From assembly GCA_041662965.1 (NCBI GenBank), contig JBAZRI010000003.1, positions 1,331 to 65,330 of the forward strand: a stretch of DNA of 64,000 nt. Reading direction: 5' to 3'. The first letter of the stretch is position 1. Each line of letters begins with the position of its first letter. Origin of the DNA: Patescibacteria group bacterium. Lineage in GTDB: Bacteria; Patescibacteriota; Patescibacteriia; Patescibacteriales; GWC2-42-12. The notes beneath the pieces were generated by a model. The model saw only the letters and a list, made by a program, of their open reading frames with translations, was not told the DNA's origin and did no database searches. The translations under genes and the position numbers were made by a program. Positions 1 to 64,000 of this stretch are shown here, one piece after another.

Positions 1-655
1 TATAATTTTCCGCGGTTAATTTTTTGAAAAAATCTCCGCTCGCGGTTGTTCCGATTTTAATTAATTTATCCCACTGGAGCGGAACTTTACCATACCAATC
101 TTTCTCGCTGAAATTTATGCCGTTGATTAAAATTTTCGCCGGCGCGTTTAAAGAGCTTATATCAGTTTCCCTGTCAATCGGTACGTTGCTTTTAAAATCG
201 TTGCCCTCAAACTCGGAATTTTTATTAATCAGCGAATATTTTCCGTCTGAAGTTTTTTTAAAGCGGATAACTTGTTTGCCTGACGGATTTTGCGGTTGGA
301 TGAATTCATTAATGATTTCTCCTCCGCCATTGATATTCGCGACTTTATAATATTCTATCGGCGGCATGCCGGTCGCATCGGCCGCGTAGTCAACTAATTT
401 TAAATCTTCCAGTTTTACCGGTTCGGCCAGCCATTCAATCTCTCCGTCTGGCTTTACTTCTTCAATCGGTCTTGCGGGAGGCACGCCGATTATATTGGTA
501 TTTTTAGGCTCGGTTAAATACCCGGGATTTGCCTCAATGCTCACCTGCGGTTTCTGTTTCTCGGCTATGTTTTGCCAGCTTAAAAAGCCTAAAAATACCG
601 CTCCGGCCAATAAAAAAACACTAAGTAAAATAATAACAATTTTGTTTGAAAACAT
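1..655 (-). CDS. hypothetical membrane-anchored protein, 3' end cut by the window edge
   Basis: My own minus-strand translation from the ATG at 655-653 (MFSNKIVIILLSVFLLAGAVFLGFLSWQNIAEKQKPQV...) stays open to position 1. It has an N-terminal hydrophobic helix. It is missing from the ORF track because it is truncated. The + ORF 24..350 is its antisense shadow. Confidence 0.55.
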   Translation of the reverse strand, partial: MFSNKIVIILLSVFLLAGAVFLGFLSWQNIAEKQKPQVSIEANPGYLTEPKNTNIIGVPPARPIEEVKPDGEIEWLAEPVKLEDLKLVDYAADATGMPPIEYYKVANINGGGEIINEFIQPQNPSGKQVIRFKKTSDGKYSLINKNSEFEGNDFKSNVPIDRETDISSLNAPAKILINGINFSEKDWYGKVPLQWDKLIKIGTTASGDFFKKLTAENY

Positions 656-740
656 AAATTTATAATTAATAATAAAATTTATTTTTTGTAATTTTACCTT
701 ACCATTTATCGGCTAATATTTCAACTTTACTCTAAAATAC

Positions 741-762
741 AAAAAACACCCCTTTCGGGGTG
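741..762 (-). terminator. rho-independent terminator downstream of ftsZ
   Basis: Hairpin CACCCC-TTTC-GGGGTG at 747-762, preceded on the + strand by A6 (741-746). On the minus strand this reads as a hairpin followed by a U-run. Confidence 0.6.
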
Positions 763-959
763 CTTAATATATAAGGAAATGGATTGTCGTGGCTTCGCCA
801 GATCTCGCGTAGCGATGACGAGATCAAGTCCGCAATGACAAATAATATTTATTTTAAAAAATTTTATGGCCGTAGAGCTTTGCTCGCTATAAAATTTTTT
901 AAAATACCTTTAATTTTTGAAAGTATTGAAAACTTTTTTGTAAAAAGTTTTCAAAGATT

Positions 960-2138
960 TTACATCATCTTCTTCCGAATAAACGCCGGAATGCCGAGTT
1001 CGTCTTCTTCTTCGGCCTCGGCGCTCTTTTTCTGCGCCGGCTCCGATTGCGCCTGCTTTAAAGGAGAAATCTTGCTTTTCTTTTTAGTCATCTGCTCTTT
1101 ATTTTCTTTATCCTCTTCCGCGGTAATATAAGGATTAGGCGTATAAATTCTATCCGAAGAAATAACTTCGCTAACGCCGACGCGGCGGCCGTCAAAACCG
1201 GTCGCCACCACGGTTATTTTAATTTCATCTTTATATTTTTCATCAATTACGGCGCCGAAAATAATTTTTGCGTCTTCGTCAACCGAAGAAGTAATTACTT
1301 TAGCCGCCTCGTTAACTTCATGCATGGATAAATTCGGTCCGCCGACGATCGTGAATAATATGCCGCGCGCGCCTTCTATGGACATCTCTAGAAGCGGCGA
1401 ACTAATAGCCGCCTTAGCCGCTTCAATGGCTTTATTCTCGCCCGAAGCCTGCCCGATGCCCATTAAGGCCGAGCCGGCGTTAGCCATAACCGCTTTAACG
1501 TCCGCGAAATCAACGTTGATTAAACCGGGAACGGTGATTAATTCGGAAATGCCCTGAACGCCCTGGCGCAGTACTTCGTCAACCACCATAAAAGCGTCCA
1601 AGAGCGAAGTTTTTTTATCAATCACCTGTAAAAGCTTATCATTAGGAATGGTAATTATGGTATCCACTTTATCGGCCAGCTCGGATAAGCCGCGCTCGGC
1701 GATATTTTTTCTTTGCGCGCCTTCAAAAGCAAACGGCTTAGTTACGACCGCTACGGTTAAAGCGCCTAAGTCTCGGGCGATCTCGGCAATAGAAGGCGAA
1801 GCTCCCGTACCGGTTCCGCCGCCCAGCCCGCAAGTGACAAAAACCATATCCGCGTCTTTTAGCATGTCGCGAATTTCATTTTGCGCTTCTTCGGCCGAAC
1901 GCTTGCCCAATTCCGGATTCATGCCCGCGCCTAAGCCGCGAGTTATGGTTTTCCCGATATGTATTTTTTTTGAAGCTTTATTATAATGAAGAGCCTGAAC
2001 ATCGGTATTAACCGCGATAAACTCAACTCCTCTGATGCCGGAATCAATCATGCGGTTAACCGCGCTGCCGCCCGAACCGCCGACGCCGATGACTTTTATT
2101 TTAGCAAATGTTTCCACGACTGGTTTTACTTCAGCCAT
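960..2138 (-). CDS. ftsZ: cell division GTPase FtsZ
   Basis: 392 aa. Carries the tubulin signature [29 protein letters not shown], and a C-terminal IPAFIRKK tail peptide. It lies directly downstream of ftsA. Confidence 0.97.
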
Positions 2139-2340
2139 ATTAATAAAATTACGAATTATAAATTACGAATTATGAATTTTATATCCACCGCTTACATATT
2201 TTATCCTCCATTATTCATAATTCTCTATTACAATATTAACCTATAATAAAAAATATATCAAGCCCTTGTTTGCCAAACGGTTTTATGGACTTTTTGCAAA
2301 CTGTATAAAAGATTTATACACTTGACCAGCAGTATTCAGG

Positions 2341-2482
2341 TTGGGTGAAATTTATAAAATTTTCGTGCTCGCCCCGTTAAATAGGCTTCGCCTCCCGCAG
2401 GGATTTAACGGGGCGAGGACTGTTTGAGCTCGAGTAATCTCGAGCGAGTTCCGCAGTAGAAAATTTTATGAATTTAACCCAA
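2341..2482. repeat. nested palindromic repeat, copy A (ftsA-ftsZ spacer), carrying an inner CCCCGTTAAAT hairpin at 2370-2415
   Basis: Outer arms are ttgggtgaaatttataaaattttc / gaaaattttatgaatttaacccaa. The conserved core is GAGGACTGTTTGAG-[stem-loop]-CGAGTTCCGCAGTAG, shared with the copies at 33372, 52011, 56448 and 63919. Confidence 0.8.
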
Positions 2483-2497
2483 CCGCCAGCTAAAAAT

Positions 2498-3763
2498 TTA
2501 CGGTATCAGCGACTTAAACCATTCTTTAACTTGCTCCAGCCCTTTACCGGCCGCGCCGCCGGTCGGCCAGCTTATTCTTGAAGTCTTTTTGCGCTTGGTT
2601 AACTGGTTGCCCCAGGCGACGAGTCCTAAGGCGGTCAGATAATTAACATCATTAACTTTATCAATGGCTAAAGAAATATTTTGGTTAGAGCCTAAGCAGG
2701 CGGGCAAACGCAATTTATTTTTCGCCACCTCCACCAAATCATTTAATTTAGCGCCGCCGCCAATTAAGAAAACTCCGGCCGGCAACATCCCGCTACGGTC
2801 TATCTTTTTTAATTCATTGTCAATTTTTTCAAAAATTTCTTCAACCCGGGCTTCAATGATTTCCGCCACGTATTTTTTAGAAATCACCATGCTGTCTTCG
2901 GAAATATTTTCTTCTTTAGCTAGGTCGCTCGCGTCCACTTCGTCTTTTTTCGTAAATTTATCGCTCTTAGCCGAGCCGTATTCAAGCTTAATTCTTTCGG
3001 CTAAATTAATCGGGCACCTTAAGCCGATAGCCACGTCGGCGGTTATATGCTCGGAGCCGATGGGAATAACCGCGGCGTGGAGCAGTTCGCCTTCTTCAAA
3101 AACCGCTAAACTCGTGGTAGACGAGCCGATATTGATTAAAGCCGCGCCCAGCTCTTTTTGCTTGGCGCCGATAACGACTTCGGCCGCGGCCAAAGGCGAT
3201 AAAACCAGATCTTCAATTTCTAAACTGGTGCGGTAAATCGCTTTGGTTAAATTTTTTATCTGGCTGCTTAGCCCCTGAATAATTAAAGTTTCAACTTCCA
3301 GCCTGACGCCGGTCATGCCGATCGGATCTTTTATGTCTGCCTGGTTATCCACGGAAAATTTAACCGGTATGACATGAAGGATTTCATAATTCGGCGGCAC
3401 GGATAAAGCCTGGGCGGCTTCCACCGCCCGGTTAACGTCATCCTCGGTTATTTCATTATCGCTCCGGCCGACCGCGACCACGCCCTGGCTTTTTTCGCAT
3501 TTTAAATTCGGGCCGTTTATGCCTACCCAGACATTGGTAACCGGCACGCCGATTAATCTTTCGGCTTTTTCCAGGCAGGACGAAATCGCCGAAGTCGCGT
3601 CTTCAATGCTGTTAACCGCGCCCCGGTTTATGCCTTGGGCCGACACGGTAACCGCGCCTAAAATTTGCAATTGTTCGCCTGACTCATTGGCCTTTCTTTG
3701 GCCGACTACCAGCCTGACTGACGTTGAGCCGATATCCAAGCCGGCAATAATATTTTCTTTCAT
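2498..3763 (-). CDS. ftsA: cell division protein FtsA
   Basis: 421 aa actin-fold ATPase with motifs DIGSTSVRLVVG, INIGSSTTSLAVF and LIGGGAKL. It is upstream of ftsZ. Confidence 0.93.
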   Translation of the reverse strand: MKENIIAGLDIGSTSVRLVVGQRKANESGEQLQILGAVTVSAQGINRGAVNSIEDATSAISSCLEKAERLIGVPVTNVWVGINGPNLKCEKSQGVVAVGRSDNEITEDDVNRAVEAAQALSVPPNYEILHVIPVKFSVDNQADIKDPIGMTGVRLEVETLIIQGLSSQIKNLTKAIYRTSLEIEDLVLSPLAAAEVVIGAKQKELGAALINIGSSTTSLAVFEEGELLHAAVIPIGSEHITADVAIGLRCPINLAERIKLEYGSAKSDKFTKKDEVDASDLAKEENISEDSMVISKKYVAEIIEARVEEIFEKIDNELKKIDRSGMLPAGVFLIGGGAKLNDLVEVAKNKLRLPACLGSNQNISLAIDKVNDVNYLTALGLVAWGNQLTKRKKTSRISWPTGGAAGKGLEQVKEWFKSLIP

Positions 3764-3902
3764 AATTATGTCAACTTTTATTAAATGCTTTTTAATGACA
3801 ATGAATACATTATTTATACAGTCTCATTATAACACAAAAATTCTATTTTTAACAATCGCCTAATTGAATTTACAATATAAGTTTCTCTATTGCCGACAAT
3901 TC

Positions 3903-4334
3903 TCACAATAAATACAGATTATAATATAAAATCGCTTTGCCTAAAATATAATCTTTGCAAGGATTAAAGAAGTCTATGCCTTGCGAATTATCCCCTTTGG
4001 TGATAAAACAGCCGTCTTGTTCGCCAATAACCCGATGAACGATTATCCGGCCCCGGGAAGGATCGTAAAAAGCTATAATCTGATTATTTAAATCTTCGCC
4101 TTGAGCTATTGATTTAATAACAACGATATCTCCTTTGGCTATTACCGGCAGCATTGATTCTGATTTAATCAGTAAAATCGGAGCCGGGGCGCCAAAAATT
4201 ATCGGCAAGGAAAAATAAACGATAAAGACTATTTCTAAAATAATCCCCAAGCCAATCTCCAGCTTAAGCCAGTTAAAATTCTTTAATAATTTGCTGTTCA
4301 TTTTCAATCTTAACCAATTTATAATTAATGCCAT
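3903..4334 (-). CDS. signal peptidase I, SipW/archaeal-ER type (S26B)
   Basis: Motifs SESMLP (Ser nucleophile), GDIVV, IIVHRV (His) and TKGDN. It has an N-terminal TM helix. The start is ATG 4334 or ATG 4301; either overlaps the upstream gene. Confidence 0.75.
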   Translation of the reverse strand: MALIINWLRLKMNSKLLKNFNWLKLEIGLGIILEIVFIVYFSLPIIFGAPAPILLIKSESMLPVIAKGDIVVIKSIAQGEDLNNQIIAFYDPSRGRIIVHRVIGEQDGCFITKGDNSQGIDFFNPCKDYILGKAILYYNLYLL

Positions 4335-4926
4335 TCTCTTTCAGAAATAACAAAAAATTATCAATAAATGATACATACGAATCCGTATCATAAACTATAA
4401 CAACTTCTTTGATGGCATAACCGGAGATAATCTTTTGAATATCCCGCGTTTCTTCCTCGCTTTGGCAAAATTTTCCTTTAGAGAGCGGGGTATAATCATA
4501 AGGCCCCGGACTTGGGTTTTGCCAATTGCTCGTGCAAAAATTATCAACAATCACCACGCCGTTATTGTTAGAGATGGCATTCATGAATACTTCTTGATTA
4601 ACTTCGCCTGCTTTAACCGAACTTTTCTCTTTAAATATGGATGGCACGATTATTACGGAATTATTGCCATTAAACGTCTTGCCGACAACTCCGTTTAGAA
4701 CCTTATAAGTGTTAAAATTCAAACCGTTTAAATCGCCTAAAATCAACTTAAAATCACTTTTACCGTTTTTGGCAAAGTAGGAGAAGCTTAATTTTTGCTC
4801 CGTGAATTTAGAACTGATAGCTGAATTAAAATCACTTTGCTTATTTTTCGCGATAACAAACACCAAGGCTAAAACAATCAGCAGGGCGAAAAAAGCCAGA
4901 TTTAATTTTTTATTCTTTCTTTCCAT
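4273..4926 (-). CDS. hypothetical N-terminally anchored protein
   Basis: 217 aa with one N-terminal TM helix. Its ends overlap both neighbours, consistent with an operon. I recognised no motif. Confidence 0.5.
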   Translation of the reverse strand: MERKNKKLNLAFFALLIVLALVFVIAKNKQSDFNSAISSKFTEQKLSFSYFAKNGKSDFKLILGDLNGLNFNTYKVLNGVVGKTFNGNNSVIIVPSIFKEKSSVKAGEVNQEVFMNAISNNNGVVIVDNFCTSNWQNPSPGPYDYTPLSKGKFCQSEEETRDIQKIISGYAIKEVVIVYDTDSYVSFIDNFLLFLKENGINYKLVKIENEQQIIKEF

Positions 4927-7783
4927 TATATTCGTTCAACTCCTTGATATAATTATTGACTTCCTTTACATAGCTGTCGGTGCTGTCAACTTCCGGATAG
5001 AGATAAGTTCGGAGGCCGTGGTAAAAGCCTTGGGACAGGAAGAAATAATCAACAACTTGATCTTTGTCCAGTTTCAGCTCATCGGACTTAAAAGTCAGAT
5101 TGATTGAACCTCCTCTGATAATATGGGCATAATTATAGTCTTGTTTCAGAAGTTTAGAGGTTACGTCCCCGTCTCTTGAGTTAAGCGCTTTGGTCAGTTG
5201 CAGTTCCTCGGTCTTAAATGGCTCGTCTTCAGAAGTTGTTAGGTTTATTTTGTCCAGGCTATGGATGGCTGTCCAGCCAAGCTTTAAAGTAATAATGCCG
5301 TTTTTGTCTATAAAACTGCTAAGATCCACCTTACTAAACTCATTGCTTTTTATGGCTCTGGGATGAAAATCCTGGCCGGCTTTAGCCCATTGTCCTGTTT
5401 TGTCCAGATAACTTGTTAACATTATTGAAGCCGGATAACCTTCCTCAAGCGGGCTGGTAATTAATTTAGGCACAAAATTACTCTCCCAGGAGGTTATGGA
5501 TAGGAAAGGCTTTAAAGCCAAATCATCCACTTTAAACTTTAAGACAATATAGTCGCCCGGATTTTTTCTTATTCTTTTATCATCCGCTTGGCTGATAGCT
5601 TCCAGACATGATTGGCCTTTTTCATCCAGACAGCTAAATGGCTTAATCTCGCCTAGCTTAGAAACGTAAATATCATAATTATCCGAATAGGCCAAAGAAT
5701 CTTTATCATGGACTACTCTGAAAAGCTGAACTCTGTCAAAATTACTCTCTTCCGGCTCTAGTTCCTTAATTTGCAGACTAATTAGATTGTCTTCAATCTT
5801 GGGCTGTAACTTAAGCCTATATATATCCTGGGGCAAAAATGAACGGCCTAATTCATTGTTTTTATACGCCTTCTCAACTTCTTTAATCGTCATGCCATCT
5901 TTTTGGAAATAAGTGCCCATTATGTCATTTTCAATCAGATACTTATCATTTTTGGTTAGAGTGAAGAGGTAGGGGGTGCTCATAGGTGGAGGACATGCCA
6001 CATTCGGTGTAACGCAATATGTTGTCTCTGTCTGCCGCCATCCGCTAGGAGTACACATTCTATAATACCCCGTTTGAGCGCAGGTATCGCAAGCAACTGA
6101 ACCAGTAGACTGAGTAAGCAAGTTTGTCGCCCAGCAAGTTCCTCCGCAAGCAGGGCAAGAAATAGAGCCTCCCGCCGTTGCCTGCGTTGTTCCATCGGGA
6201 AATTTTATGCCTCCGCTTGTTGATTCAATTGTGCCATTCACGGTAAGTTTTTGTCCCGGATTCGCCGTGCCGATGCCGACATTGCCGCTTAAATTTACTC
6301 TGAATAATTGTTCTAACGGACCGCTTATCCCATTGCCTCGGCCGACCACAAAAAGAGCGTTATTTAAATAAGCTCCGCTGGCAGTTGAATTAGAGCCATC
6401 AGTAGACACGGAAAGCACGGGAGTTGTGCCTACATAATACGAACCGCCATTAGTTCCGGCTGAACTAAAAATTCCAGCTCCAGATCCATCGTAAATTGTG
6501 AGTTTTCTAGTTGGCGCCACCGTGCCGATGCCGACATTCCCCTCATTAGTTAAAGTTAAAATATTTTTCTCGCCTGCCGGAGTATTATTCCAAAATCTTA
6601 AATCCTCGGTAGTTCTATCTTGATAAACGCCCCAATGCTTATTTGCTCCGGCTACGCTCTGAATATCAATTTCCGCGTTATCGCCGCTGGCGCCGTAAAC
6701 ATGGAGTAACTTATTGGGAGAAGCCGTGCCGATACCAACCTTGCCTTTTACGCTTCCCGGCCAATCAAATATAATATTACCGCCGCTGTCATTTGATCTG
6801 TTGAAAATAGTCATTAGCCTTGTCGCGGCAGTGAAGGAAAGGCCCATTTCATATTGCGAACCGTCTTGATATCTGCTGGCTATTTTATAATCACCCCAGG
6901 TTGTTCTGATATTCCCGGCCACTTCTAATTTATCCTCGGGCGCCAGCGTGCCGATGCCGACGCTGCCAGCGAAATAAGACTTGGCGGGATTATTAGAATA
7001 AAGCGACCACGTGTTGGCGTTGTAGGCTGTTCCGTCAATATAAACTCCATAATTAGAGGCTGCGGCGTTGCCTTGAAAATATCCGCCGATATTCTGCGCC
7101 GCTCCGGCGCCGGCCGCTTGGGCAACAATGCCGAAATTAGAACCGGTTGTCGCGTTGACCAAAACATTTATCCCCCTATCATTAGCCGCGGCTGATTGAA
7201 TATCAAGTTTATAGGCTGGCGATAAGCCAATCCCAACTTTATTGCCTATAATTAAATTTCCAGCAGGATTAAGCCTTGCCTGCTCAACCCCGCCGACATA
7301 AAACACATGGCTCACGCCTGCCGGCACTATATAATCAAGCTGTGAACCTGAAATTCCGAATCCAAGGACATTAATAGTATCATCATACATTATCATCTTC
7401 GGGTTTGCCCCGGCCGTTGAACTATAGGTTGCCCCTAAATTAATCGCATCAGGAGCCGCGCTGCCTACTGAAGCAAAATTGCCTATTTGTAATTTTTCAG
7501 TCGGATCCATCGTGCCGATGCCGACGTTGCCTTGCCCAACAATTAGGCCGGACACTGCCGGCGCGGTATTAGCAATATATAAAGCGCCTTGCATTGTCTG
7601 CACTAAATTTGAACCGCTGTTTATAGGCGCGGAACAGCCTGCGGTTCCGGACGTACAGGTTGGCGGATTGGCTAAAGGCGCGGTCCAGTCGGCTAAAAGA
7701 GATTGAAAAGAGATAGATAGGCCGAGGGTAAAAATAACGGCGCCAATAAAGAGAAAGGAAATTTTAGAATTTTTTCTAAACAT
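4910..7783 (-). CDS. large secreted fibre-like repeat protein
   Basis: 957 aa with a signal/TM N-terminus. Six spaced copies of G-x-VGIGT/L-x2-P-x2-3-KL-x-V/I, then a Cys-rich knot (CPACGGTCW...CDTCAQTGYYRMC), then an unassigned C-terminal domain of about 350 aa. Confidence 0.75.
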   Translation of the reverse strand: MFRKNSKISFLFIGAVIFTLGLSISFQSLLADWTAPLANPPTCTSGTAGCSAPINSGSNLVQTMQGALYIANTAPAVSGLIVGQGNVGIGTMDPTEKLQIGNFASVGSAAPDAINLGATYSSTAGANPKMIMYDDTINVLGFGISGSQLDYIVPAGVSHVFYVGGVEQARLNPAGNLIIGNKVGIGLSPAYKLDIQSAAANDRGINVLVNATTGSNFGIVAQAAGAGAAQNIGGYFQGNAAASNYGVYIDGTAYNANTWSLYSNNPAKSYFAGSVGIGTLAPEDKLEVAGNIRTTWGDYKIASRYQDGSQYEMGLSFTAATRLMTIFNRSNDSGGNIIFDWPGSVKGKVGIGTASPNKLLHVYGASGDNAEIDIQSVAGANKHWGVYQDRTTEDLRFWNNTPAGEKNILTLTNEGNVGIGTVAPTRKLTIYDGSGAGIFSSAGTNGGSYYVGTTPVLSVSTDGSNSTASGAYLNNALFVVGRGNGISGPLEQLFRVNLSGNVGIGTANPGQKLTVNGTIESTSGGIKFPDGTTQATAGGSISCPACGGTCWATNLLTQSTGSVACDTCAQTGYYRMCTPSGWRQTETTYCVTPNVACPPPMSTPYLFTLTKNDKYLIENDIMGTYFQKDGMTIKEVEKAYKNNELGRSFLPQDIYRLKLQPKIEDNLISLQIKELEPEESNFDRVQLFRVVHDKDSLAYSDNYDIYVSKLGEIKPFSCLDEKGQSCLEAISQADDKRIRKNPGDYIVLKFKVDDLALKPFLSITSWESNFVPKLITSPLEEGYPASIMLTSYLDKTGQWAKAGQDFHPRAIKSNEFSKVDLSSFIDKNGIITLKLGWTAIHSLDKINLTTSEDEPFKTEELQLTKALNSRDGDVTSKLLKQDYNYAHIIRGGSINLTFKSDELKLDKDQVVDYFFLSQGFYHGLRTYLYPEVDSTDSYVKEVNNYIKELNEYNGKKE

Positions 7784-7805
7784 AAATTTTTATTTAAAAA
7801 ATAAA

Positions 7806-8177
7806 TTATTTTTTAAAAATTTCCCAAAAATACGGAAAAAATATAATCGCGCCGGTAATAATCGCGGCCAAAGAGGCTAATAACACTCCGGCCGCCATAA
7901 TATCTTTAATCTCTTTGACATAAGTATTAATTCTCGGCTTTAAAACATCGGTAATGCGCTCAACCGCGCTGTTGGCGATTTCCGCGACTAAAACTAAAGA
8001 GATCACCAGCGTTAAAATCGCCCATTCAATCCGGCTGATGCAAAAATAAAATCCTAAAATTACAACCGCCAAACTGACAAAAGTCTGGATTTTTAAATTC
8101 TGCTCTTCGCGGAAAGTTTTAAATAATCCTTTATAAGCGTAACCGAAGCTTTTAAATAATCTGCTTATTTTTATCAT
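7806..8177 (-). CDS. dgkA: diacylglycerol/undecaprenol kinase (DgkA family)
   Basis: 123 aa with 3 TM helices. YAYKGL and EIANSAVERITD motifs match prokaryotic DAGK. Confidence 0.85.
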   Translation of the reverse strand: MIKISRLFKSFGYAYKGLFKTFREEQNLKIQTFVSLAVVILGFYFCISRIEWAILTLVISLVLVAEIANSAVERITDVLKPRINTYVKEIKDIMAAGVLLASLAAIITGAIIFFPYFWEIFKK

Positions 8178-8629
8178 AAATGCTTCTTAATAAACTCCTC
8201 TCCTATTTTTATCATCTTCTCCCGCTGTTTTTCCGTTTTGTCATTATAACCCAATAGATGCAACAAGCCATGCGTTAAAATAAAAATCAATTCTTTTTCC
8301 GCGCTGTTTTTAAATTGCTTAGCCTGTTTTTTAACCTGATTATAATCAATAATAATTTCTCCGAAATAATCGCCGCCGCCAATAAACGATAAAACATCAG
8401 TCGCCTTATTTAAGCCGCGATAAGTCAAATTTAATTTTTTCATTTCCGCGTCGCCGATAAAAGCCAGAGAAATTTCTTTATTTTTAATTTTATTCACCCC
8501 GTTAAATTGCTTCACACCCCGCTTTAGCGGGGATTTAACGGGGTAAACTCGGCCAAAAACGCTTATGACTTTCTTTACTAGTTTTAAATTAATTTTATAA
8601 TTAGTCTGATTATTAATTTCTATTTTCAT
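8174..8629 (-). CDS. ybeY: rRNA maturation endoribonuclease YbeY
   Basis: HGLLHLLGYND zinc motif and TDVLSF. It overlaps dgkA by 4 nt. It contains an in-frame hairpin-repeat insertion at 8496-8544. Confidence 0.88.
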   Translation of the reverse strand: MKIEINNQTNYKINLKLVKKVISVFGRVYPVKSPLKRGVKQFNGVNKIKNKEISLAFIGDAEMKKLNLTYRGLNKATDVLSFIGGGDYFGEIIIDYNQVKKQAKQFKNSAEKELIFILTHGLLHLLGYNDKTEKQREKMIKIGEEFIKKHL

Positions 8630-8638
8630 ATCAGCCGC

Positions 8639-9685
8639 TTAATCTTTTAAATTAAACGACTTAACCATCATTTGAAAAATATTAAAATACTCCAAAATAT
8701 TTCCGCCGCCCGGATTATAGGTTAAGCTGAATATGTAATTTTGTTTTTTATCAATTAAATATATGTTTAAGCCGTCAGGGCTTTTAATCCCCTGCCAACC
8801 TGCCTGTCCGGTAGGCAGGTTAGAGCCGCTTACCCGGTCGGTTTCATTAATGGTTAAAACGCCGAGCTGCTCCATGTACCAAGCGTCAAGCGCCTGCTTA
8901 TCAACGTTAGGCTGGACGATAACCTGCACGAATTGATTGTCGCCGGTTTTAAACATCAGCGAATCGTCTCCGCCGTTAACGCTGGTTTGCCAAGTCGTAG
9001 GATAAAGCAAATCATAAGAGAAAGTCTTATTCTCATAAAGCGAAATATTGGAGTTAGCGGTTAATTTCCCCGCGCCGGCCGGATTATATAAATTTATAAG
9101 TTCAGAGCCGTCCGTATAGCCGTCGCCGTCGGTATCAGGCACAATCGCGCTGGCATTTAAAAGAATTTCTTCCATATCGGTTAAGCCGTCATTATCGCCG
9201 TCCGCGCCAACGCGCAAACTAAGACCCTCTTCCCCGGACGCAATTTCCGGAGTCGTCGTGGCTATGGTCGTAGTCGCGGTCTCTCCGCCAAGAGGCAAAG
9301 TTGTTATTTCCGTGCCGGTGGCGGTTAGAGCGCTCGAGGCTTCAGGTTTTTTCTCGGTTTTTTCCCCGGCCTGGCTCGCCTCTGTCGGCTGATTATTTTC
9401 CGCGGTTAAAGACGGCTCTTGGGTAATAACTACGCTTGGCTTTCTAAATAAAAAATAATACAAGCCGGCCGAAGCTATCAGTAAAACTACGGCTCCGCCG
9501 ATAATTATTACTAAGCCGGTAGTTTTAGCACTGTCCTTTTTAACCGGCTGATTGCGAAAACGCTCGGGCATGACATGAATAGCTATATTATCGGCTTTAA
9601 CCGGCTCTTTTAGCGCCGGACCTTGAATTTCTTCCTTGATTGCTTCAGTTTGCCCTGATTTGTTTTTTCTAAAAAAATTAAACAT
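8639..9685 (-). CDS. membrane-anchored protein with thrombospondin type-3-like Ca-binding repeats
   Basis: One TM helix, a Thr/Glu-rich linker, and DGDNDGLTDMEE / DTDGDGYTDGSE motifs. Confidence 0.6.
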   Translation of the reverse strand: MFNFFRKNKSGQTEAIKEEIQGPALKEPVKADNIAIHVMPERFRNQPVKKDSAKTTGLVIIIGGAVVLLIASAGLYYFLFRKPSVVITQEPSLTAENNQPTEASQAGEKTEKKPEASSALTATGTEITTLPLGGETATTTIATTTPEIASGEEGLSLRVGADGDNDGLTDMEEILLNASAIVPDTDGDGYTDGSELINLYNPAGAGKLTANSNISLYENKTFSYDLLYPTTWQTSVNGGDDSLMFKTGDNQFVQVIVQPNVDKQALDAWYMEQLGVLTINETDRVSGSNLPTGQAGWQGIKSPDGLNIYLIDKKQNYIFSLTYNPGGGNILEYFNIFQMMVKSFNLKD

Positions 9686-9700
9686 ATTGTAATGGCTGAT

Positions 9701-10354
9701 TTATTTTATTGATTTATCTATTTCATACAACCTGCCTTGGCCGTTGGGATTATAGTTATTTTTAACTTCGGCTCCGTCCTTAAAGCCGTCTCCGTCCGTA
9801 TCAGCCTTCAAAGGATCGGTTTTATAAACTTTTACTTCTTCGCGGTCGGTCAAACCGTCAGAATCGCTATCAGGATTATTAGAATTAATTCCAAGGCCAA
9901 CTTCTTCTTCGTCGGTCAAACCGTCAGAATCGCTATCGACCGGCTGGGCAACTATCGGCTGATTTAGCTGATTAGCGGCATTATTAATTTCTCCCGTAGC
10001 CGGCGCCGTAACTTCGGGCGTAAGCTGATCATTATTAACTTCTTTGTTTACCTCCAGATTAGCCGGAGCGGTTTTTTTAGCCATTAACCTTAAGCCAAGA
10101 TAGCCGCCGCCGAAGACAATAATTAAAACGCCTAGTATCAAGCCGAAAATTATTTTCTTATTTTTTAGCCAGCCATCTTCCGCCGGGATGACGGTCCCGA
10201 TAGCCGGCGGTAAATTAATATCTCTCGGCCTAAGCGCTTCGGGCTTAACGATTTTGTCCACTTCGGAAAAAATGTCTTCGGTTTTAGGCGGCGTCTGACC
10301 GGCCGGCCGAACGCCGCTGCCGGATGCCGCGTTTTTATCCAATTCGTCAAACAT
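9701..10354 (-). CDS. membrane-anchored protein with thrombospondin type-3-like repeats
   Basis: One TM helix and the motifs DSDSDGLTDEEE, DSDSDGLTDREE and DTDGDGFKDGAE. Confidence 0.6.
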   Translation of the reverse strand: MFDELDKNAASGSGVRPAGQTPPKTEDIFSEVDKIVKPEALRPRDINLPPAIGTVIPAEDGWLKNKKIIFGLILGVLIIVFGGGYLGLRLMAKKTAPANLEVNKEVNNDQLTPEVTAPATGEINNAANQLNQPIVAQPVDSDSDGLTDEEEVGLGINSNNPDSDSDGLTDREEVKVYKTDPLKADTDGDGFKDGAEVKNNYNPNGQGRLYEIDKSIK

Positions 10355-10388
10355 AAAGTTATTTCGGGGACTGCCCCCAATTAATAAA

Positions 10389-13300
10389 TTATAATATTGT
10401 TAAATTAATTTCCGCGGATTTGTTGCTTTCGTTGGCTTTAAGGTCTAAAGCGCTAACCGCGAAATAATAAGTAACTCCGGCGGTTAAATTACTGATGGTA
10501 ATCTCACATTGCCCGGTAGCGGCCGAACATTTATTTTTTTCCAAATTAACCGCCGCGCCCAAAGAACCGCTCTCGGCGCCGTAATAAATTTTATAAATCG
10601 CCGTATCGTCCGTATTGGCCGTCCAGCTTAAAGTGGCTTTAGTGGTAGTAGCCGTACCGGCTAAGCCTTGCGGAGTTTGCGGCGCCCAAACATCGGCCGG
10701 AACCGCCGTAGTCTCGTTGGAATAACTGCTCTCGGCTCCGCTCTTATATTTAGCCGTAACCGCGAAATAATATTTTACCCCATTGGTTAAATTGCCGACT
10801 ATCGCCGGATTGGCGGCCGTGCCCGGCAAAGCGGCGGAAATTGATTGGCTGTAACTGCCGGATTTAACGCCATAATAAATTAAATATTTATCAAAAATTT
10901 GATCGGGCGGTACGGCGATAGCCTGCCAAGTCAAGCCGGCCTTGCCGCCCTGCTTAATCGCGTCATTAGTCGTCGTGGCTAGGCCTGAAGCAATGTCCGG
11001 CGTGTCTTCTCTAAAGAAATAAAACTCTTTTAAAATATTTTGCTCGGCTGATGAACCGCGGATTACGGTCGTATCGCTTAAAATAGGCGGTAAATCATCT
11101 ATGGTGCCGGCTCCTTCCGTATCGCGGCAATAATATAATTCAAAATTAGCGTCAGAACAACCGCCGGCCGTGACAGTGCAGTTAACAGACGCATCGCGCC
11201 ACGGCTCCCAGCTACCATCAGCTTTAAAAGGCGGCCAAGGATTAGAACATAAAAAGACATAAATTTCAGCCTCTTTTTCTTTAAACTGCCCGACGGTTGA
11301 TAATTTACTGATTTCATCCTGCGTAATAGTGGTTTTGGCATGAAGCAAAGTATTGGCTTCTTTAACGTTTTGCGCCACCAGCGTTTGAGCCGGATTATCG
11401 TCAAGCGCGTTTTCCCCATTTTTAAACTTCACCACCGATTTATCGTCTATAGTCCAATCCCAGCGCCAATTATAAACATTTTCAATCGGCATGATCGGCT
11501 GATTGGCCGCGTAATATGCCGTAGCGCGGAAAACTTTATCGCCGTCTCTTATGGTATCATAAGCGGCATTAGCCGAATTATCATCGGCCGAATCGTTAAT
11601 TGCCGTGGTAAATAAATAGCCTGACGGATTAATATTAACATAATTAACTAAGCAAATTCCGTTATTGGCCGCGGTATTAGGCTTAGCGGTAAACGACCAA
11701 ATTTTTCCTTTAAAATTAACGCCGTTGAAAGTTTCTTCATTAGTTGATTTCAAGCCTATGCCCGCCTGGCTTAAAACTCCATTATTCATAGCGTCGGCAA
11801 TATCAGAGTCGCCTTTGATTATAACATAATATTTTCTATTGGCCTCTAAAACTTTTTGCAGTTTAAATTCCAGCACGGTTTTTTCATCAGCCGTAACATA
11901 GCCGCCAGCCAGCCCGGAGACAGCGCAAAAATTTCCGGTTAAAGCCTGGGCTTGATTAATGAAAATCTTATTTAATATCGGCAGGCCAGCCAGCCAGCTG
12001 GTTAATCTGGCCAGCAAGCTCGGTTTATAAGCCGCGGTTAGATATTTAGTATTGGCCGGGCATTGGTCAGAGCCATATTCTCCGGCCACGATAATATTGC
12101 CGTTAAAAGTGCTTATTTGCATGGGCTGATCAAAAGTGGCTTTTATCAGGCTGTTGCGGCAAACATCAATGGCGCCGCCAGCCGGCATAGTCTCAATCAC
12201 GCTCGGCCTGGCATGACAGCAAGTATCATAGCCGCAGCCAACCGCGTTAGCATCGCCGCATTCATTGTCTCTGGAACAGCCGCAGCATAACCCGCGCTTA
12301 TCGCCCGAACAAGGCTCTTGGTTAGGTTTACAAGTTAAAAGAGGGTTTAAAGTTCTACAGCTATCCGGCGCGGCCAAAGGATCGCAGCAGCAAGTGCCGC
12401 AATTCGGAGCCGCCGGCCCGTCGCCGTTTTCATTGATACAAGCAAAGCCGACGCATTTATTAATATCGCAGCTCTGCGTTGTGGTGGCGCTACTAAAACA
12501 AGTATTGCCGAATTGAGCTACTGGCCGGCATTTATTATTACATTCAGTTAAAGTCTTATAATTCGGCGAGCTGGAAGAAGCCACGGCCGTATTAGAACAG
12601 CTGCCGGTATTGCATTCATAATAAGCGCAGTAATTATAGGCCGGCAGGCCGGCGGCATACGGCGCTTCGCCGCCGCGGCAAGCATTATTCTTTTCCGCGT
12701 CAACACAGCAGGCGCCCGCGCCCAGGCCGCTGCAAACCGCCGCGTCGCTGATCTGGGCGCAGTCTTGGCAAATGCCGGACGGATTAGCCGTATCAATTAA
12801 ACAGAATTTGCCGCTGGTTCCCGAACAATTGCAGGCCTCGTTATGCTCGGCTTGAGTCGTACCCGCGCTGGCGCAGCCGGAGCAATGGCCATAAGTGTTG
12901 GTATTGGCGGTTATGTCGCTGCCGCATTCGCCTTCGCACTTTAAAGGCGAGCAGCAATCCTCGCTGTCATGGCCGATGCGGCAGCAGCATTCGCAGCTGG
13001 CGTCATCATTCTTCACACATTTATCATCATTGCCGCAAACCGAACCGACCGGGCACAGGCTCTGCTCAACCGCGCAAACGCCATTAACCGCGGCGGCCGT
13101 TTCTTTAAGGCATTTAAAACCCGTAGCGCAAGCCGAACAAGTCGTATTATTTTCCACGCAGCGGCCGCCGGAAATACTGGTCCAGCCGGCCGGGCAAGAA
13201 GTGCTAATTTCTATAATCCATCTATTTTGATTATTATAAGCCAGACAATCAGCCGTGGCAGTGGCCGGAACTCCGCTAAGCGTATAATTAACAACTTTAG

Positions 13301-15752
13301 GCAGAGCGCAGGTTTGGAGCCTAACGAAGAAGGGGCGATTAGATTGAGCCTTTTTAACGCACTTATCAATCGCCGACCGATAGATACATAAATTAGTTTG
13401 GCAAACATTAAAATTATTACAGCTATGGTCGCAAGTACCGGTTTGACTGATTTCACCGCCGGCGTAAGTTGAACATTTTCCCGGCGAATTCGGGCAGAAA
13501 TAGCTTGAAGAGCATTGGCTTAAGCCGTAGCTTGAGCAAGCTTCGCCGTCAGTGCATTCATCATAGCCGTCATTATCCAAATCTCGGCAGCCGCCGGTTG
13601 AACAGCACTCTAAATCACCGCTACATTGATCCGGCTGATTGGGCGGACAGCTATCGCATTGGCCGGTAAGGTGATTGCATTGGTTGGGGGCGCAGCAGTT
13701 AAAGGTAACCGGACTGCCCGGCGGAGCATTAGGTATATCACATTTTTCTTGGCCGATTAAACAATCTCCGGCCACGGTGGAAAACGTCCAGCCAAAACCG
13801 CAGCCTCCGGGCGCTCCCTGGGCGCAAGTGCCGGCCGCGCGGCAGATGCCTGACCAGTAAGTTCCACCGCCGCAGCATTCTTCGCCTAATTCGCATTCGG
13901 AATTAGCCGAACACTTGCCCACGCGAAATGGCAAAGGATTGCTAAGATAGCCTTGATTATTAATTATTCTAAACGGACCATTAACCGAATCAATCGGCAC
14001 GTTATTATCAACTTTCTGATCGGTCCAACTTGTTATGGACGCGTCCTTATTATTAAAATACTGGGCGCGGCCGCTTCCCTGATTAGCGCCGAATCTTTCG
14101 CCGTTAGCGGTTACCGGCCAGCCGACCGGACCGTTATTCGGGTTTAACAGACAAAGGCCGGGATTAAGCGCCTCGTCATTAATGGTAAAATCGGCCGGCA
14201 AACTTACTTTATCGTCAGAATTAGTAACTTCAACTTTATAATCGCCTAAATTATTTACTTCCGGCACTTTAACCACGATATAAGTATTATGCCACCAATT
14301 ATTACGGCAAGGCTCGGGAAAATCAATGTCCGCGTTAATTTTATTGCTTTGATCGGCCGGTAAATAAAATTTCACCGAACTTTTTTGCGCGTTATATATT
14401 TTAAAATTACGGCCATAAATGGTTATGTACTGGCCGGCCGGGCCATTATCCGGCTCAATATAATCAATGGCCGGATTGGTATCCGCGTTATTTATTATGG
14501 TAAAAATAAGATCATTGGAATTAATGTTGTTTGTTTGGACAAAGACCGAATTCCTGCCGTCTCTGATATTAGGCACGGTGGCGTCAACCGAAGTATTGGT
14601 CCAGTTGGCAATATCATTGGCCGCTATCGGACTGGCGCTACTGCCGAAAAAAACCGAATGAGGGGAAAGGTTAAAAGCCGTGCCTTGCACGTTAAAAGCG
14701 TCAGCCAGACCGCCGCTCGCCGGATCAACTAAGCAGATGCCCGGACGGTGAATATTATTGACTGAAAAATCATTAATATGCGCGCCGCGGTTATTATCCG
14801 TGGTGTCATAATAATTTCTGCTGTCAATTACTTTAATCGGCCCGCTAACCGCTCCAGCGGGCACCACGGCGATAATTTGGTTATCTTGCCAGAAACTAGA
14901 ACATAATGGATTAACTTGATTGGGAAAACCGGCAATTTTATCGTCAGCAGGATTATTAGGATCGCCCATAAAAATTACTTGTCCGGTCGTGGTGCCGAAA
15001 TATCCGCCGCCGATGGTAATAAAATTACCAACCGCGCCGTTAGGCGTTGAAGAAGCGTCAATCGGGCTCACCCAGGCGATTAAGGGCGTTTTAATGCAAG
15101 TGCAATTATCACTGGACGAACAAACTAAATTATTGGCGCAGTCGCCGGCTTGGCAGTCGGGCAGATTAGCATCAACGTCGCAGCTCTCGCCTTCTAAAGG
15201 CTGGGTAATCCTTCTGCAGATACAATCAATGCTTGAACAATTAAAACCCGTGGCGCATCGGCCGAACGCGCAACTCATATCTTGCAAATCAGTTAAGCAA
15301 GGATCCCCTTCTCCCGGCAAACCGCCGCCGCCCGGAGGCACTACGCCTCCGCCGCCAGTGTTAGTCGTGCCGTCTCCGCCGGTAGCATTTAATAAACGAT
15401 TTAAAACAAAGCTGGCGATAGCGAACGAAGCTAAGCAAATCACCAAGCCGATAACCGCGCCGATTAATATTTTCTTGGCTTTTTCAATTTTATCCGCTTC
15501 GCCCGCGGCCGTCATCCATAGCCAGCCAGCGTAAATTATCAAGCCCACGGCGATAATGCCTAAAAAACCCAAAAATATTCTAATTATATTGGCCGCGATA
15601 ACGCGCGGGTCGTTAGCCGCGCTTAAGCCCGTGCCTTCGGCGTAGTTTAAGCCGACTTCCGGCCCGGTAGCGGCCAAAACGAAATCAGCCACAGTAAAGA
15701 TAGCTGCAAGTAAACAGATAAAAAATAATAATTTTTTTATTCTAATTTTCAT
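10389..15752 (-). CDS. giant (about 1787 aa) Cys-rich surface protein with an N-terminal TrbC/VirB2-like 'T4SS pilin' membrane domain
   Basis: N-terminus AAGPEVGLNYAEGTGLS...IIAVGLIIYAGWLWMTAAGEADKIEKAKKILIGAVIGLVI (two-helix pilin-like domain), followed by a Gly/Pro linker. Then Cys-rich modules, IPT/TIG-like segments (GNFITIGGGYFG, GQYITIYGRNFK), a long Cys-rich region, and two FN3-like repeats at the C-terminus. I trimmed the start to ATG 15752 because the codons upstream read through a repeat element. Confidence 0.8.
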   Translation of the reverse strand: MKIRIKKLLFFICLLAAIFTVADFVLAATGPEVGLNYAEGTGLSAANDPRVIAANIIRIFLGFLGIIAVGLIIYAGWLWMTAAGEADKIEKAKKILIGAVIGLVICLASFAIASFVLNRLLNATGGDGTTNTGGGGVVPPGGGGLPGEGDPCLTDLQDMSCAFGRCATGFNCSSIDCICRRITQPLEGESCDVDANLPDCQAGDCANNLVCSSSDNCTCIKTPLIAWVSPIDASSTPNGAVGNFITIGGGYFGTTTGQVIFMGDPNNPADDKIAGFPNQVNPLCSSFWQDNQIIAVVPAGAVSGPIKVIDSRNYYDTTDNNRGAHINDFSVNNIHRPGICLVDPASGGLADAFNVQGTAFNLSPHSVFFGSSASPIAANDIANWTNTSVDATVPNIRDGRNSVFVQTNNINSNDLIFTIINNADTNPAIDYIEPDNGPAGQYITIYGRNFKIYNAQKSSVKFYLPADQSNKINADIDFPEPCRNNWWHNTYIVVKVPEVNNLGDYKVEVTNSDDKVSLPADFTINDEALNPGLCLLNPNNGPVGWPVTANGERFGANQGSGRAQYFNNKDASITSWTDQKVDNNVPIDSVNGPFRIINNQGYLSNPLPFRVGKCSANSECELGEECCGGGTYWSGICRAAGTCAQGAPGGCGFGWTFSTVAGDCLIGQEKCDIPNAPPGSPVTFNCCAPNQCNHLTGQCDSCPPNQPDQCSGDLECCSTGGCRDLDNDGYDECTDGEACSSYGLSQCSSSYFCPNSPGKCSTYAGGEISQTGTCDHSCNNFNVCQTNLCIYRSAIDKCVKKAQSNRPFFVRLQTCALPKVVNYTLSGVPATATADCLAYNNQNRWIIEISTSCPAGWTSISGGRCVENNTTCSACATGFKCLKETAAAVNGVCAVEQSLCPVGSVCGNDDKCVKNDDASCECCCRIGHDSEDCCSPLKCEGECGSDITANTNTYGHCSGCASAGTTQAEHNEACNCSGTSGKFCLIDTANPSGICQDCAQISDAAVCSGLGAGACCVDAEKNNACRGGEAPYAAGLPAYNYCAYYECNTGSCSNTAVASSSSPNYKTLTECNNKCRPVAQFGNTCFSSATTTQSCDINKCVGFACINENGDGPAAPNCGTCCCDPLAAPDSCRTLNPLLTCKPNQEPCSGDKRGLCCGCSRDNECGDANAVGCGYDTCCHARPSVIETMPAGGAIDVCRNSLIKATFDQPMQISTFNGNIIVAGEYGSDQCPANTKYLTAAYKPSLLARLTSWLAGLPILNKIFINQAQALTGNFCAVSGLAGGYVTADEKTVLEFKLQKVLEANRKYYVIIKGDSDIADAMNNGVLSQAGIGLKSTNEETFNGVNFKGKIWSFTAKPNTAANNGICLVNYVNINPSGYLFTTAINDSADDNSANAAYDTIRDGDKVFRATAYYAANQPIMPIENVYNWRWDWTIDDKSVVKFKNGENALDDNPAQTLVAQNVKEANTLLHAKTTITQDEISKLSTVGQFKEKEAEIYVFLCSNPWPPFKADGSWEPWRDASVNCTVTAGGCSDANFELYYCRDTEGAGTIDDLPPILSDTTVIRGSSAEQNILKEFYFFREDTPDIASGLATTTNDAIKQGGKAGLTWQAIAVPPDQIFDKYLIYYGVKSGSYSQSISAALPGTAANPAIVGNLTNGVKYYFAVTAKYKSGAESSYSNETTAVPADVWAPQTPQGLAGTATTTKATLSWTANTDDTAIYKIYYGAESGSLGAAVNLEKNKCSAATGQCEITISNLTAGVTYYFAVSALDLKANESNKSAEINLTIL

Positions 15753-15753
15753 T

Positions 15754-16234
15754 GTCATTGCGAGCGCCATTTTTGTCATTCCCGAAGCCGCAGGCTGTCG
15801 GGAATCCAGGGGTTAAACGCATAATTAATATTTATAGCATATCAAGAAATAAATCGTACCAGGTTGGGTTGTCTTTTTCTATTAAATTTATTTTCCATTG
15901 CCGATTCCATTTTTTCAATTGTTTTTCTCTTAATATAGCGTCTTGAATATATTGATATTCTTCAAAATATATTAATTTATCAATTTTATCCCCCTCCGGG
16001 GATAAATATTTAGCCGTGAAACTTTGAGGATTTTGTTTTAATTTATGTTGAAAACTTCTATTGAATAAATCTTTGGTTACTCCGATATATAATGTGCCGT
16101 TTCTTTTGCTCGCCAGTATATAAACATAATAAATATGGGCTTTCTTAGTTGTATTATACATAGCATTCATTTCATTCGCGCCTGGATTCCCGCCTGCGCG
16201 GGAATGACAAAGAAATTGGCTTTCTCGCAATGAC
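15754..16234 (-). mobile_element. GIY-YIG ORF flanked by roughly 55 bp terminal inverted repeats
   Basis: The left end GTCATTGCGAG...GTCATTCCCG..GGGAATCCAGG (15754-15810) is the reverse complement of the right end CCTGGATTCCCGCCTGCGCGGGAATGAC...CTCGCAATGAC (16181-16234). The element fills the spacer between two surface-protein genes. Confidence 0.65.
15832..16170 (-). CDS. GIY-YIG nuclease family protein (UPF0213-like)
   Basis: YYVYILASKRNGTLYIGVT...R...H, then EKQLKKWNR. I trimmed the start to ATG 16170 because the ORF-track N-terminus translates the inverted repeat. Confidence 0.8.
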   Translation of the reverse strand: MNAMYNTTKKAHIYYVYILASKRNGTLYIGVTKDLFNRSFQHKLKQNPQSFTAKYLSPEGDKIDKLIYFEEYQYIQDAILREKQLKKWNRQWKINLIEKDNPTWYDLFLDML

Positions 16235-16243
16235 AGCTAATCC

Positions 16244-17974
16244 TTACTGGCAGCTGCTATTACTGCTCGCCGCGCCGTCGCAACAAGACGGATTGCCGTT
16301 TACCCCTAGTCCGGAACAGGGCGTATAGCAATTCTGGTAAATATCCTTAACGCCGGAATTCAACTCTACCGAATAATCAGTATTTTCATTAAACTGATCA
16401 TGATTAACTTTAGCGGTAGTTTTATTGTCGGCAAAATTATCGCTTTTGGTTATCCAATAGTTATAGCCAGCGCCCGCGCTTCTTAAATTTATGCTTGAAC
16501 TGTTTAAGGACGAGCTCATCAGCAATTTACTAAAAGTAGCTTCCGGCACGGCGGATAAATCCACTCCGCTGCCGCCGACCGGCGGGCTGATATGATCTAT
16601 TTTTGGCGGTATGATATCAATCGTATTATTAGTATTAAACAGCCAATAGTAATCATCGCCTTGGCCGTCATGGGTTTGGCTATTGGCGTTATAAGGCGGT
16701 AAAGCACTTTGCGACTCTGGCCCAACCGCCGTGCCGTCGCCATTGCCGTCAAACGAATTATCCGCCATATCAACTACGCCGTTATAGGGGAAAATGGCCG
16801 AAGCGATATCAGGGTCAAAAGCCGCGGCATTGATAAAGGCCTTAATTTGCTTATCGCCGGGCAGGCAATAAATCGTCTGGCCGCAGGAATTAACGCCGCA
16901 AGCGTCAAAAGTCAAATATTCCACGGTTTCATACTGGTTGGAAATGTAAAAAATGCCTTCAATTATAACATTGTCCGTGTTATTAAAAATCTTAATATTT
17001 TCAAAACCGCTGCCGTCTCTAAAAGCTCCGCTGGCCGAAATCGGATCAACCGCTTCGGAAAAATTTATCTGCACGACCACGTTTCTCGGCTCGGTAGCGC
17101 TGGGCTGGGGAATAATGCTCTCAACTTTCGGCGGCGTGATATCAATAAACGTGCCGACTTCAAACATCCAGTCATAAGCAATATCGCCGATGACGGAGCC
17201 AAAAGCCGGATCGCCGTTGACCTTTTTTATGTTTTTACCTAAGCCGACCGAGTACCAAATCTTTTCCGTGGGCGAACCTAAATATTGCGATGGCTTAAAA
17301 ACAAAAGTTTTATTGTCATCGGTTTTTACCGCGCTAACGTCAAAAGTAACCGCGCCGGCCACGCCGTCCACGGTTTTATAAATTTTAATATTTTGCTGAT
17401 TGATTTTATTGTCAACTATAATCGTCGCCGGATCAATCGCCTCTTTAAAAGTAACCGCGATTTTTGTGTTCCTGGGAATATCTTTTTGGTTGCGCCCGGG
17501 ATAATGGGAATTGATTATGCCTGAACCCAAAGCCGAAATTCCGCCGCCTCCGCCTCCGCCCGGAGGCACGGGAACATTGCCGCCGGCCGCGCCCGTCAGC
17601 CTATTTAAAATAAAACTTACAATGGCGAAAGCCGACAAAATAATTATTAAGCCGATAACCGCGTTTTGCAATATTTTTTTCGCTTGCGTTATTTTTTCTT
17701 CATTGCCTTCAGAAGTCATCCAAATCCAGCCGGCATACATTATTAAGCTAACGGCGATAATGCCTAAAAAGCCGATAAAAATCCTGATAATTCTGGCGAT
17801 AATTACTCTAATATCCTGGGAGTTGCTTAAGCCCGTGCCTTCGGCATAGTTTAAGCCGACTTCAGGCCCGGCCGCGGCCAAGGCGAAATTCGCCAATAAA
17901 AAAATAGCCAAGAGCATAAATAAACATATGCCGGCTATTTTATAAAGCCTATTAATTTTTTTGGTTTTTAGCAT
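16244..17974 (-). CDS. surface protein with an N-terminal T4SS-pilin-like domain, Ig-like (SbsA-type) domains and a Cys-rich C-terminus
   Basis: The N-terminus is a paralog of the giant protein (AAGPEVGLNYAEGTGLS...MYAGWIWMTSEGNEEKITQAKKIL). It has a poly-Gly/Pro linker, ITPPKVESIIP...INFSEAVDP, and ends CCDGAASSNSSCQ. Start trimmed to ATG 17974. Confidence 0.75.
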   Translation of the reverse strand: MLKTKKINRLYKIAGICLFMLLAIFLLANFALAAAGPEVGLNYAEGTGLSNSQDIRVIIARIIRIFIGFLGIIAVSLIMYAGWIWMTSEGNEEKITQAKKILQNAVIGLIIILSAFAIVSFILNRLTGAAGGNVPVPPGGGGGGGISALGSGIINSHYPGRNQKDIPRNTKIAVTFKEAIDPATIIVDNKINQQNIKIYKTVDGVAGAVTFDVSAVKTDDNKTFVFKPSQYLGSPTEKIWYSVGLGKNIKKVNGDPAFGSVIGDIAYDWMFEVGTFIDITPPKVESIIPQPSATEPRNVVVQINFSEAVDPISASGAFRDGSGFENIKIFNNTDNVIIEGIFYISNQYETVEYLTFDACGVNSCGQTIYCLPGDKQIKAFINAAAFDPDIASAIFPYNGVVDMADNSFDGNGDGTAVGPESQSALPPYNANSQTHDGQGDDYYWLFNTNNTIDIIPPKIDHISPPVGGSGVDLSAVPEATFSKLLMSSSLNSSSINLRSAGAGYNYWITKSDNFADNKTTAKVNHDQFNENTDYSVELNSGVKDIYQNCYTPCSGLGVNGNPSCCDGAASSNSSCQ

Positions 17975-18059
17975 GGAAAAAATGAATTTAAAAACTTTGA
18001 CTTTTGCACAGTCTTGTAATAATATTATAACATAAACAAAATAGCAAAAGCAAACAATC

Positions 18060-19529
18060 ATGACCATAAATCAAATCATCAACAACTTTAAGGAGAATAA
18101 CCCCAAGGCTGACCCCACTATGATCCAGCTGGCTTATGAATTCGCCGTTAAAGCCCATTCCGGGCAAAAAAGAAAAAGCGGCGAACCCTATATTCAGCAC
18201 TCTTTGCATACGGCTTTCGTTTTAGTGCAGATTAAAGCCGATATGGAAACCATAATCGCCGGCCTGCTCCATGATATTCCCGAAGATACCGAATTTACGC
18301 TGGCCGATATTGAAAAAAACTTCGGCAAAGAGATCGCTGATCTGGTGGAAGGCATAACTAAATTAAGCAAGATAAAATACCGCGGCATTGAACGCTACCG
18401 CGAAAGCTTGCGCAAAATGTTTTTAGCCATGGCGCAAGACCTAAGGGTTATTTTAATAAAATTCGCCGACCGCCTGCATAACCTAAGGACATTGGAATCT
18501 CTGCCTTTGGAAAAACGCCAGCGCATCGCCCGCGAGACTTTGGAAATTTACGCTCCAATCGCCGGACTTTTAGGCATCTGGCGGTTAAAATGGCAGATGG
18601 AAGATATCTGCTTTAAGCACCTAAACCCGGAAGAGTATAAAAAACTGGCTTATAAATTTGAGGTAGAAAAAAGGCTTGAGCATAACCAATATATTCAAAG
18701 AGTAAAAAATATGCTGGGCGCGAAACTTAAAGAAGCAAAAATTCCTTTCCATATTATCAGCCGTTTTAAGCACCTTTACAGCATTTATCTTAAACTGCAG
18801 AAAAAAGACCGGAAATTTGACGAAATTTACGATGTTTTCGCTTTGCGCGTTATCGTGCCTGACGTTGCTAATTGCTATAAAACTTTAGGCATAATTCATT
18901 CTTTGTGGCGGCCTAACCCCGGCCGGTTTAAAGATTATATCGCCGTGCCAAAGCCTAACGGCTATCGGGCTCTGCATACCACTGTCTACGGCCCGGAAGG
19001 CAAATCAACGGAATTTCAAATCAGAACCGAAGAAATGGATGACGTGGCCAAATACGGCATCGCCGCCCATTGGTCTTATAAAATGGACGGCGGCCATAAA
19101 AACGATTCAAAAAAACAGCCGGACTGGGTAAAGGAAGTTTTGCATATCCAAAAAGAAACCGCGGACACGGCTGATTTTATCAAGCAGATAAAATTTGATG
19201 TTTTCCGCGACCGGATTTTTATTTTTACGCCTAAAGGCGATGTTTTTGACTTGCCGGAAGGAGCCACGCCGATTGATTTCGCTTATTACGTCCATTCGGA
19301 TATCGGCAACCAGGCGGTCGGCGCCAGGGTCAACGATAGAATCGCCACCTTAGACCAGGAATTAAAAAATGGCGACTTGGTGGAAATAACCACGGAGAAA
19401 AAACGCCAAGGCCCGAGCCGCGACTGGCTTAAATTCGTTAAAACCGCCACGGCCAGAAATAAAATCAAGCAAAATTTAAAATCCACCATGATGGATAATA
19501 TTAAAAAATTCATACCGAAGATAAAATAG
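18060..19529 (+). CDS. rel: RelA/SpoT homolog, (p)ppGpp hydrolase + synthetase + TGS domains
   Basis: HD motif LLHDIPEDT, synthetase motifs RFKHLYSIYLKL and YRALHTTV, and TGS motif IFIFTPKGDVFDLPEGATPIDFAY. At 489 aa it has no ACT-type C-terminus. Confidence 0.92.
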   Translation: MTINQIINNFKENNPKADPTMIQLAYEFAVKAHSGQKRKSGEPYIQHSLHTAFVLVQIKADMETIIAGLLHDIPEDTEFTLADIEKNFGKEIADLVEGITKLSKIKYRGIERYRESLRKMFLAMAQDLRVILIKFADRLHNLRTLESLPLEKRQRIARETLEIYAPIAGLLGIWRLKWQMEDICFKHLNPEEYKKLAYKFEVEKRLEHNQYIQRVKNMLGAKLKEAKIPFHIISRFKHLYSIYLKLQKKDRKFDEIYDVFALRVIVPDVANCYKTLGIIHSLWRPNPGRFKDYIAVPKPNGYRALHTTVYGPEGKSTEFQIRTEEMDDVAKYGIAAHWSYKMDGGHKNDSKKQPDWVKEVLHIQKETADTADFIKQIKFDVFRDRIFIFTPKGDVFDLPEGATPIDFAYYVHSDIGNQAVGARVNDRIATLDQELKNGDLVEITTEKKRQGPSRDWLKFVKTATARNKIKQNLKSTMMDNIKKFIPKIK

Positions 19530-19545
19530 AAAAATAATAAAAAAA

Positions 19546-19575
19546 CCCTCGCGATAAGCGGGGGTTTTGTTTTTA
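19546..19575 (+). terminator. rho-independent terminator of the rel gene
   Basis: Hairpin CCCTCGC-GATAA-GCGGGGG followed by TTTTGTTTTT. Confidence 0.7.
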
Positions 19576-19654
19576 AAATTAAAAAGCACTTAATAAAAAA
19601 TTAGAAATGGGCGCGGGAGGCTTTATACGGCCTCCCGCGAAAGAATGAACAGGA

Positions 19655-19831
19655 CTAGTAAACTAAATCCAAACTGAATAAATAATTACTGGGCATGCCT
19701 CCTCTTTGGATAAATTGCCCCCTTGTTATGCCCTTTTTTAAAACTTCGCAAATTTCTGCCGCATTTTCGTCATCTGCAGTTATTAACGTTTTTCCCTTTT
19801 CCGAAAAAAAACGTTCTTCTAAATCTCCCAT
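19655..19831 (-). CDS. small hypothetical protein (58 aa)
   Basis: ATG 19831 is preceded by AGGAGGAGG, a strong SD. An upstream TTGACA-17-TATTGT lies at about 19947-19919. A hairpin at 19611-19638 lies downstream. I recognised no motif. Confidence 0.4.
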   Translation of the reverse strand: MGDLEERFFSEKGKTLITADDENAAEICEVLKKGITRGQFIQRGGMPSNYLFSLDLVY

Positions 19832-20181
19832 AAGCACCTCCTCCTAAAGATTATTTTATTAGCCCAATTCTAATTTTTTATTATAAATTTTAAAGGACAA
19901 AATCCATAAATTAATAACTAAACAATAGTCTAAATTTTGCTGTTTGTCAATTATAATCCGGCCTAATTTTAGAGATAAATTTCAAACAAAACCGGAGATG
20001 CCTATCGCGTAATCTGCGCTGCGCCCGGAGACAGAACTGCGGCTAAAACAGCCGGCTCTTATGGCTCATGCCTACTCGCCCATTGGCTCATTTCCACCAT
20101 TTGAGCCATTAGCTTAAAACGATGGAGTTTTATTGGCATCCTTAATAAATTATTTCCTAGCGCCGGAATATAGGCGCATAT

Positions 20182-20529
20182 CTATAACTTATTATGCTTG
20201 GTATGTTTTCCTTTGGCTTTTTCAATCGGATATCTCCTGGCTGTTTCAATAAGTTTTTTTGGCAAAGCCAAGCTAATATTAATATTTAAATCATGCGACA
20301 TTAGTAAAACCCAATACAAAACATCTGCCAATTCGTCGGCTATTTCATTTTTATTTGTTTTTACATACTTTTCCATTTCTTGCTTATTTTTCCATTGAAA
20401 ATGCTCTAAAACCTCCGCCGCTTCCAACGCTAAAGATATAGCCATGTCTTTTGGATTGTGAAACTGTTTCCAGTCTCTTTCATCGCGAAATTTTATAACC
20501 TTTTTTGTTAACTCATTGATATCAGACAT
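20182..20529 (-). CDS. MazG-like all-alpha NTP pyrophosphohydrolase (DCTPP1/YpjD-like)
   Basis: FRDERDWKQFHNPKDMAISLALEAAEVLEHFQW and ADELADVLYWVLLMSHDLNI fit the MazG-type EExxE/D four-helix pattern. Confidence 0.8.
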   Translation of the reverse strand: MSDINELTKKVIKFRDERDWKQFHNPKDMAISLALEAAEVLEHFQWKNKQEMEKYVKTNKNEIADELADVLYWVLLMSHDLNINISLALPKKLIETARRYPIEKAKGKHTKHNKL

Positions 20530-20636
20530 ATTTTATAACTTATTTAAATTATATCTTATTTATCTTAGATTAAACCAAAATGCTTTTTTATATAATTTTC
20601 AACTTCTTTAATAATTTTTATATTATCAATTATCTA

Positions 20637-21251
20637 TTATCTGTTTAAATCTAGCAAAGCTATTTCAACCGGCGCGGAGCTAACGCCAAAATATTTTGCT
20701 ATCGGTCTGGCTAAATATTGATTAAGAATTTTTGGGTCTATTTCAGTTATTTTAATTTGATCTTCAGAAATAAATTGATTAATCACTTTTTTTCTAATTT
20801 CATATAATTGACCCCGAGGAATTAATAAAAAATTGGCAAAAATATGCGCTTGTGTTTCCATAAAATGGTATTGATCTCCCGGTATTTCATCATAAAACCT
20901 GTTAAAATCATCGGCATCGCTAATTCCAAATTGTTCATATAAATTTTTATGCAACGCCAAATGGCCGATTTCATGGGCATATGAAAATCTTAATCTATTA
21001 TTATTTTTATCTGCTTCAAATAAATCATAATCTACGCAAATCTGTTGCCAAGACGAAGTTATATAAGCATCAATATTAAACAATTTAAATAGGCCTGGCT
21101 TGAATATAATATCCATCCTTAAATTAACACTGATTATTTTTTCTATATCCACCGGAATTATGTCGTTCCAATATTTTTTTCTAAATAGCTCGGCGGCATC
21201 GGAAATTTCTCCCTTGGTTAGAAAGGGCACTTTAACGCTCTGAAAATTCAT
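20637..21251 (-). CDS. ImmA/IrrE-family zinc metallopeptidase
   Basis: HEXXH motif within YAHEIGHLALH. It lies 4 nt downstream of an XRE HTH gene, which is the canonical pairing. Confidence 0.8.
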   Translation of the reverse strand: MNFQSVKVPFLTKGEISDAAELFRKKYWNDIIPVDIEKIISVNLRMDIIFKPGLFKLFNIDAYITSSWQQICVDYDLFEADKNNNRLRFSYAHEIGHLALHKNLYEQFGISDADDFNRFYDEIPGDQYHFMETQAHIFANFLLIPRGQLYEIRKKVINQFISEDQIKITEIDPKILNQYLARPIAKYFGVSSAPVEIALLDLNR

Positions 21252-21255
21252 TTTT

Positions 21256-21636
21256 TTATTTATTATTTTTTATTAGCTTAAATAACGCCTCTATTTCTCG
21301 CTTGGTCGGCTTCTCGTCTCTCATAGTCCGAAAAAACGCCGGCAGAAGTTTAACTGTATCTGCGTCGGAAAGTATATCTTCCGGTATGATGCCTTGAGCG
21401 ATCGCAGCGCAGTCAATAAAATCATTCAGTTCTTTTTTATTTGGTAATAATCCAAATATTTTAGTCCACTTTATGAGAGTATTTTTATCCGAAGGCGGAG
21501 CCATTTTTCCTCTTTCAATTTTACTCCAATTACTAGGATCATAATCGGCTAATTTACATATTTCCCTTAGGCTAAGGTTTTTTTCAATTCTTAAATTTTT
21601 TAACAATTCGCCGAATTTTTGTAGATTTTTTTTCAT
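21256..21636 (-). CDS. XRE-family helix-turn-helix regulator
   Basis: LKNLRIEKNLSLREICKLADYDPSNWSKIERGK, an HTH_3-like motif. Confidence 0.75.
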   Translation of the reverse strand: MKKNLQKFGELLKNLRIEKNLSLREICKLADYDPSNWSKIERGKMAPPSDKNTLIKWTKIFGLLPNKKELNDFIDCAAIAQGIIPEDILSDADTVKLLPAFFRTMRDEKPTKREIEALFKLIKNNK

Positions 21637-21676
21637 TGATTCACCACCTCTCTAGTTTTTTAATTAATATTAAATA

Positions 21677-21715
21677 AGTGTGGTATTATTTTACCACACT
21701 TAAAAATATTGTCAA
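21677..21715 (-). promoter_or_regulatory. promoter plus palindromic operator of the XRE/ImmA pair
   Basis: On the minus strand, TTGACA (21715-21710), a 16 nt spacer, then TAAAAT (21693-21688). A 10 bp inverted repeat AAGTGTGGTA / TACCACACTT (21677-21701) spans the -10 box. GAGAGGTGGTGA precedes the ATG. Confidence 0.55.
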
Positions 21716-21725
21716 ATTGTTTTAC

Positions 21726-22538
21726 TTATTTACCACTTTTAATTTTTCTTACTTTTTCAGCCTTCTTTACCCTGGTATGCGCTTTGCCGATGCCGTCCGG
21801 CGTAGGTAAATTCTCCGGCATAGTGCCGCCCAAACCCTGAATGGTGTTTCTGACTTTTTGGCCGACTTCATAATGGGCCAGATTAGCGCTTGTCTCTCCT
21901 TTAATATTTTCTCGCCTGATTTTAGCGTCGGCCTGCGTGGCGCGAAACAGATTGGCCGCCAACTCTTCACTGCCCATATGGTCAAGAATATGCTGTGTCT
22001 TTTTAAGATTCTTGCGATTATGGATGTCTTGCATGGTAAGGCCGCCGTAAAGCCCTCTGTAGCCGTAATTTTGAAAAATCGCGTAATTTTCTACACCGGC
22101 GATTGAGGCCGCCTGGGTTAAGCTTACATTGTGTTTTTTCATCTGCTCTCGCAAAAATACGCGCTTATTATCCTCAATTAAATTATCCGTCTTTTCCTGC
22201 CGGCGGGTTTGGATGGCAAAATAGGTCTGCCCTTTGGCGACTACGACTTTTGTCGGATCTGAATTTTGCATGACAAGATAACAAGCGTAACGGGAAAGAT
22301 ATATGATTTCCACGGGTTTTTCCGCTCCTGACCCAATCTTAACCATTTCGTTAGCTTCAACGAAATGGTTGTGGATAACCTCACCGCTATTCCCGCAGGC
22401 AATTTTCGCCCTTTCTATAACTCCGAGAAAATTGCGATAATCCGTGTATTCCAGAACTTTAGCTAAGTCGCGCGACGACCAATATCCCTTGCCATTATTA
22501 TCAAGCCGTTTAATATCTTCAAATTGATTTTTACTCAT
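21726..22538 (-). CDS. dinD: DNA-damage-inducible protein D-like (Bro-N type N-terminal domain)
   Basis: 270 aa. I recall close similarity to E. coli DinD over FEDIKR...WSSRDLAKVLEY..YRNF..VIERAK.AC.NSG....HF.E...MVKIGSGA...SRYACYLV.QN.DP.K...A.GQTYFAIQTRRQE. Confidence 0.8.
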   Translation of the reverse strand: MSKNQFEDIKRLDNNGKGYWSSRDLAKVLEYTDYRNFLGVIERAKIACGNSGEVIHNHFVEANEMVKIGSGAEKPVEIIYLSRYACYLVMQNSDPTKVVVAKGQTYFAIQTRRQEKTDNLIEDNKRVFLREQMKKHNVSLTQAASIAGVENYAIFQNYGYRGLYGGLTMQDIHNRKNLKKTQHILDHMGSEELAANLFRATQADAKIRRENIKGETSANLAHYEVGQKVRNTIQGLGGTMPENLPTPDGIGKAHTRVKKAEKVRKIKSGK

Positions 22539-22569
22539 ATTATTAGTATTTCATTAAAATCTATTTATA

Positions 22570-22598
22570 ATTATATACGAACAAAATACGAAATTCAA
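22570..22598 (-). promoter_or_regulatory. candidate promoter of dinD with direct repeats
   Basis: On the minus strand, TTGAAT (22598-22593), 17 nt, then TATAAT (22575-22570). The spacer holds two TTCGTAT direct repeats (22592-22586 and 22581-22575). Confidence 0.45.
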
Positions 22599-22602
22599 TA
22601 AT

Positions 22603-24096
22603 TTAAATATTATTCTTAACCAAAAAATCTTTTAAAACCATAGTGGCCTTGCAATCATCTTCATTATATTCCAAAATTCTTTTTAATATTTTTTCATCTT
22701 TGGTTTTTAAATATTCATTATACCATTGTATTGATAAAGCGCCGGAGGGCGTTTCGTCCCGCCATTTGAATCCCAGATAGACGGCAATCTCTTTTATAGA
22801 ATAACTCCCTAGTGGCCAATCGGTGTGCTTATAAATTATATCCATATATAAATCAATAGTCTTCTCCCGCGCGAAAAAGTCTTCCAGCTCGTCTTCGCTC
22901 ACGACTTCTGGGTATGTCTGGCGCATTTTTTTATAAACCGTCTTTTCATAAGGCGAATAATAATAAACCGCGAAGTCATCTTTCGGTAAAGTTCTGATGT
23001 AATCCCAAAATTTTTGCCAGGCAATTTTTTCACCTTCTGCCGTATTGCTTTCGGCTACGAAGCTTAAAAACCTTTCTTTACCGTTTTTTCTTTCATACAC
23101 GCCGTGAAGATAGACTAAATTTTGCGTCGGGTCGGCTTCAATATCAAAAAATAATTCCGTGGAAACTTCGGGCAAATTAAGATGCTCATAAATAACCGGT
23201 TTTTTAGTATTGGCAACGATATTGGCTCGAATAATTATTTTTTCAATTGTTTTCTCGCCCACGCCCGGTAAAAACTTTTTATTAGCCTTTTTCCGCGCCG
23301 CGATAACCGCGATATCTAATTGTGCGATATCTTTTACGCTATTAACCCCTAGCTGTTCAACAATAACATCTCGCTTGCTTCGTCCCAAATAAAATATATT
23401 GGTTAAGTCGTCACTTTCCTTACACCACTTTTTACAGCTTAAATACCAAGGGCACAATTTGCAAATAGCCGAACTGGCCGGTAAATTCTGCTTTTTATTC
23501 TTTATTAGCGCATCCGCCTCTTCTTTTATTTCTTCATACGCTTCCCACCAAGTCTCGGGACTGCGAACACCCATCTTATCATCTAATTTATATTCCGCTT
23601 CTTTTTCGTTTATATCAATAATCAAACCTATATTGTTTTTGGCAAATCCTTTTTCTTTTAATAATCCAGCGTAAACGCATAATTGCACGGCGTAATGCTT
23701 TTTTAGCCTGCCTTCGCCATCTTCGCTCTCCCCCTCATAGCCCAATCCAGCCTTAATATCAATTGGCAAATAATTACCATCGGATTGTTTTCTTAATAAG
23801 TCTGGTATGCCCATTAAATTCTCGCCTTTTAAAACTCCCTGATATATTAATTCATCACCGCGCTTCATAGCTTCCATAGCTAAATCAGCGGCCCGATCAA
23901 ATCCAATTTTACTTAAATCCGTAAACCCACCCAGCTTGCTGACCACTTTCTTTTCATGCTGGACGCCCCGATCCCAAAGCAATTGAACGAACGGATTAGT
24001 TTCTTTAATTTTCTCCTCTTGCGGACCCCAAACATCCCGCCACACCCGATGTGGACATTGGAGATAATTATATAGCTTTGAAGCGGTTATGGACAT
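22603..24096 (-). CDS. Cas4/RecB-like PD-(D/E)xK nuclease with a C-terminal RNase H-like domain (TM0106-type)
   Basis: N-terminal Cys (YLQCPHR), PIDIKAG (D-x-K), QLCVY (QxxxY), and a CKLCPWYLSC Cys cluster typical of Cas4-type Fe-S nucleases. The C-terminus has FFDIEADP...YLHGV...YNEDDC, an RNase H-like exonuclease fold. Confidence 0.8.
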   Translation of the reverse strand: MSITASKLYNYLQCPHRVWRDVWGPQEEKIKETNPFVQLLWDRGVQHEKKVVSKLGGFTDLSKIGFDRAADLAMEAMKRGDELIYQGVLKGENLMGIPDLLRKQSDGNYLPIDIKAGLGYEGESEDGEGRLKKHYAVQLCVYAGLLKEKGFAKNNIGLIIDINEKEAEYKLDDKMGVRSPETWWEAYEEIKEEADALIKNKKQNLPASSAICKLCPWYLSCKKWCKESDDLTNIFYLGRSKRDVIVEQLGVNSVKDIAQLDIAVIAARKKANKKFLPGVGEKTIEKIIIRANIVANTKKPVIYEHLNLPEVSTELFFDIEADPTQNLVYLHGVYERKNGKERFLSFVAESNTAEGEKIAWQKFWDYIRTLPKDDFAVYYYSPYEKTVYKKMRQTYPEVVSEDELEDFFAREKTIDLYMDIIYKHTDWPLGSYSIKEIAVYLGFKWRDETPSGALSIQWYNEYLKTKDEKILKRILEYNEDDCKATMVLKDFLVKNNI

Positions 24097-24110
24097 TTAT
24101 TTTTATTTGT

Positions 24111-24452
24111 TTAGATAATTCCAAAGTGTTTCTTAAGATAACTTTCGACTTCTTTAATAATTTTTATATTTACCTCCCCTATTTTATGAATAAACCTTAA
24201 TTTATCATAGCTAATTATGTGATGTACTTTTATAATTGAATCTTCATATAATCTATTGCTAACGTCTTTTTTGATAAAAATATCATCTCTATGACGATTA
24301 CCGGAAGAAGATAACGGCATAATCGTAACTAAATTAACGGCGGTAATTAAATTATTAGCCATAATAATAAGCGCCGGACGGTCGTTATAATATTCGTGCC
24401 CAACGCTTTTTTCTTCGGCCAATTTAATCAACCAGATTTCCCCCTTTTTCAT
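24111..24452 (-). CDS. MazF/PemK-family endoribonuclease toxin
   Basis: 113 aa. KKGEIWLIKL...DRPALIIMAN...VTIMPLSS matches the PemK/MazF pattern (GdIw...RPvlVvs...vvPlTs). Confidence 0.8.
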   Translation of the reverse strand: MKKGEIWLIKLAEEKSVGHEYYNDRPALIIMANNLITAVNLVTIMPLSSSGNRHRDDIFIKKDVSNRLYEDSIIKVHHIISYDKLRFIHKIGEVNIKIIKEVESYLKKHFGII

Positions 24453-24454
24453 AT

Positions 24455-25189
24455 TTACTTAAGATTTTTATAATAATTAGCTGCCGCTTCCGAAATTGAA
24501 CCTAAAGCTTTAAGCGCGTCGCGGCCGGCGGCATCCTGCATGTCTTCAAACGAAGAAGTTTTAATTACATTTTTTATTAAACCATTAATCATATAATTAT
24601 CGTCAGCATGAATATAAATTGGTTTAAAATTTTCCGATGATTCGGAAACCAGCGCGATTTGATCCTCCCTTTTATCCCAAAAAAACTTTTTAATATTGGC
24701 ACATCCTTCAATAACCGATAGCACATAGTCGCCATTACGGGGATTTTTATTATCAGGATCAACTAAAACATAATCGCCATCTTCTATTGTCTGTACCCCA
24801 TTAACTTTGGCGCGGTTCATTGACGGCCCTTGAGCGCGTACTGCGAAAATATTTTTTACCTTGCCGATTAAGCGCCGCGATATTCTCAAATAGCCTTCTA
24901 AATTTTCCTCGGCAATAATTTTAGCTTCGCCGCAATCGGCTCCGCCGTAAATCGGCACGGCCACGATCTCGCTAACGCCCTGTTTTATTTCCGAATTAAT
25001 TAATCGCGCTTCACCGGTTTTTTTATCTATTTCAATAAATCCCTTTTTCTCTAATTGGCTTAAATGATGGCTGATTTTTTGCGGATGGCTTTCGTCAACC
25101 AATAAGCCAATATCTCTAAGGCTCATTTTTTCCATATTAATCTTAGAAACGATTTTTAATAGTTTTTCTTGTATGGGATGCAAATGCAT
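24455..25189 (-). CDS. LexA-like repressor (winged HTH + S24 peptidase) with a C-terminal extension
   Basis: N-terminus is LexA-type wHTH (MSLRDIG...ISHHLSQLEKKGFIE). S24 motifs are VPIYGGADCGE (cleavage-loop region), GPSM (Ser) and ANIKKF (Lys). About 45 aa follow the S24 fold. Confidence 0.8.
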   Translation of the reverse strand: MHLHPIQEKLLKIVSKINMEKMSLRDIGLLVDESHPQKISHHLSQLEKKGFIEIDKKTGEARLINSEIKQGVSEIVAVPIYGGADCGEAKIIAEENLEGYLRISRRLIGKVKNIFAVRAQGPSMNRAKVNGVQTIEDGDYVLVDPDNKNPRNGDYVLSVIEGCANIKKFFWDKREDQIALVSESSENFKPIYIHADDNYMINGLIKNVIKTSSFEDMQDAAGRDALKALGSISEAAANYYKNLK

Positions 25190-25219
25190 AAAATTTTATG
25201 ATTATTTATACTTATCCAC

Positions 25220-25248
25220 ATTATAGACTAAGAACAATGTTTTGTCAA
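25220..25248 (-). promoter_or_regulatory. consensus sigma70-type promoter of the lexA-like operon
   Basis: On the minus strand, TTGACA (25248-25243), 17 nt, then TATAAT (25225-25220). The spacer contains the small palindrome AACA-T-TGTT. Confidence 0.65.
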
Positions 25249-25275
25249 GTTTTTTATAATTACTCGTCAAGTCTC

Positions 25276-25304
25276 TTGACGGCTATTTCTATTTTTGCTA
25301 AAAT
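25276..25304 (+). promoter_or_regulatory. divergent promoter toward the DUF2188 gene
   Basis: TTGACG (25276-25281), 17 nt, then TAAAAT (25299-25304). The -35 box overlaps the GTCAAG-N3-CTTGAC palindrome at 25266-25280. The leader is about 140 nt and has two hairpins. Confidence 0.55.
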
Positions 25305-25453
25305 AATAAATAACCCTTAAAAATCAAAACGGGTTAGACCAATAAAGGCCTTACCCGCTTGAAAATGTGCGGCCGATTATCCGCACAAACGCTCTTAATA
25401 ATTAAAGGATAGCACATTCTCAATTTTTGGGGAATAATAATTAATTTATACTT

Positions 25454-25693
25454 ATGTTACCGAAATTTACACTTAGTCTGAATGACGAAAAAGATGTGTG
25501 GCAACTTAGAAACGATATGACAAACAGAGTTCTGAAAAACTTCGACACTAAGGGTGAAGCCTTAGAGGGTGGGGTTATGAAAGATTTGCTTGGGAACAAT
25601 GGTGGATCAGTAAAGATTCAAAAAGAAAACCACATATTCCAAGAAGAAAGGACATACCCTCGCAGCAAAGACCCTTCTGAATCCAAAGGTTAA
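25454..25693 (+). CDS. DUF2188-like small protein
   Basis: 79 aa. W.L.....R....F.TKGEAL......, then KIQKENHIFQEERTYPRSKDPSESKG, resembles the DUF2188 pattern (...I..E.tYG.DP.PpkG). Confidence 0.6.
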   Translation: MLPKFTLSLNDEKDVWQLRNDMTNRVLKNFDTKGEALEGGVMKDLLGNNGGSVKIQKENHIFQEERTYPRSKDPSESKG

Positions 25694-25705
25694 TAATCAT
25701 CAAAA

Positions 25706-25735
25706 ACAGGAAGCTCAAAGCTTCCTGTTTTTATT
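25706..25735. terminator. bidirectional terminator between the DUF2188 gene and the HEPN-like gene
   Basis: 9 bp stem ACAGGAAGC / GCTTCCTGT with a 5 nt loop, flanked by A5 upstream and T-runs downstream. Confidence 0.7.
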
Positions 25736-26477
25736 TTCCCTCTACCGCCCTTATCTCCTCCTCCCCCAGTCCATACAACTCATTAATTTCTTTTAATCGA
25801 TAAACTTCAAATCTTTTCAAATAATCTACAACCATTTTTGTTTTATCTTTAGTATCTATCTTCGCATTATCATATATTATATTAGTAGAAATTAATTTCG
25901 ATAAAAACATATCTATTATCTTTTCAATAATATTAAAAAGTTTCCTAATTTCCTCGCCGGTTATATTTATTTCATCTTTTTTTATATCATCGTGAGCGAG
26001 ATATTGATCGCGATAAGTTTTTAGTCGTTTAATAATTTCCTTATTTTTCTCAATGTCAGATTGGATTGCTAATATATCTTCATATTTTACGCCCTTATAT
26101 TCTCTAATAAGCATAGCGATAAAATTTGGATCTTGCCCTTGGCTATATTCTGCGAAGTCACTTACAGATAATTTGGCTATATTACTTTGCGTATAGTTAA
26201 TTATCTTCGTAACATGGAGTGAATTATCGGCAATATCAAAAAACTTAGCAAGCTCTAAAAAGAAATAAACACGCAGAGCTTCTTTTAAAGGGAGAAAAAA
26301 ACTACTAAAATCTTTTTCTATAATCTTCTTATTCTTTTCCAATGTGTCTTGCTCAACTGCACTGGGATCAACTAATTCAATAAGTGTTTCAAATATATGA
26401 AAAGCGGAGAGTGCCTTAAAATAACGACCCTCTATATTTTTTATATATGAAATTATCGTGTTAAATTCTTGACTCAT
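25731..26477 (-). CDS. HEPN-like protein (Rx5H motif), possibly AbiU2-like
   Basis: 248 aa, predicted all-helical by composition. Single R-DQYLA-H motif (YRDQYLAHDD). Its ATG overlaps the stop of the upstream R-M gene (TAATG). Confidence 0.5.
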   Translation of the reverse strand: MSQEFNTIISYIKNIEGRYFKALSAFHIFETLIELVDPSAVEQDTLEKNKKIIEKDFSSFFLPLKEALRVYFFLELAKFFDIADNSLHVTKIINYTQSNIAKLSVSDFAEYSQGQDPNFIAMLIREYKGVKYEDILAIQSDIEKNKEIIKRLKTYRDQYLAHDDIKKDEINITGEEIRKLFNIIEKIIDMFLSKLISTNIIYDNAKIDTKDKTKMVVDYLKRFEVYRLKEINELYGLGEEEIRAVEGK

Positions 26478-29173
26478 TATTTTTTAATAATATTAATCTC
26501 CTCTCCCGTCAACCCATACAGCTCATAAACTTTTTTATCAATTTCTTTATCCGTCTTTTCAATTTCTTCTTTTACCCCATTATATTCTTTATCGTCCATA
26601 ATCGGGTCTAATTTTTGCAGTTCTTTATTTTTTTCCAACATTTTGTCAACTAATTTCACTAATTCATCGTGTTTGGCTTTTTCATTTTTTTTCTTAAAAT
26701 CTATCTTATAAATCGGTATTTCTTTTAAATGATTTATCTTAATTTCTGCGAATAATTTTCCTTTGCGCGGTTGTATGGCTAAAAAATACCATGTACCTAA
26801 TAAAGAATTTAAAATTGCTAAAACATATTTCAAGCTAATCTGATTTTCTAAATTTTTATATAAAACGAAAAAATTATTGCTCGCATAAAAGTTTTCTTCG
26901 TCAATCGAAGCTATAATTCTATCTCCAGTTCTTCTCACTAATATTTTTTTATTAACAAAATATTCCTCTCTGCCCAAATTAGCATACTCCTTTTTATCTC
27001 TATCAATTATTTTTTTATCATATATGACATATTTACCCGCCCATTTTTTTGAATATCTATTAATTTCATTCCCTTTAAATAATAACTTCTTACAAAGTTC
27101 TGAGCTTGAAGAATCAATAAATAATTTTTTTCTTACATTACCAGAATGGATTCCTTCGTGTATCTCAAAATTTTTTCCTAAATTTGCAGAAACATCGTCT
27201 AGTTTTTGTTTTAATTTTAATATATTATCATCAAAATATAAGTTAAATTTATTATCTTTATTTTCTAAAAATATAATCTGTTTAATTTTTTTATTTTCAC
27301 TATTAACTATAACATTCATTAAATTGCTATCTCTTTTTATTTTGACTTTTTCTTTTCTTAAAATCATTACTACGGAATCTAAGTTTACCCCCGCGAAAGC
27401 CATTCCAGTATAATAAATATTGGTTATAATAAAATTATCTAAAATTATCTTTCTAATCAATGGATAATTTTTTAACAAAATAATATCAGGCAATATAAGC
27501 CCTAAAAAACCATCTTCTTTTAATAAATTAAAAGACTTCTCTATGAATAAAGCAAAGGTATCTACGATGCCACTACCTGCTATAAAATATTCTTTATAAT
27601 AATCCTTTTCTTCTTTAATAATTTCTGCACCCCATGGCGGATTACCGATTATCACGTCAAAACCTCCTTGTTTAAAAACCGGTTCAAATTTTTTCTGCCA
27701 ATTAAACGGCTTTTTTTCTTTATAATTTTCACCGAAATATTTTTTTAATTCCTCTTCTTTGCCCGAAATCAAAGAATTGCCGTTTTCTATATTATGGGCT
27801 AAATTAGGCAAAAGCTCTCTTTGCCCTAAGACTTTTAATAATAAATTCAATTGAGCGATTTCTACGGCTTCCTGATCTAAATCCACGCCATAAATATTTG
27901 AAGTTAAAATACTTACTTTTCTGGCATAATTTTTCATAATATCCGCGTCAAGCTCATTATTTTCTCTTTTAATATGGTTATCTAAAACTTCAAAGGCTTT
28001 AATTAAAAACGAGCCCGAACCGCAAGCCGGATCTAAAATTTTAATTTTCCCTGCCTCAAAACCTGACTTACCTTTTAATAATTCGCCCAAAGTATTTTTT
28101 ACGATGTAATCCACGATATATCTCGGAGTATAATAGATGCCCTGTGATTTTCTTTTGCCTGATTTTTTATCTTTTTCTTCCTGCTGAATCTGCCCTAAAT
28201 ATTGCTCATAAATACTGCCTAAAATATCGGCGTTGATAGAAGCGAAATCATAACGGATGCCTTTGGTGTTTTTATATAATTCTTTAATAATTCTTGCCAA
28301 TAGCTCATCTTCATATATAAGCGTATCGCAAATAGCCGGTAAAAATAATTTGCTGTTATAGCCGTCATTATAATCCCTAAATAATTTCTTCATTTCATCA
28401 GCCAAATTTAATTTGCCTTTGCCATCTTCCCAATTTCTAACGATTTCCCTTAACTTTTCGCCTTCAATTTTTCTGTCTTCGGTCGTCCTGATAAAAATCA
28501 GCCTGTCCAAAAGCCTTTGCACGCTCTCGGCAATTTGCTTATCGCTTAATTTTTTATCCCCGTTCCAGCCTTTTAAATCTTTAAACAGCAACGACCGCCA
28601 TTTTACCAAATCATCGGCTAATAATTTATCTACCGCTTCTTTTTTTGGTTTTTTAAAATTGGCTTCCGCGTATTTGTCTAAATCGCCTTTTAGCATTGAC
28701 TCTTTAGACAACCACCAAAGCTTTTCGTCTTTTAAATAATCTTTATAATTTATTTCAAAAATCAAGCTTCTCTCCGCGTCCGACTCGTCCCATTCGGCGT
28801 TATAAACTTTTATACCTTCAAAATCAGTTAAAATCGCCCAAGGCACGCTTTTATGCCAGGCATAAGAAATGGCTTGCTCGCCATGCTTAGCTTCCCTTAA
28901 ATCCACGCTTGGTTTTTTAGCCTCAACAAAAAATTTAATGACGTCATTAACATGAAAGGCGTAATCGGCGCGCCCGCCGGAAACCTGCGTTTCCGAAGTA
29001 ACTTCATGATTGGATATATTATTATAAACATCCCAGCCCAAAGCCTGAAATAAAGGCAAAATAAAATCCTTACAAGTCATTGACTCGTTTTTCTTCTTAA
29101 ATTCAGCCTCGGTTAAGGCGGTGAATTTATTTACCAGCCGCTCAATTTGTTTTTTAGCTTCTTGTTTATTCAT
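26477..29173 (-). CDS. Type IIG restriction-modification enzyme (fused PD-(D/E)xK nuclease and N6-adenine methyltransferase)
   Basis: N-terminus GRADYAF...FFVEAKKP (D...ExK). SAM motif I is ILDPACGSGSFL and motif IV is IIGNPPWG. A long C-terminal region is a putative target-recognition domain. Confidence 0.85.
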   Translation of the reverse strand: MNKQEAKKQIERLVNKFTALTEAEFKKKNESMTCKDFILPLFQALGWDVYNNISNHEVTSETQVSGGRADYAFHVNDVIKFFVEAKKPSVDLREAKHGEQAISYAWHKSVPWAILTDFEGIKVYNAEWDESDAERSLIFEINYKDYLKDEKLWWLSKESMLKGDLDKYAEANFKKPKKEAVDKLLADDLVKWRSLLFKDLKGWNGDKKLSDKQIAESVQRLLDRLIFIRTTEDRKIEGEKLREIVRNWEDGKGKLNLADEMKKLFRDYNDGYNSKLFLPAICDTLIYEDELLARIIKELYKNTKGIRYDFASINADILGSIYEQYLGQIQQEEKDKKSGKRKSQGIYYTPRYIVDYIVKNTLGELLKGKSGFEAGKIKILDPACGSGSFLIKAFEVLDNHIKRENNELDADIMKNYARKVSILTSNIYGVDLDQEAVEIAQLNLLLKVLGQRELLPNLAHNIENGNSLISGKEEELKKYFGENYKEKKPFNWQKKFEPVFKQGGFDVIIGNPPWGAEIIKEEKDYYKEYFIAGSGIVDTFALFIEKSFNLLKEDGFLGLILPDIILLKNYPLIRKIILDNFIITNIYYTGMAFAGVNLDSVVMILRKEKVKIKRDSNLMNVIVNSENKKIKQIIFLENKDNKFNLYFDDNILKLKQKLDDVSANLGKNFEIHEGIHSGNVRKKLFIDSSSSELCKKLLFKGNEINRYSKKWAGKYVIYDKKIIDRDKKEYANLGREEYFVNKKILVRRTGDRIIASIDEENFYASNNFFVLYKNLENQISLKYVLAILNSLLGTWYFLAIQPRKGKLFAEIKINHLKEIPIYKIDFKKKNEKAKHDELVKLVDKMLEKNKELQKLDPIMDDKEYNGVKEEIEKTDKEIDKKVYELYGLTGEEINIIKK

Positions 29174-29179
29174 GTTTTT

Positions 29180-29208
29180 ACTCTATCATTTCTCCGCTAA
29201 TATTTCAA
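29180..29208 (-). promoter_or_regulatory. promoter of the R-M gene; geometry implies a near-leaderless mRNA
   Basis: On the minus strand, TTGAAA (29208-29203), 17 nt, then TAGAGT (29185-29180). Only 6 nt separate the -10 box from the ATG at 29173. Confidence 0.55.
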
Positions 29209-29222
29209 CTTTGTTAAAATAC

Positions 29223-29251
29223 AAAAACACCGCGGCTAAAGCGGTGTTTTT
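29223..29251. terminator. bidirectional terminator downstream of 29264..29692
   Basis: Hairpin CACCGC-GGCTAAA-GCGGTG flanked by A5 and T5. Confidence 0.65.
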
Positions 29252-29263
29252 ATGCGGAATTAA

Positions 29264-29692
29264 TTATTTTTTGAATTTCTTATAAACCAGCAATCCACCT
29301 TGGGCTAAAAGCCAACCAACTGCGAAAAAACAAATCATTATTATCAAACTGCCGATATCTTCATTTTTTAAATATCTTAAATTTTCTGTTGCAATAATTA
29401 AAATAATGCCAATCCAAAATAATACCGTACCAATTATATAGACTGCCCAGGCGGTCTTTTGTTTTAATAATGAAAAAGCAAAAATTGCCAGCCAAAAAAT
29501 ATAAAAATAAATAAACCCCTCATAGTTGCAACCCTTATCTCCCATTTCTAATAAAAATAATCCGCCACCACAATGGGCATTCAATAAATTAATATGCAAA
29601 TATCCGCCTATTGGAGCTAAAATTAACGCTAAAATAACAGAACCGACATAAACTGACAAAATAATCAAAACATTTTTTAATTTTTGATTCAT
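29264..29692 (-). CDS. hypothetical integral membrane protein
   Basis: 142 aa with about 4 TM helices. It overlaps the upstream lipase-like gene by 4 nt. Confidence 0.55.
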   Translation of the reverse strand: MNQKLKNVLIILSVYVGSVILALILAPIGGYLHINLLNAHCGGGLFLLEMGDKGCNYEGFIYFYIFWLAIFAFSLLKQKTAWAVYIIGTVLFWIGIILIIATENLRYLKNEDIGSLIIMICFFAVGWLLAQGGLLVYKKFKK

Positions 29693-32460
29693 AAATTTTC
29701 TCTTAAATAATTAATATCACTTATTATTATATCATATCCCCGCAGATTAATCTGGTTTTGCTTTTTAGCCGTATTTAATAATTTTTCTATTATGTCTAAG
29801 CTGCGATCAATGGCCTTAGCTCTATTTTTCTTTAGGTTATCCAATTTTTTATCATACTGTTCAATTAATTTCTGCTTTTGCTTATCTGTTAATCTTTCGT
29901 CATCCTGCGTTTTCCTGATCAATTTTTCAATTAAATCCTGCTCTTTATCAAAATATTTAGCTTCTATTTTTAAAAGTTTAAACGCGCTGATTAATAATGG
30001 CTTATAAATTCTGCCTTTAAGCCAGCCTCGGCCATATATTTCTTCAATATCGCTGATAGTACTATTTATATCGGCGACAATTTCAAAATTTATCTGCGTT
30101 TGCGCTTGATTGCCGGCTTTATCTATGGCTTGAATAATTAAATTATGCTGACCCAAGGCATAGTCAAATAAATCAACTGTAGTCGTGTCCACCGCTTGAC
30201 CATCAATCATTATGATTGTAGTGGCAATACCGGAAAAATCGTCCATGGCGCTATAATCTATAACTAAATTATCGCTACGTAAATATTTATCATCTTCTAC
30301 CGGCTTATTAATAGTGACAACCGGCGAAATAGTATCTACCGGCTCTAAATCGCTTAGAGGATTTTCCGACACGGCTATATATTCTATAGTAAAATCTCTT
30401 TGCATATCTGGCTGAATATTGCCGCTAAATTCCTGATCAATTTGATTATTATTATCTATTAAGCTAGCGCTTAATTTATATTCTCCCTGCCCCGTGCCTT
30501 GTAATTCCATTTTGTATTCCCCTTCTATGGGATCAGAGATAACCGCGAATTCAGCGTCAGTCTCAAAACCGGAATAAAACGCACCCGGAATTTCATTAAC
30601 CGCTTGGCCGCTTAAAAAATCCTTGCCCAGCCTTTTACCATCCGGCGCCACTATCACGAAATCAGCCGGAGAAAAAATTCTAAATGCTAATAATATATTG
30701 GGTATTTTATTATCATTAATTTCTACTACGGGTAAATTACCGGTTAAATATTCTATTACCTGTTTTTGTGCTTTACTAGGCAAACTTTCATGCTCGGAAT
30801 TATTAATCTTAACGGGCGAAAACATAGAAGAGCTTAATTCGGATACTGAACCATCACCAGCTAATCTGATTGATTCTTCGGCATAACCATTTTCCCACAT
30901 GGGCCAATATGGCTCACCCGAACTTACTTTAATGGCATTAATAGTGTTGTCGCCCGTATCACCAATAAAATTCATTATTTTTATGCCGCTATTGGTAAAC
31001 TGATTTATTTTATCCAATGAATTAATATTTTCTAAAAATGTATTATACGGATAATTATTTGGATAATTGACTTTGTCGTAAATTCTAAAATTAGCTTCTT
31101 CTAAATTTTGTAAATATGCATAATCCGGCAATAACTGTCCAACTGATTTTACATAATCTTGTATATAATTAAAAAGTGAATTATAACCTCTAGCATGAGC
31201 TTCTTGTGTAAATACTAATTCTGATATTTTAGCTTTAAAACCCTCAAAGCCTGTGGCGCCTTCCCATTTTAAATAACTTTCCGGCGATCCTTTATGCGGT
31301 GTGCCTAAAAATACTAATTGATCTATGTCGCCGCCATAATAATCGCTTTCCGCATAAGCCCGCGCGACTAATCCGCCCATGCTATGAGCTACAATATCAA
31401 CTTTATCGCAATCGCAAATGCTTTTTACTTCGTTAATTTTCTGCTTTAGCTGATAAGCGCTTAAAGTATTATCCTGCCGCCATTCATACGGAAAAGCGAA
31501 CAAATTTTTACCTTCCTCGTAACCTGCATATTTTAACGCCTGCCAGAGATTATCGTATGTATGTAAAATTGGATCTAATTCCCATCTGCCATTAACCTCC
31601 CAGCTCCCCATAATCCCGGGCACTAAAATTACCGGATTAAGTTCAGCTGGTTCTTCTTCCGGCACCCAAGGCTCGGTTAAAAACGGCTGATAGCTGATAT
31701 TGCCGCCGATCATCGTGCCTTTTATATCCTCTGATCCGCTAACTTGCTCCGACACGGTCGGTCCGTTTTCATGCCCCCAATAATTACTCACCGCGTCAAT
31801 TAGATTAGCGCCCATATTTATTATGCCGGCGCCGCCGCAATAAATCATATTAATGCCCATGTCTAAAGGATCTTGATCAAGGCAAAAATCAGGATTATAA
31901 ATATTGGAATAATTTATTCTAACGTCCGGCGCCTGGCCGACCGCGATATAACCGTTATTATTGATAACCGAACTATGGCTAAGCTTGAATTCCGCGCCCT
32001 GATTAATATCTAATAAATAAACCGGACTGCCATCATACGACCCGCCGTAGCTGATTTTGGCATAATCAATCTTAATTATGGCGCCTGGATCATTTACCGA
32101 TATGCCATACCAATCGCCCGGCGCCGGCATAGTCGCGGCGCCATCACCGTTAGTATCTCCACCCGCGCTATCGTCTTTTAGTGAAGTTATAACTACCGGC
32201 TCGGCCGAACTGCCTCTAATATCCAATTCTCCCATGACTAAAATCATGTTATTAGGCGCCAGTTTAATTATTACCCCGGCCTCAATCGTTAACTTCACGC
32301 CCGACATAACCGCTAAACCGCCGTCGTCTATCACTCTTACCTCGCCTTTATTCCAAACCGTATCAACAGTCATTTCAGCCGCTTTAGCATTTTGTGCGAA
32401 AACAAAAAACCATGCCAAAATAAATATCGGCATGATAAATAAAAAAATCCTCCTTGGCAT
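29689..32460 (-). CDS. secreted alpha/beta-hydrolase (lipase/LCAT-like) with a beta-helix N-domain and Ig-like/coiled-coil C-domains
   Basis: Signal peptide, PGIMGSWE, and the nucleophile elbow AHSMGGLVAR (GxSxG). C-terminal Ig-like segment (FSGIATTIIMIDGQ) and a Lys/Glu-rich helix. Confidence 0.7.
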   Translation of the reverse strand: MPRRIFLFIMPIFILAWFFVFAQNAKAAEMTVDTVWNKGEVRVIDDGGLAVMSGVKLTIEAGVIIKLAPNNMILVMGELDIRGSSAEPVVITSLKDDSAGGDTNGDGAATMPAPGDWYGISVNDPGAIIKIDYAKISYGGSYDGSPVYLLDINQGAEFKLSHSSVINNNGYIAVGQAPDVRINYSNIYNPDFCLDQDPLDMGINMIYCGGAGIINMGANLIDAVSNYWGHENGPTVSEQVSGSEDIKGTMIGGNISYQPFLTEPWVPEEEPAELNPVILVPGIMGSWEVNGRWELDPILHTYDNLWQALKYAGYEEGKNLFAFPYEWRQDNTLSAYQLKQKINEVKSICDCDKVDIVAHSMGGLVARAYAESDYYGGDIDQLVFLGTPHKGSPESYLKWEGATGFEGFKAKISELVFTQEAHARGYNSLFNYIQDYVKSVGQLLPDYAYLQNLEEANFRIYDKVNYPNNYPYNTFLENINSLDKINQFTNSGIKIMNFIGDTGDNTINAIKVSSGEPYWPMWENGYAEESIRLAGDGSVSELSSSMFSPVKINNSEHESLPSKAQKQVIEYLTGNLPVVEINDNKIPNILLAFRIFSPADFVIVAPDGKRLGKDFLSGQAVNEIPGAFYSGFETDAEFAVISDPIEGEYKMELQGTGQGEYKLSASLIDNNNQIDQEFSGNIQPDMQRDFTIEYIAVSENPLSDLEPVDTISPVVTINKPVEDDKYLRSDNLVIDYSAMDDFSGIATTIIMIDGQAVDTTTVDLFDYALGQHNLIIQAIDKAGNQAQTQINFEIVADINSTISDIEEIYGRGWLKGRIYKPLLISAFKLLKIEAKYFDKEQDLIEKLIRKTQDDERLTDKQKQKLIEQYDKKLDNLKKNRAKAIDRSLDIIEKLLNTAKKQNQINLRGYDIIISDINYLRENL

Positions 32461-32490
32461 AAAATAATTAATAAAAATTATTATGCTTTA

Positions 32491-32519
32491 ATTATAGCAT
32501 AATTTATTTCCTCGTCCAA
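32491..32519 (-). promoter_or_regulatory. candidate promoter of the lipase-like operon
   Basis: On the minus strand, TTGGAC (32519-32514), 17 nt, then TATAAT (32496-32491). The palindrome ATTATGCT...AGCATAAT overlaps the -10 box. Confidence 0.5.
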
Positions 32520-32522
32520 CAC

Positions 32523-32557
32523 AAAAAAACACCCCCGATCGCTCGGAGGTGTTTTTT
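32523..32557. terminator. bidirectional terminator downstream of yqeY
   Basis: Hairpin CACCCCCGA-TCGC-TCGGAGGTG flanked by A7 and T6. Confidence 0.65.
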
Positions 32558-32569
32558 ATATATTTCAAC

Positions 32570-33019
32570 TTATTTCGCTAATATCTTCTTTACTATCTCC
32601 CCGACTTTCCCGCCGTCGGCCTTGCCTTTAACGCGCGCCATCGTTTGCCCCATAATTCTGCCAAAATCAGCCGCACCGGCCGCGATTACTTCTTTAACAA
32701 CTTTTTCCAGCTCATCGTCAGACATCTGCTCGGGCAGATATTTTTCCAAAATTTTTATTTCGCTGTTTTCTTTATCAACTAAATCCTGCCGGCCGCCGGC
32801 CGCGTAAGCTTCAACCGAATCGCGGCGCTTTTTTATCTCGCTGGATAAAACTTCAAGCGCCTGCTCATCAGTCAGTTCGGCCTGGCCGTCTTTTCTTAAA
32901 GTTATTTCCTTATTGCGCGCGGCCGCGATCAGCATTCTTAAAACCGACGTGGTTTCCGCGTCTTTGCTTTTCATGGCCAGCACTAAATCCTGATTAATTT
33001 GTTCTAATAGTTTAACCAT
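32570..33019 (-). CDS. yqeY: GatB/YqeY domain protein
   Basis: LNQDLVLAMKSKD...LRMLIAA..NKEI......LTDEQ..EVL..E.KKR.DS...Y...GR.DL..KE..E..ILE.YLP. Start trimmed to ATG 33019; the track start is TTG. Confidence 0.8.
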   Translation of the reverse strand: MVKLLEQINQDLVLAMKSKDAETTSVLRMLIAAARNKEITLRKDGQAELTDEQALEVLSSEIKKRRDSVEAYAAGGRQDLVDKENSEIKILEKYLPEQMSDDELEKVVKEVIAAGAADFGRIMGQTMARVKGKADGGKVGEIVKKILAK

Positions 33020-33036
33020 ACACAATTAAGAAATAA

Positions 33037-33083
<47 letters not shown>

Positions 33084-33092
33084 TTTTCCCAT

Positions 33093-33329
33093 TTACCATC
33101 TTCTTCTCGGCTCTTCTTCAAGCTTGCCGATTTTCTTTAAATATTCTCTTTTTGATCTTAATTTCATGCCGACTAAAGCGCGTTTCTTTTGCTGGGTCTT
33201 ATTAATTTTCGGCTGAACATGCTGAACCTGGCGGGCCAAATATAATTTGCCGCTTTGCTGAAGTTTCTTATTGAATCTTCTTAGAAAACTCTCAAAACTT
33301 TCGCCTTTTTTTCTTTTGAATTCTGCCAT
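33093..33329 (-). CDS. rpsU: 30S ribosomal protein S21
   Basis: 78 aa, basic. ESFESFLRRFNKK and KREYLKK match the S21 pattern. Confidence 0.9.
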   Translation of the reverse strand: MAEFKRKKGESFESFLRRFNKKLQQSGKLYLARQVQHVQPKINKTQQKKRALVGMKLRSKREYLKKIGKLEEEPRRRW

Positions 33330-33371
33330 AAGTCCACCTCGCTTTCTATAATATATGTTTTTCTCTGGCTA

Positions 33372-33515
33372 GCTCCGTGAATAATGGCAAATTTTCGTGC
33401 TCGCCCCGTTAAATCCCTACGGGAGGCGAAGCCTATTTAACGGGGCGAGGACTGTTTGAGCCCGAGTAATCTCGGGCGAGTTCCGCAGTAGAAAATTTGC
33501 TGTTATTCACGGAGC
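33372..33515. repeat. nested palindromic repeat, copy B (hisS-rpsU spacer), inner CCCCGTTAAAT hairpin at 33401-33446
   Basis: Same core as copy A, GAGGACTGTTTGAGCCCGAGTAATCTCGGGCGAGTTCCGCAGTAG. Outer arms are gctccgtgaataatggcaaattttc / gaaaatttgctgttattcacggagc. Confidence 0.8.
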
Positions 33516-33541
33516 CACAACTGTCTTATAATAATTTTTAT

Positions 33542-34927
33542 TTATGCTTTCTTCAACGGACTGCCTAATCTTTTTTCAATTTCCACCACCACTTTTTTAT
33601 AATCAACTATTTCCTGAATGCCTGATTCCATGTCCCGGATTAAAATCGTGCCGTCCATGATTTCTTTTTGGCCTAAAATCAAAGTGTATTTTACCCCGGC
33701 CTGATTAGCCATCTCCAGCTGGCTTTTTAAGCTGTCTTTGGTAAAAGCCTGGCGGACCTTAAAGCCGTTCTTCCTTAATTCTTCAAATAAAACCATTATT
33801 TTTCTTCTGGCCTGATCGCCTAAGTGGGCTAAAAACAAATCGCCTTTTTCCTCGTCTTTTAACGGGATGCTTTTTTCTTTTATCTTTAAAATCACCCTTT
33901 CAATGCCGATGGCGAAACCGCAAGCCGGAGTCGGCCGGCCGCCCATGTATTCCACCAAGCCGTCATAGCGCCCGCCGCCGCCCATGGCGTTCTGCCTTGA
34001 TTGCTCTTCGCCCGGCTTGCCCTCCTGGCTTTCCGCGGCGGAAGGCCAAATTTCAAACACAGTCCGGTTGTAATAATCCAAGCCCCTGACTAAAGTTGAA
34101 TTTAAATTATAGGGTATGTTTAATTCGTCCAAATATTCCAAAACTTTTATAAAATGATTGCGGCAGTCATCGCATAAGCTATCAACTATTTGCGGCGCGT
34201 CAACGGCGATTTTCTGGCACTGCTTTTCTTTGCAGTCTAAGAGGCGCAAAGGATTTTTCGCCAATCTTTTTTTGCAGTCATTGCATAATTTAGCCCGCCG
34301 CCCGCGCTCTTTATAAAAATTTTCCAGCTTGACTAAATATTCCTTGCGGCATGAAGCGCAACCCACGCTGTTTATTTGAATAATGACTTCCAGCTGCAAT
34401 TCTCTGAAAAAATAATAAGTTATGGCGATTAATTCGGCGTCGGCCACCGGGCTGGCTTCGCCGATATTTTCCAGATTAAACTGGCTGAATTGGCGGAAGC
34501 GGCCGGCCTGCGGCTTATCATGCCTAAAGACTTGTCCGAGCCAAAATAACTTTACCGGCTGGGGCAGATTAAACATGCCATGCTCAATATATGATCTAAC
34601 AATGCCGGGCGTGGCTTCGGGGCGGAGCGCGATCCTTTCTCCATTTTTATCAATGAAAGAAAACATCTCTTTAGTGACAATATCCGAACCGCGGCCGCTG
34701 GAGCGTTCAAACAATTCCAAATTTTCTAAAACCGGCGTATCCATCCGCCTAAAGCCGTAAGACCGGGAAAGTTCAACGGCTTTTTTAATGACTAAATTCC
34801 AATACTTATATTCATCCGGCAAGATATCTTTCGTGCCTCGAAGCCGCGAAATAAACCTGTTTCTCCTGATCCGGGAAGCTTTGTCTTCGGCTTCTTTGTT
34901 TTCTTTTTTCTTAAAAAATTTTGGCAT
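33542..34927 (-). CDS. hisS: histidyl-tRNA synthetase
   Basis: LRPEATPGIVRSY, FRHDKPQAGRFRQFSQ (motif 2), GGGRYDGL (motif 3), and a C-terminal anticodon-binding domain. Confidence 0.95.
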   Translation of the reverse strand: MPKFFKKKENKEAEDKASRIRRNRFISRLRGTKDILPDEYKYWNLVIKKAVELSRSYGFRRMDTPVLENLELFERSSGRGSDIVTKEMFSFIDKNGERIALRPEATPGIVRSYIEHGMFNLPQPVKLFWLGQVFRHDKPQAGRFRQFSQFNLENIGEASPVADAELIAITYYFFRELQLEVIIQINSVGCASCRKEYLVKLENFYKERGRRAKLCNDCKKRLAKNPLRLLDCKEKQCQKIAVDAPQIVDSLCDDCRNHFIKVLEYLDELNIPYNLNSTLVRGLDYYNRTVFEIWPSAAESQEGKPGEEQSRQNAMGGGGRYDGLVEYMGGRPTPACGFAIGIERVILKIKEKSIPLKDEEKGDLFLAHLGDQARRKIMVLFEELRKNGFKVRQAFTKDSLKSQLEMANQAGVKYTLILGQKEIMDGTILIRDMESGIQEIVDYKKVVVEIEKRLGSPLKKA

Positions 34928-34937
34928 ATTACATTAT

Positions 34938-35028
34938 GTCATTGCGAGAAGCGTCAGCGACGAAGCAATCTCACGTACTCGGATGATAACCAGAGATTGC
35001 TTCGCTTCTTACAGAAGCTCGCAATGAC
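34938..35028. repeat. ORF-less GTCATTGCGAG...CTCGCAATGAC palindromic element
   Basis: The termini are identical to the outermost ends of the GIY-YIG element. Inner inverted repeat GAAGCAATCTC / GAGATTGCTTC. It sits 11 nt upstream of the hisS ATG. Confidence 0.7.
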
Positions 35029-35048
35029 AAACTATTTAAAATTATTTT

Positions 35049-35612
35049 TTAATAATTATATGCTGGCGCGGAAAAAACGTCTATCCGGCTGAACGGCCAG
35101 CCGCGGAGCAAAACTCGGCCGGTAATTAATTTTTTATCCACCGGGCCGAAGCTTCGGGAATCTTTTGATGAATTCCTGTTATCGCCTAAAACATAGTACT
35201 CGCTGTCGCTTAAAGTTATAATTTCTTCGTTCAAACCGTAGGTTTTATCGCCTGATTGCAAATACGTTTCTTCAAGTTTTACGCCCAAAGGATTGGCTTG
35301 ATTATAGACATAAGCAAACCCGTCTTTAATTTGAATCTTTTCTCCGGGCAGGCCGATAATGCGTTTTATAAAATACTCTTCATGGTTTCTTGGATACTTA
35401 AAAACTATTATGTCGCCTCGCTCGGGCGTATGAAAGCGATAGCTGATTTCATCAATTATCAAATATTCTTTATCGTAAAAATTAGGCTCCATGGAAGCGC
35501 CCTTAACATAAAACGGCTGGATCAAGTAATACCTGACTGGGATAATAATGGCCAAGGAAATCGCCACTACTTTAATTAATTCAAAAACATAGCTGAAAAA
35601 ATTTTTCACCAT
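35049..35612 (-). CDS. lepB: signal peptidase I (bacterial LepB type)
   Basis: GASMEPNF (Ser), IKRIIGLPGE (Lys box) and GDNRNSSKDSR. Confidence 0.9.
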   Translation of the reverse strand: MVKNFFSYVFELIKVVAISLAIIIPVRYYLIQPFYVKGASMEPNFYDKEYLIIDEISYRFHTPERGDIIVFKYPRNHEEYFIKRIIGLPGEKIQIKDGFAYVYNQANPLGVKLEETYLQSGDKTYGLNEEIITLSDSEYYVLGDNRNSSKDSRSFGPVDKKLITGRVLLRGWPFSRIDVFSAPAYNY

Positions 35613-35784
35613 AAAAATTGCTTATCTGATAATAAATAAGCTTATAACATAATTAATATTTTGTCTACCCATTATTATAACAAGTTAATCAAAAAAAAAC
35701 AATAAAAAATCCCCGCGTAGGCAGGGATAAAAAGATAAGGAGCCAAGAATTCCATAAATTTCAGGAATTCAAGGCTCCAAAGGC

Positions 35785-36282
35785 TTACTCGCGGAGACGA
35801 ATAAATCGATCGTCGCCGTCAAAAACATCATCCAACCAATGGATATTAAGCGCCCATAACCGGCAATTCCAATAAAAGTAGACTACTCCGCGGCGACGGT
35901 CGCCATTCAGTAAAATAGTGCGAGGCATAATAAAATAATGCTCGTCGCGCGACTCAACGGGAAAAATTTCCTTTCCCTCGGCCTGCTCTTTAAGCAATAT
36001 GGCGGCTAAGCCTAGGCTGCCATAAGCCTGGACTTCGTCAGCCAGACGGAACATTGTGCTGCTGCTAATAAACGGCTGATCTTTTTGAACGGGGCAAAAA
36101 GAGTAATCCAGATTAACAAGATTAATTTTACCTTCTGGATTGTCGCTCTCCACGCTCCAGCCTTTATGAACAAGACCGGTGTCTTGGGCTTTAAGCGGCG
36201 CAATAACACCGCTAACCGATTTTCCGGCTCGCAAAACAGAATCATCTTTTTTTAACGGAGTTCGTATTTTCATTAGCGTCAT
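35785..36282 (-). CDS. hypothetical protein
   Basis: 165 aa ORF followed by a hairpin and T-run at about 35740-35784. I recognised no motif. Confidence 0.5.
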   Translation of the reverse strand: MTLMKIRTPLKKDDSVLRAGKSVSGVIAPLKAQDTGLVHKGWSVESDNPEGKINLVNLDYSFCPVQKDQPFISSSTMFRLADEVQAYGSLGLAAILLKEQAEGKEIFPVESRDEHYFIMPRTILLNGDRRRGVVYFYWNCRLWALNIHWLDDVFDGDDRFIRLRE

Positions 36283-36432
36283 TTTTCCATCTCCTTCTAT
36301 GAAATATGATTATATTTAAGGTGCGATCTTGACTATAATTTATATTATAAAATATAATTTACGTCAAGTATTAAAATTATAATTTTAACATGAAAATTAG
36401 ACTAATTTTAAAATAAGTTGTAGATTGTAATT

Positions 36433-37926
36433 ATGGATAAAAAAATTGATTTATTAAATCCAAAGTTAGGCCAGCCTGAAATCATAGGAAAAATGCCGAT
36501 AAAATCAAATAAAAACCCTAGCGCCGGGCAATTTAAGCCCATAGGGTTTATTTTAATTTTTCTCCTGGTGGTTTATGTAATTTTTTCTTTTAATAAAACG
36601 CCGGAAGAAAAATCATCTTCCTGGTTCTATAATCTGCCGATTATCAGCCAGATTAAGCATCTGGTGGAAAGCGCGGACGCTAAATTAAAAGGCGAAGCCG
36701 ATGACCGGATAAATATTCTGCTGCTCGGCATCGGCGGGAAAAATCATGACGGCGGCCTTTTAACCGATACGATAATGCTGGTTAGCCTGAAGCCGAGCGA
36801 AAAAAAAGTGTCTTTGCTTTCTATCCCCCGCGACCTGGCCGTGCCGATAGAAAATATGGGCTGGCGGAAAATTAACAGCGTTAACGCTTACGCTGAAATG
36901 AAAACTCCGGGTACGGGCGGTTTAGCGGTCAGCCAAACCATCAGCGATATTTTTAAAATCCCGATTGATTATTATGTCACCGTGGATTTCGCCGGCTTTG
37001 AAAAAATTATTGACGATCTGGGCGGCATTAAAGTTAACGTAGAAAATACTTTTGACGATTACGCCTACCCGATATTAGGCAACGAAGACGCCCCATGGGA
37101 GCAAAGATTTGAGCATCTGCATATTGACAAAGGCGAGCAAACCATGAACGGCGAGCTGGCTTTAAAATACGTCCGCTCCCGGCATGCTTACGGCGTTGAA
37201 GGCTCGGATTTCGCGCGCTCGCGCCGGCAGCAAAAAGTCTTGGAAGCGGTTAAAGAAAAAGTTCTGTCGCTTAATGTTTTATTCAAGCCCGGCATGATTT
37301 CCAAAATAATTTCCGATATTAATGAAAATCACAGCACCAATTTAAAAATTTGGGAAATTGTTAAATTATGGGGGCTGGCTAAAGATATAAAAAGCGAAAA
37401 CATCGCCACCCGCGTGCTTGATAATAGCCCGAGCGGCCTGTTAGTTGATACGATCGGCCTGGACGGCGCTTACCTGCTCTCTCCCAGAAGCGGAGATTTT
37501 TCGGAAATAAAATATTTGGTTAACAATATTTTTTCCGACGCGCCGGCGACCGATAAGGAAAAAGTCAAAATGGAAAAAGCCACGGTTGAAATCAGAAACG
37601 GCACCTGGATAAACGGACTGGCCAATAAAGCGGCCTTGGATTTGGAAAAATACGGCTTTACTATCGCGCGCATCGGCAACACCAGCCAGAAAAATTTTGA
37701 AAAATCGGTAATTTACGATTTAACTTACGGCGGAAAAATTCAAGCCTTGACGATTTTAAAAAATAGAACCGACGCTAATATCGCTTTGGGCATGCCCGAA
37801 TGGCTGATAGATGAGCTGGCCAAAGAAATTCTGGGCGAAACCAACCCGATCCAGCCTGATTTTATTTTAATTCTCGGCCAAGCCGCGGACGAAACGCAGT
37901 CAGGCGCGGTTAATACGGAACAATAG
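36433..37926 (+). CDS. LytR-CpsA-Psr (LCP) family cell-envelope phosphotransferase
   Basis: TM anchor, INILLLGIGGKNHDGGLLTDTIMLVSL and LSIPRDL, plus a LytR_C-like C-terminus. Confidence 0.85.
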   Translation: MDKKIDLLNPKLGQPEIIGKMPIKSNKNPSAGQFKPIGFILIFLLVVYVIFSFNKTPEEKSSSWFYNLPIISQIKHLVESADAKLKGEADDRINILLLGIGGKNHDGGLLTDTIMLVSLKPSEKKVSLLSIPRDLAVPIENMGWRKINSVNAYAEMKTPGTGGLAVSQTISDIFKIPIDYYVTVDFAGFEKIIDDLGGIKVNVENTFDDYAYPILGNEDAPWEQRFEHLHIDKGEQTMNGELALKYVRSRHAYGVEGSDFARSRRQQKVLEAVKEKVLSLNVLFKPGMISKIISDINENHSTNLKIWEIVKLWGLAKDIKSENIATRVLDNSPSGLLVDTIGLDGAYLLSPRSGDFSEIKYLVNNIFSDAPATDKEKVKMEKATVEIRNGTWINGLANKAALDLEKYGFTIARIGNTSQKNFEKSVIYDLTYGGKIQALTILKNRTDANIALGMPEWLIDELAKEILGETNPIQPDFILILGQAADETQSGAVNTEQ

Positions 37927-38055
37927 GTAAAATGACAAATTTCCAATGACAAATGTCAAATCAATGTCAAATGGCTAAATAACAAATTAATTAATTTTTT
38001 GACATTTAGATTTTGGATTTGATTTGACATTAGTCATTTGTTATTATAAAAATTT

Positions 38056-39489
38056 ATGGAAGAAACAAAAGACAATAGTAAATTTCTCCCTCTCGTCGTT
38101 ATTTTCGGCCGGGCCAACGTCGGCAAATCAACTTTGTTTAATTGCTTAACCGAAAAACGCCAAGCCTTGATTTCCAATATCGCCGGCACCACCCGCGACT
38201 CTAACCTCGGCCAGGTTAAATGGAACGGCCGCGGTTTTGAAATTGTGGATACCGGCGGCATTATTGACTTAAAGCATCTGACCGAAAAAGGCGCCTCTAC
38301 CGACGAGATTGCCGACCAAGTGCAAAGGCAAGCCAGCCAATATTTAAAGCGGGCCGATTTGGTTATTTTTTTAGTTGATAATAAAACCGGCCTATTGCCC
38401 CAGGACAAAGCCATGGCGCTTTTAATTAAAAAAAATGTTGACCCTAATAAGGTTATTCTGACCATCAACAAAGTTGACGCCCCTCGCGACCATTTAAAAA
38501 CTTCCGAATTCTATAAATTATCATTTGGCGAACCTCGCCCGATTTCCGCGGCTAACGGCTCGGGCACCGGCGATTTGCTTGATCTTATAGTTAAAAAATT
38601 AAAATTAGAAGACGAAGAAGATGAAAATGAGGATAAAAAAGAAGCCCGGGAATTAGCAGTGAAAACAGCCGCGGAAAATTTAATCAAAGTTTGCATTATC
38701 GGCAAGCCTAACGTCGGAAAATCCAGCCTGTTAAATTCCCTTTTAGGCTACGAGCGGGTGCTTGTCAGTCCGGAGCCGCATACCACGCGCGAACCCCAGC
38801 ACACAAAAATAATTTACCGGGGCCTGCCCATATTATTGATTGACACGGCCGGCATCAGTAAAAAAGGCGCGAAAACCAAAGGCTTGGAAAAATTCGGCAT
38901 TGCCAAGTCATTAAACGCTTTATCTAAAAGCGACATCGCTTTAATGACCTTTGATATCAGCCAGGATATTACCCATCAAGACGCCAGGCTGATTGAAGAA
39001 ATCGTTAACGCCCAAAAAAGCTTTATTTTTATCGCCAACAAATGGGATAAAATTAAAGAGCGGAACACAAAAAAATACACCGATTATATTTACGGCAAAC
39101 TGCCTTTCGCCCGCTTCGCGCCCATCCAATTCACTTCGGCTCTAACCGGCGAAAAAATAAAAAAAATCCTGGACTTAACTTTGCAGATCGCCGAAGAAAG
39201 AAAACTAAAGCTTAGCGATTCCCAGCTTAATAAATTCCTGTCGCGCATCGTTAAAATTCATCGGCCGGCCAAAGGCAAAGGCGTTAAGCACCCGAGAATC
39301 CGCGAATTCAAGCAAACCCAGACTAACCCGCCGAAATTTGAAATGAAAATCGGCGCCAAAGAGGATCTGCATTTTTCTTATATCCGCTTTATTGAAAACC
39401 GCCTTCGCGAAACTTACGGCTTCTTAGGCACTCCGCTGTCCATCAGCGTAGCAAAAAATAAGAATGTCCACGGGCTGCATAAAGATTAA
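38056..39489 (+). CDS. der: ribosome-associated GTPase Der (EngA)
   Basis: Two G domains (GRANVGKST...DTGG and GKPNVGKSS...DTAG...NKWD) and a KH-like C-terminus. Confidence 0.95.
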   Translation: MEETKDNSKFLPLVVIFGRANVGKSTLFNCLTEKRQALISNIAGTTRDSNLGQVKWNGRGFEIVDTGGIIDLKHLTEKGASTDEIADQVQRQASQYLKRADLVIFLVDNKTGLLPQDKAMALLIKKNVDPNKVILTINKVDAPRDHLKTSEFYKLSFGEPRPISAANGSGTGDLLDLIVKKLKLEDEEDENEDKKEARELAVKTAAENLIKVCIIGKPNVGKSSLLNSLLGYERVLVSPEPHTTREPQHTKIIYRGLPILLIDTAGISKKGAKTKGLEKFGIAKSLNALSKSDIALMTFDISQDITHQDARLIEEIVNAQKSFIFIANKWDKIKERNTKKYTDYIYGKLPFARFAPIQFTSALTGEKIKKILDLTLQIAEERKLKLSDSQLNKFLSRIVKIHRPAKGKGVKHPRIREFKQTQTNPPKFEMKIGAKEDLHFSYIRFIENRLRETYGFLGTPLSISVAKNKNVHGLHKD

Positions 39490-39638
39490 AAAAACCCAAA
39501 CCTCAATGACCAATAACCAAACAAATCCCAAAACAATAAACTAAACAATAAAAAATTAAAATTTGGGGCTTGTGATTTTATTGGGTATTGGGATTTGGAA
39601 ATTGGGATTTAATTATATTTCCAAAAATTAAAAATTAT

Positions 39639-40214
39639 ATGCAAATAATAGTCGGCCTGGGCAATCCGGGCGAACAATACGAGTACACCAGGCATAACGC
39701 CGGTTTCATGGCGCTTAACGTTTTAGCCGAGCGCCTCGGCCTAGTCTGGAAAACTAATAAAAAATTTAAAGCTGAAACGGCCGAAGGCCAAAACCTGATT
39801 TTAGTAAAACCGCTGGATTTCATGAATAATTCCGGCCTGCCGGTCAGCGCGGTTTTATCATATTACAAGCTGCTACCGAAAAAACTTGGCATTCTAAAAA
39901 CAAAAAATGCCGATTTATCGGAAATTTTAACCGTTATCCATGACGACTTGGATATAGAGCTCGGTAAATATAAAATTTCCCTGGACTCCCGAAGCGCCGG
40001 GCATCGGGGCGTTCAGTCTATTATTGACCAGCTTAAAACTAAAAATTTCCAGCGTATTAGAATCGGCATTAAAACACCGCCATTAGAAAAAATTCCGGCG
40101 AACTTGGCACGCAGAAACGAAGTGGAGGCGGCCAAATTCGTCCTGCAGAAATTTAATAAAGAAGAAGAAAAAACTATAAATCAATTAATTCCTAAGGCCA
40201 CTAAAAAACTATAG
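39639..40214 (+). CDS. pth: peptidyl-tRNA hydrolase
   Basis: MQIIVGLGNPGEQYEYTRHNAGF and HDDLD. Start trimmed to ATG 39639 because the track N-terminus translates a word repeat. Confidence 0.9.
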   Translation: MQIIVGLGNPGEQYEYTRHNAGFMALNVLAERLGLVWKTNKKFKAETAEGQNLILVKPLDFMNNSGLPVSAVLSYYKLLPKKLGILKTKNADLSEILTVIHDDLDIELGKYKISLDSRSAGHRGVQSIIDQLKTKNFQRIRIGIKTPPLEKIPANLARRNEVEAAKFVLQKFNKEEEKTINQLIPKATKKL

Positions 40215-40232
40215 CATTTGAACTTACTCTTG

Positions 40233-40362
40233 CGAGCCTAGAAAATTTAGTGGAATTTTTAGGCGGAAGCGAGGATAGATAATTTATTTGCTTGAGCCGT
40301 TTAGGCGAGTTATAAATTATCCCGAGTGCAGCCTAAAAATTCCCTAAATTTTCTCCAGCTCG
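40233..40362. repeat. divergent member of the nested palindromic family (copy F)
   Basis: 32 nt arms cgagcctagaaaatttagtggaatttttaggc / gcctaaaaattccctaaattttctccagctcg. The interior retains GCGAGGA...TTGAGCC..GGCGAGTT. Confidence 0.5.
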
Positions 40363-40419
40363 CGATTTTTGCGCCGCTTTATTAAAAAAGCGGCCCCGAG
40401 CGGAGCGGAAATAAAAAAA

Positions 40420-40456
40420 CGGGAGTCAGCTTATGCTGTTCCCGATTTTGTTTTTT
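40420..40456. terminator. bidirectional terminator
   Basis: Hairpin CGGGAGTCAGC-TTAT-GCTGTTCCCG flanked by A7 (40413-40419) and ATTTTGTTTTTT. Confidence 0.6.
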
Positions 40457-40753
40457 ATAATATCCACAATTCTGCCTAGAAGCCCAGGGATAACCCCGAT
40501 TTAAGGCTCCGGCTAAACCAGGAGGGAGGCTTAACTTTCACCGCTCCTAGGCAAAATTCTAAATACTATTTGTTGAGCATGTATAAAATATGTTATCATG
40601 AAAAAAGATAATTGCCAAAAATTAGATAGGTATAAAATAGCGCCCAAGATGCTACTTGCTTAGAAGGGATGCAAAATTTATAAATAATTAAGGAGGAAAA
40701 CTATTTATTAATTAGGCCCTTAAGCAAGTAACAGACTGGACGCTATAAAATTT

Positions 40754-40804
40754 ACCCCGTTAAATCCCAATCAAAGTTGGGACGCAAAGCGTATTTAACG
40801 GGGT
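40754..40804. repeat. CCCCGTTAAAT...ATTTAACGGGG hairpin element
   Basis: The 12 nt arms are identical to the copies at 2370, 8496 and 33401. The loop has its own hairpin, CCCAA-TCAAAG-TTGGG. Confidence 0.7.
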
Positions 40805-40818
40805 GAATTCAATAGATT

Positions 40819-40847
40819 ATATTATCATAACTTAAACCGTATGTCAA
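40819..40847 (-). promoter_or_regulatory. candidate minus-strand promoter in an ORF-free spacer
   Basis: On the minus strand, TTGACA (40847-40842), 17 nt, then TAATAT (40824-40819). It fires away from dprA into the structured region. Confidence 0.5.
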
Positions 40848-40888
40848 GGCTTATTTCCAATAATTCTACAGCAGACAAATTACAAAAA

Positions 40889-40918
40889 TTGGGCTAAATT
40901 TGGTAAAATTTAGCCCAA
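40889..40918. repeat. core-less mini-hairpin related to copy D of the nested palindrome
   Basis: ttgggctaaatttggtaaaatttagcccaa equals the outer arms of copy D without the core. The right flank cttcatgcaattaa is homologous to the flank of copy D, cttcatgtagttaa. Confidence 0.6.
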
Positions 40919-40945
40919 TCTTCATGCAATTAACTTAAATAATAT

Positions 40946-42037
40946 ATGAACGATCTTAAATATTGGCTGGCGCTAAGCCATTTTTATAAATTCGGCCCGG
41001 TCAAATTTAAAAAATTAAAAAACTATTTTTCTGATATTGCCAGCGCCTATAAAGCCTCGGCGAAAGATTATGTCCGCGCCGGCATTGAAGAGAAAGTGGC
41101 CGAAGAATTCATGATTTTCAAACATCAGGTTGAGCCGGATGAATTATTGGAAAATTTAAACAAAGAAAAACTAAAAGCTTTAACCATAGAAGACCCGTCT
41201 TACCCGAAACTTTTAAAGCAAATTTACGATCCGCCTTTTATTTTATATTACCGCGGCTCGCTGGAAGCTTTTAACGGTTTTCTCTTAGCCGTGGTGGGCG
41301 CCAGAAAATACAGCGCCTACGGAGCGCAAGTCACGGAAAAACTAGTCAGAGAGCTGGCTTTTAATAAATTAACCATTGTCAGCGGTCTGGCCTTAGGCAT
41401 AGACACTCTGGCCCATGCGGCCGCCATCGAAGCCGGCGGAAAAACCATCGCGGTTTTAGGCTCCGGCTTAGACCAGCAAAATATCTACCCTTCGCAAAAC
41501 CGCTATCTAGCCGATAAAATCCAAGCTCACGGCGGACTAATTTTATCAGAATATCCAATCGGCACCATGCCTTTAAAACATCACTTTCCCCAAAGAAACC
41601 GCATAATTTCCGGCTTAACGAGCGCTACTTTAGTCATTGAAGCCGGTGAAAAGTCAGGCGCTCTGATTACGGCTTTTCACGCTTTAGAGCAAAACCGGGA
41701 AGTTTTCGCCGTGCCCGGCAGTATTTATTCCGGCTCTTCGGAAGGCACTAACCGTTTAATCACTATGGGGGCTAAATTGGTAGCCGGCGCTAAAGATATT
41801 ATTGAAACTCTGAATTTAGCCGAAGCGGCCGCCTATATTGAAAACAAAAAAATAATTCCGGAAACGAACGAAGAAGAATTAATTCTCGCCCGCTTGTCTT
41901 ATGAGCCGGCGCATATTGACGAGCTTAAGCAATTGACAAAACTTGACACCTCGGTTATAAATAGTACACTTACTATCATGGAAATGAAAGGCATGGTAAA
42001 AAATTTAGGTAATATGCAATACGTGCTAGCCAGATAA
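40946..42037 (+). CDS. dprA: DNA processing protein DprA (Smf)
   Basis: GARKYSAYG, IVSGLALGIDTLAHAAAIEAGGKTIAVLGSGLD, SEYP and RNRIISGL. Confidence 0.9.
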   Translation: MNDLKYWLALSHFYKFGPVKFKKLKNYFSDIASAYKASAKDYVRAGIEEKVAEEFMIFKHQVEPDELLENLNKEKLKALTIEDPSYPKLLKQIYDPPFILYYRGSLEAFNGFLLAVVGARKYSAYGAQVTEKLVRELAFNKLTIVSGLALGIDTLAHAAAIEAGGKTIAVLGSGLDQQNIYPSQNRYLADKIQAHGGLILSEYPIGTMPLKHHFPQRNRIISGLTSATLVIEAGEKSGALITAFHALEQNREVFAVPGSIYSGSSEGTNRLITMGAKLVAGAKDIIETLNLAEAAAYIENKKIIPETNEEELILARLSYEPAHIDELKQLTKLDTSVINSTLTIMEMKGMVKNLGNMQYVLAR

Positions 42038-42072
42038 ACATAACTTGTCATCACCATGACATTTATTTTTTT

Positions 42073-44319
42073 ATGAAATTAGTCATCGTTGAATCTCCAA
42101 CCAAAGCGAAAACCATAGCTAAATTTTTAGGCTCTGATTTCAATATTGAGTCTTCTTTCGGCCATGTCCGCGACTTGCCGGTAAGCAAAATGGGCATTGA
42201 TATTGAACATGACTTTGAGCCTAAATATGTCGTGCCGGCCAAAGCTAAAAAAAACCTTAAAATACTTCAAGCCTTAGCCAAAAAATCAGATAAAATCATC
42301 TTGGCTACCGACGAAGACCGCGAAGGCGAAGCTATCGCTTGGCATTTGGCCGAAGCTCTTAAAGTTGATCTAAAAAAAACCGACCGCATTGTCTTTCATG
42401 AAATCACTAAATCGGCGATTGAGCAAGCTTTAGAACACCCGAGAATTATTGATATGAAATTAGTCAACGCCCAGCAAGCCAGACGAATTCTTGACCGGCT
42501 AGTCGGCTACGAGCTCTCCCCTTTCTTATGGAAAAAAGTGGCTAAAGGCTTATCGGCCGGCCGCGTGCAATCCGTAGCCGTCCGCTTAATCGTTGAGCGC
42601 GAGCGGGAAATAAAAAAATTCATTACCGATGAATATTGGAGCATAACAGCATTGCTTTCCCCCTCTCATTACCAAGGAGAGGGCCGGGGTGAGGTTCCGT
42701 TTTTAGCCAGATTGAATAAAATTGATAATAAAACCATCAATAAGCTGGAAATTAAAAACGAGGAGGAGGCTAAAAAAATTTTAACCGCGCTTAACGGGGT
42801 CGAATACGTCGTCGCTAATTTGGAAAAAAAACAAACTAAAAAGCAGCCGCCCAAGCCTTTTACGACTTCCAGCCTGCAGCAAACCGCCAATCGCTGGCTC
42901 GGCTTCTCGGCCAAGCAGACTATGATGATAGCGCAGCAGCTTTATGAAATGGGCTTTATAACTTACATGAGGACCGACTCGCTGAATTTAGCGGAAAAAT
43001 TTTTGAGCGAAGCAGCCGAATATTTAACCGCTAACTTAGGCTCTACCTACGCGCTTTCATCCCCGCGCCGCTTTAAAACTAAATCCAAAGGCGCGCAAGA
43101 AGCGCATGAAGCTATCCGGCCGTCCGAAGCCTCGCGCGCTCCGGAAACGGTTGAAAGCGACCTGAATCCCAACCAAAATAAATTATACAAATTAATCTGG
43201 CAGCGCGCCTTAGCCTCGCAAATGAGCGAAGCCATAGTTGATGCTACCGTGGTTGATGTTGATGCTAAAAATACCCCCTACCAATTCAGGGCTAACGGCC
43301 AAATTTTAAAATTCAAAGGTTACTTAAAAATTTATCCGGAAGCCAGCCAGGAAATTGAACTGCCGGAATTAAACATAAAAGAAAAGCTGGAGTTAGAGGA
43401 AATAAAGCCGGAACAGCATTTTACCAAGCCGCCGGCCAGATATTCGGACGCCGGGCTGGTTAAAGAATTGGAAAAATACGGCATCGGCCGGCCGTCAACT
43501 TACGCTCCGACCATAGCGACCATCGTTGACAGAAATTATGTCCAGCGCGACGAGAACAAACGTTTAGGGCCGACCGATATTGCCTTCGTGGTTAACGACT
43601 TATTGGTTGAGCACTTTCCTAAAATCGTGGATTTCCAATTTACCGCCAAGCTGGAAAACGATTTGGATTCAATCGCTGACGGCAACGTTGAATGGCAGCC
43701 GGTAATTAAAGAATTTTATGAGCCCTTTCACGCAAATTTAGAAAATAAATACGAAGTTATAAATAAAAATGACATCATGCCTGAAGAAAAATCAACCGAG
43801 GTGTGCGATAAATGCGGCGCGCCCATGATCATTAAAACCGGCCGTTACGGAAAATTCTTGGCTTGCAGCGCTTTTCCTGAATGTAAAAACATTAAATCAA
43901 TGCCCGGCGCGGATAAAAACGGCAACGGCCAGGCCGACAGCGAAGAAATTAAGGAGCTAAAAGAAAAATACAAAGCCGAGGTTTGCGAAAAATGCGGTTC
44001 GGCTATGGCGGTTAAAGTCGGAAAATTCGGCCCGTTTTTAGCCTGCTCGGCCTACCCAAAATGCAAAAATTTAAAAAATATCGGCGGCGGGAATAACGGC
44101 ACCGGCATAACCTGCCCGGTTTGCGGTAAAGGCGAAGTCGTGCAAAAGCGCAGCCGCCGCGGCCTGTTTTACGCTTGCAACCAATATCCAGCCTGTAAAA
44201 CCGCTTTCTGGGGTAAACCGACCGGAGAAAAATGCCCGGATTGCGACGCCCTATTGATTGAAGACGCTAAAAAGGGCGAAGTTAAATGCTCCAACAAAGA
44301 TTGCGGATATATAAAATAA
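42073..44319 (+). CDS. topA: DNA topoisomerase I
   Basis: Toprim domain MKLVIVESPTKAKTI...DEDREGE, active-site region ITYMRTDS, and four C-terminal Cx2C...Cx2-5C zinc ribbons. It contains an in-frame repeat at 42659-42696. Confidence 0.95.
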   Translation: MKLVIVESPTKAKTIAKFLGSDFNIESSFGHVRDLPVSKMGIDIEHDFEPKYVVPAKAKKNLKILQALAKKSDKIILATDEDREGEAIAWHLAEALKVDLKKTDRIVFHEITKSAIEQALEHPRIIDMKLVNAQQARRILDRLVGYELSPFLWKKVAKGLSAGRVQSVAVRLIVEREREIKKFITDEYWSITALLSPSHYQGEGRGEVPFLARLNKIDNKTINKLEIKNEEEAKKILTALNGVEYVVANLEKKQTKKQPPKPFTTSSLQQTANRWLGFSAKQTMMIAQQLYEMGFITYMRTDSLNLAEKFLSEAAEYLTANLGSTYALSSPRRFKTKSKGAQEAHEAIRPSEASRAPETVESDLNPNQNKLYKLIWQRALASQMSEAIVDATVVDVDAKNTPYQFRANGQILKFKGYLKIYPEASQEIELPELNIKEKLELEEIKPEQHFTKPPARYSDAGLVKELEKYGIGRPSTYAPTIATIVDRNYVQRDENKRLGPTDIAFVVNDLLVEHFPKIVDFQFTAKLENDLDSIADGNVEWQPVIKEFYEPFHANLENKYEVINKNDIMPEEKSTEVCDKCGAPMIIKTGRYGKFLACSAFPECKNIKSMPGADKNGNGQADSEEIKELKEKYKAEVCEKCGSAMAVKVGKFGPFLACSAYPKCKNLKNIGGGNNGTGITCPVCGKGEVVQKRSRRGLFYACNQYPACKTAFWGKPTGEKCPDCDALLIEDAKKGEVKCSNKDCGYIK

Positions 44320-44580
44320 AGGGAAAAAATAAAAAAACAGTTTGGCTCTCCCGTGTTCGCATTTTAAATACATTTCAAAATCACCCGGGGGTTCGGGGGT
44401 TGGAGTTGGCGCCAAGGCTTACAGCAGGAAGATTAATTAATAAGATAGCCAATCGGAAACCCCCGAGACTTTTTGCTTACTTTTTAGTCATAAAAAGTAA
44501 GTCCTAGCGAAGCGCCACGAATGCCAAAATTTTCAAAAAAGTATACAAAATTATTTAAATAAATATTTAATAAACAATTA

Positions 44581-44609
44581 AAAAAGAGCTATTTAGCTCT
44601 CTTTTTTTA
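44581..44609. terminator. bidirectional terminator
   Basis: Hairpin AGAGCT-ATTT-AGCTCT flanked by A5 and T7. Confidence 0.6.
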
Positions 44610-44627
44610 TTTTACAAATTTATTTTT

Positions 44628-44942
44628 TTATCCGGCCGCGGTTAATAAGGCGTCAAAAATAAAGCGGGTCAGGCTATAAGCCGCGAGAATTATAATCAAA
44701 CCGATGACCGATTCGGTTAAAACTTTTTTCGCCGATAAAACTTTCGCCTCATTCCCGGCCGAAGTCATCCATAAAAATCCGCCGTAAATAATCAGGCCTA
44801 AAAATATTATCCCGATCAGCGATAAAAAAGTGCCGATTAAGGCGCCGATAATCTCCGGGATGGATCGGGGGTTACTAAAACCGGCCGCTTCCGCGGTTGT
44901 TTTTAAATACTCCATCATTTTTTGATATGCCGAATCGTTCAT
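44628..44942 (-). CDS. small TrbC/VirB2-like 'T4SS pilin' domain protein
   Basis: 104 aa. IIGALIGTFLSLIGIIFLGLIIYGGFLWMTSAGNEAKVLSAKKVLTESVIGLIIILAAY is the same two-helix domain found in the large surface proteins. Confidence 0.75.
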   Translation of the reverse strand: MNDSAYQKMMEYLKTTAEAAGFSNPRSIPEIIGALIGTFLSLIGIIFLGLIIYGGFLWMTSAGNEAKVLSAKKVLTESVIGLIIILAAYSLTRFIFDALLTAAG

Positions 44943-44959
44943 AATATCTAACTCATTAA

Positions 44960-45259
44960 TTAATTTTTACGCGCTTGCTTCTTTTTTTCCGCCCGATTTT
45001 TCATAAGTTCCACTAATTTTTTTACGCCTTCCATGATTAAGGGCAGATAAGAAGCGCTATGCTCAATTTTTTCTTTTACCATTTTTACGAGTTCATCAAA
45101 CTTATTAAGCCGCTCGCGAGTTTCTTTCAGCACTTTAAAAAACTGCTGTAAAATTCTGGCTAAATAATAAATCGCCCAGCAAGAAAATATGGTAAATAAT
45201 AAAACCGATAAGGCAATAATTATATTTAATAAATCGCGGCTATCGTTGATTAACGGCAT
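44960..45259 (-). CDS. hypothetical membrane protein with a coiled-coil tail
   Basis: 99 aa with one TM helix. It ends 17 nt upstream of the pilin-like gene. Confidence 0.5.
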   Translation of the reverse strand: MPLINDSRDLLNIIIALSVLLFTIFSCWAIYYLARILQQFFKVLKETRERLNKFDELVKMVKEKIEHSASYLPLIMEGVKKLVELMKNRAEKKKQARKN

Positions 45260-45340
45260 AATATTATAAATTAAAATTTAAAAATCAAAATGTAAAATAA
45301 TAGCTTAAAACCTAACCACCCGCCTGATTATAATTTAAGT

Positions 45341-46180
45341 TTACTGCAAATCCAATCGTTTTTTAATTTTTCCGACGATCTCTTCGGTCGTGAAATGCGC
45401 TTTGACCAAATAGTCATTCGCTCCTAAATCCAAAGCTTTTTTATTATCTTCTTCCTGGCCTAAATTAGTAAGCATAATAACCGGCACATTCTTAACCACT
45501 TTATTGCTATGCGAACGGATTTCTTTTAAGACCTCAAAACCGTCCATAGCCGGTAAAATAATATCCAAGAGAACAACCGCCGGCATAAATTCGCCGACTT
45601 TTTTTACGGCGTCTTCCCCGTTGGCCGCCACGGCGACATTAAAACCTTCTTTCTTTAATTTTTTATAACAAATATCGCGCAGAAACGAATCGTCTTCAAC
45701 CAATAATACTTTAACGCCGTCGCTGGTGTCTTCTTCTTTTTCTTTATCAGTTTTCTCTTCTTTTCCATTATTAGCCCCGGCCGGATTGTCCAATATTTTT
45801 TTTACTTTTTCCACGACCTCGGCCGGATTAATCTGGGTTTTAACTATATAATCAGCCGCGCCCAATTTTTTTATTTTTTCTATTTCAACGTCCTGGCCGG
45901 AATTGGAAATTACGATTATCGGAATTTTATTATCTTTTTTTTGCAAATTTTCCAAAACTTCATAACCGTTCATTATCGGCATAATTATATCAAGTAAAAT
46001 CATATCCGGCCGCCATTCTTCAATTTTATTCAAGCCGTCTTCTCCGTTAACTTCCGCCGCCACTTCAAAGCCTTCAAGCTTAAATTTTGACGATAAAACG
46101 CTGGCCAAAGCATCCTCGTCTTCAATTATTAAAACTTTTTTATTTCCCTCGTTGGAAATTTTATTTTTTTTAGTTGGCAT
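45341..46180 (-). CDS. response regulator with two receiver domains and no output domain
   Basis: Two REC units: VLIIEDE...DMILLDIIMPIMNGYEVL...K and VLLVEDD...VVLLDIILPAMDGFEVL...K. Confidence 0.85.
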   Translation of the reverse strand: MPTKKNKISNEGNKKVLIIEDEDALASVLSSKFKLEGFEVAAEVNGEDGLNKIEEWRPDMILLDIIMPIMNGYEVLENLQKKDNKIPIIVISNSGQDVEIEKIKKLGAADYIVKTQINPAEVVEKVKKILDNPAGANNGKEEKTDKEKEEDTSDGVKVLLVEDDSFLRDICYKKLKKEGFNVAVAANGEDAVKKVGEFMPAVVLLDIILPAMDGFEVLKEIRSHSNKVVKNVPVIMLTNLGQEEDNKKALDLGANDYLVKAHFTTEEIVGKIKKRLDLQ

Positions 46181-46199
46181 ATAAATTTTATATAATAAA

Positions 46200-48320
46200 C
46201 TATAAATTAGCTGTCTTATTGATTGGGATAAAAAAGCTTACTTCCGTGCCCTTGCCTTCTTCGCTTTTTAAGCTAACCTGGCCGTCATGCTTTTCAATAA
46301 TATTCTTGACGAGAAATAAGCCCAAACCGGTCCCTTCGGTTTCTAACTTAACCACATTAGCCGCCCGGAAAAACTTAGAAAACAGTTTCGGCTGATCCTC
46401 GGCCGGGATGCCGACTCCTTGGTCTTTAATTTTAACATGAAAATACTGTTTGTCAACTTCAATAATCACTTTAATTTTACCGTATTCGGGAGTATATTTT
46501 ATGGCGTTAGAGAGTAAATTCTGTAAAACCATAATCATTCTTTCTTTGTCTAAAAATACTTTTGGCAATTTAGGCGGTTTTTCAACCGTTAACTCTTGAT
46601 GGCTTTTAACCGCCAGACTCTCAACATTGCTGATGGCCGTATCTAGGACTTCTTGAAAATTAACTCTTTCAAAGTTAAAGCCAAATCGGCCTTCTTCAAT
46701 GCGGGAAACATTTAATAAATCATTAACCAGCCTGATAATTCTTTCGTTGCTTAAATAGCCTTTATTTAATAATTCTTGCTGTTCTATGCTTAACTTCCCG
46801 GCATCACCGTCCAAAATCATCTTAATTACCCATTTAATAGCCGACAAAGGGGTTCTTAATTGATGGGCGGCGATGGAAATAAATTCTGATTTCATTTTAT
46901 CAATGGCCTTCTCGCGCGTAGTGTCATAAAATATTTTCATAACGCCAAGCGGTTCATTGTTAAGGCTTAAGACTTTGGCCGTAATAACTTTAAAAGTTGT
47001 TCCTTGGGCATCTTCTTTTAAGCTGGCGTCTTTCAAGGTAATTTCTTCGGATATAAAATTATGGTCTTTACCACCTTCGCTGATTGGCTTGATTTCATAA
47101 TCGGTTTTAATAATTGGCTTGAAATTAGACATGCTGAATTTATTATCCGTAGCTACCTGCCGGCCCAAATCGGCGCTATTTAAACCGAAAACTCTGGAAG
47201 CGGCCGGATTGATCATGCCGATTTTATAATCCTTATCTAAAACAATAATTGGATCGGTAAAATTGGCGATAATAGCTAAAGTTTTATTTTCTTCTTCCTC
47301 CATTTCCCGCCTGGCCTCGGTATTATCTTCCAATATGTTAATCAAGGCTTTTTTTGATTGGTCCAGCTCCTTAACTTTAATTTGCAATTCATTGGTTTTT
47401 TTATTGACTATTTTTTCCAAGCTTAAATTCAGCTCTTCTAACTTATCGGCCAATTCTTCGGCTCTTTCCTCTTTTTCAACTTCTTTATTGGTTGACCTGA
47501 TTAATAAATAGCCGATCATTATATAAAGCAAGAACACGGTAATATTAACCAGCCTTGCCCGCATGTCTTGAGTTAAAAATATTTGGGCCAATAAAATCAA
47601 GCCGATTAAAGCCACGAGCAATTCGGTAAGGATAACTTTAATTTCAAACAGCTTTCTTTTGATAATGGCGTAAGTGGCTAGGCCCAGCCAGACAATTGAA
47701 AAATAAACCGGGGCGTCAAGATAGGAAAAAAATTTTTCCGGGAAAAAAAGCGGTAAAATTCCGTAAAAAAGAAAAGCGCCGAAAAAATAAACCGAAATAC
47801 CGGTTATAAAATATTTCATTTGCAGCCTTTTAGCGCCGATGCTTTTACGGTAAAAGCTGATTAAATAATAAAAAGGGATAATCAGCATCGGTAAAATTAA
47901 AACTCTGGCCAGCTGATTTAGCGGACCGGCCGTGGCCAGGCCGATAAACGGATATTGGTTGGAAACTTCATAAATTATATAAGGCGTGGCTAAAGAAATA
48001 ATGGATATGGCCGCTGATAAGCCATACCAAAAAATAAATTTTAATTTAAAAAACTTGGTTTTCCCCGTGAAATAATAAATAAAAATCACGTAAGAGCTGG
48101 CGGCTAAAGCGGTAAGCCAAGTCGCCTTAGTCCAGAACAGTTTGTTATCGAAAAAGAACACTCCAGCCCAAGCGAAAGCCGAAATCGCCGAAAAAAAAGC
48201 CACCCAGCCCAAATAAAAAGCTTCTTTGCTTTTGCCTTTTGACCAAATCAAAAAAGCAAAAATGCATTGCAAAAAAGCCGCGAGAAATAAGGCAATCGGC
48301 CTAAGCTGGGCTAAATCCAT
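46200..48320 (-). CDS. sensor histidine kinase (multi-TM, PAS-like, HisKA, HATPase)
   Basis: About 8 TM helices, H-box SIAAHQLRTPL, N-box LLSNAIKYT, and DQGVGI / GTGLGL. Confidence 0.88.
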   Translation of the reverse strand: MDLAQLRPIALFLAAFLQCIFAFLIWSKGKSKEAFYLGWVAFFSAISAFAWAGVFFFDNKLFWTKATWLTALAASSYVIFIYYFTGKTKFFKLKFIFWYGLSAAISIISLATPYIIYEVSNQYPFIGLATAGPLNQLARVLILPMLIIPFYYLISFYRKSIGAKRLQMKYFITGISVYFFGAFLFYGILPLFFPEKFFSYLDAPVYFSIVWLGLATYAIIKRKLFEIKVILTELLVALIGLILLAQIFLTQDMRARLVNITVFLLYIMIGYLLIRSTNKEVEKEERAEELADKLEELNLSLEKIVNKKTNELQIKVKELDQSKKALINILEDNTEARREMEEEENKTLAIIANFTDPIIVLDKDYKIGMINPAASRVFGLNSADLGRQVATDNKFSMSNFKPIIKTDYEIKPISEGGKDHNFISEEITLKDASLKEDAQGTTFKVITAKVLSLNNEPLGVMKIFYDTTREKAIDKMKSEFISIAAHQLRTPLSAIKWVIKMILDGDAGKLSIEQQELLNKGYLSNERIIRLVNDLLNVSRIEEGRFGFNFERVNFQEVLDTAISNVESLAVKSHQELTVEKPPKLPKVFLDKERMIMVLQNLLSNAIKYTPEYGKIKVIIEVDKQYFHVKIKDQGVGIPAEDQPKLFSKFFRAANVVKLETEGTGLGLFLVKNIIEKHDGQVSLKSEEGKGTEVSFFIPINKTANL

Positions 48321-48328
48321 AAAAATTA

Positions 48329-49144
48329 TTAATTATTTTTTGACTTATTTTCCAAATCTTTTATTTTATTTTTTAACTCAATCATTTTTAATTCCCTGCC
48401 TACCGTCTGTTTTTGAAATCTCTCCAGTTCGGCGACTTTACCGTCTAGCTCCCGGTTAGCCGCGGTTAATTCCCGGCCACGCTTAGTAAGATTCTTACTT
48501 TGCTCGTCTAGCTGCTGCATTTTTTCTTCAAATGATTTTTCGCGCTTAAACAGCATTTTAGCGCCATGGCCGGAGAATGACCCGACTATCACGTAAAAAA
48601 TCGCGATAGTTATAGTTTTAGTTAAAGCGATGGGCAAGCTTTGAAATTCTATGGTTGGCAGGCCGTAACGGGGAATATGGCTGATAATTCCGTAATACTC
48701 GGCGATAATTAATAAATTAATTGAAGCGCCGGCGGCAATGGCGGTTATGATTGAGCCTTTAGAGCCGAAAATCAATGAAGCTGAAACCACGGGCAGAAAA
48801 AAGAAAACCGTGGAGATGCTTTCAACTCCGCCGGCCGAATGCATAATGATGGTAAAAAAAACCAATTCAACGATAATCTGCGTATAGCTGATTAAAGCCA
48901 GCAATTTTTCGGAAAAAACTTTTTCCACTTTTTTTTGCGCGAAATGCAAAGCAATATTTATGGCGGAAAAAGCCACGAACAATAAAACCATGGCGGCGAA
49001 AGAAAACTCAACGTTAGAATGGCTGATGGTTTTAGTTAAAATGCCGATTAAAAGGATGCCAACCATGTAAACCCAGCGAATTTTAATAATCCACGCGTTA
49101 GTGACAATCCTTCTTTCTAAATTTACATCAAAATTTTTCGGCAT
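48329..49144 (-). CDS. multi-TM protein with a C-terminal coiled coil, co-operonic with the kinase
   Basis: 271 aa with about 6 TM helices. The tail is EEKMQQLDEQSKNLTKRGRELTAANRELDGKVAELERFQK. Its stop is 8 nt from the kinase start. Confidence 0.55.
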   Translation of the reverse strand: MPKNFDVNLERRIVTNAWIIKIRWVYMVGILLIGILTKTISHSNVEFSFAAMVLLFVAFSAINIALHFAQKKVEKVFSEKLLALISYTQIIVELVFFTIIMHSAGGVESISTVFFFLPVVSASLIFGSKGSIITAIAAGASINLLIIAEYYGIISHIPRYGLPTIEFQSLPIALTKTITIAIFYVIVGSFSGHGAKMLFKREKSFEEKMQQLDEQSKNLTKRGRELTAANRELDGKVAELERFQKQTVGRELKMIELKNKIKDLENKSKNN

Positions 49145-49166
49145 AAATTACAGCGATAAAAAACGC

Positions 49167-49988
49167 TTAAAAAATCGCGAAGAGCTTAAGCCAATCCCCG
49201 ACCGCTAGCTCCTGCGCCCTGATTTTCGGATTAAAGCCGGCCTTAGTTATTTTATCCTCGGCTTCAGCCTGATTAATCATCAGGCCGGCCGCCAAATTAT
49301 TCTTTAGCATTTTTCTTTTGGCGCTAAAGCCGAACTTCACCAGCCGAAAAAATTCTTTTTCCTTTACTTCCGGCTTTTCGCTCTTAGCTTCTAGTTTTAT
49401 TATTGCGCTATCAACTTCCGGCGCCGGCCAAAAACACTCCCTGGAGACTAACTTAATTATTTCCGGCTTGGCATAAAATTGCGCTGACACGGCCAAGAGG
49501 CTCATTTTCCCCGGCTTAGCCGTTATCCGTTCGGCCACTTCTTCCTGTAGCATCAGCACCATAAGCTCGGGCTTTATTTCAGTTTCCGATAAAAATTTTC
49601 TTAAAAAAAATGAAGTGATATTATACGGCAGATTCGCCACAATTTTATACCCCTCTTTAGCAAAGGACGGTAGAGAGGATTTTAATATATCGCCATTCAC
49701 CACCTCTACATTTTTAATCCCCTTGGCCGCTAAGCCGATACGCAAAACTTCGGCTAGTTTATCGTCAAGTTCAACGGCGATTACCCGCCCGGCTTTTTTC
49801 GCCAATTTGGCTGTTAAAAAACCCAAGCCGGGGCCGACTTCCAAAACCGTATCGTTAGACGTCAGGCCGGCCGCGGCCGTAATCTGGTCATAAATCTCTT
49901 CTTCTATAAGAAAATTCTGACCCTTAGAACGCGCCGGCTTGATATCGTAGAGGCGGCAAAGTTCTTTGGTTTGTTGGAGTAAATCCAT
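49167..49988 (-). CDS. rsmA: 16S rRNA (adenine1518/1519-N6)-dimethyltransferase
   Basis: GQNFL, VLEVGPGLGFLT and ANLPYNIT. Confidence 0.92.
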   Translation of the reverse strand: MDLLQQTKELCRLYDIKPARSKGQNFLIEEEIYDQITAAAGLTSNDTVLEVGPGLGFLTAKLAKKAGRVIAVELDDKLAEVLRIGLAAKGIKNVEVVNGDILKSSLPSFAKEGYKIVANLPYNITSFFLRKFLSETEIKPELMVLMLQEEVAERITAKPGKMSLLAVSAQFYAKPEIIKLVSRECFWPAPEVDSAIIKLEAKSEKPEVKEKEFFRLVKFGFSAKRKMLKNNLAAGLMINQAEAEDKITKAGFNPKIRAQELAVGDWLKLFAIF

Positions 49989-50000
49989 TTCTTGTTTTTC

Positions 50001-50516
50001 TTATTTAATCTTATCTCTAAATCCTGCTATAATATAATCAGCAACTTTTACAATTCTATCCAGCAAATTTGAATCAGCCTTGCTCATGCCGCAGCCAGAA
50101 CAGCCGCCGGGCGTTGCTAACACACCGTTGTCCATTTCAGTCATAGTCATGCCTGCGGCAATAATTGAATCGCCCGGCTTATATCCGGCCATTGAAGTTT
50201 GCGTCTTGGAAAATAAAGCCATGGTGCCGGAACCGCCGGCCATAGTGCCGTTAATCTCCGATTTGGTTGGGCAGGTTGCCTCATTTGTTATTGTTGCACA
50301 TAAGGTACTGCCCGTACCAATACAACACCTGCAACCAGCCGCAGTACAACATGATAAACTACATTGTATTTCCTTAGTATTGGTTAAACCTATCGGATAT
50401 GAATAAGTTCCAGAAGCTTCCACGGCTTTCTGCCAGCGAACTTTTGGCAAATAATAATAATATCCGCTGACTAAAATAATAATGATAAAAGTCAAAGCTA
50501 AAAGTAATTTTCTCAT
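50001..50516 (-). CDS. hypothetical membrane-anchored Cys-rich protein
   Basis: N-terminal TM helix, and the Cys-rich stretches CSLSCCTAAGCRCCIGTGSTLCATITNEATCP and GGCSGCG. Confidence 0.5.
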   Translation of the reverse strand: MRKLLLALTFIIIILVSGYYYYLPKVRWQKAVEASGTYSYPIGLTNTKEIQCSLSCCTAAGCRCCIGTGSTLCATITNEATCPTKSEINGTMAGGSGTMALFSKTQTSMAGYKPGDSIIAAGMTMTEMDNGVLATPGGCSGCGMSKADSNLLDRIVKVADYIIAGFRDKIK

Positions 50517-50547
50517 AGTAACTTTATTATACCATTTTTTATAAAAT

Positions 50548-51489
50548 ATGAAAAAAATTTTCCTTATCAGCTTAATATTTTGCCTAATATCGCCTAATAT
50601 TGCTAAAAGCGCCGCTTTGCTAGCAGGCAGAATATTACTGCAAATTGAAGAAAAGGGCCAGGCCTGGTATGTTCATCCGGAAAATCAAACCAGATATTAC
50701 TTAGGAACGCCGACCGACGCTTTTAATCTAATGCGGAAATTAAGCATTGGCATCAGCGATAAAGATTTGACGAAAATACCAATCGGTATTTCGGACAATA
50801 ATTACCCAGACAGCGATTCGGATGGCCTTTATGATAATTTAGAAGACGCTATCGGCACGGATAAACAAAATAAAGATACTGACAATGACAGTTATAACGA
50901 TAAAGAAGAATTGGACAACGGATATAACCCTCTTGGCGAGGGAAAACAACCTGTTGATAAAAAATTCACTCAAAAAAATTCCGGAAAAATATTTTTGCAG
51001 GTGGAAAAAAATGGCGAAGCTTGGTATGTTGAGCCCTTAGCGCAAAAACGATATTTTTTAGGACGGCCGGCCGATGCCTTCAAAATAATGAAAAACTTCG
51101 GTCTGGGAATTACTAACGCTGATTTGCAAAAAATTCCTATCAGCCTTTTGTTGATTAATGATATCCAAAATACGGATAATCCTGCGCCTATTACAACCAC
51201 CGGAGATGTAATGCAATTAGCGGCCGCGGCCATAAGAAAAGTTAACATAGAGCAAACCCTGTTGTATTTCACACCCAACATGCATAAATCAATTGAATAC
51301 TCTCTGCGACATATGAGAAAAGAAGATTTGCTCATACTGGCAAATATACTTTCCGGCAGCAGCCTGCAGTCGACTACGGAAAACAAAAAAGCCTATTTTA
51401 ATGAAGTGTATTTTCAAAACGAAAAACATCAGGTATATTTTTACGTAGAAAAACAGCCGGATGGCAAATGGCTGATAACGAATTTATAA
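50548..51489 (+). CDS. secreted protein with an internal domain duplication and TSP3-like repeats
   Basis: Signal peptide. Two units of about 55 aa (GRILLQIEEKGQAWYVHP...RYYLGTPTDAF and GKIFLQVEKNGEAWYVEP...RYFLGRPADAF), plus DSDSDGLYDNLED and DTDNDSYNDKEE. Confidence 0.6.
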   Translation: MKKIFLISLIFCLISPNIAKSAALLAGRILLQIEEKGQAWYVHPENQTRYYLGTPTDAFNLMRKLSIGISDKDLTKIPIGISDNNYPDSDSDGLYDNLEDAIGTDKQNKDTDNDSYNDKEELDNGYNPLGEGKQPVDKKFTQKNSGKIFLQVEKNGEAWYVEPLAQKRYFLGRPADAFKIMKNFGLGITNADLQKIPISLLLINDIQNTDNPAPITTTGDVMQLAAAAIRKVNIEQTLLYFTPNMHKSIEYSLRHMRKEDLLILANILSGSSLQSTTENKKAYFNEVYFQNEKHQVYFYVEKQPDGKWLITNL

Positions 51490-51530
51490 CACTACAATTA
51501 TTTTTTGTATTTGAAAATGATAATTTAAAT

Positions 51531-51569
51531 AAAAAGACACGCTTACATTAGGTTAAGCGTGTTTTTTTA
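51531..51569. terminator. bidirectional terminator
   Basis: 9 bp stem ACACGCTTA / TAAGCGTGT flanked by A5 and T7. Confidence 0.65.
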
Positions 51570-51989
51570 TTTCGCCGTCAATAAAATTATGCTAATGGTT
51601 CCGAGAATCAACCCGGCTAAAACCGTCGGGCTTAGGCTTTCTTTAAAAATAAAAACTCCGGCTAACGCGCCTACTATAAGGCTACCGATGCCGTAAGCCG
51701 GCATGGCTACGGATAAAGGAGCGCCGAATTTAAAAGTATAAAAGAAAAAAATGATCCCGGAAGCCAAGAGAACGCCTGTCAGACTAGAAATATAATAACC
51801 TTTGGCCGAAAAATTAACCCCTCCGTTATAAAAAGCGTAAATTAAAAAAGGAATGGCTACGAGCAATTGGGCTAACGAGATAATAAAAAGTGCCAAAAAA
51901 TAATTTATTTCATTGCCTAAAAATTTGAATAAAACATCAGAAAAAGTCCAAGCTAAAATTGTCAAAATTAAAAATAACAGCCAAAGCAT
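51567..51989 (-). CDS. small EamA/DMT-like membrane transporter
   Basis: 140 aa with 4-5 TM helices. The N-terminus AWTFSDVLFKFL is typical of EamA-type half-transporters. Confidence 0.6.
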   Translation of the reverse strand: MLWLLFLILTILAWTFSDVLFKFLGNEINYFLALFIISLAQLLVAIPFLIYAFYNGGVNFSAKGYYISSLTGVLLASGIIFFFYTFKFGAPLSVAMPAYGIGSLIVGALAGVFIFKESLSPTVLAGLILGTISIILLTAK

Positions 51990-52010
51990 AATTTTATTTT
52001 TATTGTCACG

Positions 52011-52107
52011 CTTGAGTTAAATTTAGAAAATTTTCGTGCGAGGACTGTTTGAGGCCGTGTTAAGCGGCCGAGTTCCGCAGTAGAAAATTTTCTAAATTTA
52101 ACTCAAG
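52011..52107. repeat. nested palindromic repeat, copy C
   Basis: Perfect outer arms cttgagttaaatttagaaaattttc / gaaaattttctaaatttaactcaag. The core is CGTGCGAGGACTGTTTGAG-GCCGTGTTAAGCGGCC-GAGTTCCGCAGTAG. Confidence 0.85.
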
Positions 52108-52162
52108 TTCTACTGTTGTCGTAATCAGTATAATTAAATTACTATATTTACTAACTTCCCTT

Positions 52163-53026
52163 TCACAAATCCTTTACTTTCCGCATATATTCTATAACTC
52201 CTTTCTCGCAATGATTTTCAGTATAATCAACAGCAAAATCCATTTTTTTATCAGCTAAAAGCTCTCTTTCTCCAACAAAAACAAATTGCATTTTTAAACC
52301 GCGCCGATTAAGCTCTTCGGCCATGGCGACATCGGATGGGCTATCGCCAAAAGCGATAAATTGTTCCGGTCTAATTTTCTTTTTATCAAGCCATGCCAAC
52401 GCTCTTCCCGCCCCGAGGTGCTTGCCGACATGCTTATTTTCTATATCAGTCGCGATGCGGGAAGGGTCAATTTTATAGTCATCGGTCAATTTATATTTTA
52501 CTAATAACTCAGCCAACGCTTGATTTAATAAATTCTGCTCCTCTTTAAATTTTTCCAACTCTAAATTATCAAGCATCTCTATTGAAATCATCGTTTTTTT
52601 GGTCTTATCATAAAACATTGTTGCCGAGAATCTTTGATTTACTAAAGCCATCACTTCTTTTTGTAGCCATTCAGGGACGGATATGGACTCATCAATATAC
52701 AGCTTCTTTTCTCCTTGGTCATTAAAAGTTACCGTTACCGCCCCTTTTTCGCCAACAGCTAATAAATTATGTAAAATTTTTTTATTAGCCACCATTTTTT
52801 CCAAAGGCTCAATAATTTTTTCCAACATAAAATCCGTAGCTCGGCCCGTGTTTAGCGCTACCGGTTCGCCTGCTTCCAACCTTTTAATTAATTGAAAAAA
52901 TATTTCTGGTTCTGTCACCTTTTTTTCGCTAGGATGGGTTAACACGCCGTCGACATCAAACAGCCAAGCATGTTCAACCGGCTTAAACTGCTCTTTATTT
53001 TCTTCTTTTATTTTTTCTTCAAACAT
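52163..53026 (-). CDS. HAD-superfamily hydrolase (phosphatase-like)
   Basis: Motif I is LFDVDGVLT. The C-terminal motif is FGDSPSDVAM. A cap region lies between them. Confidence 0.7.
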   Translation of the reverse strand: MFEEKIKEENKEQFKPVEHAWLFDVDGVLTHPSEKKVTEPEIFFQLIKRLEAGEPVALNTGRATDFMLEKIIEPLEKMVANKKILHNLLAVGEKGAVTVTFNDQGEKKLYIDESISVPEWLQKEVMALVNQRFSATMFYDKTKKTMISIEMLDNLELEKFKEEQNLLNQALAELLVKYKLTDDYKIDPSRIATDIENKHVGKHLGAGRALAWLDKKKIRPEQFIAFGDSPSDVAMAEELNRRGLKMQFVFVGERELLADKKMDFAVDYTENHCEKGVIEYMRKVKDL

Positions 53027-53040
53027 ATTTTATTTACCGC

Positions 53041-55935
53041 TTAAATCACAATATTAATCAGCTTCCCTTTAATAAATATTATTTTCACCACTTCTTTTCC
53101 CTCCAGCCATTTTATGATTTTTTCGCTTGCCAAAGCGATTTTTTTTGCTTCATTTTCGCTAATATCAGCCGAAACTTCAATCATATCGCGCACTTTGCCG
53201 TTTATCTGAATAACTAAATTAATAGTTTCGTCTTTAACCATCACCGGATCATATTCCGGCCATTTTTCTTTAAAAATACTTTGCTTATACCCTAACCCGG
53301 ACCACAGCTCTTCGGCCAAGTGCGGCGCGAACGGACTTAGAAGTATCAAATATAAAGTATAGTGTATTGGATATATTTTCTCTTCTTTCTCCAAAACATT
53401 AGCTAATATCATTAAAGCGCTAATTGCTGTATTAAATCTTAAATTTTCAATATCTTCAGTAACCTTTTTAATGGTTTTATTGACAATTAATTCCAACTTT
53501 TTTTCTCCTCCTTGATACTTTATACTTGATACTTTATACTGCATTTTCCAGATTTTCTCTAAAAATCTAACCTGGCCGATAATGCCTTTAGTATTCCAGG
53601 GCTTCATGTCTTCAAGCGGCCCCATAAACATTTCAAACAAGCGCAAAGCGTCGGCGCCGTACTGCTTTACCACGTCGTCAGGGTTAACCACATTACCTAG
53701 AGACTTGGACATTTTGCGGCCGTCTTCGGCTAAAATTATGCCTTGATGCCTTAATTTCTTAAACGGCTCGTCAAAATCAATATAGCCCAGATTATGCAAA
53801 ACTTTGGTAAAAAAACGGGAATAAAGCAAATGCAAAACCGTGTGTTCGGCGCCGCCGACGTATAAATCAACCGGCAGATATTTTTTTATCATGGCTTTAT
53901 CCGCGAAGGCTTTTTTATTGTTCGGGTCAGAGTAGCGGAAATAATACCAGGACGAGCAGACAAAAGTATCCATAGTATCCGCTTCCCGGCGCGCCGCGCC
54001 GCCGCACTTCGGGCATTTTACTTTATGAAAACTTTTTGATTTCATTAAAGGCGACTCGCCGGTTGGCATAAAATCCACGTCAGTCGGCAGTTTAACCGGC
54101 AAATCTTTTTCCTTGACCGCGACCTCGCCGCATTTAGCGCAATAAATTATGGGAATCGGCGCGCCCCAATAACGCTGGCGCGATACCAGCCAATCGCGGA
54201 TTTTATAATTTACTTTTTTAAAGCCGATTTTTTTCTCCTCCAGCCAGGCGGTGATTTTTTCCCTCGCTTCTTCCGAGGTTAGGCCGTTATATTCGCCTGA
54301 CTCAACTAAAATTCCGTCATCGCAGTAAGCAAAATCGCCGTGAAAATATTTTTTCCAGGCGAATTGCTGATTTTCAACGTTAATAAAAGATTCAATCTCA
54401 TTCTCCGGAATCCAAACTGCTTCATGCCTATCTTTCTCATTTTGATCAACAATCTCTTTTTCTTCATTCTCTAAATCAAAAATAAGATAATAAAAATGCG
54501 CGATTACATTTGAGCCTTTATGCGGCCTATAAAATTCGGCGTAGGTGGAGCCAGGAATTTGTTTTACGAATTTTAAATTTTTGTAGCCGGTCTCTTCTTT
54601 AATTTCTCTTAGCGCGGCGCCAACCAAGCCTCCTCCGTCAATCCCGCCGGTCGGAAAAGATTGCCAGCCGGTTATGCTCCATTTTAGGCAAAGATATTTA
54701 TTATCTTTCGGATTCTTTACGATAGCGCAAACTACTTCGCGTTTTTCCGTCTCCTTATCGGCTTTCGCCGGATTTTTTTGATCCAGCCAATAAGGAACAA
54801 TAACATTTTTTATCGGCAAATTATATTTCTTGGCGAATTCAAAATCACGCTCATCATGCGCCGGCACGGCCATAACCGCGCCGGTGCCGTAATGGGCTAA
54901 AACATAATCGGCCGCGAAAACCGGAATAGTTTCATTATTAAAAGGATTGATTAATTCCACGCCCTCTAGCTTAACGCCGGTTTTTTCTTTAGTATCGGCC
55001 ATTCTCTGCAGTTCGGTTTTCTTTTTAGCCTGGTTAATATATTCTTCCACTTCCGGCCAATTAGTAATTTGATTTTTTAGATCCTGAATCAACTTATGCT
55101 CCGGAGCTATCACGGCATAAGTCATACCGAAGACCGTATCTAAACGAGTCGTATAAACTCTAATTCGTAATTCGCAATTCGTAATTCGCAATTCAAATTC
55201 CGCGCCAGCGGATTTGCCGATCCAATTTTTCTGCGCCGCTTTAGTTGATTCCGGCCAGTCAACTTTATCAAGACCGTCTAGCAAGCCCGAGGTAATGCGT
55301 TTCTCGGCCTCCGTAGCTTTAGCGAAGGACGGCTCTATAAAATCGGTAATCTTAAAAAACCATTGCTCCAGATCTTTTTGACTCACCGGGTTTTTACAGC
55401 GGTCGCAAACTCCGCCCTCGGCCTGCTCATTAGCCAAAACCGTGTGGCACTTACCACACCAATTCACCTTGGCCTTATTTTTATAAGCCAAGCCGTTTCT
55501 GTATAGCAAAAGAAAAAACCATTGCGTCCATTTATAATAATCCGGATCGGAAGAATTCACTTCTCTGGACCAATCATAAGAAAAGCCCATCATCTTCATC
55601 TGCTTGGTGAAATTCTCAATGGCTTTTTCAGTGGTGATTTTAGGATGGGTTTTCGTCTTAACCGCGTAATTTTCCGCCGGCAGGCCGAAAGCATCCCAGC
55701 CCTGCGGATGCAAAACGTTTTTGCCTTTCATCCTTAAATAGCGCGATATAATATCCGTCGCCGTGTAGCTTTCTACGTGGCCGGCGTGCAGTCCGTTAGA
55801 CGACGGATAAGGGAACATATCCAAAATATATTGTTTGTCCGCCCGGCTTTTATCGTCGGCCTGAAAAAGCTTCGGCTGTTTAGCCCAAAATTTTTGCCAT
55901 TTGGCTTCTATTTTTTTGTGATCATACTTTTCCAT
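53041..55935 (-). CDS. leuS: leucyl-tRNA synthetase with an inserted Nudix-like domain
   Basis: HAGH (HIGH), KMSKS, editing-domain edges TTRLDTVFGMTYAVIAPEH and YGTGAVMAVPAHDERDFEFAKKY, and RDWLVSRQRYWGAPIPI. At 964 aa it is longer than the roughly 800-880 aa I recall as typical. Confidence 0.95.
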   Translation of the reverse strand: MEKYDHKKIEAKWQKFWAKQPKLFQADDKSRADKQYILDMFPYPSSNGLHAGHVESYTATDIISRYLRMKGKNVLHPQGWDAFGLPAENYAVKTKTHPKITTEKAIENFTKQMKMMGFSYDWSREVNSSDPDYYKWTQWFFLLLYRNGLAYKNKAKVNWCGKCHTVLANEQAEGGVCDRCKNPVSQKDLEQWFFKITDFIEPSFAKATEAEKRITSGLLDGLDKVDWPESTKAAQKNWIGKSAGAEFELRITNCELRIRVYTTRLDTVFGMTYAVIAPEHKLIQDLKNQITNWPEVEEYINQAKKKTELQRMADTKEKTGVKLEGVELINPFNNETIPVFAADYVLAHYGTGAVMAVPAHDERDFEFAKKYNLPIKNVIVPYWLDQKNPAKADKETEKREVVCAIVKNPKDNKYLCLKWSITGWQSFPTGGIDGGGLVGAALREIKEETGYKNLKFVKQIPGSTYAEFYRPHKGSNVIAHFYYLIFDLENEEKEIVDQNEKDRHEAVWIPENEIESFINVENQQFAWKKYFHGDFAYCDDGILVESGEYNGLTSEEAREKITAWLEEKKIGFKKVNYKIRDWLVSRQRYWGAPIPIIYCAKCGEVAVKEKDLPVKLPTDVDFMPTGESPLMKSKSFHKVKCPKCGGAARREADTMDTFVCSSWYYFRYSDPNNKKAFADKAMIKKYLPVDLYVGGAEHTVLHLLYSRFFTKVLHNLGYIDFDEPFKKLRHQGIILAEDGRKMSKSLGNVVNPDDVVKQYGADALRLFEMFMGPLEDMKPWNTKGIIGQVRFLEKIWKMQYKVSSIKYQGGEKKLELIVNKTIKKVTEDIENLRFNTAISALMILANVLEKEEKIYPIHYTLYLILLSPFAPHLAEELWSGLGYKQSIFKEKWPEYDPVMVKDETINLVIQINGKVRDMIEVSADISENEAKKIALASEKIIKWLEGKEVVKIIFIKGKLINIVI

Positions 55936-55978
55936 AATGCGTTTATTTTATCCTAAAATTGGCGAAAAGGCAAATAAA

Positions 55979-56422
55979 TTATTTTTTATAAATCAACCAA
56001 TTCTTTTTATCTTTCAGCCTGACTAATACATATTCTCCTTTTAATTTTTTACCAACTAAATTAAATTTCATACTGCCCCGCTCCAGACTGCCGTCAAGCG
56101 CCTGCCATTTACCCTGATCATAAATTTCTACCGTGCCGGCGCCGTACTCGCCTCGCGGAATCACGCCGGAAAAATTTATATAATCAACCGGATGGTCTTC
56201 AACTTCAACCGCCAATCTTTTAACCCCGGCTTTTTCCGGCACGCCTTTAGGCACGGCCCAAGATTTTAAAACTCCGCCGTGCTCCAACCGAAAATCATAA
56301 TGCAAATGGCTGGCTTGATGCTTCTGTACTACAAAACGCGACAAATTCTGTTTTTTCACCGCGCCTTTCGGCTCGGGCGTCACGAAAAATTTTCTTTTGG
56401 CTTGATACTTTTCTAAAGCCAT
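55979..56422 (-). CDS. stand-alone LigD-type 3'-phosphoesterase domain protein
   Basis: FVVQKHQASHLHYDFRLE..GVLKSWAVPKG.........LAVEVEDHPVDY..F.G.IP.GEYGAG.V.I.D.G matches the LigD PE domain as I recall it. Confidence 0.85.
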   Translation of the reverse strand: MALEKYQAKRKFFVTPEPKGAVKKQNLSRFVVQKHQASHLHYDFRLEHGGVLKSWAVPKGVPEKAGVKRLAVEVEDHPVDYINFSGVIPRGEYGAGTVEIYDQGKWQALDGSLERGSMKFNLVGKKLKGEYVLVRLKDKKNWLIYKK

Positions 56423-56447
56423 ATACTTAATTATATTTATAATAATT

Positions 56448-56546
56448 GCTTGGGCTAAATTTGGTAAAATTTTCGTACGAGGACTGTTTGAGGCAGCGTA
56501 GCTAGCCGAGTTCCGCAGTAGAAAATTTTATAAATTTAGCCCAAGC
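56448..56546. repeat. nested palindromic repeat, copy D
   Basis: gcttgggctaaatttggtaaaattttcgtacGAGGACTGTTTGAGgcagcgtagctagcCGAGTTCCGCAGTAGaaaattttataaatttagcccaagc. Confidence 0.85.
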
Positions 56547-56642
56547 TTCATGTAGTTAATAATTTTATAAAAGCAGGCTTAATCCGGATAAAGGACTAAG
56601 CCTGCTTGAAATATAAGCGGAGATTATCCGGCTCTCGCAACC

Positions 56643-57254
56643 TTACTTTTTATTGCCATTACGTATTTCGTCCTTAATCATCGGAGCGATTACTTCTCTA
56701 TGAAAGTTAAAAGCGCAAAAAACCGCTACGGCAATGACGGTAGTCCATAAGCCGTCCTTATTGCCTTCGGCTGATTGGCAAAAATGAGTGGTCTTAAAAA
56801 TATTGCCGCTGGAAATATAAATCTGTTTTCTTTCATCCCAGGCTTTGTCCGGGTCAAACTCAATGCCTAAAGTCGTGGCTAACATGGTCGCGGCCAAATC
56901 TTCGGCGTATTCGCCGGTCTTTTTCGCCACTTCGCCGAAAGAATGGTGCTCGGATAAATAGCCGTAATTATTTTCATCGCTCGGCTTGGCTAAGCCGATG
57001 GCGGCCGAAACCAAGCGGTTAGGCTCGTTGGTCTCGCTTTTGGCCATAACGCAAAAAACTATTTGGCCGGGATAAAGCATTTTTTCGCCTTTTTCCTTGG
57101 AAACAACATGGCAATTAGGCGGAAAAATACTGGAGACAGTCACTAAATTGCATTTTTCAATGCCGGCATTTCTTAAAGCTCGCTCAAAAGAAGCCAGCTT
57201 GTCCTTATGGACGCCGACCCCTTTGGTAAAAAACATTTTCTTTGGTGTGAACAT
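56643..57254 (-). CDS. pdaD: pyruvoyl-dependent arginine decarboxylase
   Basis: FFTKGVGVH...[24 protein letters not shown] contains the self-processing Ser-Ser site typical of PvlArgDC. Start trimmed to ATG 57254. Confidence 0.85.
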
Positions 57255-57330
57255 ACTCTTTTCTTTCTTTTTTATTATTAAGTAAAAAAACAAACGCCTG
57301 ACAGCGTGGTTTAATTATACAGCTTTCAAA

Positions 57331-57468
57331 TTATTTTGCAATGATTATTTTTTGCAGCTTTTTTACGGCCGCTCCGCTGACCCGCATGCGTTTTCTTTTT
57401 CTTTTTTCTCGCGCCTTAAGCCGCTTTTCCATTTCCCGCTCCAGTTTGTCCAAACTTTGTTTATTCAT
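57331..57468 (-). CDS. possible small basic protein (45 aa)
   Basis: My own translation: MNKQSLDKLEREMEKRLKAREKRKRKRMRVSGAAVKKLQKIIIAK. It is below the ORF-track size cutoff and I identified no SD. Confidence 0.3.
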   Translation of the reverse strand: MNKQSLDKLEREMEKRLKAREKRKRKRMRVSGAAVKKLQKIIIAK

Positions 57469-57638
57469 AAATAAATGTTATAATATTTATACCCCATAAA
57501 TCTACAAATCAACTACGAATATGCAAATATTTTATAATATATTTTTCTATTATTCGTAAATTTGTAGCAGATTTGTAGATTTGCGGGAGAGATATGTGTT
57601 AGTTAATTTAATGATAAAGCTAATCTCAATAAATTTCA

Positions 57639-58367
57639 ATGATAAATATTACTAAGCCATTCTATAAAACTTGGTGGGGCGCGGGTTTAGCCGTTATTTT
57701 AACCGCGATTTTAATTTTTATAACGGCAATCGGCTTTTATTTTTTTGCCAGCGTGAAAAAATCTAAATTAGAAATAAGCCAAACCGGCCTGAAATTAAGC
57801 GGACAGCAATATAGCGCCGCCGACGGCGATCATTATTGGCTGAGCGCGGACAAAGCTAAAATTACCATAGTTGAATTCGGGGATTTCGCTTGTTCGGACT
57901 GCGGAAATGCTTTTTATACCATTAGAGAAATCAGCTTAAAATACAAAGACGACGTAAAATTGATTTGGCGCGATTACCCGGCTCAAATATGCTCGGATAT
58001 TTTAACCTTGGCGGGTAGATGTACCGGCGAACAGGGCTTATTCTGGCCTATGCATGATAAGTTATTTCAAAACCAAACCGCCATAATTTCCTTGATCAAT
58101 CCAAACGAAAATCAATGCAGCAACGACGATAAGATAAAAATTACCGAACAATTACTAATTTTAGCTAACCAGATCGGCGTTGATACAGCCAGATTTAACG
58201 ATTGCCTAACCAAGCAAAAATATCTGCCGCAAATTCAAAAAGACCTGGCGGACGGCCAAACCTTCGGCATTACCGGCACGCCGACCTATTTTATCAACGG
58301 CTATAAAATTGCCGGCGATATACCGTATGATGTGTTTATTAAAATAATTGAGGAGCTTAAAAAATAA
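57639..58367 (+). CDS. DsbA-like thiol:disulfide oxidoreductase, membrane-anchored
   Basis: N-terminal TM helix, thioredoxin-fold CxxC (FACSDCGNAF), and GTPTYFINGYKI. Confidence 0.8.
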   Translation: MINITKPFYKTWWGAGLAVILTAILIFITAIGFYFFASVKKSKLEISQTGLKLSGQQYSAADGDHYWLSADKAKITIVEFGDFACSDCGNAFYTIREISLKYKDDVKLIWRDYPAQICSDILTLAGRCTGEQGLFWPMHDKLFQNQTAIISLINPNENQCSNDDKIKITEQLLILANQIGVDTARFNDCLTKQKYLPQIQKDLADGQTFGITGTPTYFINGYKIAGDIPYDVFIKIIEELKK

Positions 58368-58376
58368 TTTTATATT

Positions 58377-58916
58377 ATGATACAAATCAGAATCCACGGC
58401 CGCGGCGGCCAAGGTGTAGTAACGGCCGCGGAATTAATCGCTATTGCCGCTTTTAAAAGCGGAAAGCAAGCGCAAGCTTTCCCTTCTTTCGGCGTGGAAA
58501 GAACCGGCGCTCCGGTGGAAGCTTACGTCCGCCTGGATGATAAGCCGATCATAATCAGAGAGCAGATTTACCGACCGGACATCTTAATTATTCAAGATGC
58601 CAGCCTGCTTGAAACTACTGATATGGCCAAGGGCGCGACCAAAAAAACCATTACTATTATTAATACGGCAAAAAACAAACAGGACATGAAAATTAATCTG
58701 CCTCAAGCCAATATTCAGACGATTGACGCCACTAAAATCGCTTTGGAAATAATCGGTAAAAATATCGTTAACACGGTAATCTTGGGCGCTTTCGCTAAAA
58801 TAACCGGCTTAATCGGCCTGCCAGAGCTTAAACTGGCAATTGAAGAAAAATTTTCCGGCAAGCAAAATTTAATTGATAAAAATATTAAAGCCGTGGAAAA
58901 GGCTTACCGAATATAA
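58377..58916 (+). CDS. porG: 2-oxoacid:ferredoxin oxidoreductase gamma subunit
   Basis: IRIHGRGGQGVVTAAELIAIAAF and SFGVERTGAPV. Confidence 0.88.
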   Translation: MIQIRIHGRGGQGVVTAAELIAIAAFKSGKQAQAFPSFGVERTGAPVEAYVRLDDKPIIIREQIYRPDILIIQDASLLETTDMAKGATKKTITIINTAKNKQDMKINLPQANIQTIDATKIALEIIGKNIVNTVILGAFAKITGLIGLPELKLAIEEKFSGKQNLIDKNIKAVEKAYRI

Positions 58917-58926
58917 TTTATTTTAT

Positions 58927-59184
58927 ATGAAAATCACCGTTCAGCCTTCTACTTCCATAACAAATAAAACCGGCTTCTGGCGCACCAACCGGCCGAAATT
59001 TATATATGAAAAATGCACCTCTTGCGGCATCTGCACGCGTATTTGCCCCGAAGGCGTAATCAAAAAATTTTCAGATAAAGCCAAGCCTTATTATGATTGC
59101 GATCTTGATTTTTGCAAAGGCTGCGGCTTATGCGCCGTTGAATGCCCGTTTAAGGCCATAGAAATGGAATTAGACGAAAAATAA
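58927..59184 (+). CDS. porD: 2-oxoacid:ferredoxin oxidoreductase delta subunit (2x[4Fe-4S])
   Basis: CTSCGICTRICP and CKGCGLCAVECP. Start trimmed to ATG 58927. Confidence 0.85.
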   Translation: MKITVQPSTSITNKTGFWRTNRPKFIYEKCTSCGICTRICPEGVIKKFSDKAKPYYDCDLDFCKGCGLCAVECPFKAIEMELDEK

Positions 59185-59193
59185 AATTATTTT

Positions 59194-60423
59194 ATGGACA
59201 ATAAAAATAAACAACAAATTTTAGAAGGTTCCAACGCCATAGCGCAAACTATCAAGAATATTAAACCGGCGGTTGTTTCCGCCTACCCGATTACCCCGCA
59301 GACCCATATTGTTGAAGATCTGGCTAAATTTAAAGCCGATGGAGAAGCGAATTACGAATACGTGCGCGCCGAATCTGAATTCGCGGCCGCTTCTATCGTC
59401 TTAGGAGCGTCAGCCGCCGGCGCGCGCGCTTACAGCGCCACCAGCTCGCAAGGGCTTCTCTTAATGGCCGAGGTTATTTATAATATTGCCGGCATGCGCC
59501 TGCCGATTATTATGACTTGCGCTAACAGGGCCGTATCAGCTCCCATAAATATCTGGAACGACCAGCAGGATGTTATGGCGGTTCGGGACGCGGGCTGGAT
59601 TTTACTCTTCGCGGAAAACCACCAGGAAGCGGTCAACCAGCATATTATGGCTTTTAAAATCGCCGAGCAGTTGAAATTGCCGGTCATGGTTAATGTTGAC
59701 GGCTTTATTATGACGCATAGTTATGAGCCGGTGTTTATCCCAACGGCCGAGCAGATTAAAAAATATCTGCCGGATTATAAGCCTGAAACCGGCCAATATT
59801 TAGACGCGGCCAATCCGGCCACTTTGGGCGCTTTAGCCACGCCGGCGCATTATATGGAAATCAGGCAGGAACTGCATGACGATTTAATTTCCAGCTTAAA
59901 AATTATAGATCAAGAATATAAAAAATATAAATCATTAATTGGAAATTGGAAATTGGAAATTGGAAATTTGGAGAATAAATTAAAAAATAAAATTGATAAT
60001 GGTTTAATTGAATACGTAGGTCCAGATAAACCTGATACAGTCCTTGTAGCCATGGGTTCGGTCTGCGGCACTATTAAACAAACCGTTAGCGAGCAACCGG
60101 GAAAACCCCTCTCCTTACTAAGGAGAGGCGGGGGTGAGGTTGGCGTTTTAAAAATAAAATGCTTCCGCCCGTTTCCGGAAAAAGAAATTTTAAATATTCT
60201 TAAATCCGCTAAGCATATCGCGGTTTTAGATAAATCCATTTCTTTAGGGCAAATCGGCTGTCTGGCCTCTGATATTAAAGCTATCGCCCAAGGCAAGATT
60301 AAGGCTAATATTTCAAATTTTATAGTTGGCCTGGGCGGGCGGGACATAACCGGGGAAATGATTAAAAAAATAATTAAGCAAGCGGGCAAAAATATTAATG
60401 GAGCGATATTTGTTGGAAAATAA
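59194..60423 (+). CDS. porA: 2-oxoacid:ferredoxin oxidoreductase alpha subunit
   Basis: GSNAIAQ...AYPITPQT...ESEFAAASIVLGASAAGARAYSATSSQGL. It contains two in-frame repeat insertions, at 59938-59972 and 60106-60141. Confidence 0.9.
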   Translation: MDNKNKQQILEGSNAIAQTIKNIKPAVVSAYPITPQTHIVEDLAKFKADGEANYEYVRAESEFAAASIVLGASAAGARAYSATSSQGLLLMAEVIYNIAGMRLPIIMTCANRAVSAPINIWNDQQDVMAVRDAGWILLFAENHQEAVNQHIMAFKIAEQLKLPVMVNVDGFIMTHSYEPVFIPTAEQIKKYLPDYKPETGQYLDAANPATLGALATPAHYMEIRQELHDDLISSLKIIDQEYKKYKSLIGNWKLEIGNLENKLKNKIDNGLIEYVGPDKPDTVLVAMGSVCGTIKQTVSEQPGKPLSLLRRGGGEVGVLKIKCFRPFPEKEILNILKSAKHIAVLDKSISLGQIGCLASDIKAIAQGKIKANISNFIVGLGGRDITGEMIKKIIKQAGKNINGAIFVGK

Positions 60424-60433
60424 TAATAATTTT

Positions 60434-61132
60434 ATGCTAAAATCCTTTCCTAAAATCCTAACTATCTTTTTCTTGGCGGTTTTCATTTTCCAGCTGGCCT
60501 GTTTAATTTTTCTCTTTGCTTTGCCGCAAGCCGGCCAGGCGGCCGACCCGGCTAAATTCACGCCGCAAGTCGGCATAGGCACGGATTTTCAAGCAGGAAC
60601 ATCATATGTGCCTGACGGCTCAACCGCGATGATAGGGCAATATATCAGAGCGATTTATAAATACGCTATCGGCATAGTCGGCATTTTAGCCGCCGTGGTT
60701 TTAATGATCGGCGGCGTGATGTGGATTGTGGCCGGCGGCTCGTCCACCATGATCGGCGAAGCCAAATCCTGGATCGGCGCTTCGCTTACCGGTTTGGTTT
60801 TAGCCTTAATGTCATATTTAATTTTAGCCACGATTAACCCGGCCTTGGTGGATTTAAAAACTACGGAAATTAAAAAAGTTACATCGCCAACACAAACTAG
60901 TCTTGATGCCTCAGCTCCCTTAAGCGGTAATGGGACTAACTGTTGTGACGGAAATAACGATACTCAATGTTCATCCGGATATATATGCAACATGTATATG
61001 ACAACCAGCGCTTGTATGGGTAGAGGTGTCTGCGCAGTAAAACAAAACTTAAATGGGCAGTGCGGTGAAAATAATGATTGTGTCAGCAATAATTGTGACG
61101 CAGGTACTTTGGCAACACATAGATGCCAATAA
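60434..61132 (+). CDS. T4SS-pilin-like domain protein with a Cys-rich C-terminus
   Basis: YIRAIYKYAIGIVGILAAVVLMIGGVMWIVAGGSSTMIGEAKSWIGASLTGLVLAL. C-terminus CCDGNNDTQCSSGYIC...GQCGENNDCVSNNCD. Start trimmed to ATG 60434. Confidence 0.7.
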   Translation: MLKSFPKILTIFFLAVFIFQLACLIFLFALPQAGQAADPAKFTPQVGIGTDFQAGTSYVPDGSTAMIGQYIRAIYKYAIGIVGILAAVVLMIGGVMWIVAGGSSTMIGEAKSWIGASLTGLVLALMSYLILATINPALVDLKTTEIKKVTSPTQTSLDASAPLSGNGTNCCDGNNDTQCSSGYICNMYMTTSACMGRGVCAVKQNLNGQCGENNDCVSNNCDAGTLATHRCQ

Positions 61133-61135
61133 AAT

Positions 61136-62212
61136 ATGCTTTTAAAAAACCTCAAAAAAATTAAAATTATATCTATAATTATAACTATTCAGTTTTTTGG
61201 CTTGTTGTTTTTCGTATTTTCATCAACTGCCTTGGCTGTCGGACTGGGAGGCGCTTGTTCCGGTCCTAGCGATACAACATGTGATAGCGGACTTGTTTGC
61301 AGACAAACAGGTGGAAGTACAATGGGCGGAGCGACAATTCATACCTGTATTCGAGGAAATAATTTGTTGAACACCACTATGCCAAAATTTAATATACCAG
61401 ATATCAAGTTGCAAATAGACATACCCGGGCTTAATCTAACTAAAGGCAGCGCTATAAAATGCACCGAGCAAAATGGCAAAAAAATTTGCAATATGCCTTG
61501 GATCGGCGAATATATCGCCGGTATTTATAAATATGCCATCGGCATAGTCGGCATTTTAGCCGCTGTGGTTTTAATGATCGGCGGCGTGATGTGGATTGTG
61601 GCCGGCGGCTCGGCTACCATGATCGGCGAAGCCAAATCCTGGATCGGCGCTAGTTTAACCGGTCTAGTTATTGCTTTATGCTCTTATATTATCCTTTATC
61701 AAGTTAATCCGGCCTTGGTAGGATTTAACGGATTGAATATACAAATAGTTGACCAAACTCCGGTTCCGGCAGACTTAAAAGCTTTTGCCGAAAAATGTAA
61801 GCCCACCGAGAGTGGAGAATGCTCTGTCTCAAAAATGGCTATTTTTGGCGATAAAGCTAGAGAGGCTTCAGCAATCTGCATGGCTGAAAGTTCAGGAGTT
61901 GCTAATGCAAAAAATACTTTAACCAAATGCGACAATGGCAACTATTACGCAGTTTGGGGATTATTCCAATTTAATTTATCAGCTAACTATTTAATGGATG
62001 AAAATAATAATAGACTAAATTGTCCCGATGCTTTTGGCAACAGAGCATGGGTTAATAGCAGTCCGACTTGCACTGTAATAAATGTTGATTTATATAATCA
62101 ATGCGTAGCCGCCGCCTCTAACCCGGCCGTTAGTATTAGCAACGCAAAAAGATTAGCTGGAGGTTCCGGCTGGGGTCCATGGGAAGCTAACAGTAAATGG
62201 TGCAATTTTTAA
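61136..62212 (+). CDS. fusion of a Cys-rich module, a T4SS-pilin-like domain and a lysozyme/transglycosylase-like domain
   Basis: The pilin-like domain is nearly identical to the upstream paralog. The C-terminus ICMAESSGVANAKN...WGLFQFNLS resembles the catalytic Glu-Ser and GLxQ motifs of SLT/Rpf-type muramidases. Confidence 0.7.
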   Translation: MLLKNLKKIKIISIIITIQFFGLLFFVFSSTALAVGLGGACSGPSDTTCDSGLVCRQTGGSTMGGATIHTCIRGNNLLNTTMPKFNIPDIKLQIDIPGLNLTKGSAIKCTEQNGKKICNMPWIGEYIAGIYKYAIGIVGILAAVVLMIGGVMWIVAGGSATMIGEAKSWIGASLTGLVIALCSYIILYQVNPALVGFNGLNIQIVDQTPVPADLKAFAEKCKPTESGECSVSKMAIFGDKAREASAICMAESSGVANAKNTLTKCDNGNYYAVWGLFQFNLSANYLMDENNNRLNCPDAFGNRAWVNSSPTCTVINVDLYNQCVAAASNPAVSISNAKRLAGGSGWGPWEANSKWCNF

Positions 62213-62221
62213 TTTAATTTT

Positions 62222-62437
62222 ATGCTCTACTTCACTAAATACGCTGAAAATAAATTTGATATACTGAATAAGCATAAGGTTTATTTTACCCGCGAACAAG
62301 TTGAAGACGCGGTTGGCGCTCCGGAAAAGGCAGGGAAAAAAGGAAAACTCTTGACGGCGCAGAGAGAAAATATAAAAGTAATTTATAAAAAAGAAGCGGA
62401 AATAATTAAAATTATAACTTTTTACCCGATTAAATAA
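62222..62437 (+). CDS. DUF4258-like small protein (putative toxin-like)
   Basis: 71 aa. YFTKYAENKFDIL....V....V, ending IKIITFYP, loosely fits the DUF4258 pattern. It is paired with a DUF2283-like gene 4 nt downstream. Confidence 0.4.
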   Translation: MLYFTKYAENKFDILNKHKVYFTREQVEDAVGAPEKAGKKGKLLTAQRENIKVIYKKEAEIIKIITFYPIK

Positions 62438-62441
62438 CATT

Positions 62442-62651
62442 ATGCAATACGATATTGAGGCTAATATAATATCCTGGGAGATCGCTAAAGATCCGATTGA
62501 CCATGCCATAGATTTTGGCAATTTTATTATTCATTTGTCAAAAGCGAAAAAACCGGTTTTAATTGAAATACTGAACGCATCTAAGTTTGCCGGGCAGATG
62601 GATAAGATAAAAATTGAAGGCCTTAAAAAGCAGATGATGGAAACGAACTAG
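62442..62651 (+). CDS. DUF2283-like small protein (putative antitoxin-like)
   Basis: MQYDIEANIISWEI and PVLIEILNASKF resemble the DUF2283 pattern (YD.EAD.lyi...ivGIEIL.AS). Confidence 0.5.
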   Translation: MQYDIEANIISWEIAKDPIDHAIDFGNFIIHLSKAKKPVLIEILNASKFAGQMDKIKIEGLKKQMMETN

Positions 62652-62781
62652 AAATTTTCAATTACCAATGATCAATTTTCAATAAATTATAAAATTATCA
62701 ATTAAAAATTATAACCTTGAAAATTCATTGATAATTGTAAATTGAAAATTGATAATTAAAAGATTTAAAAAATAACAGAAT

Positions 62782-63708
62782 ATGAATAATATAATTACAG
62801 CAAAAAAATCAACGAATATTAACCCCTCTTTACTCGCGCCCGGCCATCGCGGCTGTGCCGGCTGCGGCCAGATGATTGCCGCGCGAACCGTTGCCGACGC
62901 TTTAGGGCCGAACACCATTATCGCTAATGCTACCGGCTGTCTGGAAGTCGTGACCACGCCTTATCCCGAATCAAGCTGGGGCCTGCCCTGGATCCATTCG
63001 CTATTTGAAAACGCCGCGGCCGTGGCCTCGGGCATCTATGCCGCCCTAAAAACCCAGGGCAAAGACAAAGAGATAAAAGTAGTGGCCCAGGGCGGCGACG
63101 GCGGCACCTTTGATATCGGTTTCGGCCTGATTAGCGGCATGTGGGAGCGAGGCGAAAACATCCTTTATGTCTGCTATGATAACGAAGCCTACATGAATAC
63201 GGGCGCGCAAGCCAGCGCGGCCACGCCCTGGGCGGCCGCGACCTCTACCACTCCGGCCGGAACTTCATCCGATATCAGCGGCATCGGCTCGCATTTTATG
63301 AAAAAAGACATGCTGGCCATCGCCTTGGCGCACGGCCTGAAATATGTCGCCCAGACTACGGTCGCTTATCCTTTGGATATTATTAAAAAAGTTAAAAAGG
63401 CCGTAGCCACTCCCGGCCCGTCGTATCTGCAAATTTTAGTGCCTTGCATTCCGGGCTGGAAAATTGAACCCAGCCAAACAATCCAATTGGCTAAATTAGC
63501 CGTGCAAACCGGCATCTATCCGGCCGTGGAATATGTAAACGGCCAGCCCGGTGAAATAATGAAATTACCGGCCGAGCGCCCGCGGGTAGAAGACTATTTA
63601 AAGCCCCAAGGCAGATTTAAGCATTTGTTTAAAGACGAACGGGGCAAAGAGCAGATCGCGCATATCCAAAGATTGGCGGATGAGAATGTAAAAAAATACG
63701 GACTATAA
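62782..63708 (+). CDS. porB: 2-oxoacid:ferredoxin oxidoreductase beta subunit (TPP-binding)
   Basis: GHRGCAGCG, GGDGGTFDIGF and CYDNEAYMNTG. Confidence 0.9.
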   Translation: MNNIITAKKSTNINPSLLAPGHRGCAGCGQMIAARTVADALGPNTIIANATGCLEVVTTPYPESSWGLPWIHSLFENAAAVASGIYAALKTQGKDKEIKVVAQGGDGGTFDIGFGLISGMWERGENILYVCYDNEAYMNTGAQASAATPWAAATSTTPAGTSSDISGIGSHFMKKDMLAIALAHGLKYVAQTTVAYPLDIIKKVKKAVATPGPSYLQILVPCIPGWKIEPSQTIQLAKLAVQTGIYPAVEYVNGQPGEIMKLPAERPRVEDYLKPQGRFKHLFKDERGKEQIAHIQRLADENVKKYGL

Positions 63709-63731
63709 TTTTTACCAAACAAACCTTTTCT

Positions 63732-63810
63732 GTCATTCCGGCCTTGAGCCGGAATCCAGGTTTAGACGCTACGAATAAGTTTCTGGATTGCGGGTTAAAC
63801 CCGCAATGAC
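63732..63810. repeat. ORF-less GTCATTCC...GCAATGAC palindromic element
   Basis: GTCATTCCGGCCTTGAGCCGGAATCCAGG, then 21 nt, then CTGGATTGCGGGTTAAACCCGCAATGAC. The end motifs match the inverted repeats of the GIY-YIG element. Confidence 0.65.
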
Positions 63811-63918
63811 AATACTATTTTCTCCAAACAAAAAAGGCACTATGGCTTTCGCCGCAATGCCTTTTTTGTTTTTATATCTAAAAGAACAAATAAATAATAA
63901 TTATTAAACTCTGCAAAG

Positions 63919-64000
63919 GCTTGGGCTAGTCATTTTTCGAAGCGAGGACTGCCTGCCTGCCGGCAGGCAGGTTTGAGCCCGAGTAATCTCGGACGAGTTC
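63919..64000. repeat. nested palindromic repeat, copy E (cut by the window edge), carrying a CCTGCCTGCCGGCAGGCAGG insert
   Basis: gcttgggctagtcatttttcgaagcGAGGACTG[cctgcctgccggcaggcagg]TTTGAGCCCGAGTAATCTCGGACGAGTTC. Confidence 0.75.

Follow-up and report, generated by a model that had tools for sequence, protein, structure and literature searches.

The spacer between the pth and dprA genes of this Patescibacteria group bacterium raises the question of what is encoded by a stretch of DNA that is rich in hairpins and poor in open reading frames (ORFs). The initial annotation of the window (the whole stretch of 64,000 nt analyzed here) described it as a single minus-strand unit of about 400 nt with three hairpins, and proposed either a structured noncoding RNA (ncRNA), trans-acting or a scaffold, or an accumulation of palindromic repeats, with an Infernal/Rfam scan and a search for homologs and covariation as checks. 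To judge from the sequence and its conservation among relatives, a minus-strand structured ncRNA locus is very probably real; the proposed ORF-free RNA locus is backed by DNA identity, covariation, strand-specific G-U pairs and a conserved promoter. The unit, however, is two modules rather than one three-hairpin RNA, and the remaining hairpin is a genome-specific repeat. On the minus strand of the spacer the two conserved structured modules follow each other with module B first and module A second, among the following features.

39588-40214, plus strand: pth (peptidyl-tRNA hydrolase; Pfam PF01195 on the called gene), convergent with the RNA genes
40413-40444, minus strand: intrinsic terminator, a bulged stem (40420-40444) followed by a U7 run (40413-40419), seen in the sequence and in the fold
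40457-40569, minus strand: module A, a three-way junction with a closing helix P1 (~24 bp), a short helix P2 and hairpins P3 and P4
40520-40527, minus strand: loop of the P3 hairpin of module A, UCCCUCCU, resembling the anti-Shine-Dalgarno (anti-SD) sequence
40590-40618, minus strand: promoter-like site P2 in the linker between A and B, TTGGCA, 17 nt, TAACAT, with a TG extension, found by scan
40637-40746, minus strand: module B, an irregular hairpin 110 nt long, with AUAGCG...CGCUAU as the closing stem and a U-run behind it
40688-40700, minus strand: apical loop of module B, UUUUCCUCCUUAA, with the anti-SD-like CCUCCUU at 40690-40696
40753-40805, no strand assigned: a member of the palindromic CCCCGTTAAAT repeat family that interrupts the 5' leader of module B and lies outside the conserved RNA
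40819-40847, minus strand: promoter P1, TTGACA, 17 nt, TG-n-TAATAT, found by the consensus scan, with a predicted transcription start at ~40812
40880-40927, no strand assigned: hairpin located between the start of dprA and promoter P1, outside the RNA unit; it is what remains, without the core, of a dispersed palindromic element
40946-42037, plus strand: dprA (Pfam PF02481 and PF17782 on the gene), divergent from promoter P1

Related loci were recovered together with dprA (n = 80). Modules A and B are kept in more than 40 species-level genomes and in ~47 metagenome contigs, and the order pth, A, B, dprA was found at every genome locus that was informative and in ~47 of the 51 hits in metagenomes. 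The conserved stretch comprises positions 40452-40750 only; its DNA identity to species-level relatives is 72-94%, compared with 58-76% for the Pth protein. The RNA ranges from Falkowbacteria to Uhrbacteria-like and Buchananbacteria-like lineages, a class-level group in which DprA identity falls to 53%, and the distant lineages carry a single RNA copy. The covariance models built for the two modules (R1 for A, R2 for B) detected no second copy of either in the 64-kb window. The locus is vertically inherited and single-copy in Falkowbacteria and related Patescibacteria, and the synteny of pth and dprA is kept well beyond the lineages that possess the RNA.

The structure of both modules is supported by covariation. 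In the alignment of module A (A1; 25 sequences, 38 pairs) 95.0% of the cells are paired and 29 pairs show a compensatory change, and RNAalifold predicts 38 pairs, 29 of them with compensatory changes. The corresponding values for module B (A2; 23 sequences, 40 pairs) are 92.6% and 27 pairs, with 26 pairs predicted by RNAalifold, of which 17 show compensatory changes. Shuffled controls reach 85% paired cells for A and 84% for B, slid controls 38-52% and 37-48%, and none of 500 shuffles matched the observed value of either module. Read on the minus strand, G-U cells far exceed A-C cells in both modules (140:16 in A and 92:10 in B), and the RNA strand is therefore the minus strand. The restriction of G-U pairs to this strand, noted earlier for two of the hairpins, holds in the window and across the 25 homologs of A and the 23 of B. 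The models score accordingly, R1 giving 132 bits on the minus strand versus 41.5 on the plus strand, and R2 129.8 versus 59. The 421-nt minus-strand fold has an energy of -142.2 kcal/mol (z = -9.9), and the plus strand -129.2 kcal/mol (z = -6.6). The three hairpins listed in the initial annotation do fold as described, but the one at 40468-40558 proves to be part of the three-way junction of module A, which has 2 nt on its 3' side. All internal loops of module B are small.

Each model also matches the other module weakly (R1 on B modules at 20-35 bits, R2 on A modules at 23-41 bits), and A and B are therefore probably sibling sRNAs encoded by paralogous sequences, although a common shape together with a common motif could also produce such matches. 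That common motif lies in the loops. The CCUCCUU of the module B loop is present in 23 of 23 homologs and unpaired in all single-sequence folds; the anti-SD-like CCUCC attributed to the apical loop of the middle hairpin is present there. Among A-family loops, CCCUCCU occurs in 35 of 36 and CCUCC in all 36, the distant Uhrbacteria-like and Buchananbacteria-like loci included, and the CCCUCCU of module A is unpaired in the consensus and in single-sequence folds. An AGGAG in helix P1 of module A seemed a promising internal partner for the loop in close relatives; it is replaced, with covariation, in the distant members, and we rejected it.

Promoter-like sites are as frequent in the consensus scan as chance predicts (5 found, 5.4 expected), and promoter P1 is not significant by itself; it becomes so because it is conserved among relatives. 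Of 38 loci, 36 have a promoter of the TTGACA-17-TAtAAT type ahead of the RNA; the pattern TTGAC-N15-19-TAnnnT was found upstream of the module, on the RNA strand, in 27 of 28 loci with B or a B-like module and in 9 of 10 with a single A-like one, versus 2.3% of background windows. The TTGACA-17-TAATAT promoter first reported at 40847-40819 is thus present, carries a TG extension and is conserved. Most close relatives have a promoter-like site for each module. Site P2 appears as TTGACA/TTGGCA-17-TAACAT in seven of them (L002-L005 and L007-L009), and loci further removed still have a -10-like TAnCAT; we infer from these sequences that P2 acts as a promoter for module A. The linker between the modules varies from 4 to 219 nt. 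P2 is missing in L010, whose linker measures 4 nt, and only the -10-like element is retained in L012, so that module A is not always independently transcribed.

The hairpin and U-run terminator of the initial annotation is present downstream of module A, and the consensus scan missed it because of a bulge in its stem. Being bidirectional, it ends pth as well. Canonical terminators occupy the same place in 15 of 36 relatives, and in many others a U-run follows helix P1 directly; the transcripts are predicted to end at a separate terminator or else at the U-runs that come after the closing helices. It is on such sequence signals that we judge whether the unit is independently transcribed, where the RNAs end and whether one or two transcripts are made.

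No protein product is suggested for the unit. Its longest ORFs, one of 38 aa on the minus strand that starts with TTG and one of 36 aa on the plus strand, agree with the earlier statement that none reaches 60 aa; across homologs the longest start-to-stop ORF drops to 7-8 aa, and no ORF is conserved. A small protein from a 21-codon GTG ORF inside module A was rejected, as L002 lacks its start codon and none of the frames stays open among the homologs. So was a plus-strand mini-ORF that follows AAGGAGG in some relatives (ATG-CCC-TTA-AGC-AAG-TAA), whose ATG, 17 nt from the SD, is AGG in the window.

The proposed Infernal/Rfam scan matched no family. A search with the 4227 covariance models of Rfam 15 gave no gathering-level match in the window or in 16 related loci, and a permissive scan (E up to 10) of positions 40150-41000 and one distant homolog yielded nothing beyond chance matches of hairpins to models of miRNAs and sRNAs, at 10-25 bits versus thresholds of 37-230. 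ARAGORN found no tRNA or tmRNA in the window, and a literature search found no description of an RNA made of modules A and B. The family appears to be new. A riboswitch or other cis-regulatory leader was rejected, as no constant gene follows the modules on the RNA strand, where one finds unrelated ORFs, tRNA genes, or a terminator with antisense pth behind it. The modules share with base-pairing sRNAs of the C/U-rich-loop type predicted promoter and terminator signals, the lack of an ORF and a C/U-rich motif in unpaired loops.

The best explanation overall, to which we give about an even chance, is a tandem of probably paralogous ncRNA genes whose products pair in trans with SD-like sites. In each RNA the two ends pair to form a long helix and one short hairpin displays the anti-SD-like loop; a near-consensus sigma-70 promoter, kept in nearly all relatives, lies ahead of B or, in single-copy lineages, of the lone RNA. 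The exposed C/U-rich loops could pair in trans with purine-rich sites of the GGAGG type. The likeliest such sites would be the ribosome-binding sites on the small number of mRNAs that retain an SD in an SD-poor genome, and this pairing would block or tune translation of the target mRNAs; the long covarying helices would give stability and present the loops. The SD-pairing mechanism in trans, taken for itself, is proposed tentatively from the loop sequences, with a probability that we put just short of even.

An SD-like motif precedes 4 of the 51 genes in the window. By a crude ORF call, loci with the RNA have an SD rate of 8% and loci without it one of 13%, which does not discriminate between them. 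GGAGG occurs 53 times in the window against an expectation of 64 and so shows no enrichment, none of the neighboring genes der, pth, dprA and topA has an SD, and no pairing target for the loops stands out within these 64 kb. The ORFs that follow module A on the RNA strand in some relatives have no Pfam match; where one of them carries an SD of the GGAGG type, this SD is complementary to the loop: AGGAGGG in L008, GGAGGG in L003 and L007, and AGGAGG in L009, L018 and L026. These cases represent only about three independent events.

Several known RNAs resemble the proposed pair. LhrC1-5 of Listeria monocytogenes are related sRNA genes of ~100 nt, partly in tandem and each with its own promoter and terminator, which are confined to one genus; their C/U-rich UCCC loop motifs pair with AG-rich SD regions in the mRNAs they target. 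Likewise, modules A and B are probable siblings in tandem with C/U-rich loops, for which such pairing is proposed. Unlike LhrC, they possess covarying closing helices (24-bp in A) and a full CCUCCU anti-SD, have a class-level spread in Patescibacteria and reside in an SD-poor genome, and they show neither sequence nor covariance-model similarity to it. RsaE/RoxS and the streptococcal csRNAs (CcnA-E) occlude ribosome-binding sites with C-rich, anti-SD-like unpaired motifs that are repeated within the RNA or among siblings, as the loop motif is between A and B; here the structures are a three-way junction and a 110-nt hairpin in another host phylum, without homology. Since the Rfam search was negative, the resemblance to LhrC, RsaE/RoxS and the csRNAs is that of a functional class only. 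In the CsrB/RsmZ sponge RNAs, which also occur as sibling copies, a GGA motif repeated in hairpin loops is bound by CsrA. The modules share with these a short invariant loop motif on a structural RNA with sibling copies, whereas GGA lies here on the wrong strand and each RNA has a single loop. The 3' tail of 16S rRNA (anti-SD, ...CACCUCCUU...) has the identical CCUCC core, and the loops of A and B should recognize the same GGAGG partners by sequence complementarity; in contrast to that tail with its free 3' end, the motif is held here in the closed loops of hairpins in small separate RNAs, and no SSU rRNA match was found.

This likeness to the ribosome underlies the strongest rival to SD pairing, which is possible but doubtful. 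The RNAs would be protein-binding or ribosome-associated decoys or scaffolds whose CCUCC loops mimic the 16S 3' tail. Rather than pair with mRNAs, they would serve to titrate, or to deliver, a factor recognizing the anti-SD, such as a KH-domain protein, a platform ribosomal protein or a factor for 16S maturation. Deep conservation extends to the whole structure, beyond the loop alone, and the B loops of L019 and L026 are CACCUCCUU, the same as the 16S 3' end. Conservation of such depth with covarying 24-bp helices is rare among ordinary base-pairing sRNAs, and its persistence down to 53% DprA identity fits a decoy or scaffold at least as well. A near-consensus promoter is expected of an abundant housekeeping RNA, and one motif in two loops is expected of sponge RNAs, though the distant lineages have one loop rather than two. 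Few mRNA targets are available because the genome is SD-poor, and the 16S anti-SD motif was detected in only 48% of Parcubacteria (PMC9297842). Against this, no candidate protein is linked to the locus, and the neighbors on the RNA strand differ. A cis-acting element is much less likely. It would act by antisense or transcription interference against read-through from pth to dprA, or as a device tied to the divergent dprA promoter, with a structure that matters for stability only. The constant place between a convergent pth and a divergent dprA and the bidirectional terminator at 40413-40444 agree with it. However, the synteny of the two genes also occurs without the RNA, for example in Magasanikbacteria with a gap of 6-150 nt, so that the position of the RNA may merely reflect conserved gene order; in L046 and L042 the RNA sits 0.8-3.7 kb from dprA; and an invariant loop with covarying helices is unexpected for mere interference.

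The remaining readings are very improbable. That the RNAs are a divergent form of 6S, SRP 4.5S, RNase P RNA or tmRNA missed by standard models is suggested by their single copy, strong promoter, length of 110-150 nt, long closing helix and class-level conservation, yet it is hardly to be expected, as the Rfam scans, both at gathering level and at E up to 10, were empty of such matches in the window and in distant homologs. SRP RNA has a helix 8 with a GNRA tetraloop and conserved symmetric and asymmetric loops that bind Ffh, whereas no GNRA-capped helix is seen here and the apical loops are C/U-rich and 8-13 nt long. RNase P RNA has a conserved P4 pseudoknot core and a length of ~330-400 nt, in contrast to two modules of about 110 nt each, split by a variable linker, in which inspection found no P4 or core motifs. 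6S RNA (~180 nt) forms a long helix from both ends and sometimes has two paralogs (6S-1 and 6S-2 in Bacillus). The modules are likewise small, abundant-looking and end-paired, and there are two of them, but they lack the large two-sided central bubble and the upstream arm. A tmRNA, which combines a tRNA-like domain with a reading frame for a tag peptide, would conflict with the ARAGORN result. We regard as highly improbable a plus-strand element, in which the 3'UTR of pth or the 5'UTR of dprA would show AGGAGG loops as a CsrA-like site or a ribosome stand-by site. The plus-strand loops do read AAGGAGGAAAA and CAGGAGGGAGG with dprA downstream, and that strand folds well too (z = -6.6), but 82% of its cells pair versus 95% on the minus strand, 232 G-U cells turn into C-A, the covariance models score the minus strand 70-90 bits higher, the conserved promoters, like many of the terminators, are oriented in the minus direction, and no start codon follows the SD-like sequences.

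Almost no credence is left for a region devoid of RNA function in which palindromic DNA repeats of the REP or MITE type have piled up. The hairpin at 40754-40804 was rightly assigned to the CCCCGTTAAAT family, which has further copies at 2365-2420, 33397-33452 and 8517-8547, and the repeat has no counterpart at the same position in any relative examined. The hairpin at 40880-40927 shares 23 identical nt with 56450-56472, and a full copy of the element occupies its place in L091. Both are members or remnants of dispersed palindromic families, and the repeat alternative of the initial annotation is correct for them. It probably applies as well to a window-specific hairpin of 135 nt at 40230-40365, of which no copy was found in any sequence searched. 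It is refuted for modules A and B, which are single-copy, syntenic, orthologous across genomes and vertically inherited, with strand-specific G-U covariation and a conserved promoter. The dispersed GGACUGUUUGAG element was also considered as a known ribozyme and rejected; it has no Rfam match, and its core is hammerhead-like but departs from the hammerhead consensus.

Patescibacteria (CPR) account for a large part of bacterial diversity and have tiny genomes and unusual ribosomes; to our knowledge, almost nothing has been reported on their regulatory RNA. Models R1 and R2 could be used for metagenome annotation, and the locus of pth, RNA and dprA is a handy marker. The invariant feature of the RNAs is an anti-SD sequence, in genomes with an SD on only ~8% of genes, which opens a testable question about the role of SD and anti-SD in SD-poor bacteria and about its regulation by RNA. 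It is also conceivable, if unlikely on the sequence evidence, that small stable RNAs carry the anti-SD off the ribosome in these SD-poor Patescibacteria, either mimicking the 16S tail or serving as decoys by which the few SD-bearing mRNAs (an "SD regulon") are kept from ribosomes. We know of no bacterium in which translational control by off-ribosome anti-SD RNAs has been described. If true, such RNAs would provide global control of an SD regulon or would engage the ribosome or factors that bind the anti-SD, which would be of particular interest should the 16S rRNA in these lineages lack or hide an anti-SD of its own.

The minus-strand unit at 40412-40848, which the initial annotation proposed as a structured ncRNA of about 400 nt, lies between pth and dprA, in a gene neighbourhood with der upstream and topA downstream of this region. 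The window itself is part of an 85.8-kb metagenome contig (ENA ERZ27249449). The 731-nt pth-dprA spacer contains no ORF of at least 60 aa, as had been claimed for the unit. The 421-nt unit folds at -142.2 kcal/mol on the minus strand (z = -9.9 versus shuffled sequence) and at -129.2 kcal/mol on the plus strand (z = -6.6), and the whole-spacer folds give -259.8 versus -234.4 kcal/mol. The other elements are present as well, namely the promoter TTGACA-17-TAATAT (40847-40819, minus strand), the terminator (bulged stem 40420-40444, then U7 at 40413-40419), the apical loop at 40688-40700 and all three hairpins. The original observation is therefore confirmed. A single promoter match in this window is at chance level (5 sites versus 5.4 expected). 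The main features of the locus are as follows.

ends at 40214, plus strand, pth (peptidyl-tRNA hydrolase), flanking the RNA locus
40457-40569, minus strand, module A, three-way junction
40637-40746, minus strand, module B, 110-nt hairpin interrupted by small internal loops, apical loop UUUUCCUCCUUAA
starts at 40946, plus strand, dprA, flanking the RNA locus

Related loci were collected by a DprA query of species-representative genomes, yielding 80 loci, the nearest of which belong to Candidatus Falkowbacteria and other Patescibacteria. By blastn against this set, only 40452-40750 of the spacer is conserved (72-94% identity), always directly upstream of dprA, and the neighbouring Pth protein is just 58-76% identical in the same genomes. 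The hairpins 40753-40805 and 40880-40927 and everything from 40215 to ~40450 are missing from the relatives. Two blocks, modules A and B, make up the conserved stretch; the linker between them is variable, ranging from 4 nt in locus L010 to 219 nt in L003, where it contains an insertion. Profile and covariance-model searches recovered both blocks in the same order across Falkowbacteria-like genomes. In metagenome contigs, a pattern scan returned 51 matches, ~47 of them true members, with the order pth, A, B, dprA in every informative one. No second copy of either module was detected by the covariance models in the 64-kb window or the 9-kb loci. At ~53-57% DprA identity, in lineages labelled Uhrbacteria, Buchananbacteria and unnamed Patescibacteria, there is just one RNA; it is A-like, has a longer P4 hairpin and comes with a promoter and terminator of its own. 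In two loci the only RNA is B-like, and Magasanikbacteria-type loci have a pth-dprA gap of 6-150 nt without the RNA. The covariance model of each module weakly matches the other (20-41 bits), and both share AUAG...CUAU ends, a long closing helix and a CCUCC loop, all of which suggests an ancient paralogy between A and B.

Module A comprises a ~24-bp closing helix (P1), a 3-bp P2, a 7-bp hairpin (P3) whose loop is UCCCUCCU, and the short hairpin P4. Compensatory pairs were found in both modules. In the MAFFT alignment of 25 module A sequences, 95.0% of cells are paired, compared to 85.0% in shuffles and 38-52% in slid controls, with two-sided changes in 29 of 38 pairs; none of 500 shuffles attained the observed values. 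For module B (23 sequences), pairing is 92.6% versus 84.0% in shuffles and 37-48% in slid controls, and 27 of 40 pairs are compensatory. The paired columns contain 140 G-U versus 16 A-C cells in A and 92 versus 10 in B, reading the plus strand drops pairing from 95% to 82%, and the covariance models score ~130 bits for the minus and 40-60 bits for the plus strand. The G-U excess and the score difference agree with the earlier strand assignment and indicate that the RNA is encoded on the minus strand of the window.

A promoter of the type TTGAC-N15-19-TAnnnT, with a background frequency of 2.3% of windows, precedes B on the RNA strand in 27 of 28 loci, usually as TTGACA-17-TGnTAtAAT and at a distance between a few and a few tens of nucleotides. 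In 9 of 10 more distant loci it also precedes the A-like RNA that occurs there alone. In the window, the palindromic repeat 40753-40805 has been inserted between this promoter and module B. Most close relatives have a second promoter-like site within the linker (TTGACA/TTGGCA-17-TAACAT; in the window at 40618-40590), which L010 lacks. A U4-U7 run follows the closing helix of B in most species. Module A has a canonical terminator behind it in 15 of 36 loci, and many of the remaining loci have a U-run immediately 3' of P1. Most simply, these signals can be read as two sRNA genes in tandem, with a degree of read-through. No reading frame is conserved across the homologues, the longest start-to-stop ORF shrinking to 7-8 codons. 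A leader or riboswitch was rejected, because the RNA-strand sequence 3' of A differs between genomes, being a terminator, tRNA-like sequences or unrelated ORFs. The tRNA-like sequences, recognized by eye, lie on the same strand immediately 3' of A in L015, L023 and L024, which suggests co-transcription with, or processing beside, a tRNA in some lineages. Four loci (L003, L007, L008, L009) have a conserved ~100-aa minus-strand ORF just downstream of A, without a Pfam match and preceded by GGGGAGGG, GAGGAGGG or GAGGAGGA.

Of the 36 A family members, 35 contain CCCUCCU and all contain CCUCC; CCUCCUU occurs in 23 of 23 B members. This motif, the anti-Shine-Dalgarno (anti-SD) core, is unpaired in all folds. 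An AGGAG in P1 of A is able to pair with it in close relatives. This AGGAG is substituted with compensation in distant members, so no conserved partner exists within the RNA, and the loops appear to be available to an external one. The genome makes very little use of SD sequences: an SD-like motif at the right distance precedes only 4 of 51 genes of the window, whose leaders are AT-rich, and a crude count in related loci gives 8-13%. The 16S anti-SD motif was detected in only 48% of Parcubacteria in one survey (PMC9297842). Exceptions to the scarcity of SDs in the window include two minus-strand small ORFs: an apparent one ending near 33330, preceded by GAGGUGG and by eye possibly rpsU, and one near 19820, preceded by GGAGGAGG. 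Some ORFs following A on the RNA strand carry GGAGG-type SDs complementary to the loop: AGGAGGG (exactly complementary to the loop of module A) in L008, GGAGGG in L003 and L007, and AGGAGG in L009, L018 and L026, representing only about three independent events.

The window also contains two families of palindromic elements.

2365-2420, 33397-33452, 8517-8547 and 40753-40805, copies of the CCCCGTTAAAT...ATTTAACGGGG hairpin family
2338-2484, ~33380-33515, 52011-52107, 56450-56547 and 63920-64000 (cut by the window end), same strand, copies of a dispersed structured element
L091 4292-4327, copy of the dispersed element in a close metagenomic relative

The copies at 2365 and 33397 are mutually reverse-complementary (95%), thus the CCCCGTTAAAT hairpin exists in both orientations; it is also nested in two copies of the dispersed element. 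The latter folds strongly (z = -9.5), matches no Rfam family, and combines a conserved core, CGAGGACUGUUUGAG-[variable hairpin]-CGAGUUCCGCAGUAG, with a long outer stem of copy-specific sequence and preserved complementarity. The few G-T wobbles of this stem speak for the plus strand, antisense to the flanking window genes. A nearly perfect ~135-nt hairpin immediately 3' of the pth stop codon (40230-40365), missing in all relatives and without a further copy in the window, is probably another inserted palindromic element. The heptamer repeat (ACTTTAT)n occurs at 33030-33098 and 53496-53564, the latter at least overlapping a long minus-strand ORF. Two large adjacent minus-strand genes (10389-15779 and 16244-18067) share ~300 nt near their 5' ends (15399-15704 and 17603-17908; 71-85% identity), which points to a duplicated N-terminal module.

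The initial annotation had offered an accumulation of palindromic repeats as the alternative to an RNA gene. This holds for two hairpins, both absent in relatives and repeat-related: 40753-40805 belongs to the CCCCGTTAAAT family, and 40880-40927, just upstream of dprA, is identical over 23 bases to part of the dispersed element's outer stem (56450-56472). L091 has a complete dispersed element at the matching position, and we regard 40880-40927 as its core-less remnant. For the rest of the locus the repeat explanation fails, with direct evidence against it.

Direct evidence likewise stands against cis interference, against a plus-strand UTR element and against a disguised housekeeping RNA; no Rfam 15 family matches the window, one distant homologue or 16 related loci, and ARAGORN found nothing. 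Comparative analysis establishes a conserved non-coding locus on the minus strand that is structured, bears a promoter and exposes invariant CCUCC loops. Through these loops the RNAs would act in trans, their partners most likely being ribosome-binding sites of the GGAGG type in the few mRNAs that carry an SD. LhrC, RsaE/RoxS and the csRNAs act by pairing of C/U-rich loops with ribosome-binding sites; the proposed action is similar. There is no homology to these RNAs, given the negative Rfam result. The main rival to mRNA pairing is a protein- or ribosome-binding decoy imitating the 16S 3' tail, with which the unusually deep helix conservation agrees at least as well. No description of this RNA was found in the literature searched. 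We have high confidence that the RNA gene is real, and rate it as a new ncRNA family; its general kind, sibling sRNAs with anti-SD-like loops, is known, and its setting is unusual.
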